In this document: positions 1 to 53,703 of the stretch, in pieces | Layout of the letters: the number at the start of each line of letters is the position of its first letter | Numbering within the stretch: the first letter of the stretch is position 1 | DNA from: a virus | Reading direction: 5' to 3' (one strand) | Length of the DNA: 53,703 nucleotides | UHGV virus genome: UHGV-0137934 | Position numbers and translations under genes: made by a program | Notes under the pieces: model-generated | Database searches by the model: none | Seen by the model: only the letters and a program-made list of their open reading frames with translations | What the model was told of the DNA's origin: nothing

Positions 1-652
1 AATTCCTTCTCATCCACCCTTCCTTCAGACTCCCATAAATAACCAAGGATAACCTGTGAGGTTGCCTTTTTCCACCATCCATTCTTATTTAACTCAACAT
101 AATTTATCAGTGATACTAATTCAGTGGTTAACGACTTAGCTACCATACCCTGCTCCTAATTAATATTTATAGATGGATTTTTTTAATATCCTCAAAGGAT
201 ATAATTTATCTATTACCGCTTGTCAAATCTTTACTACAATTTTGGAGTTAAATTGTTTAGACTATTACTCACCTATATCTCATTAGAGCGAAAAACATAT
301 AGTTTTATCTGCTGTGTTTTAACAACGCGCAGAACTATGTATAGAGTTTGAAGGTAAAGGACATATACGCTACCGCTTTCCATCTGAAGACTACGAAATC
401 AATTATACTTGTATCTGATCGATCATGAATTGTCTATACAAACATAATATTTGCTTTCATTACTTATATCTATCCCACATAATCGCTTTCTATTCTGGCG
501 TGTAGTTAATCCGAGTTCGTCGTTTCATGGCAGCGACTCCCTTGATTAAGGATAGGATAGCATTGCAATGAGCCGTTGAACTCACAGCTATAAGCGGACT
601 CTTTCAGTAGGATGACCATTTGAACTGATTAGTAAGGTTAAAGTACGTACGA

Positions 653-1918
653 TCATCTGACCTGAAGCAAATCACTGTATCTAGTGGTATAGCGTGGAGA
701 AAGCATTTCTCGCTGCATTTGCCATGCGGTCTGGATTCCCTGCCCTGCAAAATAGAGCGTCCCCCTGCCATCCTTCGCGTTGAGGTGGTCTAAAACTTCC
801 ATCAGTTTCTCACTGTTCTGCCGCGGTGCGTTGTCATCGAAGAGGTTAAGCTGCGCTACGCCCTGGCTGTAGAAATCACCCAACATTACTCCTGCTTTCT
901 GGTAGCGATGCCCGTCTCGCCATATCATGTCGAGGCATTTCGTCGCTGCGGTGATTATGTCCCTACTGTCCTGTGTTGGAGTCAACAGCTTTACTGATGC
1001 GCTGTTTCCGTAATATGGCTCGTTAAGAGCAAAGGGGCTGGTTTTAACGAACGCTGAGATAAAGCGGCAATACTGGTGCTCACCACGAAGTTTCTCCGCT
1101 GCGCGCGAGGCATAGCTGCATATTGCCTGCCTCATCTCATGATATTCCGTGATACGCCCACCGAAAGAGCGACTGCAGACTATTTCCTGTTTTACGGGCG
1201 CGAACTCCTCCAGACCGAGACAAGGCTCGCCACGCAGTTCCCGCACGGTTCGCTCCAGAACCACATTGAAATGCTTCCGGATAAAACGGATATCCGTATC
1301 TGCAAGTTTTAACACTGTGTCTATCCCCATAGACTCCAGTTTTTTACTGATACGGCGCCCAACGCCCCATACTTCATCAACCGGCAACAGCGCCATTAAC
1401 TTCCTCTGCCGTTCCATATTCGACAAATCAACTACGCCTCCAGTCTGCCGCTGCCACTGTTTCGCTGCGTGATTGGCCAGCTTCGCCAGAGTTTTTGTCT
1501 GGGCTATGCCAACACCAACCGTGAGGTGCGTCCGGCGCAGAACCGTCTCGCGAATTTCCCGGCCAAAGTCGGTAAGGTCGCGACAGTTACGAACTCCTGT
1601 CAGATCGCAAAATGCCTCATCGATACTGTAAATTTCGCATCGTGGAGAGAGCTCTTCAAGCGTAGTCATGACCCGGTTCGACATATCCGCATAGAGCTCA
1701 TAGTTGCTACTAAACGCGATAATGCCGTGCCGGCGGAACATTTCCTTTTGTTTAAAGTACGGCTCCCCCATTTTGACGAACGGCTTTGCCTCTGCGCTAC
1801 GTGCAATCACACAGCCATCGTTATTGGAAAGGACGACCACTGCACGCCCTTTCAAGTCAGGGCGAAATACGGTCTCGCACGATGCGTAAAATGAATTCAC
1901 ATCACACAGGGCGAACAT
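653..1918 (-). CDS. umuC: DNA polymerase V catalytic subunit UmuC (Y-family translesion polymerase)
   Basis: 421 aa ORF; matches remembered E. coli UmuC along full length (MFALCDVN.FYASCETVFRPDL ... SIDEAFCDLTGV ... RYTTR..DLL.V); start 3 nt after umuD stop. Confidence 0.95.
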   Translation of the reverse strand: MFALCDVNSFYASCETVFRPDLKGRAVVVLSNNDGCVIARSAEAKPFVKMGEPYFKQKEMFRRHGIIAFSSNYELYADMSNRVMTTLEELSPRCEIYSIDEAFCDLTGVRNCRDLTDFGREIRETVLRRTHLTVGVGIAQTKTLAKLANHAAKQWQRQTGGVVDLSNMERQRKLMALLPVDEVWGVGRRISKKLESMGIDTVLKLADTDIRFIRKHFNVVLERTVRELRGEPCLGLEEFAPVKQEIVCSRSFGGRITEYHEMRQAICSYASRAAEKLRGEHQYCRFISAFVKTSPFALNEPYYGNSASVKLLTPTQDSRDIITAATKCLDMIWRDGHRYQKAGVMLGDFYSQGVAQLNLFDDNAPRQNSEKLMEVLDHLNAKDGRGTLYFAGQGIQTAWQMQREMLSPRYTTRYSDLLQVR

Positions 1919-1919
1919 C

Positions 1920-2339
1920 TCAGCCAGCCGCTTTGATGATAAATGTCACAACACCGAATACATCCAGCGTGTCCTCGCTTCCCACGACGATTGGTGAATA
2001 TGCGGGATTCATTGGGTTAAGCTGAACGCGTGGATGTAGTTGCAACTTCTTAACGGTGAATTCCCCGTCCACAGCGGCAATCACGATATCACCATGAACT
2101 GCGGTTCTTGAGCTATCCACGACCAGAAGATCCCCCTCTCCGATCCCGGCGTCCTTCATGCTGTCGCCCGCAGCTTTGACAAAATATGTCGCGCTGGGGT
2201 GGTTAACTAGCAACTCGTTCAGGTCGATGCGTTGCTCAACATAATCCTGCGCAGGACTCGGGAAACCACACTGAACAAGGTCGCTGTACAACGGAATCAG
2301 GATGATTTTGCGTAACTCAACGGGCGTGTAGAACTGCAT
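1920..2339 (-). CDS. umuD: UmuD, LexA-like S24 self-cleaving accessory subunit of Pol V
   Basis: Matches remembered UmuD ([26 protein letters not shown] ... GDSM ... [19 protein letters not shown]); ORF track extends to a GTG at 2354 but ATG at 2339 fits UmuD length. Confidence 0.9.
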
Positions 2340-2359
2340 GATAGACTCGCTCACATAAA

Positions 2360-2379
2360 TACTGTTTATATATACAGTA
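2360..2379. promoter_or_regulatory. LexA (SOS) box upstream of umuDC
   Basis: TACTGTTTATATATACAGTA: perfect CTGT-N8-ACAG palindrome about 21 nt upstream of the umuD ATG. Confidence 0.85.
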
Positions 2380-2700
2380 GATTTAACTCAGCGACATATC
2401 AATATAGGTTCTGCCTATCAATTTCCTTCGTTGCCGTAACGTATTGATGTAATAAGTACGGTAAGTCTTAAAATGTTTTCAGTGCTTAACTGTTTGATGA
2501 TTTTGCGAACAGTGCGACGATAAAATTTTGCAGCTATGGCACCGCCTCCATAGCAAATTGCTCATCTGCGGGCTCTTGCATACGGTTACCAGGTAGGGCA
2601 CTGAAGTGCCTGGTAGCAATACTTCATTGTTTTGTAAAGCTCAGCAACTATTTTTATGTAGTGGTGTCTTATATGTAATCAATAAAACACAGGCTCTTAA

Positions 2701-2808
2701 ATGACTACTTTACTCGTTGCCGCAACACTCTTTGCTGTCTCAGGCCTCATGATGTTTGGGCTTTTACAACTGTGGGAAGGCATATCAAATAATCACGAAA
2801 AGTTTTGA
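2701..2808 (+). CDS. possible 35 aa hydrophobic peptide (MTTLLVAATLFAVSGLMMFGLLQLWEGISNNHEKF)
   Basis: Short ORF in umuD-invertase intergenic region; one predicted TM helix; weak RBS. Confidence 0.2.
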   Translation: MTTLLVAATLFAVSGLMMFGLLQLWEGISNNHEKF

Positions 2809-2827
2809 TAGCCATTAGGCTTAAAGC

Positions 2828-3379
2828 TCATCCCGTTACTGGCAGATATTTATAGATAGTCTTCACCCCTACACCTATCACATCGGCTATCTGCTGGCGT
2901 GTAGCTCCGTTCTCCAGCATCCGGCGGCCTCGTTCCACAACTTCTTCGGTCATAACCCGGCGGCGGCCACCGATGCGCCCCTGCTCCCTTGCCGCTGCTA
3001 AACCGGCGCGGGTACGCTCGACGATCAACTCTCTTTCCATTTCCGCCAGTGCACTCATGACGTGGAAGAAAAAACGTCCTGCTGGCGTACTGGTATCGAT
3101 GCTGTCAGTCAGGCTTCGGAAATTCACCCCGCGCGCCTGCAGCTCTGATACCAGAGTGATCAGGTCACGCACGCTTCGCCCCAGCCGATCCAGTTTCCAG
3201 ACCACCAGCACATCACCCGGTCGCAGCCGCCGCAGCGCACGCTTTAGCCCTGGTCTCCGGGCATTCTTTCCGCTGGCCGTATCTTCGAAAACCAGCTCAC
3301 ATTCTGCGCGGATCAGCGCATTTTTCTGTAAATCGAGGTTTTGATCCCCGGTTGACACCCTGGCATAACCAATCAGCAT
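2828..3379 (-). CDS. serine recombinase, Hin/Gin/Pin/Cin-family DNA invertase
   Basis: 183 aa; N-terminal MLIGYARVSTGDQNLDLQ catalytic-serine motif, C-terminal HTH; adjacent to tail-fibre genes as in Mu Gin and P1 Cin. Confidence 0.9.
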   Translation of the reverse strand: MLIGYARVSTGDQNLDLQKNALIRAECELVFEDTASGKNARRPGLKRALRRLRPGDVLVVWKLDRLGRSVRDLITLVSELQARGVNFRSLTDSIDTSTPAGRFFFHVMSALAEMERELIVERTRAGLAAAREQGRIGGRRRVMTEEVVERGRRMLENGATRQQIADVIGVGVKTIYKYLPVTG

Positions 3380-3422
3380 GATGTAACCCTTTGAAATAGC
3401 TGATTGTAAAAAGCTCCGGTCT

Positions 3423-3473
3423 TTCGCTCAAACCCTCGTTTGCGCGAAGCCTCTTTTTGGAGCAAAAAACATG
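3423..3473. repeat. left inverted repeat of invertible segment; contains 26-bp hix/gix-like crossover site (3423-3448, core CT 3435-3436)
   Basis: TTCGCTCAAACC-CT-CGTTTGCGCGAA imperfect palindrome; 49/51 nt identical to reverse complement of 9980-10030; includes RBS and ATG of gene at 3471. Confidence 0.75.
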
Positions 3474-5426
3474 GCTGCAGATCTGAATCCGCCGCTGGGT
3501 ACGACGACGCCTGAAATCTTTTTAGATAACGTTAAGCGGGCCGATCGGTTAGTGAACGGGCCGGAGGAAACGGTAAACGATCGCGGCGGGGAACCGCTGG
3601 ATACCTGGCGTCAGATGATGGCGAAAAATGATGATGTCAGGCAGAACATCATTCCGCTGAGTCGCCAGTACATGACGCTTGATACGGCCCAGGCCGATAT
3701 CGTCAATATCCCGGAGGGCAGCACAACCTATGTGCGCAGTTCTGATGATGCTTATCTGGCTATTGAGTACAAAAACACTGGAGGCGTGCTGCAACCTACA
3801 GGAAGAACCATGATTTCAGGAAAGACTGCCGTAAGACGTACAGATGAATACTCTGACGGAGTTAATTATGCCTGGGGAAAGGTTATGTCCAGCGGGGAAA
3901 TACTTCCGGGTACTCTTCAGGGAATGGACGGATTGCCAGCGCCTGAAAACGTCGCAGCATACGCTGCCAAAGGTGTGGCGGTCTATCAGCTTAATCCCGC
4001 AGATATTCCGGCAGGACATGCGATTATCAAAGACGGCATTGTTTTGCTGGAAGCTGACCAGTCAGGGCGCCTTAATTACCTGCCACCGCTCAATCGTCGC
4101 GCGCGGCAGTCGGTGAATCAACGCCCTGAAATGGTCCTCACGCCGCTACCCGCATCAGTACGCGCGGCAGTCGAACCACTCGCCGAGCGTGCCTGTAAAT
4201 ACATGCTTTCAACGTGGGTGCCGACATGGGTTCCCCTGGCTGGCGGAACCGGGCTTCCAGCCACTGGCTCGACGATGGACAGCATAGAGCAATACCCGCT
4301 GATGCTGGCCGCAGTAGTTCACTGGATAAGCTGGTGTGATGCCGGTTACGCGGCCTGGGATGAAACGTTTATTGGCGTCAGTTATGACACTGCCGTTTCC
4401 TGGATTGTTCAGGGGCTGGATTTAGTGGTAAGTGCGCATCTGGCAAACGGTGGTTGGTGGGGAGGCCCGCCGCCGCCGTGGAGCGAAGCCTCTGAAGAAG
4501 TGGCGGTAACTTTCGGCTCACAGGCGGCAGAGCTGGCGCGTAATGTGGCCAGCCACTGCGACCTGATGGGCGCACACCTGACGGCAGCCCAGAAAACAAA
4601 AGTCACCGCAATGGTGGTGCATGAGGCTAACCGCTTTGTGAAGTACACGCCCAAATACCGCTGGACGCGCCCGGATATCCGGGGGCAGGTGACGGATAAC
4701 TACCCGACAGGCGATTCCAAATCAGAAGAAATCGCCTGGAACCTGGCTATCCTCGCCCGTGCACTGATTTTAGCCCCGGATAATGCCAATGCTGAGCGCT
4801 GGGCCGAGCGGCTGATTACGATGCAGATTGCGGCGCTGGGTGACAGAAACGACCTGTCCGAGACGATGACGATTAACGGGCTGGCTCCCTGCGATGTGAT
4901 GAACGGGACAAACGTTAACCCGACCCGCCTCGTTGAAAACCACGGGGTTGCTGATGGGCAGGATGTGTCCCGCTGGTACACGATGGCGTCATTGTCAGGT
5001 AGCGAGTGGATGTTTCGCACCTTCCTGCTGGCCGGGAAGCCAGTGCCATCGGCAGCCCTCTGGCATATGGCCGACACCATGCGGGCGCTGGCCTACAACC
5101 CGGATGGTTCGGTGTGGAGCATGGACTGGAGGGAGCCTGTCGGCGAACTGTCCTATGCACCGGCGATTGCCTACATGTTTGCCGAGCCGCGTCAGGACTA
5201 TATCGATACGCTGTTGCACCGCCTGGCGATTTTTGCCGGGCAGCAGGACGACACTACCGGGGCGCTGCCCGCCGGGGCGTTTAACTGGCCAGTCTATGGT
5301 TCTTCCCAGCCCGGCGAATTCCTGAGTTACATCCGTATGTCTGACCGCATGCAAAACCCGCTGACCTGTCCGCGTGCCACCAATACACATTACACCAGCC
5401 TTGCCGCTATTTACCGGAGCGTTTAA
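3471..5426 (+). CDS. receptor-binding tail fibre/tailspike protein, cassette A (currently in non-expressed orientation)
   Basis: 651 aa; N-terminal about 50 aa homologous to N-terminus of ORF 6320..9982; divergent C-terminal domain; lies inside invertible segment. Confidence 0.7.
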   Translation: MAADLNPPLGTTTPEIFLDNVKRADRLVNGPEETVNDRGGEPLDTWRQMMAKNDDVRQNIIPLSRQYMTLDTAQADIVNIPEGSTTYVRSSDDAYLAIEYKNTGGVLQPTGRTMISGKTAVRRTDEYSDGVNYAWGKVMSSGEILPGTLQGMDGLPAPENVAAYAAKGVAVYQLNPADIPAGHAIIKDGIVLLEADQSGRLNYLPPLNRRARQSVNQRPEMVLTPLPASVRAAVEPLAERACKYMLSTWVPTWVPLAGGTGLPATGSTMDSIEQYPLMLAAVVHWISWCDAGYAAWDETFIGVSYDTAVSWIVQGLDLVVSAHLANGGWWGGPPPPWSEASEEVAVTFGSQAAELARNVASHCDLMGAHLTAAQKTKVTAMVVHEANRFVKYTPKYRWTRPDIRGQVTDNYPTGDSKSEEIAWNLAILARALILAPDNANAERWAERLITMQIAALGDRNDLSETMTINGLAPCDVMNGTNVNPTRLVENHGVADGQDVSRWYTMASLSGSEWMFRTFLLAGKPVPSAALWHMADTMRALAYNPDGSVWSMDWREPVGELSYAPAIAYMFAEPRQDYIDTLLHRLAIFAGQQDDTTGALPAGAFNWPVYGSSQPGEFLSYIRMSDRMQNPLTCPRATNTHYTSLAAIYRSV

Positions 5427-5428
5427 TC

Positions 5429-6196
5429 ATGACCCTTGAAGTTGTTCCTGGAAGCCTGACCAGTCCCGACCCTTCCATTAAAAACTATGCCCCCTACGCT
5501 CCCGCTATTGGCGTGACCGGTTATACCGACCGCTGGCGTCCGGCGCTGGATTTTTCAGCCAGCATTACGGGAGACGCCGTTATCGCTTATCCGAGTCCCC
5601 TGGTGCCGGATAATGTTTTGTCGGGAAGCACAACGAATCCGCCAGTCATTGTCGATCAGTCTGGTGTTCGCATGGTCGACTGTGCCACAACAGGAGCGCT
5701 GGCAGCGCTGACAGACATTAACCGTAAGTTCGGTGACGTCAGTTTGCTGGCGGTATGGTATGAAGTACACGGCTCCGCATCCCACTCCATTCTGACCATC
5801 GGAGGATTGCGGTTCAGCCGGGCAAGCGCCAGCTGGGGTCTGTCCAAAATGTCCGGCGCTGCAGGGACAACACTGAGCATTTCCAACGATCCGGCTGCCG
5901 GAGGTGTGGCTATTTCCGCACGTCGCTATGCCGCTATTCTGACTATCCCTGCTGACAGCGCAGCCGCCGTAACGTTGCGCCTGATTGGTGCGGGCTCATC
6001 CGCTGTTAGTGTTTCTGGCATTATCACCCGCGGTGGTTCTGCAGATGAACAACGTCGGTTGCGGTTTGGTAAAGATTCGGGAGGCTCATCTAATACCGGA
6101 CCGCAGTTTGCCGAAATGGTTATCTGGGAGCGTCTTTTGACAGCGCAGGAAATCACAACCGTTTCTACCTATACAGCCAACATTTATACCCTATAG
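5429..6196 (+). CDS. hypothetical protein co-transcribed with cassette A fibre (possible fibre chaperone or second fibre subunit)
   Basis: 255 aa ORF starting 3 nt after fibre A stop; Ala/Gly/Ser-rich; no recognised motif. Confidence 0.45.
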   Translation: MTLEVVPGSLTSPDPSIKNYAPYAPAIGVTGYTDRWRPALDFSASITGDAVIAYPSPLVPDNVLSGSTTNPPVIVDQSGVRMVDCATTGALAALTDINRKFGDVSLLAVWYEVHGSASHSILTIGGLRFSRASASWGLSKMSGAAGTTLSISNDPAAGGVAISARRYAAILTIPADSAAAVTLRLIGAGSSAVSVSGIITRGGSADEQRRLRFGKDSGGSSNTGPQFAEMVIWERLLTAQEITTVSTYTANIYTL

Positions 6197-6319
6197 TCCA
6201 TTCAGGAACACATCGCGGCCGCCATGAAAATTGATAGCCGCAACTATTCCACGATCCCCCGGTAACCTTGTAAATAGTTACCGGGGTAGTCAGGCTCCCG
6301 GACCTTGCATATCTCCTGA

Positions 6320-9300
6320 TTAAGAATTGGTGACGTTCTCTAAATCCAGCTCATTTTCCTTAACAATGTTGTCTCTGGTGATGGTGCTGGCCATGTAGTC
6401 AGCGCTCGCCGCGGACATGCCTTTTGCATTGCCTTTAATGATGCTGTCTTTGAGGATAGCATCTGTTAACTGGGCACTGATCCCGATCCCGTTCTGACCA
6501 TTATTCAGAAGCATGGCGCCCCGAATAATGACGTTTTCCGCCGCATTGCCAAGCTGGATACCGCTCCCGCCATTTCTGGAGAAAGAGCCACCATTAACGG
6601 AGACCTCCCGAATCGGAGTTGTGACATTTGTTGCCGCAACAACCCGCAGCCCGTGGCTCTCGTTGTCTTCTGAAATGCAGTTATCGAGGTAATATCCGCG
6701 CGCATTATCACCGATTTCAGCGTTAACATAGTCTGCCGTTTTATACACTGCAAACCCGTTGCCGTTTCCGAAGCCCATCTGACGAGGCGTGAAATAGGGA
6801 TTCTGAATCTTGCTGGTCCCGTTTTCAATCGCCTTGCAGTCAGAGAATACGGCATTTATGCCATACCGGACCTCGCCAACCTGGCTACCATTATCGGCGG
6901 CGAATCCGTTCAGGTTGCGGTATGCCGTGCAGTTAGCATAGGAAAGGCCATTACAGCCAGCGTTACCGAAGCCAACCGCATTGCCTTCGCTATAGCAGTT
7001 CGTAACGTTAACACCCACCGGGAAATCGCCGATGATTGTTTCTCCGCTACTCTCCATGTGGTTGTGCCACTCGAAGAACATGCCGTGACCATAGTTATTC
7101 CGGTTAATGCAGTTCATCACCTGAATCGGCTCCCGTCCTGCGCGAAACGCGCCTACCCCGATCCCCATCCCGGCACAGGACCCATCCTGTTTATTCTGCC
7201 CGCAACCCTCTGTCACGATATGATCCAGCACGCCGGACATAATCATGTCCACTCCGAAGCCGGTTATCGCTGATTTATAAATCCAGATATTTCGGGCTAC
7301 GAAATCCTTAACGTACTCCATATTAATCCCACGACCCGCGCGAGAGCTGAGAATGTCCAGATTAAAGCCCAGGTTTTCGAAAGTGATTTTTTCGTAAACG
7401 TGATCGCTTAACTTCTCATTTTTAAACGGAACGTCGGCGCCGCAAATAATCGTGTTGTACATCCCGTCGCCGTAGATGTGGTTGAAGCTCTTGATGTAAC
7501 AGCCGGAGATTTTATACAGCCCACTTTCCATATAAACCTTGCCGCGTTTCTGGCGCTCCATTTTCAGGCAGAGCTTTTGAAGCAACGGGGTGTAATCATA
7601 AGCGAGGGTTTTATCGGGTCGGCCTGCCAGGTCATATAATTTATAAACCGGCTCCGAGAGTTCCAGAAAGGCTCTTTCACCTCCCCGACCATTTACCAGC
7701 ACGTTGAATGCAGTGGAGTCCCTGCGCCCGTCAGACACATGCGAAATCCCGACGTAAGCCACATCGTCTGATGTGAACAGGTCAAGCAAAGTGGACGTGT
7801 TAATGCCCGTGGTCAGCGTCTCAACGGAGAGAACACCACGGTTACTGTCCAGTCTGGCCATATACATGTAGGTGTTACCTGCGGCATATGACAGCGTGAC
7901 TTCTGCATCTTTGGGGACTGCGGCGCGGTCAAAAAGGTACGTAACCGCCGTAGGAACAGAAACTAACGAACCCGCAGCATCATAGGCCAGTCCGGGGTAG
8001 ATATCGCCGTACGGATTCGACGCCGGGCCTTTAATAAAAAAGGAATCATCTTCTGTGGTACTGAAGATAACGACCTCAGGATCATAAAGTCCGGTTGCTG
8101 AATAGTTGTTAACGGCGATAAACCCGTCTTCTTCAATCAGCGCACAGGCGTATCCGTAGTAATTGTTATTAACATAGGTAAACTGCAGCGTGCTTCCAAG
8201 ATATTTGCCGATTTTGTTATATCTGGCGCCCATAAACAGTGTAGCGCCTGCATTCGTCGAGTTTTGCACTGTCCTGGCTTTCACATAATCGCCAGCCTTC
8301 ACAGGGATAAGCGCCGTGCTCATGTAGTTTACATTCGAATCCACGCGGCCTGAATTACCGTTCGACCGCACAACTCCCACTTCCCACGAATCGGCAGGGT
8401 AAGTGTACTGTTTGACCCTGGAGCCAACAGCATACTTACGCTTACGAATAAAGGCAGGAAGACTGCCGTCGGTCATATATGCGGTGACATATATCGTGCA
8501 GGCCTCAGTGGCGGTATACAGATGCTCGGTGTAGACAGAGCCCGCTTTGAAAGCAAAACTGATCGGCTCAAATACCCCCTCAGAAATATATTTAGAAAGT
8601 ACAGGCAAGCCATATTTAGCGGTTAAGGCATTTGAGTTTAAATTTACCCTGGCAAAAACAGATTCCCCGGCCTCCAGTTCAACGACATACAGCTTCTGGT
8701 ACAGGCTGGAAACCAGCGCGCCCGCCATGGAAATGTACTGATTGGGAATGATTGTCGCCGTTGCTCTGGCGTTAATGTCGGCGTAATAAACATCCGTGAC
8801 TTTATTTTCAACCAGATTCTGTGTGCTGGGGACGGCAACATCAAGAGCAGAATCCACTTCACGGCGTTTAATTAGCCCTGCTGAAATAGAGTAGCTGGAG
8901 TCCCGCGCTGCCGTGGATAAAATCGCAGTGCTTAAAGACAGTACGATGTACCCGTCGGTTGGCACGGAATAGCTATACTCTTTGATGCTTTCAGCGCCGT
9001 TGCCGATCACGCCCTCGACAAAAGACGCAGCCGAATGGCTGGAGAAAAACGCAATGGCATAGCCTGAAGACGGCAGGGCCAGACGGGCTGAAATAATACT
9101 CCCCACCGTAACCTTAATGAATCCCGTATTAAAACTGGTTGCAGATACCGTAGGGTAAGAGGTTGGCGCGCTTACGCTCACGAATCCATTATTCGGGAAT
9201 GCCTCTGCACCGCTGGCGGTCACGGCCTCACCGACAAGGGTATTTATCGCGGTTTCAAACGTCTCGAATGAAGTATAGCCACCGGCTTTATCGCTGTTAT

Positions 9301-9982
9301 CCACCGTCAGCACGTCTTTGATCACCTCACAGGCGAATGTCTGTGACGTTGCGATGCGTGTTGCCAGAATAATAAAACCATCCGCGGGGACAGCAAAAGT
9401 CCGGGTGTAAGCCTCAGGCCCGACCCCGACATTCTCGGCAGAAATAAACGTTTTGTCCTGATCGTAAAACGCAACGTTTGCGTAACTGGCGCTGTTATTC
9501 GCCGCCGTCAGTTTAAGCTGCTGGCCCTTAGTAACCGCAATATACGTTGAGTTCCTCCAGTTAGCCGAAGATACCCGCGAACCATCAGCTTTAACGATGT
9601 AGTTTGAACCGGTCAGGTCACTGAGAACGGCCAGCGGGGTAGAGCCTATAAGGCCATTGATGTAATCGACGATTTGCGCGTTCTGATACCCGGCTTTGGC
9701 CCATGCCGTCCCGTTCCAGAGGTACAGCGTCCCGGTTGCCGTGTCCATCGCCAGTGTGTTGGGTTCTGACGGCGTAAAGGCCAGTAATTCCGCCGCTGAT
9801 GCAAACCCCATCGCACCGCCCGCCGCTTTTAGTCTCGCTATCGCCTGACGCCAGGAATCCAGCGGCTCACCTTCGCGGTCGGGAACATCAGCAGCGGGGC
9901 CATTCACCAGCTTATCCAGGCGCTCGGCGTTATCGAGCAGTACCGCAGGAGAAGTGCTCCCCAGAGGAGGATTAAAGGCCAT
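6320..9982 (-). CDS. tailspike/tail fibre with right-handed beta-helix (depolymerase-like) C-terminal region, cassette B (currently in expressed orientation)
   Basis: 1220 aa; N-terminus MAFNPPLGSTSPAVLLDNAERLDKLVNGP homologous to cassette A; C-terminal Gly/Asn-rich repeats typical of parallel beta-helix polysaccharide-degrading tailspikes. Confidence 0.75.
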   Translation of the reverse strand: MAFNPPLGSTSPAVLLDNAERLDKLVNGPAADVPDREGEPLDSWRQAIARLKAAGGAMGFASAAELLAFTPSEPNTLAMDTATGTLYLWNGTAWAKAGYQNAQIVDYINGLIGSTPLAVLSDLTGSNYIVKADGSRVSSANWRNSTYIAVTKGQQLKLTAANNSASYANVAFYDQDKTFISAENVGVGPEAYTRTFAVPADGFIILATRIATSQTFACEVIKDVLTVDNSDKAGGYTSFETFETAINTLVGEAVTASGAEAFPNNGFVSVSAPTSYPTVSATSFNTGFIKVTVGSIISARLALPSSGYAIAFFSSHSAASFVEGVIGNGAESIKEYSYSVPTDGYIVLSLSTAILSTAARDSSYSISAGLIKRREVDSALDVAVPSTQNLVENKVTDVYYADINARATATIIPNQYISMAGALVSSLYQKLYVVELEAGESVFARVNLNSNALTAKYGLPVLSKYISEGVFEPISFAFKAGSVYTEHLYTATEACTIYVTAYMTDGSLPAFIRKRKYAVGSRVKQYTYPADSWEVGVVRSNGNSGRVDSNVNYMSTALIPVKAGDYVKARTVQNSTNAGATLFMGARYNKIGKYLGSTLQFTYVNNNYYGYACALIEEDGFIAVNNYSATGLYDPEVVIFSTTEDDSFFIKGPASNPYGDIYPGLAYDAAGSLVSVPTAVTYLFDRAAVPKDAEVTLSYAAGNTYMYMARLDSNRGVLSVETLTTGINTSTLLDLFTSDDVAYVGISHVSDGRRDSTAFNVLVNGRGGERAFLELSEPVYKLYDLAGRPDKTLAYDYTPLLQKLCLKMERQKRGKVYMESGLYKISGCYIKSFNHIYGDGMYNTIICGADVPFKNEKLSDHVYEKITFENLGFNLDILSSRAGRGINMEYVKDFVARNIWIYKSAITGFGVDMIMSGVLDHIVTEGCGQNKQDGSCAGMGIGVGAFRAGREPIQVMNCINRNNYGHGMFFEWHNHMESSGETIIGDFPVGVNVTNCYSEGNAVGFGNAGCNGLSYANCTAYRNLNGFAADNGSQVGEVRYGINAVFSDCKAIENGTSKIQNPYFTPRQMGFGNGNGFAVYKTADYVNAEIGDNARGYYLDNCISEDNESHGLRVVAATNVTTPIREVSVNGGSFSRNGGSGIQLGNAAENVIIRGAMLLNNGQNGIGISAQLTDAILKDSIIKGNAKGMSAASADYMASTITRDNIVKENELDLENVTNS

Positions 9983-10030
9983 GTTTTTTGCTCCAAAAAG
10001 AGGCTTCGCCCAAACGAGGGTTTGTGCGAA
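9980..10030. repeat. right inverted repeat of invertible segment; 26-bp hix/gix-like site at 10005-10030 (core AG 10017-10018)
   Basis: Reverse complement matches 3423-3473 at 49/51 positions; lies between stop of 10060..13116 and ATG of 6320..9982. Confidence 0.75.
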
Positions 10031-10059
10031 AAGAGTTAATAAGGGGTTTTTATGGGGTA

Positions 10060-13000
10060 TTAAGCGACGTCGCCGGGGTATGTGGCGTCGTCGTAGGCGT
10101 AGAAATCATCACGGTACTGACGGGCAGTCACCTGGCATGTACCATCGGATTGAGGCGCAATCTCTTCTATAATCGCGTCGTATGTCCTGCGTGAAGATGT
10201 GCAGAAAATCAGACGCGGCGGTTCGATATACGGATCATTTAATATGATCCCGTCAAACTCTGAGTCATATGGAACAGACAGCTGATAGTCACCAACCGCT
10301 GAGGCCACCAGCAAAGCGGAAGCCGAGCCATCCTGATAACGCAGGATTGCCCGTGGATTTTCAAATGACCAGTCGAGCGGCTCCGTAACCGTGAACGTTG
10401 TGACCCCGTCTGCTGTGTTCATTGCTTCAACAAGACAACTAATCGTTTTATTTCCAGGGATATCATCCGTCAGCAAAATACGATCCCCGTAATTATAACA
10501 AAGCGCGTCAAGCTCGGTCGTCGTTGAATAGTTACGCCGCTGCTTTTGATATTTCATCAGCCTGCGCATGCCTATCTGATAGGCGTGATCTCGGTTAAGA
10601 ACGCCGTCAAGTTCATAGTTTTCAACTTTAAAAGGTGTAGGGTTGCCAGGCATACGGCATTGCACCGTCTCTTCTGCCCACGTTGTACCGTTGATATAAG
10701 TGACATCAACGCCATCATAATCATCATCAGATGGCGGGGTGAAGGCTGTTTGCAGCTCTTCGGTCATTTCATGCGGGCTGATAACCCCGGTCCACGGCTT
10801 AACCCCTTCCCGCCCTACAGACGCCAGTCCATCACTCAGCAGGAAATAGGACCTCCCGGCATTAGCAATCTTCTGAAGCATTTCAAGGGCAGAGATACTG
10901 TCACCAGCAGCGAAATCGAAATACTCACCATTGGGTGTCCATACCGTGGTTTCCAGAAGATCAATGGCCTCAGTATCCATATCAAGTCCAAGCGAACCAC
11001 CAACATGATACAACGCACCTGAAATACTTCTTGCCGCACCTTTGTCATAAATTCGCGTTGCGACAACGTTCACTCGCCGATCAGACTGAGCGGCCAGCTT
11101 CCCGCCGGTTTCCACCGTCACCGCCAGAAGCGTAACGCCAGGATAAGATGCAGGCCGTGAAAGTAACCGCCCTCTCAATGCCTGCCAGTACATAGAATCA
11201 CGAGCATTGTTACTCCCTTGCTCGTTCCGGCGGCGACAACGAACTTCGACAAGGCCGGGAGTGCTGAGATCAAACCGTTCAGTAAATCCCAGGCCATTGA
11301 CGTTTTGCAGAGCATAAACGCCTTCGCGGCTGGCCCATCCGGCACCAGAACCATAAACGCGGTACTGAATTTCCCATTCACAATGGCGGATACGCTTTTT
11401 GCCTTTGTTGTCAAAACCGCAAATCCCGGAAGGAAATGAGAAGTTCACCTCGAAGGCGTCCACAACTTCATTTTCAGGACAAACAAGAAACGGCCCCATC
11501 CAGGTATTATTGTCGTTAATACCCGTAGCCTGATAATCGATCATCGTGCGCGGGGCAAACCCCAACCAAGAAGGATCAACAACACCTTCGACCACACGCT
11601 GAACCGTTGCTGTAGTACCGTCAGCATCAGCAATCCGATATTCGTTACCACGATGAGCCAGAGAAAGCCGCTGTGTCCCCTCCGGAATTCCCGAGAATGC
11701 CGCACCAGTTGCGCGACCATAAGCGAGCGTAACATTAGCCGTGATCGCAGGACTTCCACCACTTGAGGGCGTACCAGCAGTAAATTCCGGTGTGTCACCA
11801 AAAACAGAAACGGGGAGTGCTGATGATGTGATATTTCCGCCCCTCCACGGGCTGGATATTTCAACTATCCGCACAACACCGCCATCATCCTGAGCAACCA
11901 GCCCCGACCCCGTCAGCCCTTCATTAATTGCCGCCAGAAGTCCTGACATATTCAGATAATCAGCTACAAGGGAGACGGTGAAGGAAGTTGCATTCCAGGT
12001 TAAATCAAATGTCTGTCCCGATGTGGAAAAATCATAGGTTGTCGGTGCAGCATTTCCACGTACAGCAGCAGCACCTCCCCCGACACCAGGAACCGCATCC
12101 TGTTTTGGGGTATACGTTGCGATCACCAGGTCATATTCTGCACCGTTAATCTCCAGCGTGACTGGCATTCCGGCGGCTGGATTAATTTCCGCCAGCGTAT
12201 CGCTGGTAAGAACGCTATAACCCGATGAGGTTGAAACCAGATAATTGGTTGGCGCAACGATAGTTACAATAGTTCCCGTCACCCACGATTCTGGCAACGC
12301 ATTCCCTTCATCGTCATCATCGTTATCGTCGTCTAATCCGTTAAATGTCACCGATGCACCGGAAACAGTCATACTGTCAGCGGTGATGTCCGTTGAGTCA
12401 GGAGAGGTTTGAGCCATATCAAGGCCCGTCCCGCTTGACGTACCGCCCACTTCAGTCGAGTTGTACCAGTTTTCACTGCGACGATCTGCCGACACATCAG
12501 AGCCTGGTGGGTAAACATCATGGGAGAACGACTCCCCAAGCGCTGTGGTTGGAGTCTCGCCGACACGAATATCACCATTTGTGAACGCGACATTGCCAAC
12601 ACTCACGCAAAGGAGCATTTCCACACGCATGATCGTCGGGTCGTTCGGGTCAAAGCGAGTGACCGGTTGCACAACATAATCAGGGTATACACGATAGCGC
12701 CCGAATAATTCCCGGATGGGGTCACCCAATTTTGCGGTATTGGCTTTTGCCGGATTTAAATCAAGACCAGTGCCGCTCGATGAAGAGTATCCGCCTTTGT
12801 CCATATTGGACATTGTGATCAAAACATAAACAGCTGAGGCAGCAGCAATCGCCAGCGCCGCCCATGCTGCAACGGCAGCAGCCGTTGCGAAGGGGACCGG
12901 ATAAATTCGAACATCACTTTCAGGTTTGATAAAGCAAAGTGGCCACTCATGAGGAGGAACGTTAATGCCCCCCACTTCAACCGCAATCGGATGTTTTTCC

Positions 13001-13116
13001 TGCTCCCGATACTCTTTTACATTCTTTACCATCCATTCATGAAAGGACATCGCGCCATGTTCGTGGGTTTCCAGCGGCTCACCAGGCAGGCGGGACGGGT
13101 AAAATCTGATGGTCAT
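10060..13116 (-). CDS. large tail tip/hub protein (central fibre or host-specificity-type protein)
   Basis: 1018 aa ORF immediately downstream of NlpC/P60 gene in tail module; hydrophobic Ala-rich segment near N-terminus; Asp-rich stretch. Confidence 0.6.
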   Translation of the reverse strand: MTIRFYPSRLPGEPLETHEHGAMSFHEWMVKNVKEYREQEKHPIAVEVGGINVPPHEWPLCFIKPESDVRIYPVPFATAAAVAAWAALAIAAASAVYVLITMSNMDKGGYSSSSGTGLDLNPAKANTAKLGDPIRELFGRYRVYPDYVVQPVTRFDPNDPTIMRVEMLLCVSVGNVAFTNGDIRVGETPTTALGESFSHDVYPPGSDVSADRRSENWYNSTEVGGTSSGTGLDMAQTSPDSTDITADSMTVSGASVTFNGLDDDNDDDDEGNALPESWVTGTIVTIVAPTNYLVSTSSGYSVLTSDTLAEINPAAGMPVTLEINGAEYDLVIATYTPKQDAVPGVGGGAAAVRGNAAPTTYDFSTSGQTFDLTWNATSFTVSLVADYLNMSGLLAAINEGLTGSGLVAQDDGGVVRIVEISSPWRGGNITSSALPVSVFGDTPEFTAGTPSSGGSPAITANVTLAYGRATGAAFSGIPEGTQRLSLAHRGNEYRIADADGTTATVQRVVEGVVDPSWLGFAPRTMIDYQATGINDNNTWMGPFLVCPENEVVDAFEVNFSFPSGICGFDNKGKKRIRHCEWEIQYRVYGSGAGWASREGVYALQNVNGLGFTERFDLSTPGLVEVRCRRRNEQGSNNARDSMYWQALRGRLLSRPASYPGVTLLAVTVETGGKLAAQSDRRVNVVATRIYDKGAARSISGALYHVGGSLGLDMDTEAIDLLETTVWTPNGEYFDFAAGDSISALEMLQKIANAGRSYFLLSDGLASVGREGVKPWTGVISPHEMTEELQTAFTPPSDDDYDGVDVTYINGTTWAEETVQCRMPGNPTPFKVENYELDGVLNRDHAYQIGMRRLMKYQKQRRNYSTTTELDALCYNYGDRILLTDDIPGNKTISCLVEAMNTADGVTTFTVTEPLDWSFENPRAILRYQDGSASALLVASAVGDYQLSVPYDSEFDGIILNDPYIEPPRLIFCTSSRRTYDAIIEEIAPQSDGTCQVTARQYRDDFYAYDDATYPGDVA

Positions 13117-13517
13117 TGCCAGAACTCCACTTTAACGAACCGCCGTTTGAAACGAGACAGAGGAAGAAATGTCACGTTTGTTTGCGGGTTGCACTCTGCA
13201 ACAAGCAACTGATCGCCAATCCGCACGACAACGGCAACATGTGTGACGGTGGACCCGGAATAGCAAACAGCCCCAGCCCCTTCGCTGGGCTCACAACGGG
13301 TCAGCGATATCATCAATTTTTTGGCCTCACGGTTGAGACCACCATCATCTTTCGTCACTCCTGCAAAATCCGGCCAGGCGGGTAGACCGAGGTCCCGCCG
13401 AACTTCATTGATAAGGCCGAAGCAGTCGAGATTTGGATAATCACGACCACCTTTCAGCCAGACAACGGATTCATATTTTTCCTGTTTGAACATCACGCCT
13501 CCGCAAATCACAGGCAT
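13113..13517 (-). CDS. tail-associated NlpC/P60-family peptidase
   Basis: 134 aa; DCFGL (catalytic Cys context) and downstream His (THVAVV) consistent with NlpC/P60; position as in GTA/HK97-like tail tips. Confidence 0.55.
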   Translation of the reverse strand: MPVICGGVMFKQEKYESVVWLKGGRDYPNLDCFGLINEVRRDLGLPAWPDFAGVTKDDGGLNREAKKLMISLTRCEPSEGAGAVCYSGSTVTHVAVVVRIGDQLLVAECNPQTNVTFLPLSRFKRRFVKVEFWQ

Positions 13518-13564
13518 AAAAAAACCTCGTCAATGCGAGGTAGATTTGTTGGTTCGCTTACCTA

Positions 13565-14047
13565 TTAGTTCGTGTAGCGAAGTCCAGGGAAGAATGGCAA
13601 CTTGTAACGATTACGGGGCCAGGCCGTATCAAGTACATTCAGATACCCTGCCGTAAGCTGTGCCTGAAGAGCCGTCCAGTAGCCGGGCTTCAGCTTCAGC
13701 GTATAGGGAGGGGAAGCGGGTGCAGACAGATCATCAGAAGTGTAATTCCGATAGGTCAATGACGATTCACTCAGGTCGTCCAACGCATCCGTAATGATTG
13801 TTGAGACCTCACCATCAATGTTACCGACCACAAATTTTAAATCTTGTGTCCCATCACTGTTCCTGGCTGGTAGAGCAATTTCAATTCCTCCCGCTATAAA
13901 CGTTACTGTTTGCCCTCCTTCTGTGGTGGCGGTGATATCTTCATATCCATTGCAAATATAATGAATCGTATCTCCGACAGTTATTTGCAGTGTTTCAATA
14001 ATGGCTTCAGAACCGCTGCTGGCATAAAGTTGGTTAATCACCGTCAT
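13565..14047 (-). CDS. tail tip assembly protein (hypothetical)
   Basis: 160 aa ORF between tape measure and peptidase genes. Confidence 0.45.
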   Translation of the reverse strand: MTVINQLYASSGSEAIIETLQITVGDTIHYICNGYEDITATTEGGQTVTFIAGGIEIALPARNSDGTQDLKFVVGNIDGEVSTIITDALDDLSESSLTYRNYTSDDLSAPASPPYTLKLKPGYWTALQAQLTAGYLNVLDTAWPRNRYKLPFFPGLRYTN

Positions 14048-14513
14048 GCTTCGGCCACTCCTTGTTCAGCGCAATATCAAGCAGCGAACTACCCGTAATC
14101 CATTCTGGATAATACCCCCACCCAGCAGGAGGCATAGGACGCTCCCATAACTCAATGGGCGCAACATAGCGCCAGAACAAACCACCTTCTGGCGTCGGCC
14201 CCCTATAGATATCTGTAAATCTGCAGACGTAATTCTTATGTCCGACAGGCGTCAGCAAAGGCATATTAAACCAGGCGCTGCCATCAGAAAGCACATCCCG
14301 GTACCACGCCTCAAAAGCTTGCGCCTGGGCATCATCAAAGAGCCATGCAATATCTGTTTCTGTAGGTACGGATGTATAAGCACGCCTTTGACGTCGCCTG
14401 CCAGTAATAATTGGCGTGCTTTTTAGCGGCGAAACTGGCTTAAGACCAAAACTATCTTTAAGAGGTCCTGGCAAATAGTCCGAGGGGTAATTAATCGGTG
14501 TTGTAATAGCCAT
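14034..14513 (-). CDS. distal tail protein (hypothetical)
   Basis: 159 aa ORF directly downstream of tape measure gene. Confidence 0.45.
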   Translation of the reverse strand: MAITTPINYPSDYLPGPLKDSFGLKPVSPLKSTPIITGRRRQRRAYTSVPTETDIAWLFDDAQAQAFEAWYRDVLSDGSAWFNMPLLTPVGHKNYVCRFTDIYRGPTPEGGLFWRYVAPIELWERPMPPAGWGYYPEWITGSSLLDIALNKEWPKHDGD

Positions 14514-17071
14514 CAGCCAATTTTCCTCCCCGAGTTTGTTTTCCCCATTAATACCTTGTGCAAATCACCCTGCCCGCTGGCTATGGAGTTAACAGCTTTC
14601 CGATATCCGCGCTCAGCCCCCTCATCAGCCGCCTTACGTACCAGCGACAATGTGGCATCTGAAGGATTGCCATTGATAGGAATGGTGATATTTGGGGCAT
14701 AGATAGCGCCACCGCCGGTTGACTGGTTCGCTACCCGATCCAACGTAGCATCCAACTTTGCACTGGTTTTAGCTGTGGTAACTCGTTCACCTTCCTGTAG
14801 GAGCCAGGTTCCTGTTTTTGGTACTGAGTCAATGCCATCATGCGCCATACCTGATATTGAAGCGACGGATATAGCAGCAACCATTGGTTGCGTTACAGCA
14901 GCGGCAGCAGCCATGGCTGCTGGAGCCATTGCAGGCCCAACTATTGGTATTGCGGCGGTTGAAGCAAAAGCGGCAAGTTGACCCTGTAATGCAGTAGCCT
15001 GTGCATTAGCAATCATTGCAGGAATAGCAGAGGCCTGTACTGATTTGTTAACCAGCATTTGGACACCCTGGTACACAATCCATTGAGCAGCCATATCGAC
15101 AAGAGCTTGAATCACAGATTCACCAAGATCTGCAAAAATACCTTTTATAGCTTCTCCCATCGACTCGGTACCATCGATAACATTATATAAATGCTCAGAG
15201 ATGGAATCAGTAGCTGAACCCAGTATCGATGTCATCGCATTAGCTGCTTGCTGGTAGTAATCACTAGAAATGTCAGCAAAGTCAGCTAATGAACTTGAGA
15301 TGCCAGATTGCCAATCACTTTGTAAATCATCTGACTCCTGATAATAACTTTCCTGTATTTGCAAGCGTTCTTTAAGTGCATCCTTTAACGCCTCTTTCTT
15401 TTTATCATATAAACTATTATCAATATCACCAGACTGAAGTTGATTTAAAAGTTCCTCTTGTCTCGATTCGAAATCCTGCTGAATGCCATTTAACTCTCGC
15501 ATTCTGCCACGGTCCTTACTTCCCAAAGAAAGACCCATAATTTCGTTATCATATCCCTGTCGGACAAGCTTGTTTTGCCTTGTTAAACCGGAAATATATT
15601 CTGCAACCTTTGCATTCTCTTGGTTAAGTCGCAGTTCTTCTTTTTTAGAGTCAAGTGTTTTTGCAGCAATACGAAGCTGTTCTTTTTGATCCTCAGATAA
15701 TTTTTTCAGGTTCCCACTGGCAATATCAAAATTTATTTTTTCAAGCTCTGTAACTTCAGCTGTTTTTTTACCAGTAGTTTCAATAAGTGCAGCTTGTTTC
15801 TGTAAGTCTAGTAATCTACTTTTGAATGCGTTATCAGTTGGGTTTTTCTTAGCAGTTTGCTTCTGGTTCGATTCATCTTTACCAAGATTATAATTATCAG
15901 TGGTGTTCGGCTCTATGTCCATGTCAGAAAGCAAGGACTGCATCCCCTTCGCGGCCCTTTGTGATTCTTCTGGGGTGAGTATCGATCCTTTGATTGCTTG
16001 CAAAAAATCACGGCGCTTGTTTAAAAAATCTAACTCTTCTTTTTGTTCCTTACTCTGGTTACCTCTCTTGTTCAGGAATTCAATACGCTGTTCTACGTCG
16101 TTTAGATCGGAAGCATCGTAATTCCCTGATACGGCACCAACGCGAGAGCGTGTATAGGATGCGATAGCTCCCAAACCACCAGCTATTCGGCCAACCACTC
16201 CTGCAAGACTGATTGCCTCACCTACAAGGTCCGAAATACCCTGAAGAACAGCAGGATCAGTAAATACGTCTCGAATATCATCCAGCCCATCCTGCAAAGG
16301 TGACAGATCAATTTTTGCTAGACCTGATGCAATTTCCATCCTCATGCCGCGCGCGCTGGTCTCGATATCCTGAAAGAACTGATTAACTTTAACCAGATTA
16401 TCAATATCTTCCTGGGGAGGTGCGACACCAAAATCTTTTGACAACTGGATAAATTGCTTCAATTTCTCGTTATTGTTATCGAACAACGGCAACATTTTTG
16501 ACAGGTCATTACCCAGACTTTCGAGGATATTGGTTTTCCCGGCCTGAGAGGGGATTTTCTGTAATGCTCCACTGATAGCCATCAGTTGCTTGTCAGGGGA
16601 TTGCTGGGCCAACTTCTGAGCTGAAAGCCCGAGAGTATCCAGTGCCTGAGCAGCCTCACCTGATTTGTTCAGAACCGCATCGCCGACTTTATCGTTAATA
16701 TCTTTAAAAATATCTGCAATATTATCGCCAGTTAAACCGGCTTGTTCAGCTGCGTATTGCCAGGATAATAAATCTTGAGTGGACATTTTTAATGATTTTG
16801 CCCACCTGTCAGCCTCAGTTACCTGCTGAGCGGTGTTTTTTACAATCGCCAGACCAGCAATGCCAATTCCAACGGCAGCAGTAGCTGCTGCTACGCCAAT
16901 AGCAGCCAGGGATGCCCCAACCTCTTTAGCGTCTTTTTTTACCTGATCGCGCCATTTTTGGGACGACCTTTCAGCCTTATCCATCCCCTGAACAAATCCG
17001 CCTACTTTTGCTATCAGGTCAATTGTTAATGTACCAAGGGATTTTCCAGCCATTAAGTTTTCTCCAGGCAT
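14513..17071 (-). CDS. tail tape measure protein
   Basis: 852 aa; long coiled-coil/low-complexity protein with N-terminal hydrophobic Ala/Gly segments; canonical position. Confidence 0.85.
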   Translation of the reverse strand: MPGENLMAGKSLGTLTIDLIAKVGGFVQGMDKAERSSQKWRDQVKKDAKEVGASLAAIGVAAATAAVGIGIAGLAIVKNTAQQVTEADRWAKSLKMSTQDLLSWQYAAEQAGLTGDNIADIFKDINDKVGDAVLNKSGEAAQALDTLGLSAQKLAQQSPDKQLMAISGALQKIPSQAGKTNILESLGNDLSKMLPLFDNNNEKLKQFIQLSKDFGVAPPQEDIDNLVKVNQFFQDIETSARGMRMEIASGLAKIDLSPLQDGLDDIRDVFTDPAVLQGISDLVGEAISLAGVVGRIAGGLGAIASYTRSRVGAVSGNYDASDLNDVEQRIEFLNKRGNQSKEQKEELDFLNKRRDFLQAIKGSILTPEESQRAAKGMQSLLSDMDIEPNTTDNYNLGKDESNQKQTAKKNPTDNAFKSRLLDLQKQAALIETTGKKTAEVTELEKINFDIASGNLKKLSEDQKEQLRIAAKTLDSKKEELRLNQENAKVAEYISGLTRQNKLVRQGYDNEIMGLSLGSKDRGRMRELNGIQQDFESRQEELLNQLQSGDIDNSLYDKKKEALKDALKERLQIQESYYQESDDLQSDWQSGISSSLADFADISSDYYQQAANAMTSILGSATDSISEHLYNVIDGTESMGEAIKGIFADLGESVIQALVDMAAQWIVYQGVQMLVNKSVQASAIPAMIANAQATALQGQLAAFASTAAIPIVGPAMAPAAMAAAAAVTQPMVAAISVASISGMAHDGIDSVPKTGTWLLQEGERVTTAKTSAKLDATLDRVANQSTGGGAIYAPNITIPINGNPSDATLSLVRKAADEGAERGYRKAVNSIASGQGDLHKVLMGKTNSGRKIG

Positions 17072-17115
17072 AAAAAAACCCCGCCGAGGCGAGGTTCATA
17101 ATTTAATTTAAGCGA

Positions 17116-17493
17116 CTATTTTTTAAGTGCCTCGGCATAAGCTTGGGCGGTTTTTTGTGATGATTCCATGACATCATCAGCCAATGTTTGTTGGCCCCAC
17201 TTAGCCACTTTCCCGCTTACAAACGTAACAACTAGTCGATCATTAGCTAATTGTTCGTTATCGATAATAGTGTAGCCGTATAGAGACTTATTCCAATAAA
17301 TCCAGCGTTCGCGCTCTGGGTTAACATCAGTCCTTCTAGGCGATCCCATAATCTGCATAACATCGTTTTTGCTCATCCCAAGAGATAGAAGCATAGATTT
17401 CTGGTTGTAGTCGATTTTCTGGACTGTTGGGGCGCAGCCAGTAATTGTTAAAGCGGATGCGCCAAGTACTAAAGCGAAAATTAACTTTTTCAT
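17116..17493 (-). CDS. lipoprotein, BamE/SmpA-OmlA-like domain (moron inside tail operon)
   Basis: 125 aa; signal peptide with lipobox LTITGC; segment SLGMSKNDVMQIMGSP resembles BamE fold signature. Confidence 0.7.
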   Translation of the reverse strand: MKKLIFALVLGASALTITGCAPTVQKIDYNQKSMLLSLGMSKNDVMQIMGSPRRTDVNPERERWIYWNKSLYGYTIIDNEQLANDRLVVTFVSGKVAKWGQQTLADDVMESSQKTAQAYAEALKK

Positions 17494-17556
17494 ATCCCTA
17501 TCCCAGTAGTTATTAGTTTACTGATGATAGTGATCCTGCACTGCATTTAACAGTTA

Positions 17557-17820
17557 TCAGTGCCAATTTTTCATGGCATCTTGAAGCGACAAAGGGGATT
17601 CATTGATATGGGGCGCAAAGTCACTGACCTTATAAGTAGGCGTGTTCTTCGCCTTATTGATGTTCGCCAGAACAGAAGCGACCATCGAGGCCCCCCACTC
17701 GGTTCGCATCATGTTGTTAAGCTGACCATACTTATTGCGGTACTTTACCCATATCTGAAACTCACGGAGGCTCATTCGCTCCTGAGCCTCCTCGATCGTT
17801 CTCCCGCCAATGCCGTTCAT
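17557..17820 (-). CDS. tail assembly protein (gpT-like region, own ATG)
   Basis: 87 aa ORF immediately after chaperone gene, different frame. Confidence 0.4.
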   Translation of the reverse strand: MNGIGGRTIEEAQERMSLREFQIWVKYRNKYGQLNNMMRTEWGASMVASVLANINKAKNTPTYKVSDFAPHINESPLSLQDAMKNWH

Positions 17821-17822
17821 GA

Positions 17823-18206
17823 CTAACTCACACCAGAACTCGTCTTCTCCTGTGAGTTCGTAGTCTTTCCCAGCTCGTTGACTCCCTGAATTACGGTCAG
17901 CAAGGCAATAACAATCGGGCCATCAAGTGCACCACGGTCTTCAGATGCAGTTCCGAGAATGTCCGCCTCGGTGAAGATTTGCTTGCCTTCCTCATCACAG
18001 ATATGGGCGGCAATACGCCCAGCCACCGGATCTGATTTGCCGTTATACGCCAGCAGTTCAGCTTTAGTGGTGTGGTAGCCCATAGGACGTACAAAGACGG
18101 TTGCAATATGTTCTTGCCCGTCACGACCTTTCCATTTGATTTCTTTCTCTACCGGGCGGCCAGTGAATGCCCCGGTTTCTTTTAACGTATCGAGAGTAAG
18201 CTGCAT
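17823..18206 (-). CDS. tail assembly chaperone (gpG-like)
   Basis: 127 aa acidic protein between tube and tape measure genes. Confidence 0.5.
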   Translation of the reverse strand: MQLTLDTLKETGAFTGRPVEKEIKWKGRDGQEHIATVFVRPMGYHTTKAELLAYNGKSDPVAGRIAAHICDEEGKQIFTEADILGTASEDRGALDGPIVIALLTVIQGVNELGKTTNSQEKTSSGVS

Positions 18207-18249
18207 TTCAACTCCTGAATAGTGAAGCCCGGATTTCCGGGCATAATGG

Positions 18250-18741
18250 TTACGCGGCGGCTTTCGGAACCCATACTGAAGAGCCCGAGCGCTGAATGGT
18301 GGCAGAGGTCGTCACAACCGCATTGCCCTGAAAATCGAATGGAAAATCGGAAACATAGCCCTGGAAAATAAACCAGGTGCGATCAGATGGAAGCACCAGA
18401 CCATCAACAGCATCTTCATCGCCGGAAGCGGCAACGGTCGGAACGCTGGTGCCATCTGACCAGCCAACGGCAAAAGTTAATGACGCCTGGTCATTAGCTT
18501 CTGCAAGGCCATGTAGCATGATGTGGCTGGCGTTCGTCGGGTCAGCATTGAGCCCGACAGTTGCAGCCGCTGGCGTTTTCAGACCTTTTTTGTAGGTTCT
18601 GGAATCCCGTTCACTCAGGCAGGTATCTTCAATCTGATCGGCGGGGTTGCCGCCGGGATTGAAGCTAGTGATACATTCAACCTCGCTGACCACGCCAGAT
18701 TTCAGAACAAAGAACTGTGTGCCTTGCGTTAATACAGACAT
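18250..18741 (-). CDS. major tail (tube) protein
   Basis: About 163 aa from ATG at 18741 with GGAGA RBS; Thr/Ser/Gly-rich beta-type protein in canonical position. Confidence 0.6.
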
Positions 18742-18798
18742 TTTTAGTCTCCATAAATAGAAAAACCCGCTCAAAGCGGGTCAGTTTAGGGTTGTTGG

Positions 18799-19164
18799 TT
18801 ACCTGGACGCGATCCAGTCAACATCGAAGGAATAGCGGTATTTCATCGTGGAATCATTACGGCTTTGCTCTCCCCACCGGGTAATATAGGCTTTCCCTTC
18901 GATGGCATCACGCAATGCGTGGGCCACGGCAATTACATCTGCATCGGTATCACCATAAACATCAACCTGAAGAGAGTAGTGATCAGCATCTGGCCGCTGG
19001 TTCAGGTAATTTTCAGGAGAGCCGCCAATGTTTTGCCAGACCGCGTAGGGGTAAACGATATTGTCATCCTGTATCCCGAAGGGATAGAGCCTGACGGGGT
19101 TGGTACCCAATAAATCCTTTACAGCCTGGCTTGCCGCGCAGACAGAGAATATTGGAGCTATCAT
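18799..19164 (-). CDS. tail completion/terminator-type protein (hypothetical)
   Basis: 121 aa ORF between HK97 gp10-like and tube genes. Confidence 0.45.
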   Translation of the reverse strand: MIAPIFSVCAASQAVKDLLGTNPVRLYPFGIQDDNIVYPYAVWQNIGGSPENYLNQRPDADHYSLQVDVYGDTDADVIAVAHALRDAIEGKAYITRWGEQSRNDSTMKYRYSFDVDWIASR

Positions 19165-19703
19165 ACGGACGTTCCTTTTTTGGCTGCGCTACGGACGGCA
19201 CGATCGATAGCCTTTTCCAGTTCCACAGCGAAAATATTAATTACGTCAGTATCCACGCCATTCATTGCCGGGCGTAGTATTGGCCTCGCAGCCATATGCT
19301 CGGTCCCGAATTCCAGAAATCGCCAGTACCAGGTATCACCACCGGGATTGCCTTTATCTCCGGCTGTATTATAACTTTTACCCGCCCTGCCTTTTCGCAC
19401 ATTGGCCTTTGTATTGGCATATTGCCTTGCTCCGCCCATTACCCCTACACGAAAGGTTGGGTCGCCCGTTCTGCGAAAGGCTTTGCTGCTGAAACTGACG
19501 ACAATATTTTTATAGATGGCTTCTTTAGTAAGAAAGTCATCAACACGAGCGGCATTACTGCGGGCCCTGTCCCGGATGACGTTTGCTGCTTTACGCAGCG
19601 CTGCACGCCCGGTTTTATTGCGGGTCACCTGTGAGACAGCATCCATCTTGCCCAGCACCGACTCAAGCCCGGTAAGGTTAACCTCTACACCATCAGCCAT
19701 CAT
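19161..19703 (-). CDS. HK97 gp10-family head-tail joining protein
   Basis: 180 aa; position and general similarity to gp10 family as remembered. Confidence 0.55.
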   Translation of the reverse strand: MMADGVEVNLTGLESVLGKMDAVSQVTRNKTGRAALRKAANVIRDRARSNAARVDDFLTKEAIYKNIVVSFSSKAFRRTGDPTFRVGVMGGARQYANTKANVRKGRAGKSYNTAGDKGNPGGDTWYWRFLEFGTEHMAARPILRPAMNGVDTDVINIFAVELEKAIDRAVRSAAKKGTSV

Positions 19704-20025
19704 TCACCCCTTCTGAGCAGGGCAGCGTCAGATACTCCCTGCCGCTGCGCGGGTCTGGTAAAACGCCTTCAATGTTGTAAATGCCATCGCGATACAGAAT
19801 CCTGTGCTTTCTGGTGACGCCCGCCCGGTAGCGAATCGTTATACGCGTTGTTATCTCGCCCTGTGATGCCTGGGCCGCGATAAACTCCCGCGCAGATAAG
19901 GGGGAGATTTCGGCCCAGATGGTTGCGACATCGCGCCAGGTATTGATTACGGCGCCCGTTGTCGGGCTCTGCTCTTTTACCGGCTCCTGCAGGATAACCC
20001 TGTGACGCAATTTCCCGGCCTGCAT
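19693..20025 (-). CDS. head closure/head-tail adaptor protein
   Basis: About 110 aa from ATG at 20025 (ORF track extends to 20085); canonical position. Confidence 0.55.
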   Translation of the reverse strand: MQAGKLRHRVILQEPVKEQSPTTGAVINTWRDVATIWAEISPLSAREFIAAQASQGEITTRITIRYRAGVTRKHRILYRDGIYNIEGVLPDPRSGREYLTLPCSEGVNDG

Positions 20026-20026
20026 A

Positions 20027-20230
20027 TCACCCCCTGGGTTTTCCGCTGAGATAGGTTTTCGGCTCTGCCTGCACATCCTCTTCACCGGCCAGAGACTGAA
20101 TGATCACATCACACAGAGCCATGTTTGATTCAGCCAGGCGGTTTATCGCTTCCGTCTGCTCTCTCTGTGCTGCTGTTTGTTCGCTCAGCGCTGCTATCAG
20201 CGCGTTTACCTGTTGCTCGTTCATAGGCAA
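20027..20230 (-). CDS. hypothetical small protein
   Basis: 67 aa ORF in gap between connector and adaptor genes; stop abuts next ATG. Confidence 0.4.
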   Translation of the reverse strand: MPMNEQQVNALIAALSEQTAAQREQTEAINRLAESNMALCDVIIQSLAGEEDVQAEPKTYLSGKPRG

Positions 20231-20289
20231 TTTTCGTCCACTTTTTTAACCATTCACGCCGACGGCGGCACCCTTCGCAGGCCATATTT

Positions 20290-20628
20290 TTATACCCCCA
20301 TATCGATGCGATAGGGATTAAGCAACCAACGCGCAGGGCCAGGGATATCATGACCCAGGTCATCCCCACGGTTTTCATATAGCCAGCCCAGTATAAGAAG
20401 AACCGCACTCTGAATAGAGGGCGTGATAATAATTGGGCGATCGCCGGCGCCTTCATTTTCAATTGCGTTATCCAGCGCGGCCTGGTCAGCAAAAAAGCGT
20501 CGGTTAAGAAACTGCATAGCAGCATCCTCCGCAGCGGCAAGATACCCCTCCACCATCGTTTTATCGATTTCATCATCCAGCCTGAGATGTTCCATGGCTG
20601 TTTCAGTGTTGATTACCGTCATAACCAT
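20290..20628 (-). CDS. gp6-like head-tail connector protein
   Basis: 112 aa; position downstream of capsid gene; family resemblance. Confidence 0.6.
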   Translation of the reverse strand: MVMTVINTETAMEHLRLDDEIDKTMVEGYLAAAEDAAMQFLNRRFFADQAALDNAIENEGAGDRPIIITPSIQSAVLLILGWLYENRGDDLGHDIPGPARWLLNPYRIDMGV

Positions 20629-20885
20629 TACCCTTTGGTTTCGGGGGCGCGGTTCATTTTGTTATCAGGGACTTCACCAACTATCGTCACCAGCCCGTTA
20701 CCTTTGAGCTCGGCAGCACGTAAGCGAGAGACATGAAAAGGATCATCGGCAGGCGTCCTGAAAATGTCGCCATCCATAAAACGCCGGACAGGCTGAACCT
20801 GAATAGTCCCGGACTCAGAGGGTTCTGGCGCCACATTTTTACCGTCGGATACAGACGGTTCAGCCACATTTTTTCTGGCCATCAC
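20628..20885 (-). CDS. hypothetical head-associated protein
   Basis: 85 aa ORF directly after capsid gene. Confidence 0.4.
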   Translation of the reverse strand: MMARKNVAEPSVSDGKNVAPEPSESGTIQVQPVRRFMDGDIFRTPADDPFHVSRLRAAELKGNGLVTIVGEVPDNKMNRAPETKG

Positions 20886-20927
20886 AATCTCCTCAGAAAG
20901 AGAGGGCCGCTAAGCGGCCCTGAATTG

Positions 20928-22148
20928 TCAGCCGCCAGAAGCGGTTACATTACCGGTGACAAATGCTTCCGGACGATAAACTGCTAATGCCAGACGCTCT
21001 TCCGCACGAATGGTGACCATGTTTTTAATAAAGTCATCTTCGTTCTCAGTGGAGAGCAGCACTTCGATATCCATGCGATCGAAGATTTGCGCAGCCATGT
21101 TGAAGGCTCCAGTCAGGAAGTTGTTCTGCGCCATAGCCTGAGTTTCCACAACAGGAAGCCCCCAGATACGTGGAACACCACCATTGACCGGCTGCGCAAT
21201 GATGTAGCGGCCTTCGTTATCTTTGGTCAACTCGATGCCTGCCCAGTCAATCGGGTTCAGTACAAAACCAGACGCCGGATATTCTGCAAGAACGGCCTGC
21301 AGAACAGCCAGGCGAAGACGGTCGATCGGCGTGGCGTTGGACAGGGTAAGCGCTGGAGCAAATTCTGTTGCCTGCGGCAGAATACCGAGGATATTCGCGC
21401 CGGTGCCATCGCCGCTCAGCAACTGCTGCTCCTCTTTAAAGCGAAGACCATACTGAGCACGGCCATCGATATAACTGGCCAGACCGGGCGCATCGTCCAG
21501 GATCTGACGGGACGCTTTAAAATAATGCGCAATGGTACGTACCGGCGCACTTTTCAGCTCAAACTTAATGTCTGATTTTGGCTTGAGGGCACCTTCCGCC
21601 ACAGCTGCAGCATTATTGGTAAACCCCGTTTCCTGAACGAATTCAATACCGTTGGATGCAGTATTACCGGGGATCAGCAGGTTACGGATGGTAAGAGTGC
21701 GTTCCGGTGGTGCGATAATGCCCTGAACACGATCGGATACAACCAGACTGTTTGTTGCGCTCACGCCAGTGCCCGTAGTCGCCGGCACGTTCATAATATC
21801 TTTCTGTTCCAGCTTGACGCGGATGCTCTTACGGGCCGAACTGTCCATGCCTTTGAACTCTTCACTTTCGACCACCAGCTCACCGAGCGATTTTCGCTGT
21901 GCAGGTGCATCGTTCGGGCGGCGTGCACCTTTTTGCTCCAGCTCAGTGAGACGTTCTTTCAGCTCGTTCATCTGATTAAGGCTTTCGTCCGTTCTTTGTT
22001 TCAGTTCCAGCGAAACGGTTTCTCCTGCCTCCATTTTTCTCTTCACGTCTTCGCCGAAGTTTTTGACCTGATCAATCACCATGGTGAGCTGGGAGGAGAT
22101 TTCACCAATACTTTGTGGCTGATCGTCAGCCGATTTTTTCTGGTACAT
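20928..22148 (-). CDS. major capsid protein, HK97 family
   Basis: 406 aa; N-terminal coiled-coil delta domain then HK97-fold capsid region. Confidence 0.9.
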   Translation of the reverse strand: MYQKKSADDQPQSIGEISSQLTMVIDQVKNFGEDVKRKMEAGETVSLELKQRTDESLNQMNELKERLTELEQKGARRPNDAPAQRKSLGELVVESEEFKGMDSSARKSIRVKLEQKDIMNVPATTGTGVSATNSLVVSDRVQGIIAPPERTLTIRNLLIPGNTASNGIEFVQETGFTNNAAAVAEGALKPKSDIKFELKSAPVRTIAHYFKASRQILDDAPGLASYIDGRAQYGLRFKEEQQLLSGDGTGANILGILPQATEFAPALTLSNATPIDRLRLAVLQAVLAEYPASGFVLNPIDWAGIELTKDNEGRYIIAQPVNGGVPRIWGLPVVETQAMAQNNFLTGAFNMAAQIFDRMDIEVLLSTENEDDFIKNMVTIRAEERLALAVYRPEAFVTGNVTASGG

Positions 22149-22157
22149 ATAAATCCC

Positions 22158-22865
22158 TTAGAGAATTTTTGGGAGAGAAAACTGGCTCAGTTGCTGGCGC
22201 ATCGCCGCAATAGCCGCTTTGGTTTCGCCGTCTTCGCCCCCGGACTCACTCCGGTCAAGCAGATAGGACAGTCCGCGGGAGGCGACCGCGGCGGACTGAC
22301 TTTTCGAGAAACCTGCCTCTCGCAGGAACTTCTCAAATTCAGGTAAGGAAGGAAGATCACCGTGTGACAGCTTCGACTTAATGACGTCAATACGCGCATC
22401 ATCATTGGCCGGCACGGTAACAATGGAGATTTCAACCAGGTCGAGCTTCGTTAAGGTGCGGATCCGGGTTTTCTCATCGTAATTTGACTCACGGACGTAA
22501 TAGCCAATGGAAAGGCCGGTAATGGCACGGGTTTTCATGCCCCGCCAGGCAGTTTTCGCGTAGGCCGCGTCTTCAAGCCACAGGGCCCCTTCACCAAAAA
22601 GCCCATGTTTATCTTCTTTCAGGGTCGAGATGTCCCAGTTCCCTATGGGTTCGCCGGTGCGATGCTGCCAGAGAACCGGGAACGTTCTCCCCTTCGCCAG
22701 TGTTTCCTCGATGCTTTCGAGGAAAGCACCCGGCGCCACGACTTCGTTGTAGCTATCCACCACATCGAAGACAGAACCGTACCCAGAAAAAAGGCCGTCA
22801 TCGTTGACGGCCTTAATGTCGAAGTCGAATGCCTTTACTTTCATGGCTGCGTTTTTCCGGTACAT
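22158..22865 (-). CDS. prohead protease, HK97 family
   Basis: 235 aa; position between portal and capsid. Confidence 0.85.
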   Translation of the reverse strand: MYRKNAAMKVKAFDFDIKAVNDDGLFSGYGSVFDVVDSYNEVVAPGAFLESIEETLAKGRTFPVLWQHRTGEPIGNWDISTLKEDKHGLFGEGALWLEDAAYAKTAWRGMKTRAITGLSIGYYVRESNYDEKTRIRTLTKLDLVEISIVTVPANDDARIDVIKSKLSHGDLPSLPEFEKFLREAGFSKSQSAAVASRGLSYLLDRSESGGEDGETKAAIAAMRQQLSQFSLPKIL

Positions 22866-24160
22866 TCCGGCGTCTCCTCTGATTTAATGCCAAGCCATTC
22901 CCGCAATGCGTTTTTGGCTGATTCACTGTCGCCGGACTTACCAAGCTGATCAATCGGCAGCAGGTTGGATTGAACGGTTAGTTGGTCAGCGCCAGGTTTT
23001 GGCTGAAGGTTTTCTTTTTGCCGTGCTTCATTGCGGGTCATCAGACCGTTCTGAGTCATCGTTGAGTAAAAAGCGGCACGGGCGGCGCTGTCGGCACGTA
23101 AGAGACCTTCGATGGAAAACTCCGCGAAGTACTTATTTCTTTCTCCCGGCGCCAGGAGACTTTTACGAATCGCCTGCTCAATACGGGTCAACCATGGACG
23201 AAGTGAAAACGTTAAAAAGCCAATCAGCATCTGTTCGACGCCACTTCCCCACATCGTCTGCCCCTGGGCGCTATGTCCAATCAACCCCGGCCATACTCTG
23301 AACCACCGACAAATCTCTTCGATATTGAATGCTCTGGACTGCAGCATCTGGGCGTCTTCCGGGTTGAGGTCAACAGGCTGAAACTTCATTCCGGCTTCAA
23401 GAACCATCATTTTCCCGGTATTCATGGAGCCAGAAAATTGTTCGACCATGCTTTCACGTACTTCATTGCGCTGCTCTTTTTTCAGGATTTGATCCATTGA
23501 GAGAACGCCGCTGGGCCGCATACCGTTTTTAAAAACTTTGGCGCTGGCTTCATCTGTTGCCATTGCCAGACCAAGTGTCTGCCGGGCATAACTGACAGGT
23601 GACAGGCCCATGACACCATTGGTGCTGAACGCACGGATGTGCATGATGTCCCGTTCATCAATGTTTCGGGATGTACCTGAAGGCCAGTCACGGTAGGTAT
23701 AAATAGGATCTCCGCTCTTGCTTAAATCAACCTTCATCCTTTCTGGCCTGAGCGGTACAAGCGAGGTAATACGCTTTCCGGTACGGTCGATTTCTGCGTA
23801 AGCATTCCCCCATAAAAGCAGACTGGCCATGATCATTTCCCAGAACTCCACAGCGGTCATGTCAGCATTTGGTTGATTATGGAGGAGCTCATAAAGCGGG
23901 TGATCATTTGCACTCTGGCGACCATCAGCCGTTTTTTCGTAAAAACCAACAGGTAATGTCGCGATGGTTTCGGATAACAGCCTGACGCATGACCACACTG
24001 CCGATAACTGCAGGGCTTTATCAACCGTAACGGATTTGCCTGCTGCGGACTGCCCACCTGCATAAGCAGCCCAGAATTCACCGTCGGTAAGGGAGATGGG
24101 TACGCCTAGCCACCGGCGAACGGCGCTTTTTATCCGGCCTGGCTTCTTCTCTTTATTCAT
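22841..24160 (-). CDS. portal protein
   Basis: 439 aa; canonical position after terminase. Confidence 0.9.
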   Translation of the reverse strand: MNKEKKPGRIKSAVRRWLGVPISLTDGEFWAAYAGGQSAAGKSVTVDKALQLSAVWSCVRLLSETIATLPVGFYEKTADGRQSANDHPLYELLHNQPNADMTAVEFWEMIMASLLLWGNAYAEIDRTGKRITSLVPLRPERMKVDLSKSGDPIYTYRDWPSGTSRNIDERDIMHIRAFSTNGVMGLSPVSYARQTLGLAMATDEASAKVFKNGMRPSGVLSMDQILKKEQRNEVRESMVEQFSGSMNTGKMMVLEAGMKFQPVDLNPEDAQMLQSRAFNIEEICRWFRVWPGLIGHSAQGQTMWGSGVEQMLIGFLTFSLRPWLTRIEQAIRKSLLAPGERNKYFAEFSIEGLLRADSAARAAFYSTMTQNGLMTRNEARQKENLQPKPGADQLTVQSNLLPIDQLGKSGDSESAKNALREWLGIKSEETPECTGKTQP

Positions 24161-24166
24161 GGTGAC

Positions 24167-25903
24167 TCACACAATGATGGGATTACTGAAAAAGTCGTCG
24201 ATATCGCCAGAATCATCCTCATAGCCTTCGGAGGCACCGATTGCCATAGCGCCCGCTACAATGCCGTCGATACGCCCGGTACTTTTTTTCTTGGCAAAAA
24301 TTCGGTTTTCTTTCTGATCAGCCTCCGTCACTGCTGAAGCCGCATTCCAGCGAAGACAAGGGTTCGTCCTGATGATAATGACGCTGTCATCAAGCAACTC
24401 TTCAAACAATTCGATGGAGTGAGGCATCCACAGCCCGGAATCTTTCGCTTTGTAATACCCTTGCCCATGAGGGATTAAGGGAACAGAAACAGATGCTTCC
24501 TCAAGCTCCGGCTCAAGATATTTAATGCGATACTGGTCGAAGGCGATGGCCTTGATATCAAACTTTTGAGTCAGATCTGCAATGCGCTGGGCAACAAAGC
24601 CGTATTTCACTGCTTTGCCAGGTGTGGTGTGTATGTGACCATCGCGCTCCCAGGCGTCATAAGGTACCCTGTCCGTTTTGGCCCGTTCCAGTAACGTATC
24701 TTTCGGGGTCCAGAACTCCACCAGCAACTTACGTTGTTTTGGAAAAAACAACGCCAGTGCCGTCAAATCACGCGATCCGGACAGGTCCAGACCGCCATAG
24801 CATTCCTCACCTTCCAGTTCATCTGGATCAAAGCTCTCCTCACAACTCATCCAGACATCACTGCTCATCCATGGATTAGCCGCGTCAACCCACTGACAGA
24901 AGTTAAGACGTCTGACGATGCTCTCTTTCGATGGCATCCCGCGGGCCTGAGTCACCTGCTCACGAAGATAGCTTTCTTCAAAGGTGTGACCCAGCGAAGG
25001 GTTAGCTTTCTTCCAGCAGGACTCATCCTTGAAAGGATCGTCTCCTTCATCCAGAGAACAAATGAAGGCGAAAAAGCTGTCATCTTCTATCGAACCGGCA
25101 GAAACCTTTCGGCCGTATTCGTGATAGTCATAGCAGACGCTCGTTTTATCGTGCCCACTGTTGGTGATCATGAAAATCAGCGCCTGCCGACGACCTTTGG
25201 TACCGGCACGCATCATTTCAACAACCTGATTGCTTTTATGCTCGTGAACTTCATCAATAAGAGCGCAATGTGGTCGCGGGCCGGACTGCCCGTCATCTGA
25301 ACTGATTGGACGAAAGAAGGAACCAGACTGAAGAAAAGCCAGGTTCCATTCCTTCCCGGCACCACCTGATTTCTGAATACGTGCGGAAAGAGCTGGAGAT
25401 TGATCAACCATCGCCACCGCATCACGGAAAAGGACCATTGCCTGGTCTTTCTTCGTGGCAGCGGCATAAACTTCAGCGCGTGCCTCTTTATCCGCAGTGA
25501 GACAGTAAAGCCCTATACCCGCAGACAGAGGGGATTTCCCGGATCCCTTCCCGGACTCCACGTAAACCATTCGGAACCGGCGAAAACCTCTGGCGTTTTT
25601 CCAGCCAAAAATAGATCCAACGATGAAGCACTGCCAGGGCAGTAACACGAAAGGCTCGCCTTCGAAATCACCACCATTGAGCTTCAGAACTTTAGCAAAA
25701 TAGTCAATCGAGCGTTGCGCCGCCTCAACATCCCAGTGCAGACCACGGGCATGACATGACTGCAGATCGTTGAGGTGGCGCTGGCATGAGTTACGTATGT
25801 CAGGACCAGCCAGTTCTTTGCCCGAGGTTACATCCATCGCATATTGGGTTGCTGGATCAACCGAAGAACTTGTCGAGCGTGTCCTCTTCGGGGTCTTCGC
25901 CAT
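24167..25903 (-). CDS. terminase large subunit
   Basis: 578 aa; Walker A-like GKGSGKS motif; nuclease C-terminal region. Confidence 0.9.
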   Translation of the reverse strand: MAKTPKRTRSTSSSVDPATQYAMDVTSGKELAGPDIRNSCQRHLNDLQSCHARGLHWDVEAAQRSIDYFAKVLKLNGGDFEGEPFVLLPWQCFIVGSIFGWKNARGFRRFRMVYVESGKGSGKSPLSAGIGLYCLTADKEARAEVYAAATKKDQAMVLFRDAVAMVDQSPALSARIQKSGGAGKEWNLAFLQSGSFFRPISSDDGQSGPRPHCALIDEVHEHKSNQVVEMMRAGTKGRRQALIFMITNSGHDKTSVCYDYHEYGRKVSAGSIEDDSFFAFICSLDEGDDPFKDESCWKKANPSLGHTFEESYLREQVTQARGMPSKESIVRRLNFCQWVDAANPWMSSDVWMSCEESFDPDELEGEECYGGLDLSGSRDLTALALFFPKQRKLLVEFWTPKDTLLERAKTDRVPYDAWERDGHIHTTPGKAVKYGFVAQRIADLTQKFDIKAIAFDQYRIKYLEPELEEASVSVPLIPHGQGYYKAKDSGLWMPHSIELFEELLDDSVIIIRTNPCLRWNAASAVTEADQKENRIFAKKKSTGRIDGIVAGAMAIGASEGYEDDSGDIDDFFSNPIIV

Positions 25904-26321
25904 TCACTTTCACCTTCGTCCTTGCCGCTGGCGTCAGACCGAATTCAACCAGGTAACTTTTAAAACGGCGGTCGGCATCGGCCAGCATCGAAACGGCCGG
26001 GTTAGCTTTGATAAGAAAACCACCCTCGGTCTGGACGGTATAGGTTCTTCCCTCTACTGCGATGGTGTCGCGCAACTGAAGGATATCAGCGTAAATATCA
26101 CATAGCCGTTCAAGGGCTAAGGTATCGGCAACCGTCAACACCCCCATCCCGTCAAGGAGAACAGTCAACCTTCCCCAGGCAACCTTTCCCCAGTCGGTCA
26201 GGTGCGCCGGCGGGCTTGGAATTTCTCGCGCCGGAGTCGGTTCTTTATCGTTGAGTTTACGTTTGCCCGGGTTGCCGGAGACCACTTTGAGGTGGGTCGG
26301 TTTCGGGCGTCTTCCTGCCAT
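25857..26321 (-). CDS. terminase small subunit
   Basis: 154 aa basic N-terminus; overlaps large subunit start. Confidence 0.75.
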   Translation of the reverse strand: MAGRRPKPTHLKVVSGNPGKRKLNDKEPTPAREIPSPPAHLTDWGKVAWGRLTVLLDGMGVLTVADTLALERLCDIYADILQLRDTIAVEGRTYTVQTEGGFLIKANPAVSMLADADRRFKSYLVEFGLTPAARTKVKVNGEDPEEDTLDKFFG

Positions 26322-26438
26322 CGGAACCTCCCGGAAAAAAACTTTTCATTTCGCGGTTGTGCACAAAAAGGATGGGCGGCGGTCATTTGGGTTCGAGGTT
26401 CTGAACTTTTGACCCGCCCCTCCCCTATGGAATTGACG

Positions 26439-26780
26439 TCATCTGAACCAGTGAGAATTTGGATCAAGCGGAATACCATTTTCATCGCAGCCGATAACGG
26501 TGCCGCGCTTCTCCATTCGCTGTTTCGTTGAGTCATGGTGCTGCTTACACAGCGCTTGCCAGTTCTTCCGGCTCCAGAAAAGCTTTTGCGCCTTCGCTAT
26601 TGCCTGGCTGTCACCAGAGCGTAGAGCCTCTTTCAGTTTGTGAGGGGTGATGTGGTCAACCACCGTTGCAGCTGTCACCCTGCCTTGCTCCTGGCACATG
26701 ACGCACAAGGGGTGCGCACGAAGGAAGATAAGACGCTCACGGTCCCATTTGCTGCCATAGATGCGGGGCTCTTTGTTCAT
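26439..26780 (-). CDS. HNH endonuclease (terminase-associated)
   Basis: 113 aa; Cys-rich HNH motifs (CVMCQ ... HHD); directly upstream of terminase genes. Confidence 0.8.
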   Translation of the reverse strand: MNKEPRIYGSKWDRERLIFLRAHPLCVMCQEQGRVTAATVVDHITPHKLKEALRSGDSQAIAKAQKLFWSRKNWQALCKQHHDSTKQRMEKRGTVIGCDENGIPLDPNSHWFR

Positions 26781-26896
26781 GCTCTCGTCCTAATGCTTGG
26801 ATGGGCGTACGATCCTCACCTGACCGAACAGCGCCGGGCGCTTAACCTCGCCGTTTTCGGCAGTGAGGTAACCACGGCTATCAAGCACAGCGGCAA

Positions 26897-27025
26897 TCAC
26901 CTCGCCTCTTTCATCGTCAGCAGAAAAGCGTGCTTTACATCAACGCCATTGAGATAAAACGTGTTATGTTCGCGACTGGATGCGATGCGTCCGCCCGGAT
27001 CGTCGTCGAGAACTATCAGGCGCAT
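26897..27025 (-). CDS. small ORF, 42 aa, possibly 5' part of a frameshifted gene
   Basis: ATG with strong GGAGG RBS; in-frame stop after 42 codons; a second frame continues to about 26786. Confidence 0.3.
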   Translation of the reverse strand: MRLIVLDDDPGGRIASSREHNTFYLNGVDVKHAFLLTMKEAR

Positions 27026-27080
27026 ATTTCCTCCAATAAAAAGCCCCGCTTGTGCGAGGCTATATCAATTATCGAAAAAA

Positions 27081-27314
27081 CTACCAGCCAACCTGTTTGA
27101 TTCCTTTGATAATCTCTTCATCACTTAGGTCGTATTGAAAACGAGCGATAAAATACTCACTACCCTGATAAGAAAATGTTTCAATCGGAATATCTATTTG
27201 GCCGTGGTTGCCTTTAGGGTCAACGCCATAACATTGGTAAACATTTAAGTTTTGTTCCAGTTTTATAATTTTAGGCTCAAGCCCAGGTAGCAATACTAAT
27301 ACTAATTTATACAT
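27081..27314 (-). CDS. hypothetical protein
   Basis: 77 aa ORF in AT-rich segment. Confidence 0.4.
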   Translation of the reverse strand: MYKLVLVLLPGLEPKIIKLEQNLNVYQCYGVDPKGNHGQIDIPIETFSYQGSEYFIARFQYDLSDEEIIKGIKQVGW

Positions 27315-27381
27315 TTTTATCTCCTCAGCTAACTCGAAGAGACATTATCACAGGCACTCAGTGAATGCCTGCTGTAATGCC

Positions 27382-27627
27382 TTAACTGGATTGTTCGGCG
27401 CTGGTATCGAAGAGCGGCAGCGCTTCAGTTGCTTCCTGTACTGCTTTCATCGTCTTTGCTACCACTTCGGTTTCTGTCGTGACGCGGCTGTATTGCTGGA
27501 TGAAAAGCTGATACTTAAGCGGGCTGTCCTGAACAAACTCTACAGCGACTTTTGCGGCGGCAGTGTCATAGTTCAGGGTTGAAAGCAGGTTCAGGCGAAT
27601 CTGCTGGGCGTCGGTGATTTCGGTCAT
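27382..27627 (-). CDS. hypothetical protein
   Basis: 81 aa ORF. Confidence 0.45.
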   Translation of the reverse strand: MTEITDAQQIRLNLLSTLNYDTAAAKVAVEFVQDSPLKYQLFIQQYSRVTTETEVVAKTMKAVQEATEALPLFDTSAEQSS

Positions 27628-27839
27628 GTCTTACCTCTAAGCGATGTGGGGAGCATTATCGAAGCCACTCGGCAGAATGGCTCCTGTAATGCCCGATCAG
27701 GCCTCGCTGGCCCGCTCAACCAAATCTTTGAAGTCCTGGCACATATGCAGTAGATGACCATGATCGTCGACAAAGTTGTAGCTTTTGAATAGTTCTACGA
27801 TTTCCTCGGGACTCTTCCCACTCAAACGAGGAAACCGTT

Positions 27840-28055
27840 TTGAATCGTCAACCTGTTTCATCTTCAAATCTCCATTCAGTTGGTTACGACCACGCCACTT
27901 CAACACTGGAAATTGCATTCCATAGCGGTGGCATTTATCAATACTCTCGGGTTCCATCTACCGTATACACAGCACTAATGAATGCGTCGTCAAAAGGCCA
28001 GTATTTTGATGCCCACATCAAAAAAGCTGGCTACGCTTACCGCAAAGTTGGGTGA
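27840..28055 (+). CDS. KTSC-domain protein
   Basis: 71 aa with TTG start and GAGGA RBS; VSSSNL.SVGYD ... TLEI.FHSGG.YQY..VP..VY..L motif. Confidence 0.55.
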   Translation: MNRQPVSSSNLHSVGYDHATSTLEIAFHSGGIYQYSRVPSTVYTALMNASSKGQYFDAHIKKAGYAYRKVG

Positions 28056-28134
28056 GAAATCTAAGCGAGGCTTGGCCTCGCTTTTTTATCTGAGGCTCTG
28101 TATGCGGATATAGCCCTGCATGCATCTAGACTGT

Positions 28135-28311
28135 TTACTTCTTAACGCTGTCCGGCATTACCGCACCAACCACGCCAGCCAGCGCCACACCGCCAGCGAT
28201 GACGGTTTCCTGAATGCCCGGAGGCATCTGGTAGCCAAATACGCCAGCAATGACCAAGATGATGCCGCGCCAGGTTGACGGCTCTTTCAGTCGATTAATG
28301 AGATAGTTCAT
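28135..28311 (-). CDS. small membrane protein translationally coupled to endolysin (lysis accessory?)
   Basis: 58 aa from ATG overlapping endolysin stop (ATGA); two hydrophobic segments. Confidence 0.45.
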   Translation of the reverse strand: MNYLINRLKEPSTWRGIILVIAGVFGYQMPPGIQETVIAGGVALAGVVGAVMPDSVKK

Positions 28312-28850
28312 AGTTCCACTCTTTCCTTTACCCAACCATAGAGAAAATCTTCATTTGCCGCCCGAGCTTCAGCAAGCTCAAGATAGCGAGCGCCCTGGCT
28401 ACAATTCAGCCCCTTCAGCAGCGTGGTTTCACCATCTTTGCCACGAACAGCGAGATAACTTTTCAGGGCGGCGATGGTGATGTTGCCGATTGCACCGTCC
28501 GGATTCAGATCCGGATATAGCTTGCCCTGCATATTCAGAGCTGATAACCAGCGCTGTAGGAATGTACTGGCGACACGTGGCCCCATGTTCACGCCGGTAT
28601 CACACAATTCCTGTGCAATGGCTGGCGACAACTCGGCGATGCGGTCGAACTTCGGTTCAGTCCAGTATTGCGACAGATAAATGGCTTTGGCTGTATCCCG
28701 TGGTAACGCCTTCATATCGCCGCTATAGCCATACGCGCGGGCAGTAGTCTGAGTGATACCCCAGCGCGTAGGGCCGCCTTTATCATTCGGGTTATTTACG
28801 TAACCCCCTTCTTTACCGAGAATGCCCTCGATAATCTGATCTGCTGTCAT
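28308..28850 (-). CDS. endolysin, GH108-type with peptidoglycan-binding C-terminal region
   Basis: 180 aa; N-terminal ILGKEGGYVNNPNDKGGPTRWGITQ motif. Confidence 0.8.
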   Translation of the reverse strand: MTADQIIEGILGKEGGYVNNPNDKGGPTRWGITQTTARAYGYSGDMKALPRDTAKAIYLSQYWTEPKFDRIAELSPAIAQELCDTGVNMGPRVASTFLQRWLSALNMQGKLYPDLNPDGAIGNITIAALKSYLAVRGKDGETTLLKGLNCSQGARYLELAEARAANEDFLYGWVKERVEL

Positions 28851-29158
28851 GGCGCCTTAACTCCGGTAATGCGCTCCCAGAAATAGGTCAAAGCAACAGA
28901 ACCCATTGCCCCGCTAATTCCGGAAGTCGCCAGTATCATGTAAATGCTCAGTCCGCTTTCAATGCTCACCAGGCCAGCAATAACGCCGGTAAACCCTGAA
29001 ACCACCATTTGGGCAAGAGCATTGAACAAGCTCCATGTTGCCTTGCTCTGCTTCACATCTATCAGGTAGCGGACAAGTCCACCCCAGCAAGCAATGATCA
29101 GCAGAACCAGCCAGGACATCCCGGCAATGCTCTCTTTGTCTTGCATACGTTTAGCCAT
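28847..29158 (-). CDS. holin
   Basis: 103 aa with about three hydrophobic helices; overlaps endolysin start; GGAGG RBS. Confidence 0.65.
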   Translation of the reverse strand: MAKRMQDKESIAGMSWLVLLIIACWGGLVRYLIDVKQSKATWSLFNALAQMVVSGFTGVIAGLVSIESGLSIYMILATSGISGAMGSVALTYFWERITGVKAP

Positions 29159-29639
29159 AGTTACCGCCTCCGATGAAAGATCGGGAAGCTGTGTGAATAA
29201 ATGGGTGGGCTCTGCGCAAGCGCCCTGCGATTGGGTTATGAACCGTCGCAGGTGAGCCCTGTATGGGGAAAGGCCGCCAGATTGATTTACGACAAAGCAC
29301 TGTGTGACTAACGTTCTGGCCGCGCATTGAGGGCTTAAGCTTCAGAAAATAAACAGATAAAAAAAATTCAAGCCACCAAAATTAAGGATCACAAAATCAA
29401 AGCATTGATTTTATTAAATAAAAATAAATCAAAGCAAAAAATAGGAATGCAGACAAGCATATTTTACTTATTAATAAGTAATTTACGGAATTAGACACCA
29501 TAAAAATCAATAAAATCAATAAACCATAAATTCAGATTAATTAGTTAAAATTAACAAGTTTTAAGGGTTAGGATTTTTCTCACTACAACTATAAATTCCT
29601 GCCAATCAATGAAAGAAAGTACTTTGGGGTAGAAATTAC

Positions 29640-29762
29640 ATGTCAAATTTACTGATGCTAGCCTTAGCTATAGCTCTTCTTCTTATTGGTATTGGTTTTC
29701 TTGTCTCTTATATAAGAGACAGGAAAAGATATAAAAATACTTTTAAAAATAGGCGTAGATAA
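29640..29762 (+). CDS. small membrane peptide A (40 aa, TM helix plus basic tail RDRKRYKNTFKNRRR)
   Basis: Paralogue of peptide at 31509-31628; shared upstream motif GTTAGGATTTTTC. Confidence 0.4.
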   Translation: MSNLLMLALAIALLLIGIGFLVSYIRDRKRYKNTFKNRRR

Positions 29763-30060
29763 CCACTTACCAGAAATAGAAAGATGTTAGACACATCTTC
29801 TGACCAATAAAATTATAAACCTAAGGGATTTCGACCAAATCATTTTCATAACTTCGCGTTAGCTAACAATTTCTTTGTCTGAACACGCTGCAAATTAAAA
29901 GGCTTAACTAGTTTGCATAGGCTGGAGTGTCGCGATTATTTACAGTGCTTTAGTAAATCGCTATGATTTACGGACTGGGGAGGCCTGAGACTCACCCCAG
30001 TGCCCTTAAAATCTGATTGATGCTTTTGAGGTCCGCTTCCCGAAGTGGACCTTTTTTTGC

Positions 30061-30088
30061 CCAAAGAAAAGGCCCGCCGAAGCGAGCC
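30061..30088 (-). terminator. intrinsic terminator (minus strand)
   Basis: Minus-strand hairpin GGCTCGC-TTCG-GCGGGCC followed by TTTTCTTT. Confidence 0.5.
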
Positions 30089-30119
30089 TGCCACTGCTGT
30101 TTCTTTGTTTGTATTGGTT

Positions 30120-30253
30120 GTGGTGCCGGGTGCCTCCCGGTGAGCTTTTGGGTGACCGACCATAGCTCGCGTTCATTAGCTTCTAACTCTGCTGACGTTA
30201 CCGTGCCACATTGTCTGGTCAGTTCCGCCCCGCCGCACAGGGGGATTCACCAC
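30120..30253. repeat. structured element A (134 nt) with conserved termini GTGGTGCCGGGTGCCTCCCGGTGAGC ... GGGGGATTCACCAC
   Basis: Paralogue of 31142-31253; termini can pair (GTGGTG/CACCAC); internal CCGGG...CCCGG hairpin; ERIC-like end motif. Confidence 0.35.
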
Positions 30254-30324
30254 GCACTTTAATTAACCAACCATTTAGACTCATGTCAATTATTTGTGTT
30301 CTATGCATCAACGTAGATAATCCG

Positions 30325-30522
30325 CTAACCAATAACTCTTCTGGCTGTTGTGTAAATTTTCGTCAAATACAGATCTTTTGTCTGATCATTATGAATTTGA
30401 AGCATCAAATGCAAAGTCTGATCTGTAATAGGTTGGCCGGTTTCTTTTAGCATTATGATAGCTCTACCCAGCACTCGACAGACATCATCGTACATAGCCT
30501 GGTGTTCTTCTTTTGGCGACAT
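30325..30522 (-). CDS. small regulatory-type protein (possibly AriR/YmgB-like connector family)
   Basis: 65 aa from ATG at 30522 with GGGAG RBS; weak family resemblance only. Confidence 0.35.
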   Translation of the reverse strand: MSPKEEHQAMYDDVCRVLGRAIIMLKETGQPITDQTLHLMLQIHNDQTKDLYLTKIYTTARRVIG

Positions 30523-30538
30523 TCTACGGGCTCCCTGA

Positions 30539-30757
30539 TCACATCGGCTTCGCTTCAAATTGACTCATTGCAAGAAGATTTTCCCACAAATTATTGGCTG
30601 GGCTCAAGGCAAATAAGCAGCTTACAGGATGATCGGGGAGCAGGTCAAAGAAGTGTCTGAAAACATGTGACTGAATCTCCAGCTTTGGGCGGAGCTGGCA
30701 GGTTGCTTTGGTTGCTGGATTTTTAAACTCGCAACCATGAAATGCTTCTCTCAGCAT
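30539..30757 (-). CDS. hypothetical ORF
   Basis: 72 aa, poor RBS. Confidence 0.2.
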   Translation of the reverse strand: MLREAFHGCEFKNPATKATCQLRPKLEIQSHVFRHFFDLLPDHPVSCLFALSPANNLWENLLAMSQFEAKPM

Positions 30758-30940
30758 TGCATTAAGGAAAGGCTCGATAATTGATTTGCTTATACCTGGA
30801 ACCGACTCAACGAGGGTTTTAAAGTGAGCCGCAGTATTTGCTGCGACACTGGTTGCAATAGCTATATGGCTGGATACTTCAACCCCCCTCAGTGCCAGAA
30901 AGCCCCCCTCTTATTGCTGTGAGTCCTCTCATGAACGAGG

Positions 30941-30971
30941 GGAAAAAAAAAGCCCGCTTTGAGAGCGGGCT
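30941..30971 (-). terminator. intrinsic terminator (minus strand)
   Basis: Hairpin AGCCCGC-TTTGAGA-GCGGGCT with 8-nt U-run on minus strand. Confidence 0.6.
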
Positions 30972-31141
30972 GAAAAAGTTGGCTTTCGAGGAGTAACGAT
31001 AAAGAAAGGTTCCTGATAGTCCGAGCTACCGATTTACCAGAAAAGCATTCCCTTTAATGTCGTTACTGTAATTAACCATAGTCTGCCAAAGAGGATGAGT
31101 AAACCTAACAGGATGTTCAGTTTACTTACTTGCGATTAGAT

Positions 31142-31253
31142 GTGGTGCCGGGTGCCTCCCGGTGAGCATGCCCCAACAGACATCACTCGCGTGGTATTCA
31201 CAGGGCTTTCGCTCTATTAGTTGGACGCCCCTCCGCATAGGGGGATTCACCAC
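31142..31253. repeat. structured element B (112 nt), paralogue of element A
   Basis: Identical 26-nt 5' end and near-identical 3' end to element A; variable middle. Confidence 0.35.
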
Positions 31254-31508
31254 AACAATAGATTAGCCATGCAGCATTCACATAGTCAATACCCTGTAGT
31301 TATAGGGTATATACGCATGCCGACAACTCTTAAATAAGTCAGAACACGATTAATTAATGCATATGAAATCATTACGGTATTAATGATAAAAACTCATACA
31401 AAACAATAAATTTAAAAGGAATTATCCGTTAGGATTTTTCCTACGCCAATCGCAAACTACGTTTTATAAAAACAAGAATGTCCATACTCTTTCCAGAGGT
31501 TAACTCAC

Positions 31509-31628
31509 ATGACAGCCATACTGATGATAGCGTTAGCTGTAGTTCTTCTTTTAGTTGCTGTGGGATTCCTGATTTCTTACATCAAAGAAAGGCGTAGATA
31601 TAAAAACACCTTTAAAAAATGGCACTAG
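31509..31628 (+). CDS. small membrane peptide B (39 aa)
   Basis: MTAILMIALAVVLLLVAVGFLISYIKERRRYKNTFKKWH; AGAGG RBS; paralogue of peptide A. Confidence 0.4.
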   Translation: MTAILMIALAVVLLLVAVGFLISYIKERRRYKNTFKKWH

Positions 31629-31657
31629 CCGATTGTTTGGGCAATCTTCAGGAGGGG

Positions 31658-31807
31658 TTATCCCCTCCGCTTCCATGCTGATAAACGGTTCAAGAAGAAC
31701 GCCAGTATCACGATAATCACCACCATATCCATCAGCATACCAGCCAGTCGCCAGCCTACGAACAGTAGAACACCAAACGGCACCCAGAAACACAGCCTGC
31801 GCAGCAT
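31658..31807 (-). CDS. small two-helix membrane protein (49 aa), coupled to upstream binding-protein gene
   Basis: MLRRLCFWVPFGVLLFVGWRLAGMLMDMVVIIVILAFFLNRLSAWKRRG; ATG 3 nt after stop of 31810..32655; not in ORF track (under 60 aa). Confidence 0.4.
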   Translation of the reverse strand: MLRRLCFWVPFGVLLFVGWRLAGMLMDMVVIIVILAFFLNRLSAWKRRG

Positions 31808-31809
31808 GA

Positions 31810-32655
31810 TTATTTGCCGTTAGTGCCGAGTACACGGCTCAGGTTTTTCAGCAGGACAGTCGATGCCGTTTCCAGCATATCATCACCGGCATCGGTATTT
31901 GCGACCACCAGCGTTTTAGTGCAAGGAACCTTCACCTTTGAATCGCTCAGCCAGCCGGACTCGGTCACCGCCTTTTTCAGCTCGTACACCGGTTTCCCGT
32001 TTGGCAGTTTATCGTCGACGTGCCAGCCGTTCATGTCGATCATCGTCAGGCCGCTGCCTTCCTGATTAACCGCCTCCAGAAACTTATTCGACCGGTCCGG
32101 TGCTGATACCCAGAGGAAGGCGTCATACTCGCCAGTGGTGACTTTCGCCAGAGAGCGCACACCGCCTTTGGCATAGGTCTCGACTTTGGCGTAATCCTTT
32201 TCCAGCCCCTGAAGATATTGCCAGGATGCATACGATCCGCTGGTTGGATCTCCGACTGCGATTTTCACACCAGCCTTTAAATCTCCTTCATCGCTGACCT
32301 TGCCCCCCTTCTTCACTGCAACAAAAACGCATTCATCTGCCAGTTCGCCGATTATGTCCACCTTCTGCGCTTCGTTGCTATGCCGACTGCGCCAGAACTG
32401 GAAAGCATCAGCCTGGGTGAAACCGATCTGGGCAGTACCGCTGGCAACCTTGTCGAGATTGTCCAGAGAGCCTTTACTGGGGATCACCATCGAGCTATAG
32501 CCATACTCACTTAGTGCGCTGGCGAGATTAACGCCATACACCGCGTTATAAGTCAGGCCCTGCTGGCCAGTAGTGATGACGACATCCGCAGCTGCCGCAA
32601 CATTACTCAGGCACAGCGAAGCGACCGCGATGGCGGCCATGATTAACTTTTTCAT
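31810..32655 (-). CDS. secreted periplasmic solute-binding-protein-like protein (TAXI/PhnD-like superfamily)
   Basis: 281 aa from ATG at 32655 with AAGGAAAG RBS; signal peptide MKKLIMAAIAVASLCLSNVAAA; ORF track N-terminal extension is unlikely. Confidence 0.5.
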   Translation of the reverse strand: MKKLIMAAIAVASLCLSNVAAAADVVITTGQQGLTYNAVYGVNLASALSEYGYSSMVIPSKGSLDNLDKVASGTAQIGFTQADAFQFWRSRHSNEAQKVDIIGELADECVFVAVKKGGKVSDEGDLKAGVKIAVGDPTSGSYASWQYLQGLEKDYAKVETYAKGGVRSLAKVTTGEYDAFLWVSAPDRSNKFLEAVNQEGSGLTMIDMNGWHVDDKLPNGKPVYELKKAVTESGWLSDSKVKVPCTKTLVVANTDAGDDMLETASTVLLKNLSRVLGTNGK

Positions 32656-32890
32656 GTGACTTTCCTTTACAGGGGTGAGCCAGTGCCCAGAGGTGATCGC
32701 CCTCAGAGAAGTCACGCGACCATTCTGTGGCTCACCCCTGTTAAGGCTCTGAGGATGATATGCACCGGCACCGGTGCAGAAATGAAAAAGCGCGCGTATG
32801 CGAGCCTTTAATTGTTGCCGCCACGTGGCGACTTTTTCACCAGTCTGATATCGTTGATTTGCCAATAACCATACAGACAAGGGGATTAAT

Positions 32891-33349
32891 GTGTCTGACT
32901 ACCACAACCTGTTACATGTGATTAAATCGCGCGTGTGTGAAAACAGGAGCATGTCGCACTCCGCTTATTATCCGGGCAGCATGCAGGACAATCAGATCAG
33001 AAACAGAACGGCGCTGATTTATGTCCTCGAAATGCTTCTCCATCTGCACAGACTAAAGTATGCCACTATTTTCAATCCGCTTGAGGGGAAAGCTGCGCTG
33101 CACCATCTCATCTTTATGAAAACAAATTGGCGGCCGTCAGTAATCAGAGATCTGAAATTGGAAGATGCTCTTTTTGTTATCCAGGATGAACTGAGGATAG
33201 AGAACATAAGCGACGAAGCTCAGGAGGCTTTAAGCTCATTCAACCTCCCTTCAGTTGCTTTCCTGTTTGAGGATTTTCCAGAAGAGGACTGGAACTATAG
33301 GGAAAACTCAACGTTCCTTCGAAACCTGATGATGAAAGCAACTCAATAG
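32891..33349 (+). CDS. hypothetical protein
   Basis: 152 aa; GTG start with AAGGGGA RBS; 3' end overlaps convergent ORF. Confidence 0.35.
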   Translation: MSDYHNLLHVIKSRVCENRSMSHSAYYPGSMQDNQIRNRTALIYVLEMLLHLHRLKYATIFNPLEGKAALHHLIFMKTNWRPSVIRDLKLEDALFVIQDELRIENISDEAQEALSSFNLPSVAFLFEDFPEEDWNYRENSTFLRNLMMKATQ

Positions 33350-33497
33350 ACTTGTCGATTTCTTTCAGCCGTTCTTCAAGAGCGGCTTTTTCTGCCACCA
33401 GACGATTGAATTGTGCAAGATGGATTTTCTGTTGCCCAAGCCAATCTTCCAGCTGTTGAGTGGTCATACCCGGGTTAAAAAAATATGGTTGCTGCAT
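33240..33497 (-). CDS. hypothetical coiled-coil protein
   Basis: 85 aa from ATG at 33497 with GGGGGA RBS. Confidence 0.4.
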   Translation of the reverse strand: MQQPYFFNPGMTTQQLEDWLGQQKIHLAQFNRLVAEKAALEERLKEIDKSIELLSSSGFEGTLSFPYSSSPLLENPQTGKQLKGG

Positions 33498-33791
33498 ACA
33501 GTCCCCCAAGATATAGATAAGGCCCGCGGATGCGAGCCTTCCAGCACAAAAACATTCACCTATTGGCTTTTACCAAAACCAGCCCCAGTTATCGACGAAC
33601 ACCTGAAGACAGGTAAACGCTATGTTATCAAATAGATACAACCTAATTTCCATGATAAGCCCCTTAAGTTTCGTTCATTGTCTAACCCATAGTAAGAATC
33701 TCATATTCAGTGAGCTCATTCTGGAACTATGGAACTAAAAAGAGCCAATATAGACATTTATTTTAAAAGTTACTTTTTTGAATCTTAGAAA

Positions 33792-34841
33792 CTAACTCAG
33801 CAAACTGCGCATTTCACTGACCGTCTGTTCAAACCGCTCGGTTTCCAGTTCAACGCCGATTCCACTCCGCCCAAGCAGAGCCGCTTGCTTTAGTGTGGAA
33901 CCCGAACCAGCAAAGAAATCAGCTACGACATCCCCTGGCCGACTGCTTGCAGTAATGATCTGCTGGAGCATATCGGCAGGTTTTTCGCATGGGTGCTTAC
34001 CTGGATAAAACTGAACCGGCTTATGTGTCCAGACGTCGGTATATGGCACCGTGACCGACACGCTAAATGGGCGCCGTAACCGGTAAAGCTCCTGCTGAAG
34101 TTCAGAATACTTCCGGTTAAGTGATTGCCAGGTAGCGACAAGCTGGTGGTGAGGTTTTCCCAGTTCGTTGCGTGAGTGCTTATCCATGGCGATTTTTTGA
34201 AACAGAGCCTGCAACTTCAAATAATCGGCTTCATTCGGCAGTTGCCACTGGCTAAGGCCAAACCAGTGGGAAACCATATTTTTTTTACCCGTGGCTTCTG
34301 CAATCTGGGCCGACGTCACGCCAAGAGATTCCCGGGCATCCCGGAAGTAAGAAATTAAAGGCGTCATGATGTGTTGCTTTAACTCATTACACTTTGCGGC
34401 ATATCCATCGTCTTTGGGCCTGTATGGCCCCTGATAATGGTCGGCAAAAATGATACGCTCAGTGGCCGGGAAATAAGCGCGTAAGCTCTCCTTATTGCAG
34501 CCGTTCCATCGCCCTGATGGCTTAGCCCAGATGATATGGTTGAGCAGGTTAAACCGCTCTCTCACCAACAGCTCAATATCCGCTGCCAGGCGGTGCCCAC
34601 AGAACAGATACATGCTGCCGGCAGGTTTTAACACTCGCCAGAACTGTGCCAGACAGCTATCCAGCCAACGTAAATAGTCCTCGTCCCCCTGCCATTGGTT
34701 ATCCCAGCCGTTTGGCTTCACCTTAAAATAAGGCGGATCGGTAACAATAAGATCAATGGAGTTATCGGGTAGTGATGGGAGGTATTGCAGGCAATCAGCA
34801 TTGATTAATTCAACACTGGATATTTTTACAGTATTTTTCAT
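33792..34841 (-). CDS. DNA methyltransferase, N6-adenine/N4-cytosine type (DPPY motif)
   Basis: 349 aa; IVTDPPYF motif; C-terminal SAM-binding FFAGSGST. Confidence 0.8.
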   Translation of the reverse strand: MKNTVKISSVELINADCLQYLPSLPDNSIDLIVTDPPYFKVKPNGWDNQWQGDEDYLRWLDSCLAQFWRVLKPAGSMYLFCGHRLAADIELLVRERFNLLNHIIWAKPSGRWNGCNKESLRAYFPATERIIFADHYQGPYRPKDDGYAAKCNELKQHIMTPLISYFRDARESLGVTSAQIAEATGKKNMVSHWFGLSQWQLPNEADYLKLQALFQKIAMDKHSRNELGKPHHQLVATWQSLNRKYSELQQELYRLRRPFSVSVTVPYTDVWTHKPVQFYPGKHPCEKPADMLQQIITASSRPGDVVADFFAGSGSTLKQAALLGRSGIGVELETERFEQTVSEMRSLLS

Positions 34842-34990
34842 AGATCAGTAAGCGTAACTCTGATAGGCTCACTTTGCTTTTGCGCTAAAGCAGTGGGCCG
34901 TGGTTAGCTTGTGACCTGAAAGCATGAGCTGATGGCTGGTCGGGTGCTACAACACCCACCAGCCGCCCATTTTCACAGCAAAAGCCCCCA

Positions 34991-35182
34991 TTACTGGAGG
35001 CGCTTATAACATCCGAACTGATAATCAGATAACCCCGCCATTACCAGCTGCGTAAGTATGAGCTGGCAGCGTTCGCGGCTCAGGTGAGTATTCTGAGCAA
35101 TCTCCCCAGCCGTAGCCGGTTTGTCACTTAATTCATCAAAAACAGCCTTGGCTGTTTCCGTTATATCTTGCTGATTTAGCAT
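34991..35182 (-). CDS. small winged-helix-like protein, first ORF after candidate late terminator
   Basis: 63 aa from ATG at 35182 with GAGGT RBS. Confidence 0.4.
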   Translation of the reverse strand: MLNQQDITETAKAVFDELSDKPATAGEIAQNTHLSRERCQLILTQLVMAGLSDYQFGCYKRLQ

Positions 35183-35283
35183 GTCTTTTACCTCAAATAA
35201 GTGGTGTGACATACAGATAACTCTGGTGACGGTATCCAGCAAGAACTAATTGAAAGAGAAGAAGATTTTATCGATTTTAGCCC

Positions 35284-35308
35284 ATAAAAAAACCCGCTCG
35301 CTGGCGGG
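35284..35308 (-). terminator. candidate tR'-type intrinsic terminator downstream of Q-like gene
   Basis: Minus-strand hairpin CCCGCC-AGCGA-GCGGG followed by U7. Confidence 0.5.
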
Positions 35309-35348
35309 TTAATCAACGTTGAACATACAAAGCCCATCGTTATAGATA

Positions 35349-35376
35349 AAATTACACAAAAGCGGCAACTTTGCAA
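35349..35376 (-). promoter_or_regulatory. candidate late promoter (P_R'-like): TTGCAA-N16-TAATTT
   Basis: Sigma70-like hexamers on minus strand between Q-like stop and terminator. Confidence 0.3.
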
Positions 35377-35392
35377 GTAACGTGTCGCTAAA

Positions 35393-36223
35393 TTATGCGA
35401 TATTTATGAAATCAGACACCTTTGTCACACGTTTAAGTTGTGAGTCGGTATAACTCTCTTCCTCAAAGCATTTTGTAACCAGACTTTCATAGAAAGGTTT
35501 CCAGCTGTATCGCCAGGTACGTTCTGGCAGACCAGGCAGCTCAGAGAGTATACCTCTGTAAGCATTTGAAGACTTAGGACGACTATAACCGCGACCTTCA
35601 CAACGTTTACATACTTTGTAGACAGGCACTCCCTGCAGCTCTGACTCTTTACGGTCCAGGGTTTTTCCCGTACCGCCACACTGGCATCGCTTGCTGATTT
35701 TCCCGGTGCCGCCGCATTTAAAGCAGAGAACATGGTCAATCTCTTCCACCTGACGTTTTACTTCAAAATCCGAAGGTGACTGCCCGAGGTCTTTTGCCCA
35801 TTGCGGTAATCTCATTTTGTAGTGGCTTTTTTCCACCATTGAGGTTTTTTTTATGAAGCCTGAACCAGAACACTTCCTGCAATCTACGCTGTCAGCTGCA
35901 GACGAGGCATAGTCGTTATAAGCGAACCGAGCTATTATCAGCATACACAGCGGGAACTTCTTCCCTGCTGCTTTTCTTATCGATCGAGGCGCTTTTGATT
36001 TTGCATATTCAGCCAACCAACTGACGGATGCCTTTCTGTCGTGTTCGCTGATTCCAGCTTTACCCAAAAACATTGACAGGCCTATTCCCGCCTCTGCCTG
36101 TGTCATCCCCAGTGCGGCCATTACATCTGTCACAGTGAGTTGCTCGCTGGCGGTTGCACGACCGCTATCGGAAATATGCATTCCTTTGGGCGCGAAAAAT
36201 TTGGGAATTGATTCAATATTCAT
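35393..36223 (-). CDS. Q-like late antiterminator (zinc-finger type)
   Basis: About 276 aa; CxxC...CxxC motifs; position upstream of late promoter/terminator. Confidence 0.5.
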   Translation of the reverse strand: MNIESIPKFFAPKGMHISDSGRATASEQLTVTDVMAALGMTQAEAGIGLSMFLGKAGISEHDRKASVSWLAEYAKSKAPRSIRKAAGKKFPLCMLIIARFAYNDYASSAADSVDCRKCSGSGFIKKTSMVEKSHYKMRLPQWAKDLGQSPSDFEVKRQVEEIDHVLCFKCGGTGKISKRCQCGGTGKTLDRKESELQGVPVYKVCKRCEGRGYSRPKSSNAYRGILSELPGLPERTWRYSWKPFYESLVTKCFEEESYTDSQLKRVTKVSDFINIA

Positions 36224-36241
36224 GCTCAGTACTCCATACAC

Positions 36242-37297
36242 TCAAGCTTTTACAATGACGCCGATACCCATTACCCGATCCAGAAAACGAGCCCACAGCT
36301 CTAACTGAGTGCCATATTTCTTTTCGAACTCTGATGTATTGGCGTGTAATTCATCGTGATGCACTCTGCACAGTGGTATCACGAAGAGATCATGGGCCTT
36401 GGTGCCAGTTCCCCCCAGACCATTCCCTATTATATGGTGTGGATCGTCTGATGGTTGCCTGCAGCATTCACATGGCTGAGTTTTAACCCAACGTGTGTAA
36501 ACTTCGCAGGTCCAGCGCCGGCGCTTTGGGCGGCGCATAAATGATTCGGGGCTGTTCGGATCGACACTAAGCCTCAGAGTGGGTTTACTTTCAATCTGAG
36601 GTTGCTCAATGAGTACGCTGGCGTCCGCCAGGTCTATGCCCTCAACAAGATCCTGAAGGATTTCACCTGCAGCAAATGACGGGACAATATCGCTATCCTT
36701 ATAAACGGACAGGAAAGGTTCCTCAGGCAGTCTTAAGGCCTGTTGCGCCATCGTCTCGGTTATTGCGTCAGCAATGCCGGATTTCACAGCCCACCAGCAG
36801 AGCTCCGCCATCGATAATTCGCGCTCCTTATTGTATCCAAGGCTGATCAGCACCCTTTCAATCACCCACTGAACCAGATTCTGATAAGCCAGCTCTGACA
36901 ACATTTCGGTGGTCTGCTCACGTAATTCATTATCACAATGCCAGCAGACAACCATGGCGCCAGGCGGATGCCGCATAGTCACTAATTCATGGTGGTGATA
37001 GTGGGAATGCGGGTACTGGCACTCTCTGACATTTCGTAGAAGCCAGGCCTCAAGAGCGTTAATTCCACCAGCTGCGTTAATAACCCTCTCATCCCTCATG
37101 AAAAAACGCAGAATGTCCATTTCGGCAAGCGGCTGACGTGCATCGGCGATCCGCCCAGTGGGCAGTGTTTTCATCTTCTCTGGCTGACGCTCTATCAGGA
37201 CACGGCCGCCGGTAAAGAGAGGCATCAATTCACGACCGGGTTTGAAAAGAACAACACCGAGACGAGACACGACTTCAGGGGTCAGTAATGCTCTCAC
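36242..37297 (-). CDS. DUF968-type phage protein with HNH-like C-terminal motif
   Basis: 351 aa; C-terminal PCECC ... HHIIGNG ... CRVHHDELH. Confidence 0.5.
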   Translation of the reverse strand: MRALLTPEVVSRLGVVLFKPGRELMPLFTGGRVLIERQPEKMKTLPTGRIADARQPLAEMDILRFFMRDERVINAAGGINALEAWLLRNVRECQYPHSHYHHHELVTMRHPPGAMVVCWHCDNELREQTTEMLSELAYQNLVQWVIERVLISLGYNKERELSMAELCWWAVKSGIADAITETMAQQALRLPEEPFLSVYKDSDIVPSFAAGEILQDLVEGIDLADASVLIEQPQIESKPTLRLSVDPNSPESFMRRPKRRRWTCEVYTRWVKTQPCECCRQPSDDPHHIIGNGLGGTGTKAHDLFVIPLCRVHHDELHANTSEFEKKYGTQLELWARFLDRVMGIGVIVKA

Positions 37298-38148
37298 TGA
37301 ATGCCCCCAGAAAGCTCTTTATCGTGGGTATATTCCCCATTCCAGGATTGCTTCATAGGCAGTTGTCCCTTCAGATACTTGCGATAAAGCCAAACAGCCC
37401 CATCGCGTAGGAGGACGGGCTGGTATGTTGTGAAACTGGCGGCGGCGCTCGGTGAAACTTTTGTGCTCTTCTCGGTGAGATACTTATCCCTGACCTGAGA
37501 TCTGACACGCCATTGAGCGTGATTGCCGTTAGGATTGTCATCGTAAAGCCAGTTAGCGCTCTGTAGGAAGGCGCTGACTTTACTGACGTTGACTCCATTC
37601 AGACGTTTGCAGAACTGCACTGGGGATAAGCCGTCGGTAAACAGGTTTTCAAGATGATCGATATATTGAGCCAGCCGGTGACTTAAAGCCTCAATCCTCT
37701 GCCTGGCTTCATACTCATCAGCCCACGCCCTGGCAGCTAGCGCCGGGTTGGAAAATTCAGGATGCGTATGGCTTATCGCTGATTTTGCCTGCTGCTCGCA
37801 ACTAATGAAATAACGCCTTACCTGACGACCTTTTTCATTGCGCTCTACCATCGCTAACTCTTTACCCATATCGATGGTGACCATGTAATCCACTGCCGGG
37901 CGCCCGCCGAGTGGGTTTTCGCCAGAACTGGCGATAACTGTATAATCGATGTTTTCAGCAAAACCGTACTGGCTAATACGAGACTTTATCCAGTTGCTGA
38001 AGTCACGACCGACCCCAAGAAAATTATGCAGTCGCCTGGCGCTTACCAACGAAGCTCTCTGATCGCCGATTGTGCCCTGCATTACCGGAATTACCTGATG
38101 CAATTGATTATCGACAGGCGTAGCTACGCCCATAACATGGTTAGCCAT
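37294..38148 (-). CDS. antirepressor (AntA/KilAC-type)
   Basis: About 284 aa from ATG 38148 with GGAGA RBS; N-terminal Bro/AntA-like region. Confidence 0.6.
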   Translation of the reverse strand: MANHVMGVATPVDNQLHQVIPVMQGTIGDQRASLVSARRLHNFLGVGRDFSNWIKSRISQYGFAENIDYTVIASSGENPLGGRPAVDYMVTIDMGKELAMVERNEKGRQVRRYFISCEQQAKSAISHTHPEFSNPALAARAWADEYEARQRIEALSHRLAQYIDHLENLFTDGLSPVQFCKRLNGVNVSKVSAFLQSANWLYDDNPNGNHAQWRVRSQVRDKYLTEKSTKVSPSAAASFTTYQPVLLRDGAVWLYRKYLKGQLPMKQSWNGEYTHDKELSGGIQ

Positions 38149-38237
38149 ATTTATCTCCATACACTCTGAAGTGACGAAAGGGCCTGCACGCCCGTTTCGT
38201 TTGCACCATTCGACATTACTGCCAACTAGCAAATCTT

Positions 38238-38636
38238 TCAACCCACAGCTGTACATACATCCACCACTTTTTGATAGCAGACTATGGTGATTTCTACCCT
38301 GCCTCCTTTGACGATTTCACCCCATTCAATAGCCATACGCTTAACCTGGTTGTCGTCCTCCCAGATACCGGCATAAGTCAAAGCATCAAGAAGTGCCTTG
38401 TTGTAATTGTCCAGGTCACGCCGGCGATAGTCTGGCGGATAGAGAATAATTTCTACAGCTGCTGGCGCGGTAGATGGTTTTGGTATTGCACGCAGTTGCT
38501 CAATGATCGCTGAACGTACTGCATGTTTGAATTTACGGCCGGCTGCGCTGACAAGGTGTTTACCTTTTGCGGGCCCCTTATTTGGGGACCGCCAGTAGAT
38601 GTTCACGCTGGGTGGGAATGGAAGAATAAATTTCAT
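38238..38636 (-). CDS. rusA: RusA Holliday-junction resolvase
   Basis: 132 aa; LPFPPSVN ... DLDNYNKALLDALT motif. Confidence 0.85.
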   Translation of the reverse strand: MKFILPFPPSVNIYWRSPNKGPAKGKHLVSAAGRKFKHAVRSAIIEQLRAIPKPSTAPAAVEIILYPPDYRRRDLDNYNKALLDALTYAGIWEDDNQVKRMAIEWGEIVKGGRVEITIVCYQKVVDVCTAVG

Positions 38637-39109
38637 TCTGCCTCCAGCACTATCTTCAACTCAAACGGAACATCTCCTCCGCAATAGCAGAGCGGGCCAA
38701 GGTCAGACATAAGGCTCCACAGGGTCATTGACGTATAGCCATTTTCGTCTGTTACCGGGGGCGAAAAGTCCCCGAAGATCCCCGGGTGCTGGATTCGATT
38801 CTGCTCGTGTTGTTTTTCCAAATGTCTGAGGGAGACTTCATTGAGTTTCACTTTTACGATGCTGTTGAGATTGACCGATATTTCTCTGGCCAGCAGCGCA
38901 GGGGTGATACTGATACCGCGAGAAACCCCGCGGCTGATTGTGATAACACCCTTTTTCTCTAACGCCTTGAGGTGCGTTGCTGCTGCATTGGGGGACCGGC
39001 ACCCCAGCATGCCGGTCAGTTCGTAAGTTGTAGGCGGAAAACCATGTTTACGCTGATATTCGATCAGGAGGTCAAGGACCTCCTGCTGCCTTAAGGTCAA
39101 GGAAGTCAT
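38633..39109 (-). CDS. LexA-type winged-HTH DNA-binding domain protein lacking S24 peptidase domain
   Basis: About 158 aa; N-terminus LTLRQQEVLDLL ... GFPPTTYEL ... NAAATHLKALEKKGVI matches LexA DNA-binding domain; C-terminus unrelated to LexA. Confidence 0.6.
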   Translation of the reverse strand: MTSLTLRQQEVLDLLIEYQRKHGFPPTTYELTGMLGCRSPNAAATHLKALEKKGVITISRGVSRGISITPALLAREISVNLNSIVKVKLNEVSLRHLEKQHEQNRIQHPGIFGDFSPPVTDENGYTSMTLWSLMSDLGPLCYCGGDVPFELKIVLEAE

Positions 39110-41193
39110 GCTGCCTGCTCCTCTCTGTTCACGCACATTTCGGGTAAGTTAGCGCGTACCAGCGCTTCGGCGAACGGCGGCGGGACGGCATTGCCACAGC
39201 GCGCGACCTGCTTATCTTTCGCGTATTTCACGCCGCGGTAATCCTGGTCAATGATGTACCACTCGGGGAAGCCCTGCGCCCGGTAAAGTTCGTGTGGCTG
39301 CAGCATGCGCATGCCGATATCAACGATGCGGTAAGTCACTCCGTCGATTTCCACCAGCCCGGTGCATTCCTCTCCGCAGTATTCCTGCAGGAACGACAGT
39401 ACCTGCTGCGCTCGCTCTTCATCATAGTCCTCTGCCGCCAGAGTCGTTTTAACCTCCCCTACGTGCTGGCCACCGGCAGTGATAGTCGGCATCGGCTCGT
39501 CAGTAGGCTGGCCGTCACGGCAAGTACCGCGGAGCTTGACCAGATGAGACGTAACCATTGCGGCATCAGCCTTTGTCGTCATGGTTTGCAGTGGCTCGCT
39601 AACGTCACGTGGCCTGCTCTGCCCAGCGCGACCGCCGACACCAACAACCTGAGCAGTAACCAGCGCATGATGATCGACAGTAGTAACTGAGTGAGTAGGT
39701 TCGTCCAGGTCAATACCGGCGCCCTGGTAGTTCCCTCCGTAGTGTTTTGCCAGAAACGCACCAACTACGGCATGTTTCCCGCCACCAGCCACAACGGTGC
39801 CCAGCGGCTTATCCATACCTGGCACGCGAGGTGCCTGTCCTGGCCGTTCCCCGTATCCCGTTTGAATGAGCGTCGGCACAACCAGCTGCGATTTACCGCC
39901 ACCGCCCGCGGTGATTGTTGCGCTAGGCTCATCCGCACGGTGTCCGATGCTGGCGCCGAACTGCCGGGCGATAACCGGAGCGACGACACAGGCGCGCGAT
40001 TCTTTCAGGATGGTGTGAGCGGGTTTATCGAGCGGGCGTGGTTTAGCCTGGTACTCGCTGCCGCCATTGCCATCCAGGAACGGAGCCAGCTCTGCTTCAA
40101 CAATACCCATAGCGTGACCATTCCCGCCCGGGCGTTTTGCGGTACCGGCCGTCACCGTCGGCAACGGATCGGTGACTTCCTGACCGGTAGCTCCGGTTCG
40201 GAATTTTGTCAGATGAGGTACCGCAATTGCGTAGCCGTGGGTTTTCGTAATCGTCTGTAGCGGATCGTCCAGCGCCTGTCCCCGGAAACAGTCGTATTTA
40301 CCGCGTGTCGTTGTGTGATTGCACTTCACGATGAACGGCGAAGCGCTTTCGATAACAAAGCGCTGAATGCCGCGGGCAATCCGTTTTAGCGTATTCTCTG
40401 CCAGTGACTTTTTGCGACCGAAGATGCTCGGCGCGGGGATTGACCAGTCTATGCATTCCGCTGCTGTACGCCACGGCTCCAGCTGGCCCGCCAGCACGGC
40501 GGCAGACTTCGGATCCCCGTGCGTGGCTTCCGGCCAGACTATCGGTTTCCCGTCCCGGCGCATCACCATGAAGAACCGCTTACGGATGGTCGGCGCACCA
40601 TAATCGCAGGCGCGCAGCTCGCGAAAATCGACGACATAACCCAGCCCGGCAATTAAGCGCTTGGCCTGCTCGCTATCCGGTGAAAACTCCAGAAACTCGC
40701 AACACTCCACCAGTGCAGGATGATCTGCTGGAATACCGGTGGTAAGCATCCCGACAAATGCATTGAAAGTTTCACCGATGCGTGCCGGATCCGGTCGCAT
40801 TTCTGCCGCGAGTAACGGGCCCCACGTTTTAAACTCTTCGACGTTTTCCAGCATCATGACTCGCGGGCCAACATCCAGCGCCCAACGAATGACGATCCAT
40901 GCCAGCCCTCGAATAGTTTTCTCTACTGGTTTAGCACCTTTCGCTTTAGAAAAGTGACGACAGTCAGGCGAGAACCATGCCAGGCCGACAGGCTTGCCAC
41001 TGGTAGCGGCTAATGGGGATACATCAAACACACTTTCGCAATAGTGAAGCGTGTCGGGATGGTTAGTGCGGTGCATAGCAACGGCGTTAACATCGTGGTT
41101 AATCGCGATATCAACGCTACGCCCTATCGCCAGCTCAATACCTGTACTGGCACCACCGCCACCAGCAAAATTATCGACAATAATCTCACGCAT
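39106..41193 (-). CDS. DNA (cytosine-5) methyltransferase, long form with repeated target-recognition-like segments (probably multispecific)
   Basis: 695 aa; motif I FAGGGG, motif IV SPDCRHFSKAKG, motif VI ENV, C-terminal CGNAVPPP; central region with repeated P.xTITAGG-type segments. Confidence 0.8.
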   Translation of the reverse strand: MREIIVDNFAGGGGASTGIELAIGRSVDIAINHDVNAVAMHRTNHPDTLHYCESVFDVSPLAATSGKPVGLAWFSPDCRHFSKAKGAKPVEKTIRGLAWIVIRWALDVGPRVMMLENVEEFKTWGPLLAAEMRPDPARIGETFNAFVGMLTTGIPADHPALVECCEFLEFSPDSEQAKRLIAGLGYVVDFRELRACDYGAPTIRKRFFMVMRRDGKPIVWPEATHGDPKSAAVLAGQLEPWRTAAECIDWSIPAPSIFGRKKSLAENTLKRIARGIQRFVIESASPFIVKCNHTTTRGKYDCFRGQALDDPLQTITKTHGYAIAVPHLTKFRTGATGQEVTDPLPTVTAGTAKRPGGNGHAMGIVEAELAPFLDGNGGSEYQAKPRPLDKPAHTILKESRACVVAPVIARQFGASIGHRADEPSATITAGGGGKSQLVVPTLIQTGYGERPGQAPRVPGMDKPLGTVVAGGGKHAVVGAFLAKHYGGNYQGAGIDLDEPTHSVTTVDHHALVTAQVVGVGGRAGQSRPRDVSEPLQTMTTKADAAMVTSHLVKLRGTCRDGQPTDEPMPTITAGGQHVGEVKTTLAAEDYDEERAQQVLSFLQEYCGEECTGLVEIDGVTYRIVDIGMRMLQPHELYRAQGFPEWYIIDQDYRGVKYAKDKQVARCGNAVPPPFAEALVRANLPEMCVNREEQAA

Positions 41194-42139
41194 GAGCGGT
41201 CCCCCTCATGCTGCCGACCAGCCCACCAGCAACGGTGATGATTTCGCTGGTGGGCACGCGCTCCAGCCACAACTGGTTAATGTGGGCCTTCAGCTTGTTC
41301 TGCTGGGAGAACTCCAGATCCTCTGCGCCTTGTACCTGTCCAAAGACGAGTCCAACTTCCAGTGGCCAGATCCGGGATTCAGGCTCAGCCAATGATGCAA
41401 CAGCATCGGGGATGATCACTTCAGGAGACTGAACTGGCGAAACTGGTGACAGGAATTTTCCTGCAGCAAACTCAGCCAGCGCCATACTTGCGCGCCCTTT
41501 TGCTTCCAGCTCAACGCGATCGATATAGCTAAAATGTTCACCGCGCCAGGTCTTATCAAATACCGCAATGGCCCCGGCAAAGAAGGCGCTGGTGGGCTTC
41601 TGCTTTTCGTCGGCCGGCACAAACCACGTTGGGAGATCGAATCCAATACGACCACGAATAAACATGATGTGATCGGCATATTCCGGCCACCATGTTTCAC
41701 TTGTTGCTGACTTCACGAGGTAAATGTAACGACCACCCTTTTCACGCTGCTCGGCGGTATAGTTCATAATATGAGTCATGCCAGTGATGGCTTGTTTTTC
41801 ATGGTACTGCGAACGGCTGTACGGCGGATTAGCAAAGGCCGCTCCTCCGAGTTCTACCAAACGACCAGACCAGTCCTGCGTCAGCGCATTATCTTCAGCG
41901 GTATACCATGCCGGACATTTTGTATTGCTGTCGTCTGCAAACAGGTCCAGTACCAGCGGGCCAAACATAGCGTTAACGCCCCAGAATAGCAGATCAGGGG
42001 TACGCCATTGATCCCCGACTTCTTTTAAATAATGCGCACTACGCTGGCGCTGTTCCTCAAGTGCCAGGCAATAAGGGCTGACTGTTTTTGTTAAAGTTTG
42101 CTCTTCTGCGGTCATAGCTTCTTGTACTTCCTGACTCAT
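41186..42139 (-). CDS. phage Dam-type N6-adenine DNA methyltransferase with C-terminal extension
   Basis: 317 aa; DLFADDSNTKCPAWYT and FANPPYS motifs. Confidence 0.7.
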   Translation of the reverse strand: MSQEVQEAMTAEEQTLTKTVSPYCLALEEQRQRSAHYLKEVGDQWRTPDLLFWGVNAMFGPLVLDLFADDSNTKCPAWYTAEDNALTQDWSGRLVELGGAAFANPPYSRSQYHEKQAITGMTHIMNYTAEQREKGGRYIYLVKSATSETWWPEYADHIMFIRGRIGFDLPTWFVPADEKQKPTSAFFAGAIAVFDKTWRGEHFSYIDRVELEAKGRASMALAEFAAGKFLSPVSPVQSPEVIIPDAVASLAEPESRIWPLEVGLVFGQVQGAEDLEFSQQNKLKAHINQLWLERVPTSEIITVAGGLVGSMRGTAHA

Positions 42140-42317
42140 AGTTTTCCCCTGCGCTGATCAGCATCAACAAGTGCTCTCAATAACCAGTAACGGCGATCAA
42201 AGCTGAAAAGGTCATTTCTGAGGAGTGCATATTTTCTGCGAAAAATAACGTCGTGCTGCCACCAGTAACGCCAGTGATGCAAACGCACAAGGCGCCGGAG
42301 ACTTATCAAAATCTTCT

Positions 42318-42776
42318 TCAATCGGAGCACAAGTCACCTCCGCAGTAATTTCCGGCCAGATAGCATGACCCGGCGGAATCATTCATGTTTCTGGCGTTTC
42401 GAACAGAAGCATTCTTAAGACGCAGGTACCGCTCTCTTGCTTTAGCCGTACAGTTGCTGTCACAAAGTTGCTGCCATACCGTCGCCGCACGGCGGTAATA
42501 GCGTTTCTCTTCCAGCTTTTTGGCTGTCGCTTCAAGGGCAAGAATCTCCCCCGAAAGCCCACCAGGCAGGTACTCTTCAATATCGATGGATCCCGCTACG
42601 AAGTAGATAAACCCACCAGTAACTTCAACGCTGGCAAGTTTCCCGTCGTAGTACAGGCGATGAACAGCGCTCTTCACTGTTACCGGTTTGGTTTCAGGAA
42701 ATGCCGCAGTGATATCGCGCAGCATTTTGCCTGGATTCTTCTCAATAAATTCAAAGATCGACTTGGCTATGTTCAT
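42318..42776 (-). CDS. hypothetical protein
   Basis: 152 aa; overlaps O-like stop. Confidence 0.4.
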   Translation of the reverse strand: MNIAKSIFEFIEKNPGKMLRDITAAFPETKPVTVKSAVHRLYYDGKLASVEVTGGFIYFVAGSIDIEEYLPGGLSGEILALEATAKKLEEKRYYRRAATVWQQLCDSNCTAKARERYLRLKNASVRNARNMNDSAGSCYLAGNYCGGDLCSD

Positions 42777-43684
42777 CCCCGGAACCCCCGTGGAATCGTG
42801 GTTTGTACTGGACTAATTGAATTAACATCCCGCGGTCTGGTTTTGTCCCACGACTCCCTTGGCGGGCGGCCTTTAGCATCCCAACGGATAGCGCTTTGCA
42901 GATATCCCTCGAATTTTTTAGGGCCGAAAAGTGTCTCGGGTCGCATGTACTGGTATTGCTCGTCGTTGCCATGCCAGTGCTCATGCTTGACGTCAATTAC
43001 CAGTTTCAAGTCGCTAACGGTATGACCTTCGCGGAGGCGGGCGCGAATGTTCTCCAGCGAGGTCTTAGATTTCTGGTAACGGGAACCGCTGACCAGATTC
43101 AGGTGTGCCAGAACTTCGATCGCGTTATCGGTAATAACAACTTCAGGATCCGGCTTATCGTCGGGTTCCGCAGGAGCCCGACAAGAAGGTTTTTTAGATG
43201 ACGGATCTAATGACGGATCTAATGACGGATCGCCTTCAACCATTGAGGGGTCCTCCCGCAATATTTGAGGGGGTACAGACCCATTATTTGAGGCATCAGA
43301 ATTTGACCCCTCAAATTTTGAACCCTCAAATTCTGAGGCATCAAATTTTGATTGTTCACGTGGCGTTGCGTAGAAAATTTTTGCTTCAGCTGCTGCACGT
43401 TCCAGCATGTCAACATTGAGTTTATAAACGTTCGAATTATTCTTTCCGCCCACGCGCCGTTCCTGCTTCTTCAGCCAGCCTTTAGCCTGAAGCTTTTTGA
43501 TAGCGCTGCGGACAGTATTCTCGCTCTTGGCGCCGATCTGTCGCTGAATAGTGGTTACCGCTGGCCATGACACACCTTCGTCATTACTGAAATCTGCCAG
43601 GCGAGCCATGACCGCTATTTCTGAGATTATCAGCCCTTTGAAAGCGCATGCTTCCCATACGAGGCCGTGTAATTTACTGCTCAT
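42773..43684 (-). CDS. replication initiation protein, O-like (HTH N-terminus), with internal origin iterons
   Basis: 303 aa; N-terminal winged-helix region; acidic repeat-encoding middle (FEGSKFEGS, DPSLDPSLDPS) coincides with DNA iterons. Confidence 0.65.
   Translation of the reverse strand: MSSKLHGLVWEACAFKGLIISEIAVMARLADFSNDEGVSWPAVTTIQRQIGAKSENTVRSAIKKLQAKGWLKKQERRVGGKNNSNVYKLNVDMLERAAAEAKIFYATPREQSKFDASEFEGSKFEGSNSDASNNGSVPPQILREDPSMVEGDPSLDPSLDPSSKKPSCRAPAEPDDKPDPEVVITDNAIEVLAHLNLVSGSRYQKSKTSLENIRARLREGHTVSDLKLVIDVKHEHWHGNDEQYQYMRPETLFGPKKFEGYLQSAIRWDAKGRPPRESWDKTRPRDVNSISPVQTTIPRGFRG
43195..43350. repeat. origin-like iterons inside O-like gene
   Basis: Tandem 12-bp ATGACGGATCTA x2.5 (43198-43232) and at least four copies of CCTCAAAT(T/A)/TTTGAGG motif. 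Confidence 0.55.
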
Positions 43685-43853
43685 GGCTGCCCTCTACTTC
43701 CCTGAACTTGCGTTGAAACTGATCGAGTGGGCTAAAGCACTCGTGGGAATAGCCTTCCCGCAGGTAGATGACGCGACGTGTCTCAGGCTCCCAGCGGATA
43801 ACTCTGACTGGATTGCCATAGTGGTCTTTGAACTTCCGGTTAACTTCTCGCAT
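43674..43853 (-). CDS. hypothetical 59 aa protein between cII-like and O-like genes
   Basis: ATG with GGAGGG RBS; stop overlaps O-like start; not in ORF track. Confidence 0.4.
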   Translation of the reverse strand: MREVNRKFKDHYGNPVRVIRWEPETRRVIYLREGYSHECFSPLDQFQRKFREVEGSHEQ

Positions 43854-44025
43854 AACGCTTTAGCCCTCCGGTTAAAGACCCCCACAACTCCGCGTGCCCG
43901 ACTGTGGTTACACTCGACCCATTTACCGCATACCATGCGCTCATACCGAAACGACGAAACGCCCGGGATCGGGTACATCCGTAGTTGCGGTAATTGAAGA
44001 TTTACGATTAAATTGCTCATGCGGA

Positions 44026-44577
44026 TTATTTCTCCATACACAAAGATTTATTCGCCACGACGCCCGGAGCTGCACACTCGCGGGCGTCACTCTTTTCTGA
44101 CTGGCAAAAGACACGGAAAAGCAATGTCAAATGCTCCTGCCATTTCGCCATCACCTGATAACTGTTCTCCTCGATCTGCTCTCGTTCTGCCTGGTCAATA
44201 ACACCGTCAGCTGTAGCTTTACGGAGATACTGTGAGTGCTTTCCGATCCACTCGATAGACTCCATCAGGCGCTGGTTGATATCGGCGTTATCAACGTCCT
44301 CAATATCTGCCAGCGGCACAAAAACCCCGTTCGAATGGCGGGCTATCGCATTGGCTATATGATTCGAACCACCAGCGCGCTGCAGAACCATTGCCCAGCC
44401 TAGAGGGAAAATCTGATCTCCATCGGCACGTAAGCGGTTAAACAATGCGTTTTCAGTAACACCCAGCCATTCAGCTGCTTCTGCATACCCACCGTCCAAA
44501 TCAGTGATCGTTTTTTTGATCGCAGCCACCAGCCAAGCCGGCTGCTTATCAATTTTCCATTCAGGTTCTATACCCAC
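44026..44577 (-). CDS. cII-like/YdaT-like regulatory protein
   Basis: 183 aa; follows cro-like gene as ydaS-ydaT pairs do. Confidence 0.45.
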   Translation of the reverse strand: MGIEPEWKIDKQPAWLVAAIKKTITDLDGGYAEAAEWLGVTENALFNRLRADGDQIFPLGWAMVLQRAGGSNHIANAIARHSNGVFVPLADIEDVDNADINQRLMESIEWIGKHSQYLRKATADGVIDQAEREQIEENSYQVMAKWQEHLTLLFRVFCQSEKSDARECAAPGVVANKSLCMEK

Positions 44578-44621
44578 TGTTTGCCCCTTATCTCTGTGGT
44601 TAACGCTGCTAAAACCAAATG

Positions 44622-44822
44622 TTATTGTTTGGAATAGATATCTGGTCGGAGATCAAACTTCGTGATCGCGCCGGATGTGCTTTTTTCCAGTTTTTTTGCC
44701 AGATCAAATCCGGCTTTTTTGTAGCCGTTAAAAACTAAACGCAGATAACCGGGTGTAGAGCCAACGTTTGCAGCTAAATTGCTTTGTTGCTCTTTAGTTA
44801 ATGAATCCCAGAACTCTTTCAT
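44622..44822 (-). CDS. Cro/YdaS-type HTH regulator
   Basis: 66 aa from second ATG (AGGAGG RBS 8 nt upstream); divergent from cI. Confidence 0.6.
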   Translation of the reverse strand: MKEFWDSLTKEQQSNLAANVGSTPGYLRLVFNGYKKAGFDLAKKLEKSTSGAITKFDLRPDIYSKQ

Positions 44823-44892
44823 ATATGTACCTCCTGTGTACATATTACACGAAAGAAATGAACCTTCAAGGTACTTGTACCACGAAGGTACA
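44823..44892. promoter_or_regulatory. cI/cro divergent operator-promoter region with GTAC-type palindromes
   Basis: ATATGTAC-N7-GTACATAT (44823-44845), GGTACTTGTACC (44870-44881), GGTACA (44887-44892). Confidence 0.5.
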
Positions 44893-44909
44893 CACGGTTT
44901 AATTTCAAT

Positions 44910-45584
44910 ATGAAAACAATCCAGGAAATCAGGCGGTTAAACGCCAGAAAATTGCGTGATGGTGTTGGCGGTAATATTTACTTCGCCAATATGATTGATC
45001 GCGAGCCGACTCAAACCAGCCGGTTCATGGGAGATGGCGCCACTAAAAACATCGGCGATGCAATGGCAAGGCACATTGAAAAGTGTTTTGACTTACCTAC
45101 TGGGTGGTTAGATCAGGAACATCAAACCACTAATGTTGCTAAAACTCCCGATGTCTCTGATACAAATAGAAATATCACCATGGTTCCGGTTATATCCTGG
45201 GTACAAGCAGGAGCATGGACCGAAGTTGGCTATGCTGAGGTTGATTTGAATAGCACTGAAAACTATCCATGCCCTGTTCCTTGTGGGCCGATGACTTATA
45301 TTCTTCGTGTTATTGGCGACTCAATGATCGACGAATATAGGCCCGGTGATATGATTTTTGTTGATCCCGAAGTTCCAGCAGTACATGGAGATGATGTGAT
45401 CGCCTTAATGCACGATTCTGGTGAGACTACATTTAAACGGTTGATTGAAGATGCAGGACAACGCTATCTAAAAGCACTTAACTCAAACTGGCCAGAACCT
45501 TACATCAAAATCAATGGTAATTGCTCTATCATTGGTACCATAATTTTTTCCGGTAAACCAAGACGATACCGAACGAAAACATAA
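44910..45584 (+). CDS. CI-type repressor (HTH plus S24 LexA-like peptidase)
   Basis: 224 aa; C-terminal VIGDSM ... ETTFKRL motif of S24 autoproteases. Confidence 0.85.
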   Translation: MKTIQEIRRLNARKLRDGVGGNIYFANMIDREPTQTSRFMGDGATKNIGDAMARHIEKCFDLPTGWLDQEHQTTNVAKTPDVSDTNRNITMVPVISWVQAGAWTEVGYAEVDLNSTENYPCPVPCGPMTYILRVIGDSMIDEYRPGDMIFVDPEVPAVHGDDVIALMHDSGETTFKRLIEDAGQRYLKALNSNWPEPYIKINGNCSIIGTIIFSGKPRRYRTKT

Positions 45585-45595
45585 CAAAGACTATT

Positions 45596-45619
45596 AAACC
45601 TGCTTCGGCGGGTTTTTTT
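45596..45619 (+). terminator. intrinsic terminator after cI
   Basis: AAACCTGC-TTCG-GCGGGTTT hairpin plus T7. Confidence 0.6.
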
Positions 45620-45623
45620 ACAC

Positions 45624-45656
45624 TTGACAATGTACCTCAACGGTACATAATGTACC
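45624..45656 (+). promoter_or_regulatory. P_L-like promoter overlapped by two operator palindromes
   Basis: TTGACA-N16-CATAAT; TGTACC-N5-GGTACA (45631-45647) and GGTACA-TAA-TGTACC (45642-45656). Confidence 0.6.
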
Positions 45657-45757
45657 TAAAAGAAACAGCGAACAGGCAGGACGCCCACGAAGTAGCCGCC
45701 CGGGGCATATGAAGACCGGGATGATTCGCTGACAGATAAACCAAATAGGAACAGATC

Positions 45758-45991
45758 ATGGCAAGCAAAGGCATTGAAAACCTTATCAAGGACGCATTAG
45801 CAAACGGCTGTCATGTAGTCCGTAAAGCGCATCGCTTCGAGGTAAGCAAGAAAGGCCAAAAATCAATCACTCTTATTATTTGTGAAGATGGCACAGCTTA
45901 CCGGGGAGATATTGACCTAACGATCGCCATAGCCATTCGCACTCAAAAAGAAATGCGCAGCATCCTCGGCCTGCCGGCCAAGGCAAGTTAA
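45758..45991 (+). CDS. hypothetical 77 aa protein, first ORF of P_L-like operon
   Basis: ORF with AGGA RBS; not arginine-rich like N; weak HicA-like resemblance only. Confidence 0.45.
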   Translation: MASKGIENLIKDALANGCHVVRKAHRFEVSKKGQKSITLIICEDGTAYRGDIDLTIAIAIRTQKEMRSILGLPAKAS

Positions 45992-45999
45992 TTACCACA

Positions 46000-47109
46000 G
46001 GTATCTTCGGGAGGGGTTGCGGAGCTGGATTGACCACCAGCAACAGAAACTCACCCGACATACAGCAGCCGTTTAGCCCACGGCGTCGGGGGTCCAGTAG
46101 ACCTGGATTAATACTGTAGGGGTTATGCCGGTTGGTCGCCGGCGCCCCGCCCGAAGATACCTGATCGAACATGGCGAAAGCCGACAGCGTTGAAGGCGAT
46201 TTTCTCGGTTTGCGCGCTAAACAATAGCGGGGGTGAAATCGGGGCGGAGAAGCAGAATCCGCGATGTCGGGACTTGATACTTCCGGCCAGACCAATAAGC
46301 CGAATGATCGCGTAACGGTCCTTTGCATCTGCCCCGGCGAGGTGGCGCCGCCGGACCGGGGTAGATGAATCGTACACAACATGAAAGCGCATTCCATCTT
46401 CATCCGTCGTGGGGACTGGTTTGTAACTGAAGGAGTGCGCTTCCAGTTGTGAACGGCAATATTCACGACCGTTGTATGGCACATGCAGCGTTAGCAGCCC
46501 GGATGGTTCCCTTGAAGTTCCATGCGCTATCCGGACAACTGGAATGTGCAAGCCAAGTGTTTCAGGCACGACGTGCGCCCCACCAGCGCGGCGAAAAGGT
46601 GTGACGCCCGGGAAGAGTCCGGGACACAACGATGAGGGCATTGACGAGCAAGGCACAGAGTCTGGTTCGATTCCAGACGCCAGGATAGTTCTATATCTGG
46701 TGATGGGCAGGGAAAAGGTCCGTTCGATTCGGACACCGGCAGTGCTCTCTTCGTTGTGGTAATTGCGGCTATGCGCACGTGACGAGCCAAACCCGTTCAA
46801 TGAATGCGTTTCCGGGCAGTGTACGTCGCCGGTTATGGCTTAACCCGGCAGGTGGAGGCACCACCGCCACAACCTAGTTAACTGTGCTGTGTGTAGTCTT
46901 GGCGGTTATCCAGTTTTCCACTATCCAAAGGAGGAAGAGGATAACGTTCTGATGGATAACCGCCCTTTTTACACAATACACAAGAGCATCACCGGGTGAC
47001 GGGCTCATTACCCAATCCACCCGGGCGGCGTCCTAACCGCAGGTGCTCTTCTGTGTTGTGTACGGAGAAATTCCCGGCGGTGGCAGCCGCCTTTCGAGAG
47101 GGTAAAACC
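46000..47109 (+). other. GC-rich structured non-coding region (candidate large ncRNA or cis-regulatory RNA)
   Basis: No credible ORF; multiple long inverted repeats and twin T-loop-like hairpins (see findings). Confidence 0.35.
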
Positions 47110-47481
47110 ATGAGTAATGATCGCATGACAGTAGTGCCCGATTTCCTGGGTGAACTGGACGCCGGCGTGTTCATGAACAAGATTGCGGCGGCTCTTAATA
47201 CCACCGCGCTCGGCGTTCTGAACAACGGCAACAAAGGCAAGGTTGTCCTCACCTTTGATTTTGAGCGTATGGGCAACTCTGTTGAAGAGAAGCGCGTCAA
47301 GATTAAGCACAAGCTGAACTACAGCACCCCAACTCCCCGCGGCAAAGCGTCGGAAGAGGACACCACCGAAACACCAATGTGGGTTAACAAAGGCGGCAAG
47401 CTCACTATCCTGCAGGAGGATCAGGGGCAACTCTTCGGTATCACCGGCACGGTGGACGGAAAGCTTAAAGCGGCTCAGTGA
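47110..47481 (+). CDS. YfdP-like hypothetical protein
   Basis: About 124 aa from ATG 47110 (GAGGG RBS); ORF track start at 46996 is unlikely. Confidence 0.5.
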   Translation: MSNDRMTVVPDFLGELDAGVFMNKIAAALNTTALGVLNNGNKGKVVLTFDFERMGNSVEEKRVKIKHKLNYSTPTPRGKASEEDTTETPMWVNKGGKLTILQEDQGQLFGITGTVDGKLKAAQ

Positions 47482-47537
47482 TCCGCACGCACAAATTCAC
47501 TGATACCACTTCGCTAATCAGTTAATAAGGAATTTTT

Positions 47538-48365
47538 ATGTCTCAGTTAGACAGCGGTACTTTTCAGCAGGTTAAAGACCTGGTGCTTTCGGGTTATCAC
47601 CTGGAAGATATTAACGGTCTGGCCTGCCCGACAGTCCTGCGCCCAGAAAATACCAGCGTTGAAAGCCTGGAGCGTTTTTCTCTTGAGCGCTTCCGTTTCC
47701 GCGGCGCCATGGACACAACCAGCATTGATGATTTCGTTCGCTATTCTGTTAGTTATGCCCAAGAAGAAGAAAAGGCACGTTGCTTTATTGATGCCGATAA
47801 CATGCTGGCCCGTTCTATCTTCAATATCGGCACGCTGGATAACCCAGGCCACGCTGATAACGTCGCCTCGATCAAGCTTAAGAAGACAGCGCCCTTCCGC
47901 GCGTTACTGGCGATCAACGGCGATCACCTTAATCAGAAGCAAATCGCTGAGTGGCTCGAAGACTGGAGCGATTATCTGCTGGCATTTGATGCTGGCGGCA
48001 ACACGATGACGATCGCCCAAGCTGCGCAAGCTGTCCGCCGCGTCACTATCCAACAGGCGACTCAAGCCGACCATGAAGATAGTGACTTTAGCGGAAAGAA
48101 ATCGTTGATGCAAAGTATTGAAGCCAGCAGTAAAGAGGTTATGCCAGTAGCGTTTGAGTTTAAGTGTGTACCCTATGAGGGCCTGGGCGAACGTCGTTTC
48201 AGTCTGCGCAATAGCCTGCTCAAAAGTAGCGAGCCGGTATTCGTTCTGCGTATTGTCCAGCTGGAAGCCCAGGAAGAAGCGATCGCCAATGAGTTCCGCG
48301 ATCTGCTGATTGGCAAGTTCGACGGCAAGCCGGTAGAAACCTTTATCGGCAACTTCAAAGCCTGA
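47538..48365 (+). CDS. DUF2303/YfdQ-like protein
   Basis: 275 aa; size and synteny match CPS-53 yfdQ as remembered. Confidence 0.5.
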   Translation: MSQLDSGTFQQVKDLVLSGYHLEDINGLACPTVLRPENTSVESLERFSLERFRFRGAMDTTSIDDFVRYSVSYAQEEEKARCFIDADNMLARSIFNIGTLDNPGHADNVASIKLKKTAPFRALLAINGDHLNQKQIAEWLEDWSDYLLAFDAGGNTMTIAQAAQAVRRVTIQQATQADHEDSDFSGKKSLMQSIEASSKEVMPVAFEFKCVPYEGLGERRFSLRNSLLKSSEPVFVLRIVQLEAQEEAIANEFRDLLIGKFDGKPVETFIGNFKA

Positions 48366-48494
48366 TTGCTCTCCATTAAATCCCCGGCGCCGCGGGGATT
48401 TATTAAAGCGTAATCCTGCAAATAATCGCCACCTGGCGAGGGATTCCTACACCCAAAAAACAGCGCTGTGCAGGCGTAAAGTATGGAGAAAAAA

Positions 48495-49022
48495 ATGAGC
48501 TTTATTCAAACCTTTTCAGGCAAACATTTTAACTATCTCGACATCCAGCAAGACGCCATCGAGATCGAAGATATTGCTAATGCACTCTCGAACATCTGCC
48601 GCTTTGCCGGTCACCTGCCTGAGTTCTATAGCGTCGGCCAGCACAGCGTTTTAACAAGCCAACTGGTACCTCAGGAATTTGCGCTTGAAGCGCTGCTGCA
48701 TGACGCCGCCGAGGCATATTTGCAGGATATCCCTGCCCCATTGAAACGCCTTCTTCCTGACTACCGAGCCATTGAAGATCAGGTTGATGCAGCTATTCGC
48801 CAAAAATTCGGCCTGCCGGCTGAGCAGCACCCGACCGTTAAATATGCCGACCTGGTGATGCTGGCCAGCGAACGTCGCGACTTTGAGATCGACGACGGCA
48901 CCCATTGGACGATGCTCGACGGCGTCATTCCTACCGACCAATTTGTGATTAATCCCGTCCGCCCTGGTCAATCTTACGGCATGTTCATGAACCGCTTTAA
49001 CCAACTGATGGAGCGGCGCTAA
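48495..49022 (+). CDS. HD-domain 5'-deoxynucleotidase, YfdR-like
   Basis: About 175 aa; H...HD metal-binding pattern (GQHSVL ... LLHDAAEAY ... D). Confidence 0.6.
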   Translation: MSFIQTFSGKHFNYLDIQQDAIEIEDIANALSNICRFAGHLPEFYSVGQHSVLTSQLVPQEFALEALLHDAAEAYLQDIPAPLKRLLPDYRAIEDQVDAAIRQKFGLPAEQHPTVKYADLVMLASERRDFEIDDGTHWTMLDGVIPTDQFVINPVRPGQSYGMFMNRFNQLMERR

Positions 49023-49225
49023 TGGCACACGTGAAAGTGAAAGAATTGGTTGCTGCAGCGTACGCTGCGGCACCTGACCTACCACCAGCAGCAGCAGCCC
49101 AATTAATGCAAGACATAGCGTCAAGGCTGGATGTGACCTTTGTCGCCCTTACAGAGGCAATGGACCAGAACACCGCTATGGCCGCGATGATAGCGAACCT
49201 GAGCGAGGAAAACAGAAATGGCTAA
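49022..49225 (+). CDS. hypothetical small protein
   Basis: 67 aa Ala-rich ORF overlapping neighbours. Confidence 0.35.
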   Translation: MAHVKVKELVAAAYAAAPDLPPAAAAQLMQDIASRLDVTFVALTEAMDQNTAMAAMIANLSEENRNG

Positions 49226-50006
49226 AAACTCGATCGATGCTTATGGCGCCAGCGGCAAGACAAACGTTCTGATGTTCGAGCCGGAAAATCTGCATATTGT
49301 CACTGACAAGGCTCACCCGCTTTACGATGAACGTATTCACTTACCTCTCAGTGAAGCCATGGTGCTGAACATCATAGACCAGGGTGTTCTGGAGCCGATT
49401 ATTGTCTGGAAAGACCCGGAAACTGGGTACTCCTGCGTGGTTGATGGCCGTCAGCGTGTCCGTCATACCCTGGAGGCTAACAGACGCCTGGCCAAAGAGG
49501 GTAAAACTCCGCTACTGGTTCCGGCTGTCACTAAACGCGGTTCTGCTGTTCGCATGGCTCAGGCAATGGTCAGCGCAAACGAAATCCGCCAGGCCGACAC
49601 ACCGCTGGGCAGGGCCAAAAAGATGGCTGATGCGCTGGAGCGCGGGCATGACGAGGAAGACCTAGCGCTGATGTTCGGCGTCAGTGTCCCCACTGTACGC
49701 GCTACGCTATCCCTTCTGGATGCCACTCAGGCAGTCAAAGACGCGGTAGAGTCCGGCGCAGTGACCGTTACCCAGGCACGGCAACTGGCATCACTGAAAC
49801 CCGAAGAACAGCGGGAAAAGGTAGCCGAAATCGAAGCGGCGACCGCTGGCACTACCGGTCATGAAAAAGCGCGTCGTCAGCGCCAGGTCCTCGGCGATAA
49901 GAAACCGCGCCTTAAAACTCGCAAAGAAATCACAAAAGCCCTCGAAGCTGCCAACGGTGAATACGCTGATGCTCTGCGCTGGGTACTTGGGGAGGTAACA
50001 TTATGA
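49218..50006 (+). CDS. ParB/Srx-fold (ParB N-terminal domain-like) protein
   Basis: 262 aa; VLEPIIVWKDPETGYSCVVDGRQRVRH matches ParB-N/sulfiredoxin arginine finger region. Confidence 0.6.
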   Translation: MAKNSIDAYGASGKTNVLMFEPENLHIVTDKAHPLYDERIHLPLSEAMVLNIIDQGVLEPIIVWKDPETGYSCVVDGRQRVRHTLEANRRLAKEGKTPLLVPAVTKRGSAVRMAQAMVSANEIRQADTPLGRAKKMADALERGHDEEDLALMFGVSVPTVRATLSLLDATQAVKDAVESGAVTVTQARQLASLKPEEQREKVAEIEAATAGTTGHEKARRQRQVLGDKKPRLKTRKEITKALEAANGEYADALRWVLGEVTL

Positions 50007-51082
50007 GTAAAGTAGGAGATCATTTCTTTGAGTTTCCTGCATCACGTGGAACTCAGGGCGGTTCAATTGTCCTGATGCTAACTGTTCCTGCACGGACCCT
50101 TACGCGAGTTCTCGCCAGCGATAATTACGGGGACACTCTTGAACGCTCGCAGCGAGAACTGAACCCAGCCAGGGCGAAAAAGTTTTATCAGTATCTTGTT
50201 GAAGCATACGAAAACAAAGAGCCATTTATCATTCCACCGCTGGTAGGTAACTGCGATTCGTATGTTGAATTCGAAGAGTTCGGAAACACTAATGTCGGGG
50301 TGGCCCGATTCCCGATGGACGCAGAGATTAAATTGTTTGATGGTCAGCATCGCGCAGCAGGTATTGCGGAATATTGTCGCACCATTGATGAACCGATCCA
50401 TGTCCCGATGATGCTTACTCTCCAGTTGCCACTGAAGACACGGCAGCAGTTTTTCTCCGACATTAACAACAATGTTTCGAAACCTTCTGCGGCTATCAAT
50501 ATGGCCTATAACGGTCGTGATAAGAACGCGCAGGAGATGGTTAGTTTTATCAGTTCACACAGCGTATTTTCTGAAGTCACCGATTTTGAGCATAACGTCG
50601 TTCCCGCGAAAAGTGATAAGTGGGTGAGCTTCAAAGCCCTTAGTGATGCTACTGCAAAATTTTCCGGTTCATGTTCACAAGATGACCTTGAGGGGTTGTG
50701 GAATGCCTGGCTGATGCTGACTGGTTTAGATGATATTCGCCGAGGTACGAACCAGGTCGAGTACAAACGCGAGTATATCCAGTTCCATGCTGTGATGATT
50801 AACGCCTTTGGCTACGCCGTGCAGAGGTTAAGCGAAGGTCGGGGAGTTCGCGGGGTCACGCTGATGATTGAGGACTTGGTAATGAATACCGGCATTGCCG
50901 AACGTGAAGATTTCTTCCTCCTTTCATCATGGGATGGTATTTGCGCCAGCTGCGAGAAAACAAGGCCAACGGTCATTGCGAATGTCTCATCTCAGAAAGC
51001 TGCAGCATCACGCCTGATGGATGCCATCGCGAATAAAAACTTGTCTGTCAGTAGCGGTAAGGAATCAGCCAATGACCAATAA
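50003..51082 (+). CDS. DGQHR-domain protein (DndB-like)
   Basis: 359 aa; exact DGQHR motif at residues 113-117 (nt 50339-50353); ATGA overlap with upstream ParB-like gene. Confidence 0.65.
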   Translation: MSKVGDHFFEFPASRGTQGGSIVLMLTVPARTLTRVLASDNYGDTLERSQRELNPARAKKFYQYLVEAYENKEPFIIPPLVGNCDSYVEFEEFGNTNVGVARFPMDAEIKLFDGQHRAAGIAEYCRTIDEPIHVPMMLTLQLPLKTRQQFFSDINNNVSKPSAAINMAYNGRDKNAQEMVSFISSHSVFSEVTDFEHNVVPAKSDKWVSFKALSDATAKFSGSCSQDDLEGLWNAWLMLTGLDDIRRGTNQVEYKREYIQFHAVMINAFGYAVQRLSEGRGVRGVTLMIEDLVMNTGIAEREDFFLLSSWDGICASCEKTRPTVIANVSSQKAAASRLMDAIANKNLSVSSGKESANDQ

Positions 51083-51740
51083 CCAGTTAACCAGAGAACG
51101 TCTGGAAAAAATTAAATCATGGCGTGACACCTACGGTGCCGGAAGCAACGTAATGCTGCCAGCTGAAGAGGCTGAGGAGCTGGCTCGCATCGCGCTGGCC
51201 GTAATAGACAGCGAGCCGGTCCGCAACCCTGTGCTGGCGTATGCCGACAGTTATCGTGATATGGCGAAACAAGGCGTCAAGTCAGTCCCAATATGGAGCG
51301 TCATTACCGACCTAGAGCGAAACATAGCGCCGCTCTATATCCACGCGCAGCAGCCGGTAGTGCCGGAGGAAAAGCCAATGCCTAATCCGCTGAGCATGTA
51401 CGCCGTTGATGCTGTAGCGGCTATAGCAGAGGTGAAAGGCTGGAACGCCTGCCGCGCCGCCATGCTCCAGGCTGGCAACTCTCCGGTAATTCCGGATGGT
51501 TACATGATGGTGCCGATGAGGCTAACCGCTGAGAACGGTGCAAAAGCAGCGCTTCTCGGGGAATTCAATCTTGAATATACGCTGACATGCCATGAGTGTT
51601 TTGGTGAAGGGTGCGACGACTGCTGCGGCGAGGGAACCTGGACGAGCACCATGCCGATTGACTGGACTACCATCAAAGAAATCTGGGATAAGGCCATTAA
51701 TCACTTCGCAGCCGCCCAGCGGGAGGTGAAAAGTGAGTAA
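51072..51740 (+). CDS. hypothetical protein with C-terminal Cys cluster (CHECFGEGCDDCCGEG)
   Basis: About 222 aa from ATG 51072 with AAGGA RBS. Confidence 0.45.
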   Translation: MTNNQLTRERLEKIKSWRDTYGAGSNVMLPAEEAEELARIALAVIDSEPVRNPVLAYADSYRDMAKQGVKSVPIWSVITDLERNIAPLYIHAQQPVVPEEKPMPNPLSMYAVDAVAAIAEVKGWNACRAAMLQAGNSPVIPDGYMMVPMRLTAENGAKAALLGEFNLEYTLTCHECFGEGCDDCCGEGTWTSTMPIDWTTIKEIWDKAINHFAAAQREVKSE

Positions 51741-51966
51741 AGCCGAATTATTTCAAAGGCTTAAGGCTCTTACTACAGATTTTCATACTCTGGCATGTGA
51801 GCTTGATATCGGTGACAAGCGCACAGAAGTTTTCGAAATTTACGAAGTTCTGCGCCGGGCTCAGCGTCGCGGTGCAGCTGGTGAAATGTTGGCTGCAACT
51901 AATCCGCTGCTTAGTCCTGGCATTCCTGATGATATGGAATGGACGAATTTCGAAAACGAGGATTAA
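51733..51966 (+). CDS. hypothetical protein
   Basis: 77 aa ORF. Confidence 0.4.
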   Translation: MSKAELFQRLKALTTDFHTLACELDIGDKRTEVFEIYEVLRRAQRRGAAGEMLAATNPLLSPGIPDDMEWTNFENED

Positions 51967-51971
51967 GACTG

Positions 51972-52250
51972 ATGCCCAGCAAACTTAAACGCCGGCGTTG
52001 GCGCAGTATGCGTGAGGATCTAGCCTGGTATAAAGCAGAGGCAGATGACTGGAAAGCCATAGCCCTTGAACATGCAAACGAACTGTCAGTTCTTCGCAGA
52101 CATTCGCTTCATGTTCCGTTACCAGTGCTTATTCCTGTGGAAATTGTCCACCAACTAAATGCAAGTAAACATAAAGATCACCCGTTATGTAAAACCTGTA
52201 TTGACGGGCTACGCAGTGGTTGTTCGTCATGTGCTTATAATATTCGATAA
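51972..52250 (+). CDS. hypothetical basic protein with C-terminal Cys motifs
   Basis: 92 aa from ATG 51972. Confidence 0.4.
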   Translation: MPSKLKRRRWRSMREDLAWYKAEADDWKAIALEHANELSVLRRHSLHVPLPVLIPVEIVHQLNASKHKDHPLCKTCIDGLRSGCSSCAYNIR

Positions 52251-52278
52251 CCGGGTGCAGCCGGTGTATGGAGAAAAA

Positions 52279-52515
52279 ATGTCACGTATGGTCTCTTTAC
52301 TCGAATGGGCGAAAGATGAATTCGGTAGTGAAGCCCCTAGCGAGCGTGTATTAAAAAAATACGCTAAAGGTCAAATGATAGCGCCGCCACCGATGCGAGT
52401 TGGACGGCGCTGGATGGTTGACAGAGAAGCTCGTTTTATAGGTGTCGTTGCTGAACCTCAACTTCCAATAAATGTAAACCCAAAATTGAGACGGATAATT
52501 AACGATGGCAGCTAG
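52279..52515 (+). CDS. xis: excisionase (Xis-like)
   Basis: 78 aa from ATG 52279 (GGAGA RBS); overlaps int start; lambda Xis-like pattern. Confidence 0.65.
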   Translation: MSRMVSLLEWAKDEFGSEAPSERVLKKYAKGQMIAPPPMRVGRRWMVDREARFIGVVAEPQLPINVNPKLRRIINDGS

Positions 52516-53653
52516 ACCGCGCACTCATAAAATCTCTATCCCAAACCTGTATTGCAAGCTTGATAAACGCACCGGTAAGGTTTACTGGCAATACAAACAC
52601 CCTATTTCTGGGCGTTTTCATAGCCTCGGCACAGATGAAGCTGAGGCAAAGCAGGTGGCAAGTGAAGCAAACACGATCATTGCAGAGCAGCGAACCAGGC
52701 AGATCCTTAGTATTAACGAGCGTCTGTCGCGTATGAAAGGAAACCGCGCGGACATTACAGTGACAGCATGGCTTGATAAATATGAATCCGTGCAGGAGGA
52801 AAGGTTGAAACACAACGAACTTCGACCAAATTCTTTTAGGCAAAAAGCTAAACCTATCCGGCTTTTTCGTGAGCATTGCGGCATGCAATATCTGAAAGAC
52901 ATTTCAGCACTAGATATTTCTGAAATAACAGATGCGGTTAAGGCTGAGGGTCATAATAGAATGGCTCAAATTGTTCGCATGGTATTAATTGATGTATTTA
53001 AAGAGGCACAGCATGCTGGACATGTTCCGCCAGGTTATAACCCTGCCCAGGCTACTAAGCAACCTCGAAACAAAATTACTAGACAACGTTTATCACTGGA
53101 GGAATGGAAGACTATTTATGAATGCGCTGAGCATCAACAGCCATATTTGCAGTGCGGAATGCTACTCGCAATAGTAACCGGCCAGCGCATAGGTGATATT
53201 TGTAATATGAAATTCACAGATATTTGGGATGATATGTTACATATTGTGCAGGAAAAAACAGGTTCTCGCCTTGCCATTCCGCTCTCACTAAGAAATGAAG
53301 TACTAGATATTTCGCTACGAGATGTTGTTTCAAAATGTAGAGATGCGGTGGTTAGTAAATATCTGGTCCACTTCAGACATACCACCTCTCAGGCTAACCG
53401 TGGTGATCAAGTATCCACGAAAACTCTGACTTCTACATTTAAAAAAGCTCGGGACAAAAGTTGTCTTGCATGGGATGAAGGAAGCGCCCCAACCTTCCAC
53501 GAACAGAGATCTCTTTCAGAACGGTTATACCGCGAGCAGGGCCTAGATACTCAGAAGTTACTGGGCCACAAATCGAAAAAAATGACGGATAAATACAACG
53601 ATGACCGGGGTAAAGACTGGCTCGTTGTAGGTCAGAAAGCAATACGATTTTAA
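52505..53653 (+). CDS. int: tyrosine integrase, lambda Int family
   Basis: 382 aa; closely resembles remembered lambda Int (LAIVTGQRIGD, PTFHE.RSLS.RLY, LLGHKS..M...Y). Confidence 0.9.
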   Translation: MAARPRTHKISIPNLYCKLDKRTGKVYWQYKHPISGRFHSLGTDEAEAKQVASEANTIIAEQRTRQILSINERLSRMKGNRADITVTAWLDKYESVQEERLKHNELRPNSFRQKAKPIRLFREHCGMQYLKDISALDISEITDAVKAEGHNRMAQIVRMVLIDVFKEAQHAGHVPPGYNPAQATKQPRNKITRQRLSLEEWKTIYECAEHQQPYLQCGMLLAIVTGQRIGDICNMKFTDIWDDMLHIVQEKTGSRLAIPLSLRNEVLDISLRDVVSKCRDAVVSKYLVHFRHTTSQANRGDQVSTKTLTSTFKKARDKSCLAWDEGSAPTFHEQRSLSERLYREQGLDTQKLLGHKSKKMTDKYNDDRGKDWLVVGQKAIRF

Positions 53654-53658
53654 GCCAG

Positions 53659-53703
53659 TTTTGGGGAGGAATTTTGGGGAAAGTTTTGGGGAAAGATTTT
53701 GAA
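53659..53703. repeat. direct repeats TTTTGGGGA x3 plus partial copy just downstream of int (candidate arm-type Int sites/att region)
   Basis: Copies at 53659-53667, 53672-53680, 53684-53692; window ends inside array. Confidence 0.35.

Follow-up and report, generated by a model that had tools for sequence, protein, structure and literature searches.

The 53.7-kb stretch of viral DNA analyzed here (the window) appears to carry a Gin-type, site-specific inversion switch of two whole receptor-binding cassettes in a temperate Klebsiella siphovirus, a reading to which we assign a probability of roughly 80%. In the mechanism that we propose, a serine invertase would recombine two inverted 26-bp sites (positions 3423-3448 and 10005-10030) and flip the 6.6-kb segment, most likely assisted by an enhancer within the 5' end of its own gene. 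The segment consists of two convergent cassettes without an evident promoter; in each of them, the inner half-site is followed by a ribosome-binding site and by a start codon with an anchor of about 50 amino acids. The tail-operon transcript would read from TipJ, through the site, and into the docked cassette, whose product would reach the virion, and the other cassette, facing the invertase promoter region, would stay silent. A lysogen population would then release phage with either of two unrelated receptor-binding proteins. The switch is of a known kind, that of Mu and P1; what is apparently undescribed is the variant, which leaves no constant coding part. A search of the searchable full-text literature, whose coverage lies outside subscription journals, returned no earlier description of a whole-gene switch.

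Comparative evidence from assembled contigs indicates that the segment inverts, with the exchange at the site core. In contig L004 (ERZ27234502), flanks identical to those of the window enclose segment 3422-10031 in reverse, with the 651-amino-acid gene placed after TipJ and the 1220-amino-acid gene facing the invertase. Two further contigs of the same accession series (L005 and L006) match the window at 100% over 13,426 nt. The comparison of L004 with these contigs and with the window bears out the proposal of a preliminary description of this DNA, namely, that inversion swaps which complete gene follows the tail operon. Half-site polymorphisms at site positions 6 and 21 are swapped in L004 compared with the window, the outcome expected of a crossover at the central CT, and they map the exchange to positions 3429-3442, that is, 29 to 42 nt upstream of the ATG. 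Since this interval precedes the ATG at 3471, entire genes are exchanged along with their own anchor domains, again as had been proposed. Among 24 contigs encoding the identical 651-amino-acid protein, about 14 have the orientation of the window and about 7 the opposite one. Moreover, two independent pairs of genomes (L138/L145 and L139/L144) hold opposite orientations at the same chromosomal site, with the inner polymorphisms traveling with the cassette; the exchange interval mapped in L138/L145 is 45 nt. Both orientations, the search for which had been suggested as a check, were thus found among assembled contigs and in independent genomes. They also coexist within single samples, as shown by chimeric and broken contigs: one contig (L007) has the invertase flank at both ends of the segment, another (L084) has an identical TipJ flank at both ends (100% over 216 nt), and a third (L008), present in 10 samples, corresponds to window positions 3429-10024, being broken inside both sites.

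The segment is bounded by inverted-repeat arms at 3422-3475 and 9978-10031, 54 nt each, 96% complementary (52/54 identical), and 6502 nt apart. These are essentially the 51-bp repeats (49/51) described previously, and the earlier bounds of 3423 and 10030 are the exact outer ends of the two 26-bp sites. The left arm comprises the site, a 22-nt spacer with a GGAG ribosome-binding site, and ATGGC. The left gix-like crossover site (3423-3448, plus strand) aligns with Mu gixR and reads TTCGCTCAAACC CT CGTTTGCGCGAA, with its core CT at 3435-3436. The right site (10005-10030, minus strand; core at 10017-10018) reads, as the reverse complement, TTCGCACAAACC CT CGTTTGGGCGAA. Read from outside to inside, both have the same asymmetric core CT and are in inverted orientation, and half-site TTCGCNCAAACC aligns with Mu gixR. 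The outer half of the left site (3423-3434) remains with the invertase flank, while the inner half travels with the cassette. Start codons follow both sites at 22 nt (ATG 3471 on the left and ATG 9982 on the right), confirming a hix/gix-like site placed at a spacing first given as about 23 nt. In the 77-nt gap between the TipJ stop codon and the receptor-protein start, the right site is 29 nt from the stop. The crossover therefore falls outside coding sequence and not in a shared gene, as first suggested; its location is better termed a 77-nt intercistronic gap in the tail operon than a 5' UTR. Allowing up to 3 mismatches, the 53.7-kb window contains exactly two matches to the site, and 100 shuffles contain none; at this threshold, the window has no third or cryptic site of the kind found in Min and the shufflons. 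A 17-nt partial repeat match at 7600-7616 was considered and is not a crossover site.

The fixed part of the tail operon ends with a gene (10060-13116, minus strand) for a tail tip protein of the TipJ/gpJ family, which matches PHROG 469 ("tail protein"; E value of 9e-277) and the Pfam families FNIII-A_GpJ and Phage-tail_3. The open reading frames of 651, 255, and 1220 amino acids are present at the coordinates given earlier. Cassette A faces the invertase in the window, and it lies directly after TipJ in L003 and L004. Its first gene (3471-5426, plus strand) encodes the 651-amino-acid putative receptor-binding protein, in which an anchor module at the N terminus precedes a C-terminal domain predicted to be helical. 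The N-terminal 120 residues or so match many PHROG families, "tail fiber protein" among them; the AlphaFold model is poor (pLDDT of 54), and a Foldseek match to PL-5 polysaccharide lyases, with an E value of about 0.1 on that model, is a weak hint at most, so we did not retain this identity. The second gene (5429-6196, plus strand), which invariably accompanies the first among relatives, encodes a 255-amino-acid partner predicted to adopt a ConA/LamG-like β-sandwich (lectin) fold (pLDDT of 85.6). The best fold match of this model in the PDB is a tailspike chain of the cyanopodophage Pan3 (9vyh_p; E value of 5e-9), with lectin domains of neurotoxins ranking next.

Cassette B is a single gene (6320-9982, minus strand) for a 1220-amino-acid putative receptor-binding protein with its own N-terminal anchor. 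Its homologs, 69 to 98% identical, are named right-handed (parallel) β-helix proteins, and PF13229 matches residues 1092-1210 of a homolog of 69% identity. Through these homologs, the protein can be assigned to the β-helix (tailspike/depolymerase) type, which upholds the name given to it previously; its own sequence has no Pfam match. Even at an E value of 10, Pfam returned nothing for the three cassette proteins except a subthreshold Laminin_G_3 hint for the 255-amino-acid protein, and a sequence search of the PDB gave nothing useful. The 651- and 1220-amino-acid proteins have in common only their N terminus (29/48 identical, or 60%; E value of 1e-16) and are otherwise unrelated, in agreement with the earlier observation that they are alike over some 50 residues and then diverge. 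The anchor of the 1220-amino-acid protein is also found in SGNH hydrolase, sialate O-acetylesterase, pectate-lyase-type, and CotH proteins.

From its position directly after TipJ, the 1220-amino-acid gene is presumably the expressed copy in the window, and the 651-amino-acid gene is presumably the silent one. Silence of the distal cassette is suggested by the absence of a consensus promoter match: our scan found no promoter-like match pointing into a cassette from the invertase side, and the 8 promoter-like matches inside the segment are near the 6.6 expected by chance. Between the convergent cassettes, two hairpins at 6216-6287 (GCGGC...GCCGC at about 6216-6244 and an 11-bp stem at 6257-6287; fold z-score of -2.3) could possibly act as transcription stops. 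They lack a T tract, and the terminator scan flagged no canonical terminator there; hence, antisense read-through is possible.

It is conceivable, albeit unlikely, that the inversion is real and switches no specificity. Both cassettes would then be expressed from their own promoters and both proteins mounted together, and the flip would be of little consequence or would, for example, tune expression of the invertase. The silence of the distal cassette is indeed deduced indirectly, promoter-like matches do occur inside the segment (though at chance frequency), no terminator separates the cassettes, and Klebsiella phages with two receptor proteins (two depolymerases) are well known and offer a precedent. 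However, the two anchors are homologous (60% identical), so the proteins probably compete for one docking site, and no promoter-like site points toward the distal cassette from the invertase side. Furthermore, many relatives are locked by deletion and retain only the TipJ-proximal cassette, which fits function at that position alone, and the layout mirrors that of Mu, in which only the docked half is expressed. We therefore favor a switch in which expression alternates between the cassettes, which may confer different host specificities.

The recombinase gene adjoins the segment, lies outside it, and reads away from it (2828-3379, minus strand). Its 183-amino-acid product matches Pfam Resolvase (E value of 4.7e-50) and HTH_7, as well as PHROG 125 ("DNA invertase"; E value of 3e-86), and its residues 1-180 align with the solved Gin structures 4m6f and 3uj3 (E value of 1e-71). 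These matches bear out its earlier assignment to the Hin/Gin family: it is a small serine recombinase whose catalytic domain is N-terminal and whose helix-turn-helix is C-terminal. The N-terminal motif MLIGYARVSTGDQ, including Ser9, is kept in the invertases of 41/41 relatives; mutation of the catalytic serine in homologs had been named beforehand as a possible refutation, and the residue is intact. The gene is under purifying selection, nonsynonymous differences being mostly below 0.1 compared with 0.2 to 0.5 for synonymous ones. The window's invertase would be expected to be catalytically competent. A consensus scan places a candidate promoter for it at 3403-3431 (minus strand), with a -35 element TTGAGC (3426-3431), a 17-nt spacer, and a -10 element TACAAT (3403-3408). 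The predicted -35 element falls within the outer half of the left crossover site. Across 19 distinct site-to-ATG regions of relatives, TACAAT is invariant, the -35 element is TTG(A/T)GC, and the spacer is variable.

A candidate recombinational enhancer occupies gene nt 19-102 (3278-3361, minus strand), at a position homologous to that of the P1 cin enhancer. A comparison of 26 distinct invertase genes gives synonymous difference rates of 0.21 for gene nt 19-90 and 0.40 for the remainder, with the lowest 24-codon window beginning at codon 11; the P1 record annotates the enhancer at cin nt 19-90, matching this zone of constraint. The region includes a distal Fis-like 15-mer, GCGCAGAATGTGAGC, at gene nt 71-85, which is conserved with P1 and Mu. 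The proximal 15-mer of Mu and P1 is altered in the window (GTGTCAACCGGGGAT, with a GC-rich center), which makes Fis dependence uncertain. The search for an enhancer that had been recommended therefore gave a mixed outcome, with synonymous constraint and a conserved distal element on one side and a changed proximal element on the other, and inversion may depend on an enhancer and on Fis.

That the segment flips instead by RecA-dependent homologous recombination between the 54-nt repeats, with an irrelevant or inactive invertase, seems very unlikely. A repeat with 52/54 identical positions could allow rare homologous exchange, and the exchange intervals (14 nt in the window lineage and 45 nt in L138/L145) do not by themselves name the enzyme. 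Nevertheless, the repeats are short for RecA, and the exchange in the window lineage took place in a 14-nt stretch between mismatches rather than in the 32-nt identical stretch, which is longer and would be the likelier place for homologous exchange. The selection on the invertase and the universal retention of its Ser9 speak against RecA as well, as do the gix architecture of the sites, whose asymmetric core is identical in both copies, and the published Klebsiella phage KPP5665-2, in which the 26-bp sites are identical and the adjoining spacer is diverged. Still less credible is that the opposite orientations are mere assembly errors: inverted repeats are classic spots for misassembly, and L007 and L084 are chimeric, but a 54-nt repeat falls far short of the k-mer with which the k141 MEGAHIT contigs were finished (as judged from contig names) and is also shorter than typical reads, so the junctions should be read spanned, opposite orientations occur at the same chromosomal site in independent NCBI genomes, and chimeras and breaks located exactly at polymorphic site positions are expected of a truly mixed population.

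An invertase-driven switch places the window close to the Mu G segment (gixL/gixR, S/U and S'/U'), in which two convergent host-recognition cassettes are likewise docked alternately behind fixed tail genes. The invertase is close to Gin, the 26-bp sites align with gixR, and in both phages the gene is located immediately outside the segment and points away from it (at 67 nt in Mu and at 56 nt from the core here). In Mu, however, the boundary lies 509 nt inside gene S, and a constant N-terminal part is common to both fibers, whereas here the exchange precedes the start codon. The cassettes of the window have no coding sequence in common, each having its own ribosome-binding site, start codon, and diverged anchor. 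The virus is also lambda-like, a siphovirus with a TipJ tip, whereas Mu is a myovirus. Its cassettes are predicted to encode large enzyme-type proteins (a β-helix protein, or a helical domain with a lectin partner) rather than fibers with Tfa chaperones; the modeled lectin-like fold of the cassette A partner resembles a phage tailspike chain and not a Tfa chaperone, and cassette B has no second gene.

The P1 C segment with Cin, like e14 Pin and p15B Min, uses the same invertase family for the same purpose. In P1, the crossover lies inside gene S, with a long constant Sc part, and cin reads toward the segment, with cixL overlapping its 3' end. The contrast drawn in the preliminary description with Mu G and P1 C, which recombine inside the fiber gene, is thus real. 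Min has six sites, compared with only two in the window, and the R64 shufflon combines more than two sites with a tyrosine recombinase, in contrast to the two sites and serine enzyme found here. Salmonella Hin belongs to the same family of serine invertases; it acts on 26-bp sites, and its gene contains the enhancer. In that system, the invertible segment includes hin and a promoter, whose inversion switches a gene at a fixed position on or off, whereas in the window whole genes are moved relative to a stationary promoter side. An identical architecture is found in the published isolate KPP5665-2 (MF695815), in which the invertase GP23, the 650-amino-acid GP22, and the 252-amino-acid GP21 face the 1220-amino-acid GP20, next to the TipJ-type GP19, and the two sites are the same. 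Its identity to the window is about 84% in the invertase and site region, and its genome announcement makes no mention of an invertible segment or of alternative receptor proteins.

The two-cassette switch is not a one-off: in a large prophage lineage, it is the normal condition. The whole-gene design is present in 13 of the 19 relatives selected by TipJ that have enough downstream sequence, and every site found in relatives has an anchor-bearing gene on one side and either the TipJ end or the invertase start on the other. The distance from the ATG to the first base of the site is 46 to 49 nt in each of the 21 two-site loci examined. A partner gene of 230 to 460 amino acids is present in most relatives. 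Across Klebsiella, Raoultella, and E. coli, 36 two-site loci combine 42 receptor-protein clusters in about 29 pairings, and one identical invertase protein occurs with at least 8 different cassette pairs.

How single cassettes are re-paired cannot be explained by the sites alone, since the inner (3') cassette ends carry no site. For the same reason, we rejected cassette exchange by site-specific recombination at both ends. Homology between relatives stops within a few base pairs of the cassette stop codons, and no common element or site at these inner ends is shared by all cassettes. A gix-like site is present at the TipJ boundary in essentially every relative, including phages without an invertase, and it is perfect at 17 of 20 loci with only an invertase remnant, which a simple model of the switch leaves unexplained. 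As a long shot, the gix-like site may be a lineage-wide, portable receptor-cassette junction, at which an invertase supplied in trans by a coresident prophage could recombine different phage genomes. If so, whole receptor modules would move between phages, in a manner somewhat integron-like for host range.

With the crossover placed between cistrons, the alternative genes no longer need a coding segment in common, and any protein with a compatible anchor of about 50 amino acids can therefore serve as a cassette, a requirement that fits the large repertoire of clusters. The design also points to a simple scaffold, provided by nature, on which phages with switchable receptor proteins could be engineered. 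In practice, assemblies will often break or form chimeras at the switch locus, and predictions of serotype specificity from prophage depolymerases must consider which cassette is docked. The host range of Klebsiella phages is set largely by receptor-binding enzymes specific for capsule or O-antigen types, and a narrow range is what chiefly hampers phage therapy, as well as being one of the major factors that govern gene flow between clones. Under the switch proposed here, a common temperate phage family of Klebsiella, Raoultella, and some E. coli would flip between two complete, unrelated receptor proteins, and a single prophage sequence would understate its host range.

The preliminary description of this locus, which proposed a whole-gene invertible receptor-binding cassette, is correct in every anatomical particular. 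The gene of a 183-aa serine recombinase (2828-3379, minus strand) flanks a 6.6-kb segment in which two cassettes converge: cassette A, comprising a 651-aa ORF (3471-5426, plus strand) and a 255-aa ORF that starts two bases past it (5429-6196, plus strand), and, after a gap of 123 nt, cassette B, a single 1220-aa ORF (6320-9982, minus strand). On the other side, the gene of TipJ, a tail tip protein of the gpJ family (10060-13116, minus strand), ends a long minus-strand operon of tail and head genes. The repeat finder delimited inverted arms of 54 nt (3422-3475 and 9978-10031, 96% complementary), each containing one 26-bp imperfect palindrome, TTCGCTCAAACC CT CGTTTGCGCGAA for the left site and, read from outside to inside, TTCGCACAAACC CT CGTTTGGGCGAA for the right one. 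Downstream of each site are 22 nt with GGAG, then ATGGC. At up to 3 mismatches, these two are the only site matches in the 53.7-kb window, and 100 shuffles yielded none. The two sites have their outer ends exactly at the boundaries first proposed, 3423 and 10030. An inverted pair of gix-like sites thus lies beside a Gin-like invertase, and each cassette has its own translation signals and anchor, the N-terminal module of about 50 aa. Two hairpins, neither with a T tract, are located between the convergent cassettes (6216-6287), with an 11-bp stem at 6257-6287; a GCGGC...GCCGC hairpin element is kept 3' of the 255-aa gene in the relatives L003 and L141 and in phage KPP5665-2.

The docking position after TipJ is conserved. 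In L003 (strain 2020S09-154), a 651+255 cassette, 88% identical, directly follows TipJ, and neither an invertase nor a second cassette is present; as far as genome comparison goes, this single docked cassette identifies the place next to TipJ as the functional position. Following the Mu/P1 paradigm and the anatomy of the locus, the invertase would catalyze the flip, the transcript of the tail operon would run across the 77-nt gap and on into whichever cassette is docked, the invertase-proximal (distal) cassette would be silent, and the two orientations would give different host specificities. A promoter consensus scan found no promoter-like match facing the distal cassette. The main rival explanation, in which both cassettes are expressed whatever the orientation, is disfavored because the two anchors are homologous and locked relatives retain the docked cassette only.

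On comparative evidence, the segment does invert. Among the contigs encoding exactly the 651-aa protein, L005 (ERZ27234499) and L006 (ERZ27234496) are 100% identical to the window across 13,426 nt, whereas L004 (ERZ27234502), from the same accession series, has identical flanks and window positions 3422-10031 reversed, an arrangement that puts the 651-aa and 255-aa genes next after TipJ and turns the 1220-aa gene toward the invertase. The sites of the two arms differ at site positions 6 and 21. In L004, the TipJ-side site reads TTCGCACAAACC CT CGTTTGCGCGAA and the invertase-side site TTCGCTCAAACC CT CGTTTGGGCGAA; therefore, the outer halves were kept with the flanks and the inner halves moved with the cassettes, and the exchanged polymorphisms place the exchange within 14 nt around the central CT (window positions 3429-3442). 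As judged from these assemblies, reciprocal exchange occurs at the site core in natural populations, and RecA-driven exchange is unlikely to account for the flips. Among independent NCBI genomes with the identical invertase protein, L138 and L145 share a chromosomal site (beside thrS-infC) and a cassette pair, which the two carry in opposite orientations; L139 and L144 likewise share a cassette pair, in opposite orientations, and a chromosomal site. The inner polymorphisms follow the cassette in both comparisons. Both orientations envisaged at the outset are thus represented among assembled sequences (L004 versus the window, L005, and L006; L138/L145; L139/L144), and an assembly artifact is an unlikely source of them.

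Other records point to mixed orientations within single samples. The invertase flank is present on either side of the segment in contig L007 (1-6644), as is the TipJ flank, at 100% over 216 nt, in the isolate genome L084 (7797-14515). L008, a 6,596-nt contig found in 10 samples, equals window positions 3429-10024, so that its ends coincide with the polymorphic positions of the two sites. L007 and L084 are palindromic chimeric assemblies, a signature of mixed orientation, yet errors in public records. Among the 24 contigs read that encode the 651-aa protein, about 14 are window-like and about 7 inverted, these counts being approximate, with most contigs reported merely as "similar places." In L144 (CP172777), two ORFs of 360 and 989 aa (1945-6023) replace the single reading frame of the docked 1359-aa cassette, whose distal copy in L139 is intact; the receptor gene in the presumed expressed position may be frameshifted there.

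The recombinase matches Pfam Resolvase (E value of 4.7e-50) and HTH_7, as well as the PHROG "DNA invertase." At an E value of 1e-71, two solved structures of Gin, 4m6f and 3uj3, align with it over its full length, and the alignment takes in the MLIGYxRVS motif, where the nucleophilic serine lies. A promoter-like match has its -35 hexamer, TTGAGC, within the outer half-site and its -10 hexamer, TACAAT, 17 nt beyond. In 19 distinct versions from relatives, TACAAT is invariant and the -35 hexamer is TTG(A/T)GC, with a variable spacer. Hexamers kept while the spacer varies are the pattern expected of a real promoter, making this a candidate promoter of the invertase gene, whose overlap with the half-site would let the invertase repress itself. 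In the P1 record, nt 19-90 of cin are annotated as the Cin enhancer. At the homologous codons, 7-30, the pairwise synonymous difference rate among 26 distinct invertase genes is 0.21, versus 0.40 for the rest of the gene, a comparison of related sequences that carries no formal probability. The lowest of 159 24-codon windows begins at codon 11, and codons 1-8 are unremarkable. This indicates a putative constrained DNA element where the enhancers of this family lie. One Fis-like 15-mer, GCGCAGAATGTGAGC, is common to the window lineage, Mu, and P1, and a second, with a GC-rich centre, is altered in the window lineage; an enhancer in the 5' part of the invertase gene is therefore likely, Fis dependence being less settled. 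Directly beyond the invertase gene lie genes for a umuD-like S24 peptidase and a umuC-like Y-family polymerase (653-2354, minus strand). This pair adjoins the invertase, at the prophage end, in every relative seen (Klebsiella and E. coli), and it looks like a conserved SOS-mutagenesis cargo module tied to the switch.

As proposed in the preliminary description, the 651-aa and 1220-aa proteins share their N termini and then diverge: only residues ~3-50 match (29/48 identical, E value of 1e-16). This module is common to hundreds of Klebsiella proteins (72-88% identity) and matches many PHROG families, "tail fiber protein" among them; the C-terminal parts following it include SGNH/GDSL hydrolase, sialate O-acetylesterase, beta-helix/pectate-lyase, CotH-type, and TolB-like domains. 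By homology, such a distribution is what a modular anchor for interchangeable receptor-binding enzymes would show. Homologues of the 1220-aa protein (69-98% identical) are named right-handed parallel beta-helix proteins, and PF13229 matches residues 1092-1210 of one that is 69% identical; no Pfam model matched the 1220-aa protein of the window itself. For the 651-aa protein, the model is poor (pLDDT of 54); it shows a helical domain spanning approximately residues 228-625 and resembles PL-5 alpha/alpha-toroid polysaccharide lyases only faintly, a similarity on which we do not rely. The 255-aa partner gave a confident model (pLDDT of 85.6) of a ConA/LamG-like beta-sandwich, with a tailspike chain of cyanopodophage Pan3 as the best PDB match (E value of 5e-9), followed by lectin-like domains of clostridial neurotoxins. 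The model suggests a component that binds carbohydrate, not a chaperone of the Tfa type.

A site scan of IMG/VR matched at least 120 stretches; among the matches listed, every site joins an anchor-bearing gene to either the TipJ end or the invertase start. Because this sample was chosen by site, a second was drawn by TipJ homology alone. In 19 of its loci, the sequence extends 9 kb or more past TipJ; a full invertase together with a second, inverted site is present in 13 of these, only an invertase remnant in 4, and none at all in 2. The invertible form is thus the usual state and probably the ancestral one. The invertase remnants start at many different residues (13 to 143); therefore, they record independent deletions in which the 5' part of the invertase gene was lost together with the distal cassette and its site, and the "locked" phages are thus decay products. 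A perfect TipJ-side site is retained in 17/20 invertase-remnant loci (TipJ selected, L148-L226), which could reflect recent decay, use by the invertases of coresident prophages, or another role of the palindrome in the tail transcript. In L024 (7025-7050) and L081 (2602-2627), which have a divergent TipJ (55% identity) and an invertase remnant only, the central four bases of the TipJ-side site are GAGG instead of CCTC, between two halves that form a perfect palindrome; such a flipped centre cannot arise by ordinary inversion.

Clustering at ≥70% identity over ≥80% of the length resolves the receptor proteins of 36 two-site loci into 42 clusters, which occur in about 29 pairings. One cluster can occupy either side, with differing partners, and the distance from the first base of a site to the ATG stays within 46-49 nt throughout. 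The system is present in Raoultella and other Klebsiella species, and an E. coli chromosome has the same layout, with ~84% identical matches in 47/5426 complete E. coli genomes. The published phage KPP5665-2 carries it too, without mention in its genome announcement. A 1,095-nt record filed as Streptomyces sp. NPDC088196 (NZ_JBFBIU010000098.1) consists of a TipJ end, site, and anchor with 76-88% protein identity to Klebsiella phage, and its label is almost certainly due to contamination. In the Stenotrophomonas phages BUCT708 and BUCT709, the invertase gene is 81% identical at the DNA level, and S. maltophilia has a recorded homologue of the 255-aa partner (58% identical), suggesting either that the module reaches past Enterobacteriaceae or that host labels are wrong.

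The switch shares its working mode with Mu G/Gin and P1 C/Cin, and its enzyme and sites are of the same family. The site lines up with Mu gixR (TTCCTGTAAACCGAGGTTTTGGATAA) in an alignment with the Mu record. The geometry also follows Mu, with an invertase gene immediately beyond the segment boundary that is oriented outward, at a distance from the core of 56 nt here and 67 nt in Mu. The contrast drawn initially also holds: the Mu and P1 records place the crossover inside gene S, with a shared constant N-terminal part, whereas here it is intercistronic and no coding sequence is shared. The system is not of the Hin type, since what moves is whole genes, relative to an upstream operon that stays in place, nor is it a multisite shufflon, since it has only two sites and a serine recombinase. 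A systematic survey of programmed inversions lists only Mu-type cases for prophage fibers, and a hotspot survey reports invertases beside inverted fiber genes in P2-like phages; we found no prior description of this switch in the full-text literature searched, the coverage of which is incomplete. The switch is real, active, and widespread, yet it mechanistically extends the textbook system, and it is practically relevant to the host range of Klebsiella phages.

What the first reader, a model, noticed from the sequence alone, without database searches (positions are those of the whole stretch)
17116..17493. Lipoprotein gene inserted between tail assembly chaperones and tape measure gene
Chaperone genes normally abut the tape measure gene. 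Here a 125 aa lipoprotein (lipobox LTITGC, BamE-like segment) is interposed with its own spacing. Phage lipoproteins in this context (Cor and Llp in phi80/N15/T5) block receptors for superinfection exclusion, so this is a candidate.
Basis: inference. Interest (0 to 1): 0.4.

Follow-up and report, generated by a model that had tools for sequence, protein, structure and literature searches.

The report
Lipoprotein moron before tape measure gene
A temperate phage carries an add-on gene cassette (a "moron") for an outer-membrane lipoprotein in the classic slot just before its tail tape measure gene; the arrangement is a known kind, but this conserved protein family has no tested function.

Summary
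ORF 17116-17493 (- strand) encodes a 125-aa protein with a lipobox (ITG-C20) and a weak but above-threshold BamE Pfam domain. It sits between tail chaperone gene T and the tape measure gene, followed by its own intrinsic terminator.

It is not unusual in kind. This is the slot of HK97 gene 15, the first gene ever called a moron. Sister phages carry three unrelated exported proteins there.

The same lipoprotein family occurs in at least 14 tape-measure types. It also occurs after the tape measure gene, between the lysis and terminase genes, in a Mu-like phage, and on a few chromosomes. It is therefore mobile cargo, not a tail part.

The family is narrow and under strong purifying selection (dN/dS 0.02-0.05). 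Its predicted fold is BamE/OsmE/BLIP-like. It is not related to Cor, Llp or Rtp45.

The cassette ends are shared with other morons. The 3' terminator-plus-ribosome-site joint also follows cor in phi80. The 5' promoter-like leader is shared by about 33 mostly exported cargoes.

Superinfection exclusion is plausible but untested. An envelope-fitness role is nearly as likely.

The parts
17116..17493 (-). Moron cargo: 125-aa prolipoprotein, about 105 aa when mature. BamE/OsmE-like domain plus a C-terminal helix.
   Evidence: (phrog_18614, E = 3e-66)
17434..17493 (-). Signal peptide (aa 1-19) and lipobox Cys20 (codon 17434-17436). Residue +2 is Ala, which by the E. coli sorting rule predicts outer-membrane targeting.
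   Evidence: Read directly from the sequence. Cys is invariant in 64 homologues.
17200..17388 (-). BamE-like domain, aa 36-98
17494..17556 (-). 63-nt 5' spacer, a degenerate copy of a shared moron leader. The Shine-Dalgarno block GGGATAGGGAT lies at 17494-17504. A -10-like TATCAT lies at 17524-17529, 30 nt before the ATG.
   Evidence: No sigma-70 promoter passes the scan thresholds.
17069..17097 (-). Intrinsic terminator: 9-bp stem GAACCUCGC...GCGGGGUUU followed by a U run.
   Evidence: Conserved in sister phages with other cargo. 91-95% identical to the terminator after cor in phi80 and in HK and mEp phages.
17051..17065 (-). Ribosome-binding site GGAGAAA (17059-17065) and the conserved tape measure start ATG (17051-17053). 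This is the second half of the portable terminator-RBS joint.
17557..18206 (-). Tail assembly chaperone genes G (17823-18206) and T (17557-17820); the upstream border of the slot.
   Evidence: (Phage_TAC_13, Phage_tail_T)
14513..17053 (-). Tape measure protein gene; the downstream border of the slot.
35393..36241 (-). Q-like antiterminator. It would let late transcription read through the moron terminator.
   Evidence: phrog_127, E = 8e-96

Best explanation
The feature is a moron cassette in the late tail operon of a lambdoid temperate phage. The cassette runs: leader with a strong ribosome-binding site, one cargo gene, an intrinsic terminator, then a fresh ribosome-binding site for the tape measure gene.

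Shown by tool results:
- The cargo has a signal peptide and lipobox, and a compact BamE/OsmE/BLIP-type domain followed by a C-terminal helix.
- It is mobile among phages and among insertion slots, so it is not a tail part.
- It is under strong purifying selection.

Inferred, not shown:
- Outer-membrane anchoring on the periplasmic side, from the lipobox rule.
- The protein is made in the lysogen from a weak promoter in the 63-nt spacer, and in any case during late, Q-antiterminated transcription.
- It binds a conserved envelope component at the periplasmic face of the outer membrane and so changes what can enter.
- The most likely pay-off is exclusion of incoming phage at the receptor or DNA-entry step. 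That is the logic of Cor, Llp and Rtp45 (outer-membrane lipoproteins acting on receptors) and of HK97 gp15 (same slot, blocks DNA entry).

My confidence in the moron-plus-lipoprotein part is about 0.85. My confidence in the exclusion function is about 0.35-0.4.
For: Gene and protein:
- ORF, lipobox and BamE domain.
- AF2 model with pLDDT 83.
- dN/dS 0.02-0.05.

Slot and architecture:
- Terminator directly after the gene, and a Q-like antiterminator in the same phage.
- Same slot and same architecture as HK97 gene 15, which is a proven exclusion protein.
- Sister phages with 83-86% identical flanks carry other exported proteins in the slot. 733R5 and EC7 carry a secreted protein; KpF5 and E. 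coli prophages carry a different lipoprotein.

Mobility of the cargo among 93 loci:
- 35 directly before a tape measure gene.
- 18 before a tape measure gene with one small ORF between.
- 2, plus Flyfo phage, directly after a tape measure gene.
- 32 between the lysis and terminase genes.
- The rest include 1 Mu-like phage and 3 chromosomal loci.

Shared cassette ends:
- The 3' joint is shared with cor and occurs in at least 120 viral contigs.
- The 5' leader with an extended -10 is shared by about 33 cargo clusters, 76% of them exported.

Mechanistic precedent:
- Llp and Rtp45 bind the periplasmic face of their receptors (PMC12685063).
Against: - No promoter in the window passes a sigma-70 scan. 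My own weight-matrix scan gave p = 0.4 against shuffles.
- The window's 5' leader is a degenerate copy of the shared module, so expression in the lysogen is unproven.
- No similarity to Cor, Llp, Rtp45 or any PADLOC defence model.
- The family is 55-60% identical between Enterobacterales, Stutzerimonas and Alcaligenes. Known receptor-blocking lipoproteins are not that conserved.
- Chromosomal copies at a fixed locus in Alcaligenes suggest a housekeeping-type envelope role.
- Cargo type does not track the tail-tip protein. J is about 72% identical in sisters with other cargo and 65% in Flyfo phage, which has the same cargo.
Confidence: 0.4

Rival explanations
1. Lysogenic-conversion envelope factor. 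The lipoprotein strengthens or remodels the host envelope (osmotic, serum, bile or detergent tolerance). It would act like lambda Bor or host OsmE, and have no direct effect on phages.
For: - The weak NCBIfam hits are to OsmE and YgdI/YgdR.
- Chromosomal members beside LysE in two Alcaligenes species and near uvrC in a Pseudomonas MAG.
- In 32 loci the gene sits in the position of lambda bor, between Rz/Rz1 and the terminase genes.
- Very high conservation across host orders.
Against: - The OsmE and BamE equivalog models are far below cutoff (16 bits against 65).
- The family is overwhelmingly phage-borne.
- It shares a slot with a proven exclusion gene.
Confidence: 0.3
2. Periplasmic inhibitor or immunity protein. 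The BLIP-like domain binds and neutralises an incoming enzyme or toxin. Candidates are a bacteriocin, a T6SS effector, or a muralytic tail enzyme of another phage.
Against: - Sequence identity to these is only 12-14%.
- No toxin or effector gene is adjacent in any of the contexts examined.
- No PADLOC hit.
Confidence: 0.1
3. BamE mimic. The lipoprotein docks on the BAM complex (BamA/BamD) in place of, or beside, host BamE. It would alter outer-membrane protein assembly, or block entry routes that depend on BamA.
For: - Pfam BamE domain above the gathering score.
- The conserved target that this reading implies fits the cross-order conservation.
Against: - Profile-to-PDB E-values against BamE are only 0.6-0.9.
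- No NCBIfam BamE hit.
- The extra beta-hairpin and C-terminal helix are absent from BamE.
- The BamE fold is shared by many proteins unrelated to BAM.
Confidence: 0.1
4. Tail-related function. The protein works with the tape measure protein, as a virion component, an assembly factor or an injection helper. That would explain why it so often lies beside the tape measure gene.
For: 55 of 93 loci place the gene next to a tape measure gene, across 14 tape-measure clusters.
Against: - 32 loci place it at the lysis/terminase junction; other copies lie in a Mu-like phage or on chromosomes.
- Sister phages with the same tail genes lack it and carry other cargo.
- A lipid-anchored exported protein cannot join cytoplasmic tail assembly.
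- The terminator-RBS joint, shared by many cargoes, explains the adjacency through recombination.
Confidence: 0.05

Closest known systems
HK97 gene 15 moron (gp15, YebO-like superinfection exclusion protein)
   Same: - Identical genomic slot: chaperone T stop, about 60-nt spacer, small envelope-protein gene, intrinsic terminator, ribosome site, tape measure ATG.
- Both appear to derive from a bacterial envelope protein family that has chromosomal members.
   Different: - gp15 is a 62-aa inner-membrane protein, not a lipoprotein.
- There is no sequence relation between the two.
- gp15's exclusion activity is experimentally shown; nothing has been shown for this protein.
Cor (phi80, N15, HK022, mEp phages)
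   Same: - A small outer-membrane lipoprotein moron in a tail region.
- The terminator-plus-ribosome-site joint after the gene is 91-95% identical over about 40 nt.
   Different: - Cor is about 77 aa and lies before the side tail fibre gene.
- No sequence or fold similarity.
- Cor targets FhuA; the partner here is unknown.
T5 Llp and Rtp Rtp45 (exclusion lipoproteins that bind the periplasmic face of FhuA or LptD)
   Same: The predicted location (inner leaflet of the outer membrane, facing the periplasm) and a protein-binding mode of action would fit the same mechanism (PMC12685063).
   Different: - Those proteins are about 6 kDa, are encoded next to the receptor-binding protein gene, and occur in lytic phages.
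- This one is about 11.5 kDa, has a BamE-like fold, and occurs in temperate phages.
- No homology.
BamE / OsmE / OmlA (SmpA_OmlA, Pfam PF04355) and the BLIP fold
   Same: - Lipoprotein with the two-helix, three-strand core.
- Pfam hit just above the gathering score.
   Different: - Not an orthologue: the NCBIfam OsmE model scores far below cutoff and no BamE model hits, and PDB profile E-values are 0.1-0.9.
- It has an extra hairpin and a C-terminal helix.
- It is phage-borne.
Lambda Bor (and Iss)
   Same: - Prophage outer-membrane lipoprotein moron.
- In 32 related loci this family occupies the bor position, between Rz/Rz1 and the terminase genes.
   Different: No Lambda_Bor Pfam hit. Serum resistance has not been tested.
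Ltp of Streptococcus phage TP-J34
   Same: A prophage lipoprotein, regarded as a moron, that blocks DNA injection. Its identified target is the tape measure protein (Bebeacua 2013, cited in PMC3952083).
   Different: Gram-positive host, a different fold, and it is encoded in the lysogeny module. A tape-measure target here is only a possibility.

Membership tests
Moron (Juhala/Hendrix sense) | An extra gene between two genes that are adjacent, or differently filled, in related phages | tested here: met
   Sister phages with 83-86% identical flanks carry three other cargoes in the same slot. An empty slot in this lineage was not looked for.
Moron (Juhala/Hendrix sense) | Own transcription terminator | tested here: met
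   9-bp GC-rich stem plus a U run at 17069-17097. It travels with the gene in other contexts.
Moron (Juhala/Hendrix sense) | Own promoter | tested here: inconclusive
   - No hit at the tool's thresholds. My weight-matrix scan gave p = 0.4.
- TATCAT at 17524-17529 lies where related cassettes have an extended -10, TGnTAGGAT.
Moron (Juhala/Hendrix sense) | Base composition different from the neighbours | tested here: inconclusive
   GC is 42.1% against 49.6% and 50.8% for T and G, and 50.2% for the late region. The tape measure gene is also low, at 44.3%.
Moron (Juhala/Hendrix sense) | Expressed from the repressed prophage | not testable with these tools
   Needs RNA-seq, 5' RACE or a reporter fusion.
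Bacterial lipoprotein | Signal peptide with a lipobox [LVI][ASTVI][GAS]C | tested here: met
   MKK-LIFALVLGASAL-T-ITG-C20. The Cys is invariant in 64 homologues. Lipidation itself was not testable.
BamE (BAM complex subunit) | Pfam PF04355 domain | tested here: met
   25.2 bits against a cutoff of 23.2, E = 1.5e-5
BamE (BAM complex subunit) | Orthologue-level similarity to BamE | tested here: not met
BamE (BAM complex subunit) | Binds BamA and BamD | not testable with these tools
   No multimer modelling or experiment was available.
OsmE | NCBIfam equivalog NF008423 | tested here: not met
Cor / Llp / Rtp45 exclusion lipoproteins | Sequence or fold homology | tested here: not met
Cor / Llp / Rtp45 exclusion lipoproteins | Encoded next to the receptor-binding or fibre gene | tested here: not met
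   The gene lies before the tape measure gene. cor in phi80 lies before fibre gene 25.
Cor / Llp / Rtp45 exclusion lipoproteins | Blocks adsorption or entry of the cognate phage | not testable with these tools
   Needs plating and adsorption assays.
Known anti-phage defence systems (PADLOC) | Match to any PADLOC model | tested here: not met
   0 families at E <= 1

The most novel reading that the evidence does not exclude
Two linked readings are not excluded.

1. The protein is a phage-borne mimic of BamE/OsmE. It would dock on a conserved outer-membrane machine (BAM, Lpt or similar) shared by gamma- and beta-proteobacteria, giving a broad-spectrum block to entry or a rewiring of outer-membrane biogenesis.

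2. It is one cargo of a previously undescribed cassette system. In that system a portable promoter-leader-ribosome-site head (TGnTAGGAT ... GGGGATAGGGAT-ATG) and a portable terminator-ribosome-site tail (GCGGGGTTTTTTATTGCCYGGAGAAAA-ATG) would shuttle mostly exported proteins between fixed slots of temperate siphophages.
Probability: 0.12. Interest if true: 0.7.

Novelty: new member of a known kind. Interest (0 to 1): 0.4.

Why it matters
On its own this is an ordinary moron in the textbook position. It still gives a clean experimental handle on an uncharacterised protein family: phrog_18614, which genome pipelines routinely mislabel as 'BamE'. The family is conserved, phage-borne, and spread from Klebsiella to Alcaligenes.

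If it excludes phages, it would be a new fold class of exclusion lipoprotein with an unusually conserved target. That matters for Klebsiella phage therapy, because prophage cargo of this kind shapes which therapeutic phages can infect.

The shared cassette ends seen on the way suggest how exported-protein morons are exchanged. They could also be used to mine such cargo systematically.

Tried and rejected
- **PADLOC defence models:** no hit.
- **NCBIfam:** nothing near cutoff.
- **Rfam on 16900-17900:** only sub-threshold chance hits.
- **Sigma-70 scan and my own weight-matrix scan of the spacer:** no significant promoter.
- **Foldseek against viral structures:** nothing informative.
- **Exact sequence look-up:** not in the protein collection.
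- **Literature:** no paper on a BamE-like or SmpA/OmlA phage moron, and none containing the leader motif.
- **Functional link to the tape measure protein:** considered because 55 of 93 loci are adjacent to a tape measure gene. Rejected as the main reading because of the 32 lysis/terminase loci, the Mu-like and chromosomal copies, and the shared terminator-RBS joint.
- **Cargo tracking the tail-tip protein J, as cor tracks FhuA-binding tips:** J is about 72% identical over its full length in sisters with other cargo, and 65% in Flyfo phage with the same cargo. There is no sign of co-variation. The side fibres were not compared.
- **Upstream ATG at 17071 as the tape measure start:** rejected. 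It lies in the terminator's U run and is not conserved.

Full report
**The observation.**
The ORF at 17116-17493 on the - strand exists and encodes 125 aa, MKKLIFALVLGASALTITGCAPTVQK.... The N-terminus has a basic start, a hydrophobic core and a lipobox, I-T-G-C20, followed by Ala. In 64 aligned homologues the Cys is invariant and the +2 Ala is present in at least 90%.

Pfam gives BamE (PF04355) for aa 36-98, at 25.2 bits against a gathering score of 23.2. PHROGs gives phrog_18614, 'unknown function', at E = 3e-66 over the full length.

Upstream lie a Phage_TAC_13 chaperone gene (17823-18206) and a Phage_tail_T gene (17557-17820). Downstream lies a tape measure gene (phrog_2854, E = 3e-291).

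There is a 63-nt spacer before the gene. After it comes an intrinsic terminator, GAACCUCGCCUCGGCGGGGUUU followed by a U run, at 17069-17097.

Alignment with four relatives shows that the real tape measure start is the ATG at 17053, preceded by GGAGAAA. The ATG at 17071 lies inside the U run and is not conserved.

**The genome around it.**
The window is a lambdoid temperate phage or prophage. It has:
- an integrase, a CI-like repressor, a CII-like activator and an O-like replication protein;
- a Q-like antiterminator at 35393-36241;
- a holin and an endolysin;
- a tail with a J-like tip protein.

The whole late operon is on the - strand. A Q-type antiterminator explains how late transcription can pass a terminator placed immediately before an essential tail gene. 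This is the classical moron argument; here it is an inference.

**The slot.**

I read the HK97 record. Its layout is T stop, 57 nt, gene 15, terminator ACCCGCTATCAAGCGGGTTTTTTTT, ATGGGTGAAAATATG, then the tape measure gene. That is the same architecture as here.

**The slot is variable in sister phages.**
Relatives match the window at 83-86% DNA identity from T upstream, and again from the terminator into the tape measure gene, but not across the cargo. Three other cargoes fill the slot:
- vB_EcoS-733R5 and E. coli EC7 carry a 125-aa secreted protein.
- Klebsiella phage KpF5 carries a 123-aa lipoprotein of a different family.
- E. coli prophages such as 5CRE51 carry a 130-aa relative of the KpF5 lipoprotein.

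The terminator and the tape measure ribosome site are kept in all of them. One E. coli prophage shares the window's 63-nt leader up to the ATG although its ORF is different.

**The cargo is mobile.**
The family has 113 clusters at 90% identity, almost all named 'BamE' by automatic annotation. Among 1.84 billion 50%-identity representatives, only 7 score E <= 1e-30 and 28 score E <= 1e-10. It is therefore a narrow, tight family.

I fetched 93 loci and classified them:
- 35 have the gene directly (22-76 nt) before a tape measure gene.
- 18 have it before a tape measure gene with one small ORF between. In several of these the small ORF is a second, translationally coupled lipoprotein gene.
- 2 have it directly after the tape measure gene, as does Flyfo siphovirus Tbat2_3.
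- 32 closely related loci have it between holin/endolysin/Rz-Rz1 and terS/terL, the position of lambda bor.
- 1 is in a Mu-like phage.
- 3 are chromosomal without phage genes nearby: two Alcaligenes species beside a LysE gene, and a Pseudomonas MAG near uvrC.
- 2 are too short to classify.

The loci next to a tape measure gene span 14 tape-measure clusters at 50% identity. The gene is therefore accessory cargo, not part of any one tail module.

dN/dS against four homologues is 0.02-0.05, so it is a working gene under strong constraint.

**The protein.**
AlphaFold2 on the 64-sequence alignment gives mean pLDDT 83, and 90-96 over the core. The model has two short helices, a beta-sheet with an extra hairpin, and a lower-confidence C-terminal helix.

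All of these are small periplasmic or outer-membrane-associated protein-binding domains.

At sequence level the link is weak. Profile E-values against PDB BamE chains are 0.6-0.9. The OsmE equivalog scores 16 bits against a cutoff of 65, and no BamE model hits. The protein has a BamE-type fold but is not BamE or OsmE. It is unrelated to Cor, Llp or Rtp45 and matches no PADLOC model.

**Cassette ends.**
*The 3' joint.* The 40 nt after the gene (hairpin, U run, ATGCCTGGAGAAA) are 91-95% identical to the annotated terminator after cor in phi80 and in many HK and mEp phages. In phi80 the sequence is AAACCTCGCTCCGGCGGGGTTTTTTTATTGCCTGGAGAAAATATG, leading into fibre gene 25.

The pattern GGGGTTTTTTNNTKCCYGGAGAAAA occurs once in the window, with none expected by chance. 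Of those 120, 50 precede a fibre gene (most of them after cor), 46 precede a tape measure homologue, and 24 precede something else.

*The 5' head.* The block GGGGATAGGGAT-ATG is used by this family in several contexts and also by many unrelated ORFs. Upstream of it, at a fixed distance, most copies have a -35-like TTGTCG or TTGC.., a C-rich spacer and an extended -10, TGnTA(C/G/A)(G/T/C)(A/C)T. This often follows the terminator of the previous unit.

Among 33 cargo clusters that carry this head, 25 (76%) have a signal peptide, lipobox or N-terminal membrane helix by a simple hydrophobicity rule.

*Caveats.* A 15-mer is expected by chance in a collection of this size, and some matches clearly are chance. 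Related contigs are not independent. The signal-peptide call is heuristic.

*The window's copy.* It is degenerate. The ribosome-binding block is kept, and TGCTAGGAT is reduced to TGCAGGAT. A TATCAT (5 of 6 matches to TATAAT) sits exactly 30 nt before the ATG, where the others have their -10. No promoter passes the standard scan.

**Most likely mechanism.**
*Shown:* an exported-lipoprotein gene with cassette architecture, mobile among slots and phages, strongly conserved, with a BamE-like fold.

*Inferred:*
- Outer-membrane anchoring facing the periplasm. This follows from the Lol sorting rule (no Asp at +2), which is established knowledge for Enterobacterales.
- Expression during late transcription, and probably weakly in the lysogen.
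- Action by binding a conserved envelope partner.

The nearest mechanistic precedents are:
- HK97 gp15, in the same slot, which blocks DNA entry;
- Ltp, a lipoprotein whose target is the tape measure protein (cited in PMC3952083).

I therefore rank exclusion of incoming phage first, at about 0.35-0.4. An OsmE/Bor-like envelope-fitness role is close behind at about 0.3. The cross-order conservation and the chromosomal copies argue for a conserved host target, and the cargo does not track the tail-tip protein J. Inhibitor/immunity and BAM-mimic readings remain possible. A tail-structural role is unlikely.

**Verdict.**
The interpretation as a candidate exclusion lipoprotein is reasonable but unproven, and the analogy to Cor and Llp holds for logic and for the shared 3' joint, not for homology or position.

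In kind it is a new member of a known class: a moron in the HK97 gene 15 slot. The protein family is uncharacterised and systematically mis-named 'BamE'. The shared cassette ends deserve a study of their own.

Noticed in passing
window 3422-3475 and 9978-10031, with 2828-3379, 3471-6196 and 6320-9982: A 54-nt inverted repeat (96% complementary) brackets a 6.5-kb segment holding two opposed fibre-like genes. Their first ~50 aa are 60% identical, and their ATG and GGAG lie inside the repeat. A Hin/Gin-type invertase gene sits just outside. This looks like an invertible host-range switch that swaps whole fibre genes behind the late operon.
   Followed up: partly
window 17051-17097; L101 (phi80) 950-1000; L102-L221: A portable terminator-plus-ribosome-site joint (GC hairpin, U run, ATTGCCYGGAGAAAA, ATG) follows cor and many unrelated small genes. 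It precedes either a side-fibre gene or a tape measure gene in at least 120 viral contigs.
   Followed up: partly
L224-L326, L008, L013, L014, L017, L030, L291; window 17494-17556: A conserved 5' module is shared by about 33 unrelated cargo clusters, 76% of them exported proteins. It consists of a -35-like TTGTCG, an extended -10 TGnTAGGAT, a ~20-nt leader and GGGGATAGGGAT-ATG. No paper containing the motif was found.
   Followed up: partly
window 17053 versus 17071: The longest-ORF start of the tape measure gene (17071) lies in the terminator's U run. The start conserved in relatives is 17053, giving MAGKSLGTL.
   Followed up: yes
L008 6384-7004; L011 and L014 6384-6707: In Salmonella, Citrobacter and Enterobacter prophages the lipoprotein gene overlaps (ATGA) a second lipoprotein gene before the tape measure gene. 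That second gene belongs to phrog_29243 or phrog_19981, both of unknown function. The slot can therefore hold stacked lipoprotein cargo.
   Followed up: partly
L025 5989-6348; L026 6037-6315; L019 5407-5784: Chromosomal, non-prophage members of the family occur beside a LysE transporter gene in two Alcaligenes species and near uvrC in a Pseudomonas MAG. They may be the bacterial source of the phage gene.
   Followed up: partly
window 653-2354: A umuD/umuC-like pair (Peptidase_S24 and impB/mucB/samB family) lies at one end of the prophage region, next to the invertase.
   Followed up: no
window 33792-34841, 39106-41193, 41186-42139: Three DNA methyltransferase-like genes lie in the early/late regulatory region of the phage.
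   Followed up: no
L001 (ON470608.1) and other GenBank phage records: The deposited annotations are misleading. The slot cargo of vB_EcoS-733R5 is labelled 'obscurin', and the J-like tail-tip gene of many Klebsiella phages is labelled 'kinase | nitrite transporter'. Members of this lipoprotein family are named 'outer membrane protein assembly factor BamE'.
   Followed up: no

Follow-up and report, generated by a model that had tools for sequence, protein, structure and literature searches.

A small accessory phage gene, probably now a frameshift pseudogene, carried upstream of the HNH-terminase module in several Klebsiella prophage backgrounds

The locus lies in the late operon of an HK97-like prophage in UHGV virus genome UHGV-0137934, and the whole stretch of 53,703 nucleotides that was analysed is referred to here as the window. 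The late operon is ordered as holin and GH108 endolysin, a DUF2560 gene, a gene for a 77-amino-acid protein, the split gene, an HNH endonuclease gene, TerS (P27 family), TerL and portal. The coordinates of the split gene and its adjoining elements are collected in Table 1. A preliminary description of this DNA had reported a frame with a GGAGG ribosome-binding site and an ATG at 27025 that stops at 26897, and this was confirmed on the minus strand, the stop codon being the TGA at 26897-26899. The second frame noted there is also real and lies in the -1 frame relative to the first; however, it ends at the TAG at 26790-26792 and not at about 26786. The two mechanical open reading frames are referred to as ORF-A and ORF-B, and the stop of ORF-A overlaps the GTG of ORF-B (26898-26900) as GTGA (26897-26900), with GAGG located 4 nt upstream. 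The remainder of the ancestral gene, codons 35-78, is still an open frame, but it is no longer reached from the ATG at 27025. The hairpin over the ORF-A stop and the ORF-B start is the centroid structure of an 84-nt fold (-27 kcal/mol).

Table 1. The split gene and adjoining elements in the window
Feature	Position	Strand	Basis
Terminator-like hairpin: 8-bp stem, ACAA loop, then TTTTTATT tract	27042..27061	minus	hairpin scan
Shine-Dalgarno GGAGG, 4-nt spacer to ATG	27030..27034	minus	read from sequence
Start codon ATG	27023-27025	minus	sequence
ORF-A: 42 codons, being 34 native (M1-F34) and 8 out-of-frame (LLTMKEAR), then TGA	26897..27025	minus	
T4 run with one base missing versus intact relatives (frameshift lesion)	26924..26927	minus	DNA alignment
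Stranded codons 35-78 of the ancestral gene (SADDERGEVIAAVLDSRGYLTAENGEVKRPALFGQVRIVRPSKH) and TAG, -1 frame	26790..26924	minus	
ORF-B, mechanical ORF: GTG (ancestral Val43) to TAG, 36 aa	26790..26900	minus	
Allele-specific RNA hairpin over the ORF-A stop and ORF-B GTG	26865..26903	minus	RNA folding, z = -2.9
HNH endonuclease gene, downstream, first of the HNH-TerS-TerL packaging module	26439..26780	minus	

The GGAG of the Shine-Dalgarno sequence is invariant across a five-sequence DNA alignment. Immediately 5' of this ribosome-binding site, within the late operon, lies the terminator-like hairpin with its T-tract, and the same alignment places a hairpin at the equivalent position in the homologues with a differing stem sequence, which suggests that the hairpin may be a conserved element. 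The stem reads GCCTCGC/GCGGGGC in the window and CCACCC/GGGTGG in E. coli SX45. Elsewhere in the region, the plus strand carries a KTSC-domain ORF (PF13619, E = 4e-26) at 27840-28055, antisense to the late operon; it overlaps in part an 86-aa minus-strand ORF (27697-27957) situated between the lysis genes and DUF2560.

The window was aligned at the DNA level with four intact relatives: E. coli SX45, Escherichia phage vB_EcoS-733R5, and Klebsiella phages vB_VIPKPNMC05 and ST13-OXA48phi12.4. Exactly one gap was present in the window, and it falls inside the T-run at 26924-26927, where the window reads CAC GCT TTT CTG and intact relatives read CAC GTC TTT TCT, CAC GTT TTT TCT or CAC GCC TTC TCG. 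Fusing the two frames at the T-run yields a 78-aa protein (MRLIVLDDDPGGRIASSREHNTFYLNGVDVKHAF followed by SADDERGEVIAAVLDSRGYLTAENGEVKRPALFGQVRIVRPSKH) with full-length matches to 108 protein clusters, at E-values down to 7e-29 and a best identity of 76-77%. Because both the fused protein and the alignment place the missing base at the T-run, the frame is lost after codon 34; the preliminary description had put the shift after 42 codons, which is where the stop falls and not where the lesion itself lies. By these comparisons the pairing of ORF-A with ORF-B is not fortuitous.

A single uninterrupted ORF of 75-82 aa was found in 16 of 17 other related loci, which comprise four phage or E. coli records and 13 species-representative genomes. 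The one-ORF state is shared by the 108 protein clusters and by the 824 clusters described below. This is the comparison with homologous prophages that had been proposed as a check, and an intact single ORF was indeed recovered; homologues organised as two independent small genes were not found among these loci. One ORF of 77-78 aa is annotated at the same position in E. coli SX45, Escherichia phage vB_EcoS-733R5 and Klebsiella phage vB_VIPKPNMC05, and the equivalent intact ORF is present, although unannotated, in Klebsiella phage ST13-OXA48phi12.4. In the record of the latter phage (MK422450), a 118-aa ORF is annotated on the opposite strand (L002:2976-3332) across the intact copy (L002:3018-3254), and this is probably a mis-annotation. 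Twelve of the 13 species-representative genomes carrying a relative hold one uninterrupted ORF of 75-82 aa, and these genomes include Enterobacter, Atlantibacter, Citrobacter, Buttiauxella, Superficieibacter, Yokenella, Lelliottia, Cedecea and Pantoea. The homologue in the thirteenth, Ewingella, is disrupted in a different manner. In Ewingella americana (L031:1592-1882), the match to the family extends only to about residue 35, with unrelated sequence beyond, and this may represent an independent disruption near the same point of the gene.

A profile search of 1.84 billion cluster representatives returned 824 clusters (50% identity) at an E-value of 0.001 or less, and the members listed are nearly all stand-alone proteins of 70-100 aa. 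The family is thus a large stand-alone set of all-beta proteins of about 75 aa (intact loci L001-L004 and L019-L030; proteins P0001-P0259) with the consensus MRxSVxxxDPGY..VxLDGxE..TADEExGxV..DxxG..TLxGxVxI. No Pfam match was obtained for the protein of the split gene, nor consistently for 66 diverse members, and no solved structure matched the parent family. Weak matches were found to two PHROGs of unknown function, and the fold matches in BFVD were all uncharacterised phage proteins. A possible resemblance to DUF3297 was discarded, as no family member consistently matches DUF3297 or any other Pfam family. TRAP/MtrB (PF02081) was also considered; it shares a length of about 75 residues and an all-beta composition, together with an ungapped match in the same numbering over residues 27-73 that includes K40-G41-E42-V43-I44. 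However, the profile match to the PDB reached only E = 0.06, the hhalign probabilities were 7.7% and 17.6%, none of the 66 members matches PF02081, and the fold test did not support a TRAP-like fold.

The gene is usually encoded just upstream of terminase genes, and these belong to three unrelated types of packaging module. HNH, Terminase_4 and TerL genes lie downstream in the window, in L001-L018 and in L023; Terminase_2 and Terminase_6 genes lie downstream in L024 and L027; and DUF2280 and Terminase_3 genes lie downstream, with one gene between, in L029. A glycosyltransferase-like gene is found downstream instead in L021 and L022.

The frameshifted allele is not confined to the window. The exact 42-aa product of ORF-A is on record as a hypothetical protein of K. 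michiganensis (WP_260456443.1), and three variant products with the same out-of-frame tail are recorded from K. pneumoniae, K. oxytoca and metagenome assemblies. The 42-aa fragment (P0109) falls in a 90%-identity cluster whose representative is a 179-aa protein of the fungus Mycena leptocephala and which includes a 723-aa fungal member; these could come from a contaminated fungal assembly or from a clustering artefact. In NCBI, ENA and Logan assemblies, the same deletion was found on at least 61 contigs of three species (K. michiganensis, K. pneumoniae and K. oxytoca), and all four distinct DNA haplotypes carry the identical deletion. One locus (L005) matches the window at 100% identity across 6 kb. 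Pattern scans permitting both T4 and T5 recovered one IMG/VR viral contig and one JGI metagenome contig, each with only the 40-nt T4 pattern. A repaired or T5 copy was absent from the protein clusters, the exact look-ups and the DNA pattern scans allowing either run length, and an exact look-up of the repaired 78-aa sequence was likewise negative. An exact-pattern scan of species-representative genomes gave no match to the allele, and a protein-based scan of the same genomes gave the 13 loci described above, 12 of them intact relatives and none of this lineage. The protein-cluster search found no intact protein more than 77% identical, so the ancestral sequence of the T-run is a deduced one. 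On the evidence of these searches, the lesion is old enough to have become fixed in a lineage.

The allele also occurs in mosaic surroundings. It adjoins a TerL gene region that is only 77% identical in one locus (L015), and it adjoins unrelated lysis cassettes in three others (L008, L014 and L016). Between haplotypes, pS was 0.21-0.26 in the flanking HNH and DUF2560 genes versus 0.014-0.018 in the split gene and the 77-aa gene. Comparison of window positions 26439-27627 with L008, L014 and L016 indicates recombination breakpoints on both sides of the block formed by these two genes.

Selection on the two halves was assessed from segregating changes, which were counted after each of the four frameshifted haplotypes had been set in the ancestral frame. 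The split gene holds 8 non-synonymous and 2 synonymous changes, a sample of only 10 changes in four haplotypes, versus 25 non-synonymous and 61 synonymous changes in the DUF2560, HNH and TerS genes together (Fisher p = 0.003). As pN/pS is inflated when divergence is very recent, a further control was included; in TerS and TerL of only the three closest haplotypes, in which these genes are 98-99% identical, there were 5 non-synonymous and 40 synonymous changes (Fisher p = 4e-5 versus the split gene). The comparison with TerS alone (3 non-synonymous, 7 synonymous) was marginal (Fisher p = 0.07). The 77-aa neighbour, which lies in the same young, low-diversity block, holds 3 non-synonymous changes and 1 synonymous change. 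Pairwise pN/pS was 1.39 for the split gene versus 0.12-0.14 for its neighbours; the first half of the split gene showed 12 non-synonymous and 0 synonymous differences summed over six pairs, and the second half a pN/pS of 0.77.

The replacements fall at positions that are strongly conserved among 93 intact representatives: T4 (93/93) is changed to I or A, V23 (89/93) to F, I44 (92/93) to M, D49 (91/93) to Y and R63 (90/93) to H. In addition, E29D, I/Y21N and Q64P are found throughout the lineage and introduce residues that none of the 93 intact representatives has at those positions; only two or three of the 93 hold as many family-unique residues. Residues 35-42 are excluded from any product, and among them are G41 and E42, which are invariant, and A36, D37 and D38, which are nearly so (the ADD..GE motif). 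Taken together, these data show relaxed selection, with both halves seemingly having drifted neutrally since the lesion.

The preliminary description had offered a decaying gene, a programmed frameshift or two tiny ORFs as explanations, and the evidence above leaves only the first standing, a single small gene broken by a frameshift, on the grounds of relatives with one ORF, one missing base and relaxed selection. One competitor, itself improbable, is that both pieces are functional, ORF-A (42 aa) and ORF-B (36 aa) being either small genes in their own right or parts of a split protein that act separately or reassemble, with ORF-B being made by termination-reinitiation at the GTGA overlap. The TGA/GTG overlap with GAGG 4 nt upstream could permit such reinitiation, ORF-B is open in all four haplotypes, and one gene caller predicts a 35-aa product at ORF-B (L016 and L018). 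However, these elements are simply the coding sequence of a conserved G-E-V-I; the same nucleotides are unchanged in the intact relatives and encode G-E-V-I there, so that selection for coupling did not produce them and the overlap is incidental. Moreover, the ORF-B GTG is buried in the 26865-26903 hairpin, no relative is split in this manner, and near-invariant positions are replaced in both pieces, at a pN/pS of 0.77 or higher. The two pieces together would also lack residues 35-42, including A36, D37, D38, G41 and E42, so that the split removes the most conserved motif of the family.

A -1 slip on GC-U UUU-C would recover the ancestral HAFSADD junction and with it the whole 78-aa protein, whether as a programmed event or as translational correction of the deletion. 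The 0-frame codons GCT TTT CTG put a U_UUU tetramer in the right register for this slip, tRNA-Phe could re-pair perfectly with UUU one base back so that the ancestral reading is restored exactly, and a stable hairpin lies downstream of the T-run. Frameshift stimulators sit 5-9 nt downstream of the slip site, but this hairpin begins 20 nt past the T-run and not a few nt past it as in known stimulators, and it is not conserved, in that RNAalifold gave no consensus structure in 18 aligned homologues. No X_XXY_YYZ heptamer is present in the 40-nt overlap, counted from the last stop of the -1 frame to the TGA at 26897, and no Shine-Dalgarno-like sequence could be read upstream of the T-run. Two other slip sites read from the sequence, A_AAG (codon 31) and AAA_G (codon 39), were set aside, as neither restores the conserved junction and their spacing from the hairpin is wrong. 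In E. coli, a strong stimulator does act on U_UU.U, as on some other tetramers, but shifting at U_UU.U exceeds background only when a strong pseudoknot lies nearby, and bare Z_ZZ.N tetramers shift at about 0.15% versus a background of about 0.11% (PMC4066793); a bare tetramer such as U_UUU is thus expected to shift near background. The relatives, all of which are single-frame, need no shift, and both halves of the split gene evolve without constraint. A slip that yields the intact protein is consequently regarded as highly unlikely.

Two known systems help to place this reading. Like the lambda G/GT tail chaperone, the split gene has two overlapping frames in a late phage gene, the second at -1; unlike it, the split gene has only the bare U_UUU tetramer and relatives with one frame, whereas G/GT has the heptamer G_GGA_AAG and a two-frame layout conserved across phages. 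The same window holds this textbook site in frame at 17865-17871 (minus strand) in its tail-chaperone gene. There, a Phage_TAC_13 ORF (17823-18206) carries the lambda-type G_GGA_AAG, and its -1 frame is open into a Phage_tail_T ORF (17557-17820, minus strand); the segment 17557-18206 is predicted to be a canonical programmed -1 frameshift of the tail assembly chaperone. A 125-aa lipoprotein-like ORF with a MKKLIFALVLGASALTITGC lipobox (17116-17493, minus strand) and a BamE domain (PF04355, E = 1.5e-5) separates these G/GT genes from the tape-measure gene; inserts are unusual at this place, and the ORF may be a moron. The other system is the translational correction of indels by adventitious frameshifting (reviewed in PMC5009743), which resembles the split gene in that a deletion within a run leaves a slip-prone tetramer and a slip there restores the original protein. 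It differs in that tetramers lacking a stimulator act at about background, and the neutral evolution seen here argues against a useful amount of protein.

A phase-variable (contingency) switch, in which the T-run gains or loses a base at high frequency and so turns the gene on or off, has in its favour a homopolymer within the coding region at which a one-base change toggles the frame. Contingency tracts are typically 7 or more bases long, and the run of 4-5 T is far shorter; furthermore, every copy found of the lineage is in the OFF state, no ON allele was found in the clusters, look-ups or pattern scans, and the gene evolves neutrally. A switch is therefore given very little credence. It could also be supposed that the real gene is intact and that the missing base is a sequencing or assembly error, as a single-base deletion in a homopolymer is a typical error. 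However, a run of 4 bases is short, none of the collections searched contains a T5 version, and the same deletion recurs in independent NCBI, ENA, Logan, IMG/VR and JGI metagenome assemblies, in four haplotypes and three species. This independent recurrence refutes a read error.

Altogether, these data indicate that the locus is most probably a small accessory phage gene turned into an ordinary pseudogene by a frameshift, a reading to which we assign a probability of about 0.87; translational correction at background level, a functional split and a switch are, even jointly, unlikely. The ancestor would have been one gene of 78 codons that encoded a small all-beta phage protein, had its own GGAGG ribosome-binding site and lay after the lysis genes and before the HNH/terminase packaging genes. 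One T would then have been lost from the short T-run, most simply as GCT TTT TCT to GCT TTT CT. Replication slippage in a homopolymer typically produces a loss of this kind and is the presumed cause here. Ribosomes starting at the ATG at 27025 would now read 34 native and 8 wrong-frame codons before stopping at the TGA at 26897, leaving the remaining 44 codons stranded in the -1 frame, and recombination would have carried the broken lineage into several Klebsiella prophage backgrounds. The 42-aa peptide is presumably still made, but inactive, and a functional product is likely to be absent because residues 35-42 are lost.

Against this reading, the downstream frame is free of stops over its 44 codons and 85-90% identical to the intact relatives, and any decay would therefore be recent or incomplete. 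The sequence by itself would also be compatible with some residual use of the fragments. One such use, which we consider highly unlikely, would be that the broken gene is kept at a low dose, either by rare -1 slippage on U_UUU or by termination-reinitiation at GTGA that keeps ribosomes flowing to the HNH and terminase genes. If this were true, the fixed and widely recombined allele would represent a selected down-tuning of a protein encoded upstream of the terminase genes.

The biological importance of the locus is small. It resembles other frameshift pseudogenes of resident prophages in its single-base indel in a short homopolymer, its intact single-ORF orthologues, its relaxed selection and the annotation of its fragment as a tiny hypothetical protein; it departs from them in no essential respect. 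The allele is unusually widespread, has moved between prophage backgrounds by recombination and belongs to a sub-lineage of which no intact copy has been sampled. The frameshifted allele is common in prophages whose other genes look intact, and loss of the gene is thus at least tolerated. Because the broken allele persists and spreads, the protein may be dispensable for the prophages that carry it. Entries for the 42-aa hypothetical protein, such as WP_260456443.1, represent an N-terminal stump and would be better annotated as a pseudogene. A modestly useful by-product of this analysis is the family of the intact parent, which is large, is encoded just upstream of three types of terminase genes and has neither a Pfam model nor a solved fold.

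Follow-up and report, generated by a model that had tools for sequence, protein, structure and literature searches.

A conserved hairpin family at accessory-gene junctions in the late operons of temperate Enterobacterales phages

Temperate phage genomes are mosaics, and sequence-defined linkers at the points of module exchange have rarely been pinned down. Phage messages carry intercistronic hairpins that are processed by RNase III, examples of which are the sites in the early and late mRNAs of T7 and those in the N-leader and sib of lambda. REP and BIME elements are imperfect palindromes of about 35–40 nt positioned after stop codons, inside operons or at their ends, where they stabilise the upstream mRNA against 3′ exonucleases; they are also recombination hot spots. 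Integron attC sites are usually longer than 39 nt, above about 55 nt. Short conserved linkers at the module junctions of lambdoid phages have reportedly been described by Susskind and Botstein and, for HK620, by Clark et al. in 2001, and are said to have been proposed as sites of homologous module exchange. RNase III has room for a helix of about 22 bp, and the sites it uses in vivo show enrichment in intergenic regions inside transcripts (PMC6212723). The promoter-early stem-loops (PeSLs) of T4-type phages (Arbiol et al. 2010, PMC2839356; Comeau et al. 2014, PMC4122927) are composites of sigma-70 early promoters and functional terminators in lytic T4-like myoviruses.

The locus described here belongs to the viral genome UHGV-0137934, of which a stretch of 53,703 nucleotides, referred to as the window, was analysed. 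The region of interest is a prophage late operon transcribed from the minus strand. Gene identities in the region were assigned with Pfam, and the features are as follows:

28847–29158, late operon, minus-strand transcribed: holin (Pfam)
28308–28850, late operon, minus-strand transcribed: GH108 endolysin (Pfam)
28135–28335, late operon: 66-aa membrane ORF
28063–28083, plus strand: the KTSC gene's own terminator (terminator prediction)
27840–28055, plus strand: KTSC-domain gene (Pfam PF13619, E = 3.7e-26)
27697–27861, minus strand: 54-aa ORF, the internal-start form of an initially annotated 86-aa ORF; a PGAP CDS in E. coli H6
27651–27694 (core 27654–27693), minus strand: hairpin copy 2 (fold, covariance model)
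27628–27653, minus strand: conserved leader with the ribosome-binding region, separating copy 2 from the DUF2560 start
27382–27627, minus strand: DUF2560 gene, 81 aa (Pfam PF10834, E = 1.4e-18)
27340–27382 (core 27343–27381), minus strand: hairpin copy 1 (fold, covariance model, 100% match to phi80 44298–44336)
27081–27314, minus strand: 77-aa ORFan with the Shine-Dalgarno sequence GGAG, directly downstream of copy 1
27042–27061, minus strand: intrinsic terminator-like hairpin and T-run after the 77-aa ORF
26439–26780, late operon, minus-strand transcribed: HNH endonuclease (Pfam)
25857–26321, late operon, minus-strand transcribed: small terminase (Pfam)

The DUF2560 gene is a cassette enclosed by the two hairpins and positioned between the lysis cassette and the HNH/terminase genes. 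The hairpin sequences form two direct repeats, 27343–27381 (39 nt) and 27654–27693 (40 nt; plus-strand coordinates), which are separated by 311 nt around this one gene. The initial annotation had placed a motif of about 30 near-identical nucleotides here, immediately after the stop codons of two small minus-strand ORFs. Its positions are confirmed by a repeat search of the window and by the 19-nt consensus GGCATTACAGSAGSCATTC, which occurs twice in the 53.7-kb window, compared with 0.01 occurrences expected from shuffles. The placement is also correct, as the core of copy 1 lies immediately 3′ of the TAA of the DUF2560 ORF (27382–27384), and copy 2 begins 3 nt past the TGA at 27697–27699. However, the repeat search identifies two adjacent blocks, 27363–27381/27675–27693 (89% identity) and 27343–27359/27654–27670 (82%), which are offset by one base. 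Therefore, the repeat is 39 or 40 nt long rather than about 30, and over this full length the copies are about 80% identical. The difference in length is caused by a 1-nt indel in the loop. A covariance model of the family, run on the whole 53.7 kb, matches only the two copies, both on the minus strand, with scores of 66.6 bits for copy 1 and 58.4 bits for copy 2, compared with 17 and 8.4 bits for their reverse complements.

The ORF adjoining copy 2 had been dismissed as likely spurious in favour of the overlapping KTSC gene. It is probably real in a shorter, 54-aa form that starts at 27861, with GGAG 8 nt upstream. PGAP annotates a homologue with 87% protein identity in E. coli H6, and the annotation of Providencia phage PSTNGR2lys includes a full-length homologue with 59% identity. 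The 5′ ends of the 54-aa ORF and the divergent KTSC gene overlap by 22 nt, and both genes are PGAP-annotated in E. coli H6. In that strain, all that is left of the hairpin after the 54-aa ORF is a decayed 5′ half (GGCGTTACCGAAGC), and a terminator like that at 27061–27042 comes next. The minus-strand terminator sequence of the window (27022–27061, AGCCTCGCACAAGCGGGGCT-TTTTATTGG) is close to the one that follows the 54-aa ORF in E. coli H6 (locus L248, 1420–1515, minus strand).

On the other side of DUF2560, the 77-aa ORFan forms a cassette with a good Shine-Dalgarno sequence and its own terminator. It belongs to no Pfam family, has no tblastn match in 50,697 phage records, and has no DNA homologue in any of the related loci compared. 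Between the terminator and the HNH gene (26781–27040, minus strand) there are only very short ORFs, of 42 aa (26897–27025) and 36 aa (26790–26900). This segment is 70–83% conserved in loci L028, L051 and L052 despite the shortness of its ORFs, and may therefore hold an unannotated small gene or RNA.

On the minus strand, which is that of the late transcript, each copy forms an imperfect hairpin of about 20 bp with the arrangement GGCAUUA-CA-(10-bp stem)-GA-UAAUGYC. Copy 1 is composed of the lower stem GGCAUUA/UAAUGUC, a 2×2 internal loop CA/GA, a 10-bp upper stem, and an ACU loop. Copy 2 has the same architecture, but with a UGCC loop. Copy 1 extends from the last base of the DUF2560 stop codon to 28 nt before the start of the 77-aa ORF, and the 3′ end of copy 2 is 26 nt before the DUF2560 start. 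The minus-strand RNA folds have energies of −25.0 kcal/mol (z −5.75) for copy 1 and −26.6 kcal/mol (z −3.93) for copy 2, compared with −16.4 and −20.3 kcal/mol and unremarkable z-scores for the plus strand. The copies differ at five positions of the upper stem, and pairing is kept at all five. From copy 1 to copy 2 the stem pairs change from C-G to G.U, from G-C to C-G, and from G.U to G-C; two of the differences are double changes (G-C to C-G and C-G to G.U).

Both copies are members of a widespread and conserved family of hairpins of about 40 nt in temperate Enterobacterales phages, with more than 200 distinct instances in viral contigs. A first search, with a pattern in which the lower stem was fixed and 18–28 nt were left free, matched at least 120 viral contigs, with 69 distinct cores among the matches listed. 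A sensitive search found the hairpin in 46 annotated records of temperate Enterobacterales phages, including phi80, Fels-1, ST64B, phiP27, cdtI, mEp390 and ZF40. The carriers comprise siphoviruses, myoviruses and Hendrixvirinae, and the genes next to the hairpin are unrelated among them. Copy 1 is 97–100% identical to unannotated sequences in phi80, mEp390 and Pectobacterium phage ZF40, the identity to phi80 44298–44336 being complete, and the flanking genes of these phages are unrelated. Conservation across related phages, on which the initial annotation had made its motif depend, is thus high.

The hairpin is also present in 412 of 5,426 complete E. coli genomes, in one to four places each. 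Of the E. coli matches listed, most are in stretches without annotation and the others run only into the end of a neighbouring CDS; none of them has a feature annotated for the hairpin itself. In a scan of one genome per species, the 23 matches that fold come without exception from Enterobacterales genera. Those from other phyla, about 97, do not fold; they represent the chance background and provide a negative control. Rfam 15 has no match that overlaps either copy, even at E ≤ 10. No description of the hairpin was found in the searchable literature, where a search with the sequence returned unrelated primers only, although older papers on lambdoid phages could mention it. The same holds for the literature on DUF2560, phi80/Lula, late-operon stem-loops and phage attC sites, and the epsilon34 genome paper does not mention the hairpin.

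Two occurrences fall outside this host and replicon range. The record of "Elizabethkingia phage EKP1" (OM284015.1, 35841–35888) contains a 98% identical copy of the enterobacterial hairpin; since all other carriers are Enterobacterales phages, the stated Bacteroidota host is doubtful, or the record may be mixed. Copies are also found on a plasmid of Klebsiella sp. WOUb02 (unnamed4, locus L232) and in three places on E. coli plasmids, which are possibly phage-plasmids or prophages integrated in plasmids.

The covariation of the paired bases was analysed in 61 distinct sequences from the search pattern that left the upper stem free. Ninety-two percent of the cells pair, compared with 36–47% in controls slid by one to three columns. 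The covariation score of 0.371 compares with 0.03–0.07 in the slid controls and was reached by none of 500 shuffles, so that compensatory covariation, as is generic to structured RNA, exceeds both kinds of control. Eight pairs show double changes (120 cells), and six upper-stem pairs occur as several pair types; for example, pair 22–39 is CG in 32 sequences and GC in 22, and pair 24–37 is AU in 31 and CG in 23. Pair 25–36 is U.G in 46 of the 61 sequences. On the other strand this pair would be a C.A mismatch, which makes a symmetric double-stranded or cruciform role unlikely. The transcribed strand alone shows selection for the hairpin structure. Identical covariation would be expected of that strand in a single-stranded DNA form.

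Because the lower stem was fixed in the first pattern, it was tested separately in a second scan, anchored on the commonest upper stem and with the lower stem free. The form CATTACAG...YGATAATG still predominates, and there are compensatory variants, CATTT/AAATG and CATTATTG/CAATAATG, as well as G.U wobbles. In about 10% of the variants the internal loop is closed and the helix perfect, and the internal loop is therefore not essential. A divergent member in a Providencia phage has a lower stem of different sequence that is nevertheless paired (z −8.3) and a longer helix, and it keeps CA/GA and UUC...GAG.

In the loop-closed members, one arm is the exact complement of the other, as in CATTATCA...TGATAATG or CATTACAG...CTGTAATG. 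Such arm-converted members are found in viral contigs L296, L301, L304, L308, L322 and L328; and in L250, L261, L264 and L303. The conversion points to correction on an intrastrand template, or to selection favouring a perfect helix.

The hairpin contains an invariant GATAAT, which could serve as the −10 element of a sigma-70 promoter, TG-extended in copy 1 (TGTGATAAT), and could allow moron-like expression of the downstream gene from the prophage. T4-type PeSLs combine a promoter with a stem-loop (PMC2839356). However, the interval 26700–28400 contains no promoter-like match, compared with 2.3 expected by chance, the sole −35-like hexamer, TTACAG, is 22 nt from the −10, and most variants of the family read CGATAAT, without the TG. 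Furthermore, the G.U-rich covariation points to selection for folding as a single strand, and a promoter has no need of such folding. A promoter function is very unlikely.

The hairpin has a characteristic position relative to genes. In 84 of 113 instances, the stop codon of an ORF of 40 codons or more falls between −14 and +1 nt from the hairpin start, with exact abutment in 36, and the next start codon is most often 16–36 nt downstream of the hairpin. In all seven annotated phages, the hairpin is located between the Rz/lysis and the HNH/terminase genes, on the strand of the late operon. Greedy ORF calling gives 328 neighbouring genes co-directional with the hairpin versus 62 that are not; both neighbours are on the hairpin strand in 125 cases and both opposite in 5. 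The coverage by stop-to-stop ORFs, used as another orientation test, is ambiguous for 165 of 211 instances.

The stable, G+C-containing hairpins right after stop codons would fit an intrinsic (Rho-independent) terminator common to both small genes, which the initial annotation had offered as a candidate. However, neither copy has a U-tract or is called terminator-like. At least five T within 8 nt after the stem are present in 8 of 191 instances, the mean T fraction is 0.25, and in 15 of the 191 a T-run resembling the end of a terminator precedes the hairpin (for example TTTTTATTGGCATTACAG). Genes on the same strand resume within the short distance given above, and the sole minus-strand terminator-like site of the region, 27042–27061, is outside both copies. 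That the hairpin is a terminator is highly improbable.

Two other functions tied to its position were considered. The AUG of the 3′ arm might start a coupled leader mini-ORF. In the window, the stop codon of this mini-ORF and the start codon of DUF2560 overlap in ATGA. The candidate was rejected, because stops close to the following start codon show no enrichment in frame 0 (15 of 98, versus 11 of 98 and 37 of 98 in the other frames) and because the length of the mini-ORF varies among DUF2560 orthologues (10, 21, 41 and 46 codons). A stimulator of stop-codon readthrough or frameshifting was rejected on reasoning, since the distance from stop to hairpin ranges from −14 to +1 with no fixed frame.

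The constraint on the hairpin was compared with that on the gene it adjoins, using 17 DUF2560 cassettes of other phages aligned to that of the window. The third codon positions of DUF2560 have a mean identity of 40% (33–52% in all but the closest relative), the copy-1-type element 95%, the copy-2-type element 85%, and the part comprising the lower stem and internal loop 96.5%. The genes on either side are far less conserved in sequence than the hairpin between them. The leader between copy 2 and the DUF2560 start (27628–27653, minus strand, GCUCCCCACAUCGC..AGAGGUAAGAC) was compared in the same way; its 26 nt are about 90% identical in cassettes with third positions 33–52% identical. Such conservation beside nearly saturated third positions is more than a Shine-Dalgarno sequence alone would explain.

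The two direct copies, 311 nt apart around one gene, might be regarded as the footprint of a duplicated module, as had also been put forward, in the form of a recent local duplication without a function of its own. However, the copies resemble each other less than they resemble elements elsewhere, with about 80% identity between them and 97–100% identity to copies in unrelated phages, and their differences preserve pairing. They belong to different variant classes, of which the copy-2 class is always upstream of DUF2560 and the copy-1 class always downstream, and each is orthologous to the element on the same side of DUF2560 in many other phages. The classes keep their sides in cassettes diverged to 69% identity, and the flanks in phi80, mEp390 and ZF40 are unrelated. 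The fixed sides, together with the constraint, indicate old, position-specific lineages, and a recent duplication is hardly credible. The third proposal of the initial annotation, a regulatory element, is borne out in broad terms by the conserved, strand-specific structure and by a constraint stronger than that on the flanked gene.

Some bases are near-invariant beyond the needs of pairing, namely CAUUA-CAG...YGA-UAAUG and the apical UUC...GAG. This exceeds what a structural role requires and suggests a sequence-specific partner or homogenisation by recombination. The hairpin is located 10–25 nt upstream of the next Shine-Dalgarno sequence, and it could be an RNA operator at which a sequence-specific RNA-binding protein of the phage or host controls the translation or decay of the adjacent cistron. 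However, there is no evident candidate protein, since DUF2560 is found with only a minority of the hairpin copies; variants with a closed loop or an altered lower stem persist, and the downstream genes are functionally unrelated. Such an operator is rather unlikely.

The hairpin coincides with the borders of homology between phages. In blastn comparisons of positions 25500–29500 of the window with related loci, 20 distinct HSPs start at 27341–27343 and 17 end at 27690–27693. Homology between phages breaks at the outer edges of the hairpins; as presence of the hairpin was the criterion by which the loci were chosen, this is to be expected in part. Even where a locus and the window have terminase/HNH or lysis genes in common, the place of the 77-aa ORFan is taken by different DNA. 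Across loci, the hairpin adjoins 33 upstream and 42 downstream protein clusters, including DUF2560, spanins, Rha, Mom-like proteins, HNH, the small terminase and many ORFans. Arrays of two or three same-strand copies about 311–354 nt apart are common. In loci L018 and L063, the hairpin directly follows a homologue of the 66-aa membrane ORF of the window (28135–28335). This arrangement indicates that positions 27694–28134 of the window, about 440 nt with the 54-aa ORF and the KTSC moron, are an insertion at the junction, and the block looks like a moron-type insertion. The hairpin marks points at which accessory genes are swapped between phages, and is not a terminator.

Such gene-element-gene-element arrays, with breakpoints exactly at the hairpin edges, resemble those of mobile cassettes, and the hairpin could be a DNA site that folds as a single strand and directs a recombinase or transposase (attC-like or IS200/REP-RAYT-like) in the site-specific mobilisation of the cassettes, the RNA structure being incidental. 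Strand-specific conservation, as in the bottom strands of attC sites, and invariant outer arms with a variable inner part would also fit. However, the hairpin has neither the attC R″/R′ boxes (RYYYAAC/GTTRRRY) nor a REP GTAG head, and at 39 nt it is shorter than attC sites usually are. Its carriers are siphoviruses, myoviruses and Hendrixvirinae with unrelated neighbours, and no recombinase or integrase was seen beside it in seven annotated contexts. Moreover, its co-direction with transcription and fixed placement at stop codons fit a role in mRNA. A DNA site alone is unlikely.

A selfish miniature palindromic repeat that spreads among phages and is tolerated in intergenic gaps would likewise be short, palindromic and dispersed in one to four copies per genome, and the arm-to-arm conversion to perfect palindromes in some variants could be expected of it. 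The hairpin, however, occupies one neighbourhood, from lysis to terminase genes, in one orientation only; no target-site duplications were noticed at the junctions examined, and the element has been kept beside orthologous genes through the saturation of synonymous sites. This explanation is quite unlikely.

On balance, a double role appears the likelier account: the hairpin would be an intercistronic element of the late mRNA, acting in processing, stability or insulation, and at the DNA level a recombination linker for cassettes. As RNA, it may process, stabilise or insulate the neighbouring cistrons of the late polycistronic message. In size and shape, its helix of 18–20 bp, interrupted by a central internal loop, matches an RNase III substrate or a barrier to 3′ exonucleases, and the hairpin is possibly a substrate of RNase III. 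With a helix of either kind, each cassette would be expressed independently of its neighbours. As DNA, the common 40 nt may provide a linker for homologous recombination between otherwise unrelated phages, through which single-gene cassettes such as DUF2560 could be inserted, lost and exchanged.

It is conceivable, although doubtful, that the hairpin is part of a dedicated system of cassette exchange. Hairpin-bounded genes would be excised, circularised and re-inserted at the junction of the lysis and terminase genes, and the RNA hairpin would give them context-independent expression. The cassettes would be single accessory genes, namely morons and possibly genes of defence or counter-defence. 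Such a system would correspond, in these phages, to integron attC sites or to the mini-circles of T4 PeSLs.

The element is, with slightly better than even confidence, an intercistronic hairpin that doubles as a recombination linker, and it has so far gone unannotated. The junction hairpin is a precise, 40-nt, covariation-supported element, which current annotation misses, with nothing in PGAP or GenBank records and no Rfam family. It marks a hot spot where unrelated accessory genes plug into the late operon, and is a practical marker for finding islands of accessory genes. If it is a signal of RNA processing or insulation, it explains how a single long transcript can express arbitrary cassettes, and it might find use as a natural insulator part. 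If it drives the exchange of cassettes, it offers a testable mechanism for the acquisition of morons by enteric prophages. It occurs in phages and strains that are easily manipulated (phi80, Fels-1, ST64B, phiP27 and E. coli Nissle).

Among the known systems, integron attC sites are, like the junction hairpin, strand-specific imperfect inverted repeats, one after every promoterless cassette gene, in which the outer arms are conserved and the inner part varies. Unlike them, the junction hairpin is 39–40 nt long and has no R″/L″/L′/R′ boxes on either strand; neither the core sites R″(RYYYAAC)...R′(GTTRRRY) with extrahelical bases nor the size of attC sites is found, and no integrase adjoins it in the seven annotated contexts. 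A survey of phage attC sites mentions none of the phages that carry the hairpin (PMC9892861).

The junction hairpin resembles REP/BIME elements as an imperfect palindrome of about 35–40 nt placed after stop codons. However, its sequence is different, without the GTAG head, and it has one to four copies per genome, not hundreds. The copies examined in annotated records are all in late regions of phages or prophages, and no association with a RAYT is evident. The hallmarks of REP/RAYT systems, a GT(A/G)G head, tens to hundreds of copies and a cognate RAYT, are accordingly absent.

PeSLs are similar in being short, conserved intergenic stem-loop motifs that flank small non-essential or ORFan genes in a plastic region, that are exchange points between otherwise unrelated sequences, and that form gene-motif-gene arrays. 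Variable, non-essential flanking genes and indel or replacement junctions at the motif are found for the junction hairpin as well. In contrast to PeSLs, it has no promoter match and no U-tract, its sequence is unrelated, and it is positioned inside the late operon of temperate Enterobacterales phages. The strong sigma-70-like promoter of a PeSL has no counterpart in the motif (0 sites in 26700–28400; TTACAG-GATAAT at 22 nt), and the stem-loop is present without terminator features.

The RNase III hairpins of phages have in common with the junction hairpin a helix of about 20 bp, a central internal loop, and a location between the cistrons of a phage polycistronic mRNA. The intercistronic double-stranded segment of about 20–22 bp, often with an internal loop, that is typical of RNase III substrates is present here as 8 + 10 bp with a 2×2 loop. 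The junction hairpin differs in that it is not known to be related in sequence to those sites and in that about 10% of its family lack the internal loop. Like the boundary sequences of lambdoid phages, it is a short conserved sequence at module junctions. In contrast to those linkers, it is a defined, covariation-supported hairpin with a probable function as RNA.

Follow-up and report, generated by a model that had tools for sequence, protein, structure and literature searches.

Organization of the moron region

The window (the whole 53,703-nt stretch of viral DNA that was analyzed) is a lambdoid, Klebsiella-type prophage carrying an ordinary moron region and not a new system, since its repeated elements and its small peptides both fall in catalogued families. 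About 6 kb of moron DNA separates the antiterminator Q and a PR'-tR' unit (~35.3-36.2 kb, minus strand) from the holin at 29.16 kb. The region had been described as a moron island beside the lysis cassette, and its flanks bear this out, with Q (PF03589) on one side and the holin (PF16083) and a GH108 endolysin on the other. The features that frame the island are as follows.

35393-36241, minus strand: antiterminator Q, PF03589 match.
35376-35285, minus strand: PR'-tR'-like late promoter unit directly after Q, with TTGCAA-16-TAATTT, AACGATGGG and a terminator at 35310-35291.
30539-30880, minus strand: what is left of a truncated phrog_16499 gene, matching the 247-position profile at 47-126 only.
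30325-30522, minus strand: 65-aa moron ORF between both sRNA genes, phrog_33151 (no assigned function), E 3.6e-28.
28847-29158, minus strand: LydA-type holin, PF16083, E 1.3e-20, opening the lysis cassette and bounding the island downstream.

The order and strand of Q, STnc100, and holin were kept in three annotated Klebsiella phages, one E. coli prophage, and four K. pneumoniae prophages, and in one K. pneumoniae prophage Q is trailed by the same PR'-tR' layout. Upstream of 30757 the phrog_16499 remnant lacks a canonical start codon. ARAGORN found no tRNA or tmRNA in the window, and a tRNA- or tmRNA-like identity of the repeated elements was dropped for this reason.

The repeated elements are STnc100 sRNA genes

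Two elements with common ends and a variable middle had been read in the initial annotation as structured minus-strand RNAs ending at intrinsic terminators. Both are STnc100 sRNA genes on the minus strand.

30060-30255, minus strand: STnc100-A gene, with its core at 30254-30119 and an adjacent terminator at 30089-30070.
31141-31254, minus strand: STnc100-B core, RF02076 70.3 bits, no adjoining terminator.
30951-30971, minus strand: intrinsic terminator with a stem of 8 bp and a T9 run after it, the probable end of the STnc100-B transcript.

Comparison with Rfam, which had been suggested as a check, placed the elements in the sRNA family RF02076 with 97.3 bits for copy A (E 5.9e-20) and 70.3 bits for copy B, against a gathering score of 47, and both minus-strand matches span model positions 1-206 of 206. 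A separately built covariance model gave 86.0 bits for copy A and 88.1 bits for copy B. Exact copies of the 26-nt end GTGGTGCCGGGTGCCTCCCGGTGAGC are present at 30120-30145 and 31142-31167 and nowhere else, with 0 occurrences expected, and the opposite end GGGGGATTCACCAC is likewise common to both elements, while their middles are unlike in sequence and length. The termini base-pair in the predicted folds, as had been proposed; that of copy A is closed by GUGGUG/CACCAC. When 38 diverse family members were aligned and folded with RNAalifold, 26 consensus pairs were obtained, 14 of them with compensatory changes, and the fold is modeled as a four-way junction in which a closing stem encloses two invariant hairpins, with a variable insert and then a covarying hairpin between them. 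A scaffold this tight, with hairpins that do not vary, is not typical of a plain Hfq sRNA, and the scaffold may have some other role.

The two copies lie ~1 kb apart with the decayed moron between them. By eye, a third, decayed copy was apparent at ~29235-29340, and it was rejected when an unfiltered covariance model found nothing there; such a copy would have given the peptide A gene described below the divergent geometry of peptide B. A search of the window for targets of either variable region returned chance-level 12-mers only.

STnc100 genes and the junctions between related prophages

When pairs of loci share sequence on one side of the STnc100 core, 77-82% of them lose it on the other side, compared with 40-59% at equally spaced control junctions, a difference that was stable across parameter settings. 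These alignments suggest, as a lead that is not established, that mosaic junctions between related prophages are favored sites for STnc100 genes. The invariant ends might then act mainly as DNA homology linkers for the exchange of lambdoid morons, RNA function being secondary, a reading that is compatible with the sRNA assignment and that we consider credible but unlikely. The window stops matching related loci at 30142 and is homologous to them again from 31222-31226, both points falling within the conserved ends; one locus (L014) carries a chimeric sRNA, and same-strand arrays of two to five copies were present in 22/120 loci. Against this, the locus pairs behind the percentages are not independent, and the site is a boundary between modules (moron versus lysis cassette) regardless. 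Furthermore, the changes in the closing stem are compensatory, so that RNA structure accounts for the conservation of the ends, and the shared tracts measure 26 nt and ~15 nt, which is close to or short of what efficient homologous recombination usually requires.

The small membrane peptides belong to the KPN01023 family

On the plus strand, two small open reading frames each follow a promoter-like element in which TTAGGA is the likely -35 hexamer.

29568-29595, plus strand: promoter-like element of peptide A, a putative promoter with -35 TTAGGA (within GTTAGGATTTTTC), a 16-nt spacer, and -10 TATAAA.
29640-29762, plus strand: peptide A, 40 aa, one TM helix and a basic tail, NF033853 42.8 bits (cut-off 33).
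31429-31458, plus strand: promoter-like element of peptide B, a putative promoter with -35 TTAGGA, an 18-nt spacer, and -10 CAAACT.
31509-31628, plus strand: peptide B, 39 aa, NF033853 46.2 bits (cut-off 33).

The proposal that these 39-40 aa peptides are paralogous was confirmed, as they share 59% amino-acid identity, with ~79% nucleotide identity across the locus. They had been left without an assignable family; however, both exceed the NF033853 cut-off and their relatives carry PF28118, and the two peptides belong to the known KPN01023 (Pfam PF28118) / NCBIfam NF033853 (KPN_two_small) small-membrane-protein family. The exact sequence of peptide A is present in NCBI as a Klebsiella "small membrane protein" and that of peptide B is present for Klebsiella on 54 contigs. 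All 41 related clusters are PF28118, and their named sources are Klebsiella or Raoultella in every case. The family is found almost only in these two genera. A scan of species-representative genomes gave a single peptide locus, in Raoultella, and a scan of viral contigs gave 23 loci. A tblastn search with peptide B found no match in the phage collection, probably owing to the low-complexity filter. PHROG and PADLOC reported weak similarity confined to the TM segment (holin, E 0.0085; ZorB, E 0.003), and a holin or ZorB identity was discounted for this reason. We found no experimental work on the family in the literature on PF28118, NF033853, and KPN01023, and the family entries consulted assign it no function.

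Conservation of the peptides had been named as a check, and the substitution patterns indicate, indirectly, that the genes are protein-coding, and they point to purifying selection. In the B-type and the A-versus-B comparisons dN/dS lay between 0 and 0.4, and peptide B differs from its counterpart at one related locus (L013) by nine synonymous and no nonsynonymous changes. The predicted hydrophobic segment covers about residues 3-24 and is followed by the basic tail, and a GAGG or GGGG motif stands 9 nt ahead of each ATG. Local GC at peptide A is 24-28%. As the initial annotation had noted, an upstream motif is shared: exact copies of GTTAGGATTTTTC stand at 29567-29579 and 31428-31440 and at no other place, against 0.13 occurrences predicted by dinucleotide shuffles. 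In the upstream regions compared, the distance from TTAGGA to the ATG was constant in 14/14, and the downstream hexamer was mostly yAnnCT, with TATAAA in the A-type.

Probable joint inheritance of peptide and sRNA genes

Whether peptide and element occur together had been raised as a check, and the association held in one direction: 25/25 peptide-bearing loci on viral contigs have an STnc100 gene nearby, while the peptide was found at just 2/120 STnc100 loci. In B-type modules the peptide and STnc100 genes are divergent with a spacing of 254-258 nt, and the A-type geometry differs; the arrangement of sRNA and peptide is kept while the outer flanks vary between loci. These observations are best explained if the two genes are carried as a single block of DNA inherited from a common ancestor, with no RNA-RNA regulation between them.

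We also considered a more integrated arrangement, in which STnc100, the intergenic region, and the KPN01023 peptide gene would constitute a lysogeny module co-regulated from the shared divergent control region. In this proposal the near-invariant STnc100 ends would perhaps double as recombination linkers, both for the swapping of morons and for building sRNA arrays with new central target-recognition regions. We regard it as speculative and rather improbable.

Promoters and ends of the STnc100 copies

Among 140 unique family members, 35-41% have a sigma-70-like promoter at one fixed position, where the -10 hexamer ends 8-9 nt ahead of GGTGAA; at the other positions scanned, mostly 0-1% and never above 5% of the members were promoter-like. 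Both copies in the window have a promoter-like element at this family peak.

30261-30289, minus strand: STnc100-A promoter-like element, -35 TTGACA (30289-30284), 17-nt spacer, -10 TTAATT (30266-30261).
31262-31289, minus strand: STnc100-B promoter-like element, -35 TTGACT (31289-31284), 16-nt spacer, -10 GCTAAT (31267-31262).

The -10 hexamers of the window copies are weak, and the TAGTCAAT block at the STnc100-B promoter is unchanged in all B-type modules. Since each copy has a sigma-70-like promoter at the family-typical position, STnc100-A and STnc100-B look like primary transcripts, judging from their sequence.

The elements had instead been compared with 3'-UTR-derived sRNAs, each said to lie between a gene stop and a terminator; they would then be structures in the 3' UTRs of the moron genes upstream, or sRNAs processed from those UTRs, and would lack a promoter of their own. 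Element A has this placement, as it begins ~70 nt past the stop of the phrog_33151 ORF (30325) and finishes at its terminator, and in Stx2 phages 75 nt separate stx2B from the family member downstream of it (PMC12370729). Element B does not: no same-strand gene precedes it, the plus-strand gene for peptide B lies between it and the closest minus-strand ORF, whose stop is at 31658, and the nearest terminator (30971-30951), which had been taken to adjoin it, is ~170 nt past the core. Given also that the promoter peak is fixed across the family with a TTGACA or TTGACT -35 in both window copies, that array copies adjoin one another with no ORF in between, and that RpoD is reported to bind the STnc100 copies in Salmonella LT2 (PMC10794520), we find a 3'-UTR origin quite improbable.

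As the core of copy B has no adjoining terminator, its transcript would be ~310 nt long and reach 30945. The same feature, together with the lower Rfam score, means that copy B may be impaired or may be the source of a longer RNA.

A candidate convergent sRNA next to STnc100-A

Opposite the terminator of STnc100-A lies a candidate gene for a second small RNA.

29974-30060, plus strand: candidate convergent sRNA, ~87 nt, with promoter TTTACA-17-TATGAT (29939-29967) and a terminator at 30028-30053 followed by a T7 run.

Its promoter matches 10/12 consensus positions, its terminator was called, and its fold has a z-score of -2.99. When the loci were examined with nhmmer, 15 copies of this partner were found, all convergent with an STnc100 core and 14/15 of them ~55 nt away, and in their alignment the promoter is conserved while the hairpins occupy the same positions with different sequences. 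Comparison with the Rfam families AsxR and AgvB (RF02703 and RF02702) gave no match at E <= 1. The convergent partner is conserved across loci and has no Rfam family.

Evidence on a possible type I toxin-antitoxin system

The peptides had been thought to resemble type I toxins, in which case the peptide would be the toxin and the neighboring STnc100 RNA the antitoxin that base-pairs with its mRNA, on the model of tisB/istR-1 or zorO/orzO. They are indeed small, hydrophobic, and basic-tailed, the divergent B-type layout with its 254-258 nt spacing resembles that of several type I systems, and STnc100 accompanies the peptide at every one of the 25 viral-contig loci. However, no antisense or complementary RNA partner for the peptide mRNAs was found among the four sRNA-mRNA pairs compared, whose duplex energies were no better than those of shuffled controls (z -0.01 to +1.6); the longest complementarity was 8-10 nt counting Watson-Crick pairs only and 11-13 nt with G-U pairs, both inside the shuffle range. 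At a Raoultella locus (L005), moreover, an intact peptide gene stands beside a decayed sRNA (14.7 bits), and 118/120 STnc100 loci are without the peptide. The A-type and B-type geometries are unlike each other, and a strongly conserved cytoplasmic tail motif is atypical for pore-forming toxins. With complementarity at chance level and an intact peptide at L005 where the neighboring sRNA has decayed, these sequences do not support a toxin-antitoxin pairing, and we think it very improbable. The peptides may be small membrane modulators, the other function suggested for them.

The 3' motif of the elements had been likened to ERIC-type repeat ends, and the elements seem to share a ~10-nt run, GGGGATTCAC, with the ERIC end as given by the ERIC1R primer. 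It is hardly tenable that they are dispersed intergenic repeats of the ERIC/IRU type, since their top-scoring family is an sRNA (RF02076) and they fold into a covarying multibranch junction, where an ERIC would be an imperfect palindrome of 127 bp. The elements lie in prophage Q-holin regions and not genome-wide; by megablast, 56/5426 complete E. coli genomes had the query region, with a median of one place per genome. This judgment draws on architecture and distribution.

Proposed model

Taken together, these results are best explained by two STnc100 sRNA genes and two KPN01023 genes, each small unit independently transcribed and the sRNA and peptide genes co-traveling by descent; we give this reading as a whole a probability of about 0.8. 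STnc100 transcription would start at the conserved GUGGUGAAUCCCCC from the sigma-70-like promoter of each copy. Copy A would end at its adjoining Rho-independent terminator, whereas copy B would continue to the terminator ~170 nt on. By analogy with EcOnc27/sRNA103 and PasD, the RNAs are most likely Hfq-bound, trans-acting base-pairing sRNAs in lysogens, and we propose that copies A and B have different targets because their central regions differ. Copy A would be paired with the convergent candidate sRNA, as in EHEC prophages, and during lytic growth the Q-modified polymerase would read through the STnc100 genes.

The KPN01023 genes, on the opposite strand and in AT-rich DNA, would each be transcribed from a weak promoter of their own. 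The very short N terminus of the peptides is predicted to be periplasmic and the conserved basic tail (SYI..R..YKNTFK) cytoplasmic. We infer that the peptides are most likely expressed in lysogens and act on a membrane-associated component of the host or phage.

The gain is one of annotation: two unexplained repeats are assigned to a known prophage sRNA family and the peptides to a known small-protein family, and the architecture of a convergent sRNA pair in a moron site, described for EHEC, is extended to Klebsiella-type prophages. Three modest leads, all still tentative, are the co-inheritance of a Klebsiella-restricted membrane peptide with an STnc100 gene, the position of STnc100 at mosaic junctions with arrays of up to five copies, and the conserved convergent partner sRNA outside Rfam families. 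The understanding of these systems is unaltered.

Comparison with known systems

The peptides score above the curated NF033853 cut-off and identical sequences are annotated in Klebsiella, with no notable difference from that family. They share with tisB/istR-1, shoB/ohsC, and zorO/orzO the placement of a small hydrophobic peptide gene beside a divergent sRNA gene, but here the sRNA and mRNA lack complementarity, the sRNA family is mostly peptide-free, and the peptide outlasts a decayed sRNA.

Lambda 6S RNA and StxS, the PR'-tR' leader, resemble STnc100 as short terminated lysogen RNAs from the region between Q and the lysis genes. The window, however, has a separate PR'-tR' unit (35376-35285), and STnc100 lies 4-5 kb downstream in several copies. 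Because a promoter/AACGATGGG/terminator unit of its own adjoins Q, both here and in the K. pneumoniae prophage, and STnc100 is multicopy and distant from Q, its identity as the PR' leader was ruled out.

PasD1 and PasD2 of EPEC, recovered by Hfq RIL-seq, are called structurally homologous to STnc100 in a preprint (Zhu, Shabalina and Storz 2026; bioRxiv 10.64898/2026.05.13.724894), which relates PasD to STnc100 and links them to Q (PF03589) and holin genes while giving PasD distinct seeds and targets. Compared by description only, the linkage of PasD1/PasD2 to Q and a holin/lysozyme operon equals the context in the window.

The closest counterpart is the RNA called EcOnc27 or sRNA103 in the Stx2 prophages of EHEC and STnc100 in those of Salmonella. 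EcOnc27/STnc100 has been crosslinked to Hfq, detected by northern blotting, and placed downstream of PR' as a partner in convergent sRNA pairs (PMC4104026, PMC7873438, PMC12711010), and its E. coli and Salmonella homologues are known as Hfq-bound discrete RNAs (PMC4104026, PMC7873438). The window copies resemble it in the full-length model match, in the closing stem and the hairpins CCCCC..GGGG and CCGGGAGGCACCCGG, and in lying on the late-gene strand between Q/PR' and the lysis genes, just past moron coding sequences. They differ in belonging to a Klebsiella-type host prophage, in their central regions, in being two copies 1 kb apart that flank a decayed moron, and in the lack of an adjoining terminator at copy B. 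In the EcOnc27/AsxR and EcOnc06/AgvB pairs (Tree et al. 2014), an STnc100-type sRNA abuts a short convergent sRNA, terminator to terminator, downstream of PR'. AsxR and AgvB are 51-60 nt long with a conserved 3' region of ~42 nt, whereas the window candidate is ~87 nt and shares their position alone; STnc100-A and the candidate at 29974-30060 have the EcOnc27/AsxR-type layout in the moron insertion site.

The repeats and small peptides belong to catalogued families

The initial annotation could assign the peptides to no known family; the paired elements and the two small membrane peptides of the moron island are further members of families already catalogued. All the features it described are present in the sequence. 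The two paralogous ORFs, at 29640-29762 (peptide A, MSNLLMLALAIALLLIGIGFLVSYIRDRKRYKNTFKNRRR) and 31509-31628 (peptide B, MTAILMIALAVVLLLVAVGFLISYIKERRRYKNTFKKWH), share 59% amino-acid identity, and upstream of each lies GTTAGGATTTTTC, found exactly twice in 53.7 kb (29567-29579 and 31428-31440; 0.13 expected from shuffles). The common 26-nt end of the elements, GTGGTGCCGGGTGCCTCCCGGTGAGC, has exactly two copies, at 30120 and 31142 (expected 0); the opposite end is GGGGGATTCACCAC in both, and the middles vary in sequence and length.

An Rfam scan of the whole window identified the elements as STnc100 (RF02076, threshold 47 bits). STnc100-A (30282-30059, minus strand, 97.3 bits) and STnc100-B (31282-31099, minus strand, 70.3 bits) were the only matches above the gathering score, and the window held no tRNA or tmRNA. 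The predicted folds of both copies are multibranched and closed by GUGGUG/CACCAC. With the conserved ends as search pattern, viral contigs yielded more than 120 members of the family, so these ends carry little independent information; we aligned 38 variants with distinct middles. RNAalifold found compensatory changes in 14 of 26 predicted pairs. The consensus fold is closed by a stem with variants such as GGCG/CGCC, GAUG/CAUC, or GCAGUG/CACUGC. Within it come a first hairpin that does not vary, a GCG/CGC clamp whose enclosed insert is hypervariable, a hairpin with strong covariation, and an invariant CCGGG-AGGCA-CCCGG hairpin. When 27-37 kb was searched with a covariance model from this alignment, the same two copies scored 88.1 (STnc100-B) and 86.0 bits (STnc100-A), and no further copies were detected there. 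A sub-threshold Rfam match to isrB (28.6 versus 35 bits; 30067-30149, minus strand) takes in the terminator of STnc100-A together with its 3' hairpin and recurs in L149, a Klebsiella pneumoniae prophage; STnc100 and isrB, both sRNA families of Salmonella islands, may have a 3' module in common.

Gene order between Q and the lysis genes

Features of the moron island and its flanks in minus-strand reading order, from Q to the endolysin
35393-36241, minus strand, Q (PF03589)
35376-35285, minus strand, PR'-tR'-like late-promoter unit (TTGCAA-16-TAATTT, AACGATGGG, terminator 35310-35291)
Winged-helix ORF
N6/N4 DNA methylase
phrog_3501
phrog_5286, plus strand
TAXI-like solute-binding protein
31658-31807, minus strand, 49-aa ORF with two predicted transmembrane segments, directly downstream of the TAXI-like gene and convergent with peptide B
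Peptide B, plus strand
STnc100-B, then a terminator
30539-30943, minus strand, phrog_16499 fragment (profile positions 47-126 of 247)
phrog_33151
STnc100-A, then a back-to-back terminator pair
Peptide A, plus strand
28847-29158, LydA-type holin
GH108 endolysin

The succession from Q via STnc100 to the holin along a single strand recurs in three annotated Klebsiella phages, four K. pneumoniae prophages, and one Escherichia coli prophage. GC content is 24-28% around peptide A and 34% around peptide B, and about 52% in the lysis genes. The phrog_16499 fragment between the sRNA genes, which lacks a canonical start codon and has G/C homopolymer runs beside it, has the look of a decayed moron. A GGAGGGG/CCCCTCC hairpin (31651-31668) lies across the stop codon of the 49-aa ORF. 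L149 has a related remnant.

The PR'-tR'-like unit starts right after the Q stop codon, carries the conserved AACGATGGG in its early transcribed part, and has an intrinsic terminator about 30 nt on; L149 has a matching layout after Q (7700-7590). The idea that STnc100 is itself the PR' leader, comparable to lambda 6S RNA and StxS, was rejected because this distinct unit directly follows Q in both the window and L149. After tR' in L149 there is also a 30-aa hydrophobic ORF (MSLIELEGAIAWFFVVVFATFLIDLWFRHK; 7493-7400, minus strand), apparently with a promoter-like sequence and a terminator to itself, which would add one more small membrane peptide to the island.

STnc100 copies have promoter-like sequences at the family position

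The initial annotation had placed each element between a minus-strand gene stop and an intrinsic terminator, as in 3'-UTR-derived sRNAs. Minus-strand terminators were indeed found, at 30089-30070 and 30971-30951, but that of element B lies about 170 nt past the core, and no minus-strand gene directly precedes this element. What stands is the reading as minus-strand sRNAs beside membrane peptides in a moron island; the 3'-UTR origin and the resemblance to ERIC repeats do not.

We scored sigma-70-type promoters at each offset from the conserved 5' end in 140 unique family members, counting as good a match of at least 8 of 12 positions whose -10 hexamer has A as its second and T as its sixth base. 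A single sharp peak was observed: in 35% of members the -10 hexamer of a good match ends 8-9 nt ahead of GGTGAA, and in 6% more it is one base off; other offsets gave mostly 0-1% and at most 5%. Transcription is therefore predicted to start on the conserved GUGGUG. At this position STnc100-A has the -35 hexamer TTGACA (30289-30284, minus strand) and STnc100-B has TTGACT (31289-31284, minus strand), and the -10 hexamers of both are weak. We conclude that both copies are, judged from sequence, putative stand-alone sRNA genes. One study reports RpoD bound at the STnc100 copies of Salmonella LT2 (PMC10794520). During lytic growth, Q-modified polymerase would also transcribe through the sRNA genes, given how lambdoid Q acts; the mechanism suggested for the sRNAs rests on homology.

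Homology changes at the sRNA cores

Among the STnc100 cores of 106-136 non-redundant loci, 77-82% of locus pairs alike on one side lose likeness on the other, compared with 40-59% at equally spaced control junctions. Where the window is aligned by BLAST with its relatives, homology ends at 30142 and resumes at 31222-31226, both within conserved ends. A preferred homology breakpoint at the core is only suggestive, because locus pairs are non-independent and the position is already a module boundary. One locus (L014) has a chimeric sRNA with a copy B-like 5' end and a copy A-like 3' end. In 22 of 120 loci, 2-5 copies form a same-strand array; those with 3-5 tandem copies (L067 4381-5458, L033 2330-3346, L037, L043, and L123) have a period of about 250 nt and a different central region in every copy.

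The peptides are members of the KPN01023 family

Searched with NCBIfam NF033853 ("KPN_two_small, small membrane protein"; curated cut-off 33 bits), peptide A scored 42.8 and peptide B 46.2 bits, and their exact sequences were already deposited as "small membrane protein". A profile search gave 41 clusters, all with Pfam PF28118 (KPN01023), and every source-named one is from Klebsiella or Raoultella. Peptide B differs from its L013 counterpart by 0 non-synonymous and 9 synonymous changes, and dN/dS between A and B is 0.34; these values indicate that the peptides are probably translated genes under purifying selection. A search for functional literature on the KPN01023/NF033853 family found none. 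A perfect 20-nt palindrome, TGTCTCTTATATAAGAGACA, lies within the peptide A coding sequence (29698-29717, plus strand) and gives spurious microRNA-family matches on both strands. The independent assemblies L001, L006, L010, and L012 carry this palindrome, and peptide B lacks it.

Within the shared upstream motif, TTAGGA lies at a constant distance from the ATG in 14 of 14 upstream regions compared. It is followed after 18 nt by a hexamer mostly fitting yAnnCT in layouts resembling peptide B (B-type) and after 16 nt by TATAAA in those resembling peptide A (A-type). We infer that TTAGGA may serve a weak promoter as its -35 element, and the mechanistic statement for the peptides rests on inference as well.

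Peptide and sRNA are probably linked by descent

An STnc100 gene was present on 23 of 23 viral contigs found with the peptide. B-type peptides and the sRNA are arranged divergently, with 254-258 nt between peptide and sRNA 5' end, a spacing constant over about five sequence classes with unrelated outer flanks; A-type peptides are convergent with it, about 360 nt from its 3' end (481 nt in L012). A type I toxin-antitoxin reading received no support: for all sRNA/mRNA combinations, duplex energies and longest complementary runs were within shuffled controls. The peptide is present in only 2 of 120 loci retrieved via STnc100, and in the Raoultella contig L005 two intact peptide genes flank an STnc100 decayed to 14.7 bits (E 0.0025). 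Because few STnc100 loci carry a peptide, pairing is at chance level, and the sRNA has decayed in L005, the likeliest reason for the linkage is shared descent as a single DNA block, and not an RNA-RNA partnership. The L005 genes, from a metagenome-assembled genome, are in tandem (10001-10727, decayed STnc100 at 10285-10356), with an adjoining STnc490 match (9274-9397), a rydB match further off (1140-1200), and transposase-like ORFs nearby; this region looks like a degraded prophage remnant.

A candidate convergent partner resembles known prophage sRNA pairs

Abutting STnc100-A convergently is a candidate gene (29939-30060, plus strand) for an sRNA of about 87 nt, which has a near-consensus promoter (TTTACA-17-TATGAT, 29939-29967), a 5' hairpin followed by an A/U-rich single-stranded linker, and, at 30028-30053, a strong terminator with a run of seven T behind it. 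Its fold z-score is -2.99. An nhmmer search of the compared loci gave 15 matches; every one faces an STnc100 core convergently, in 14 cases at a distance of about 55 nt, so that the unit is conserved beside STnc100 in 15 loci. Two sequence variants have the promoter and the hairpin positions in common and differ in hairpin sequence. The candidate has no Rfam family and was not detectable as AsxR or AgvB.

STnc100 overlaps EcOnc27 (sRNA103), an Hfq-crosslinked, northern-confirmed sRNA immediately 3' of stx2B (PMC12711010, PMC7873438, PMC12370729). A 2026 preprint relates STnc100 to PasD and describes a link of the two families with Q (PF03589) and the holin/lysozyme operon (10.64898/2026.05.13.724894). 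Tree et al. (2014) described convergent sRNA pairs in at least eight Sakai prophages, lying between moron coding sequence and lysis region, downstream of PR' (PMC4104026), and the layout of the candidate partner with STnc100-A is like that of these pairs.
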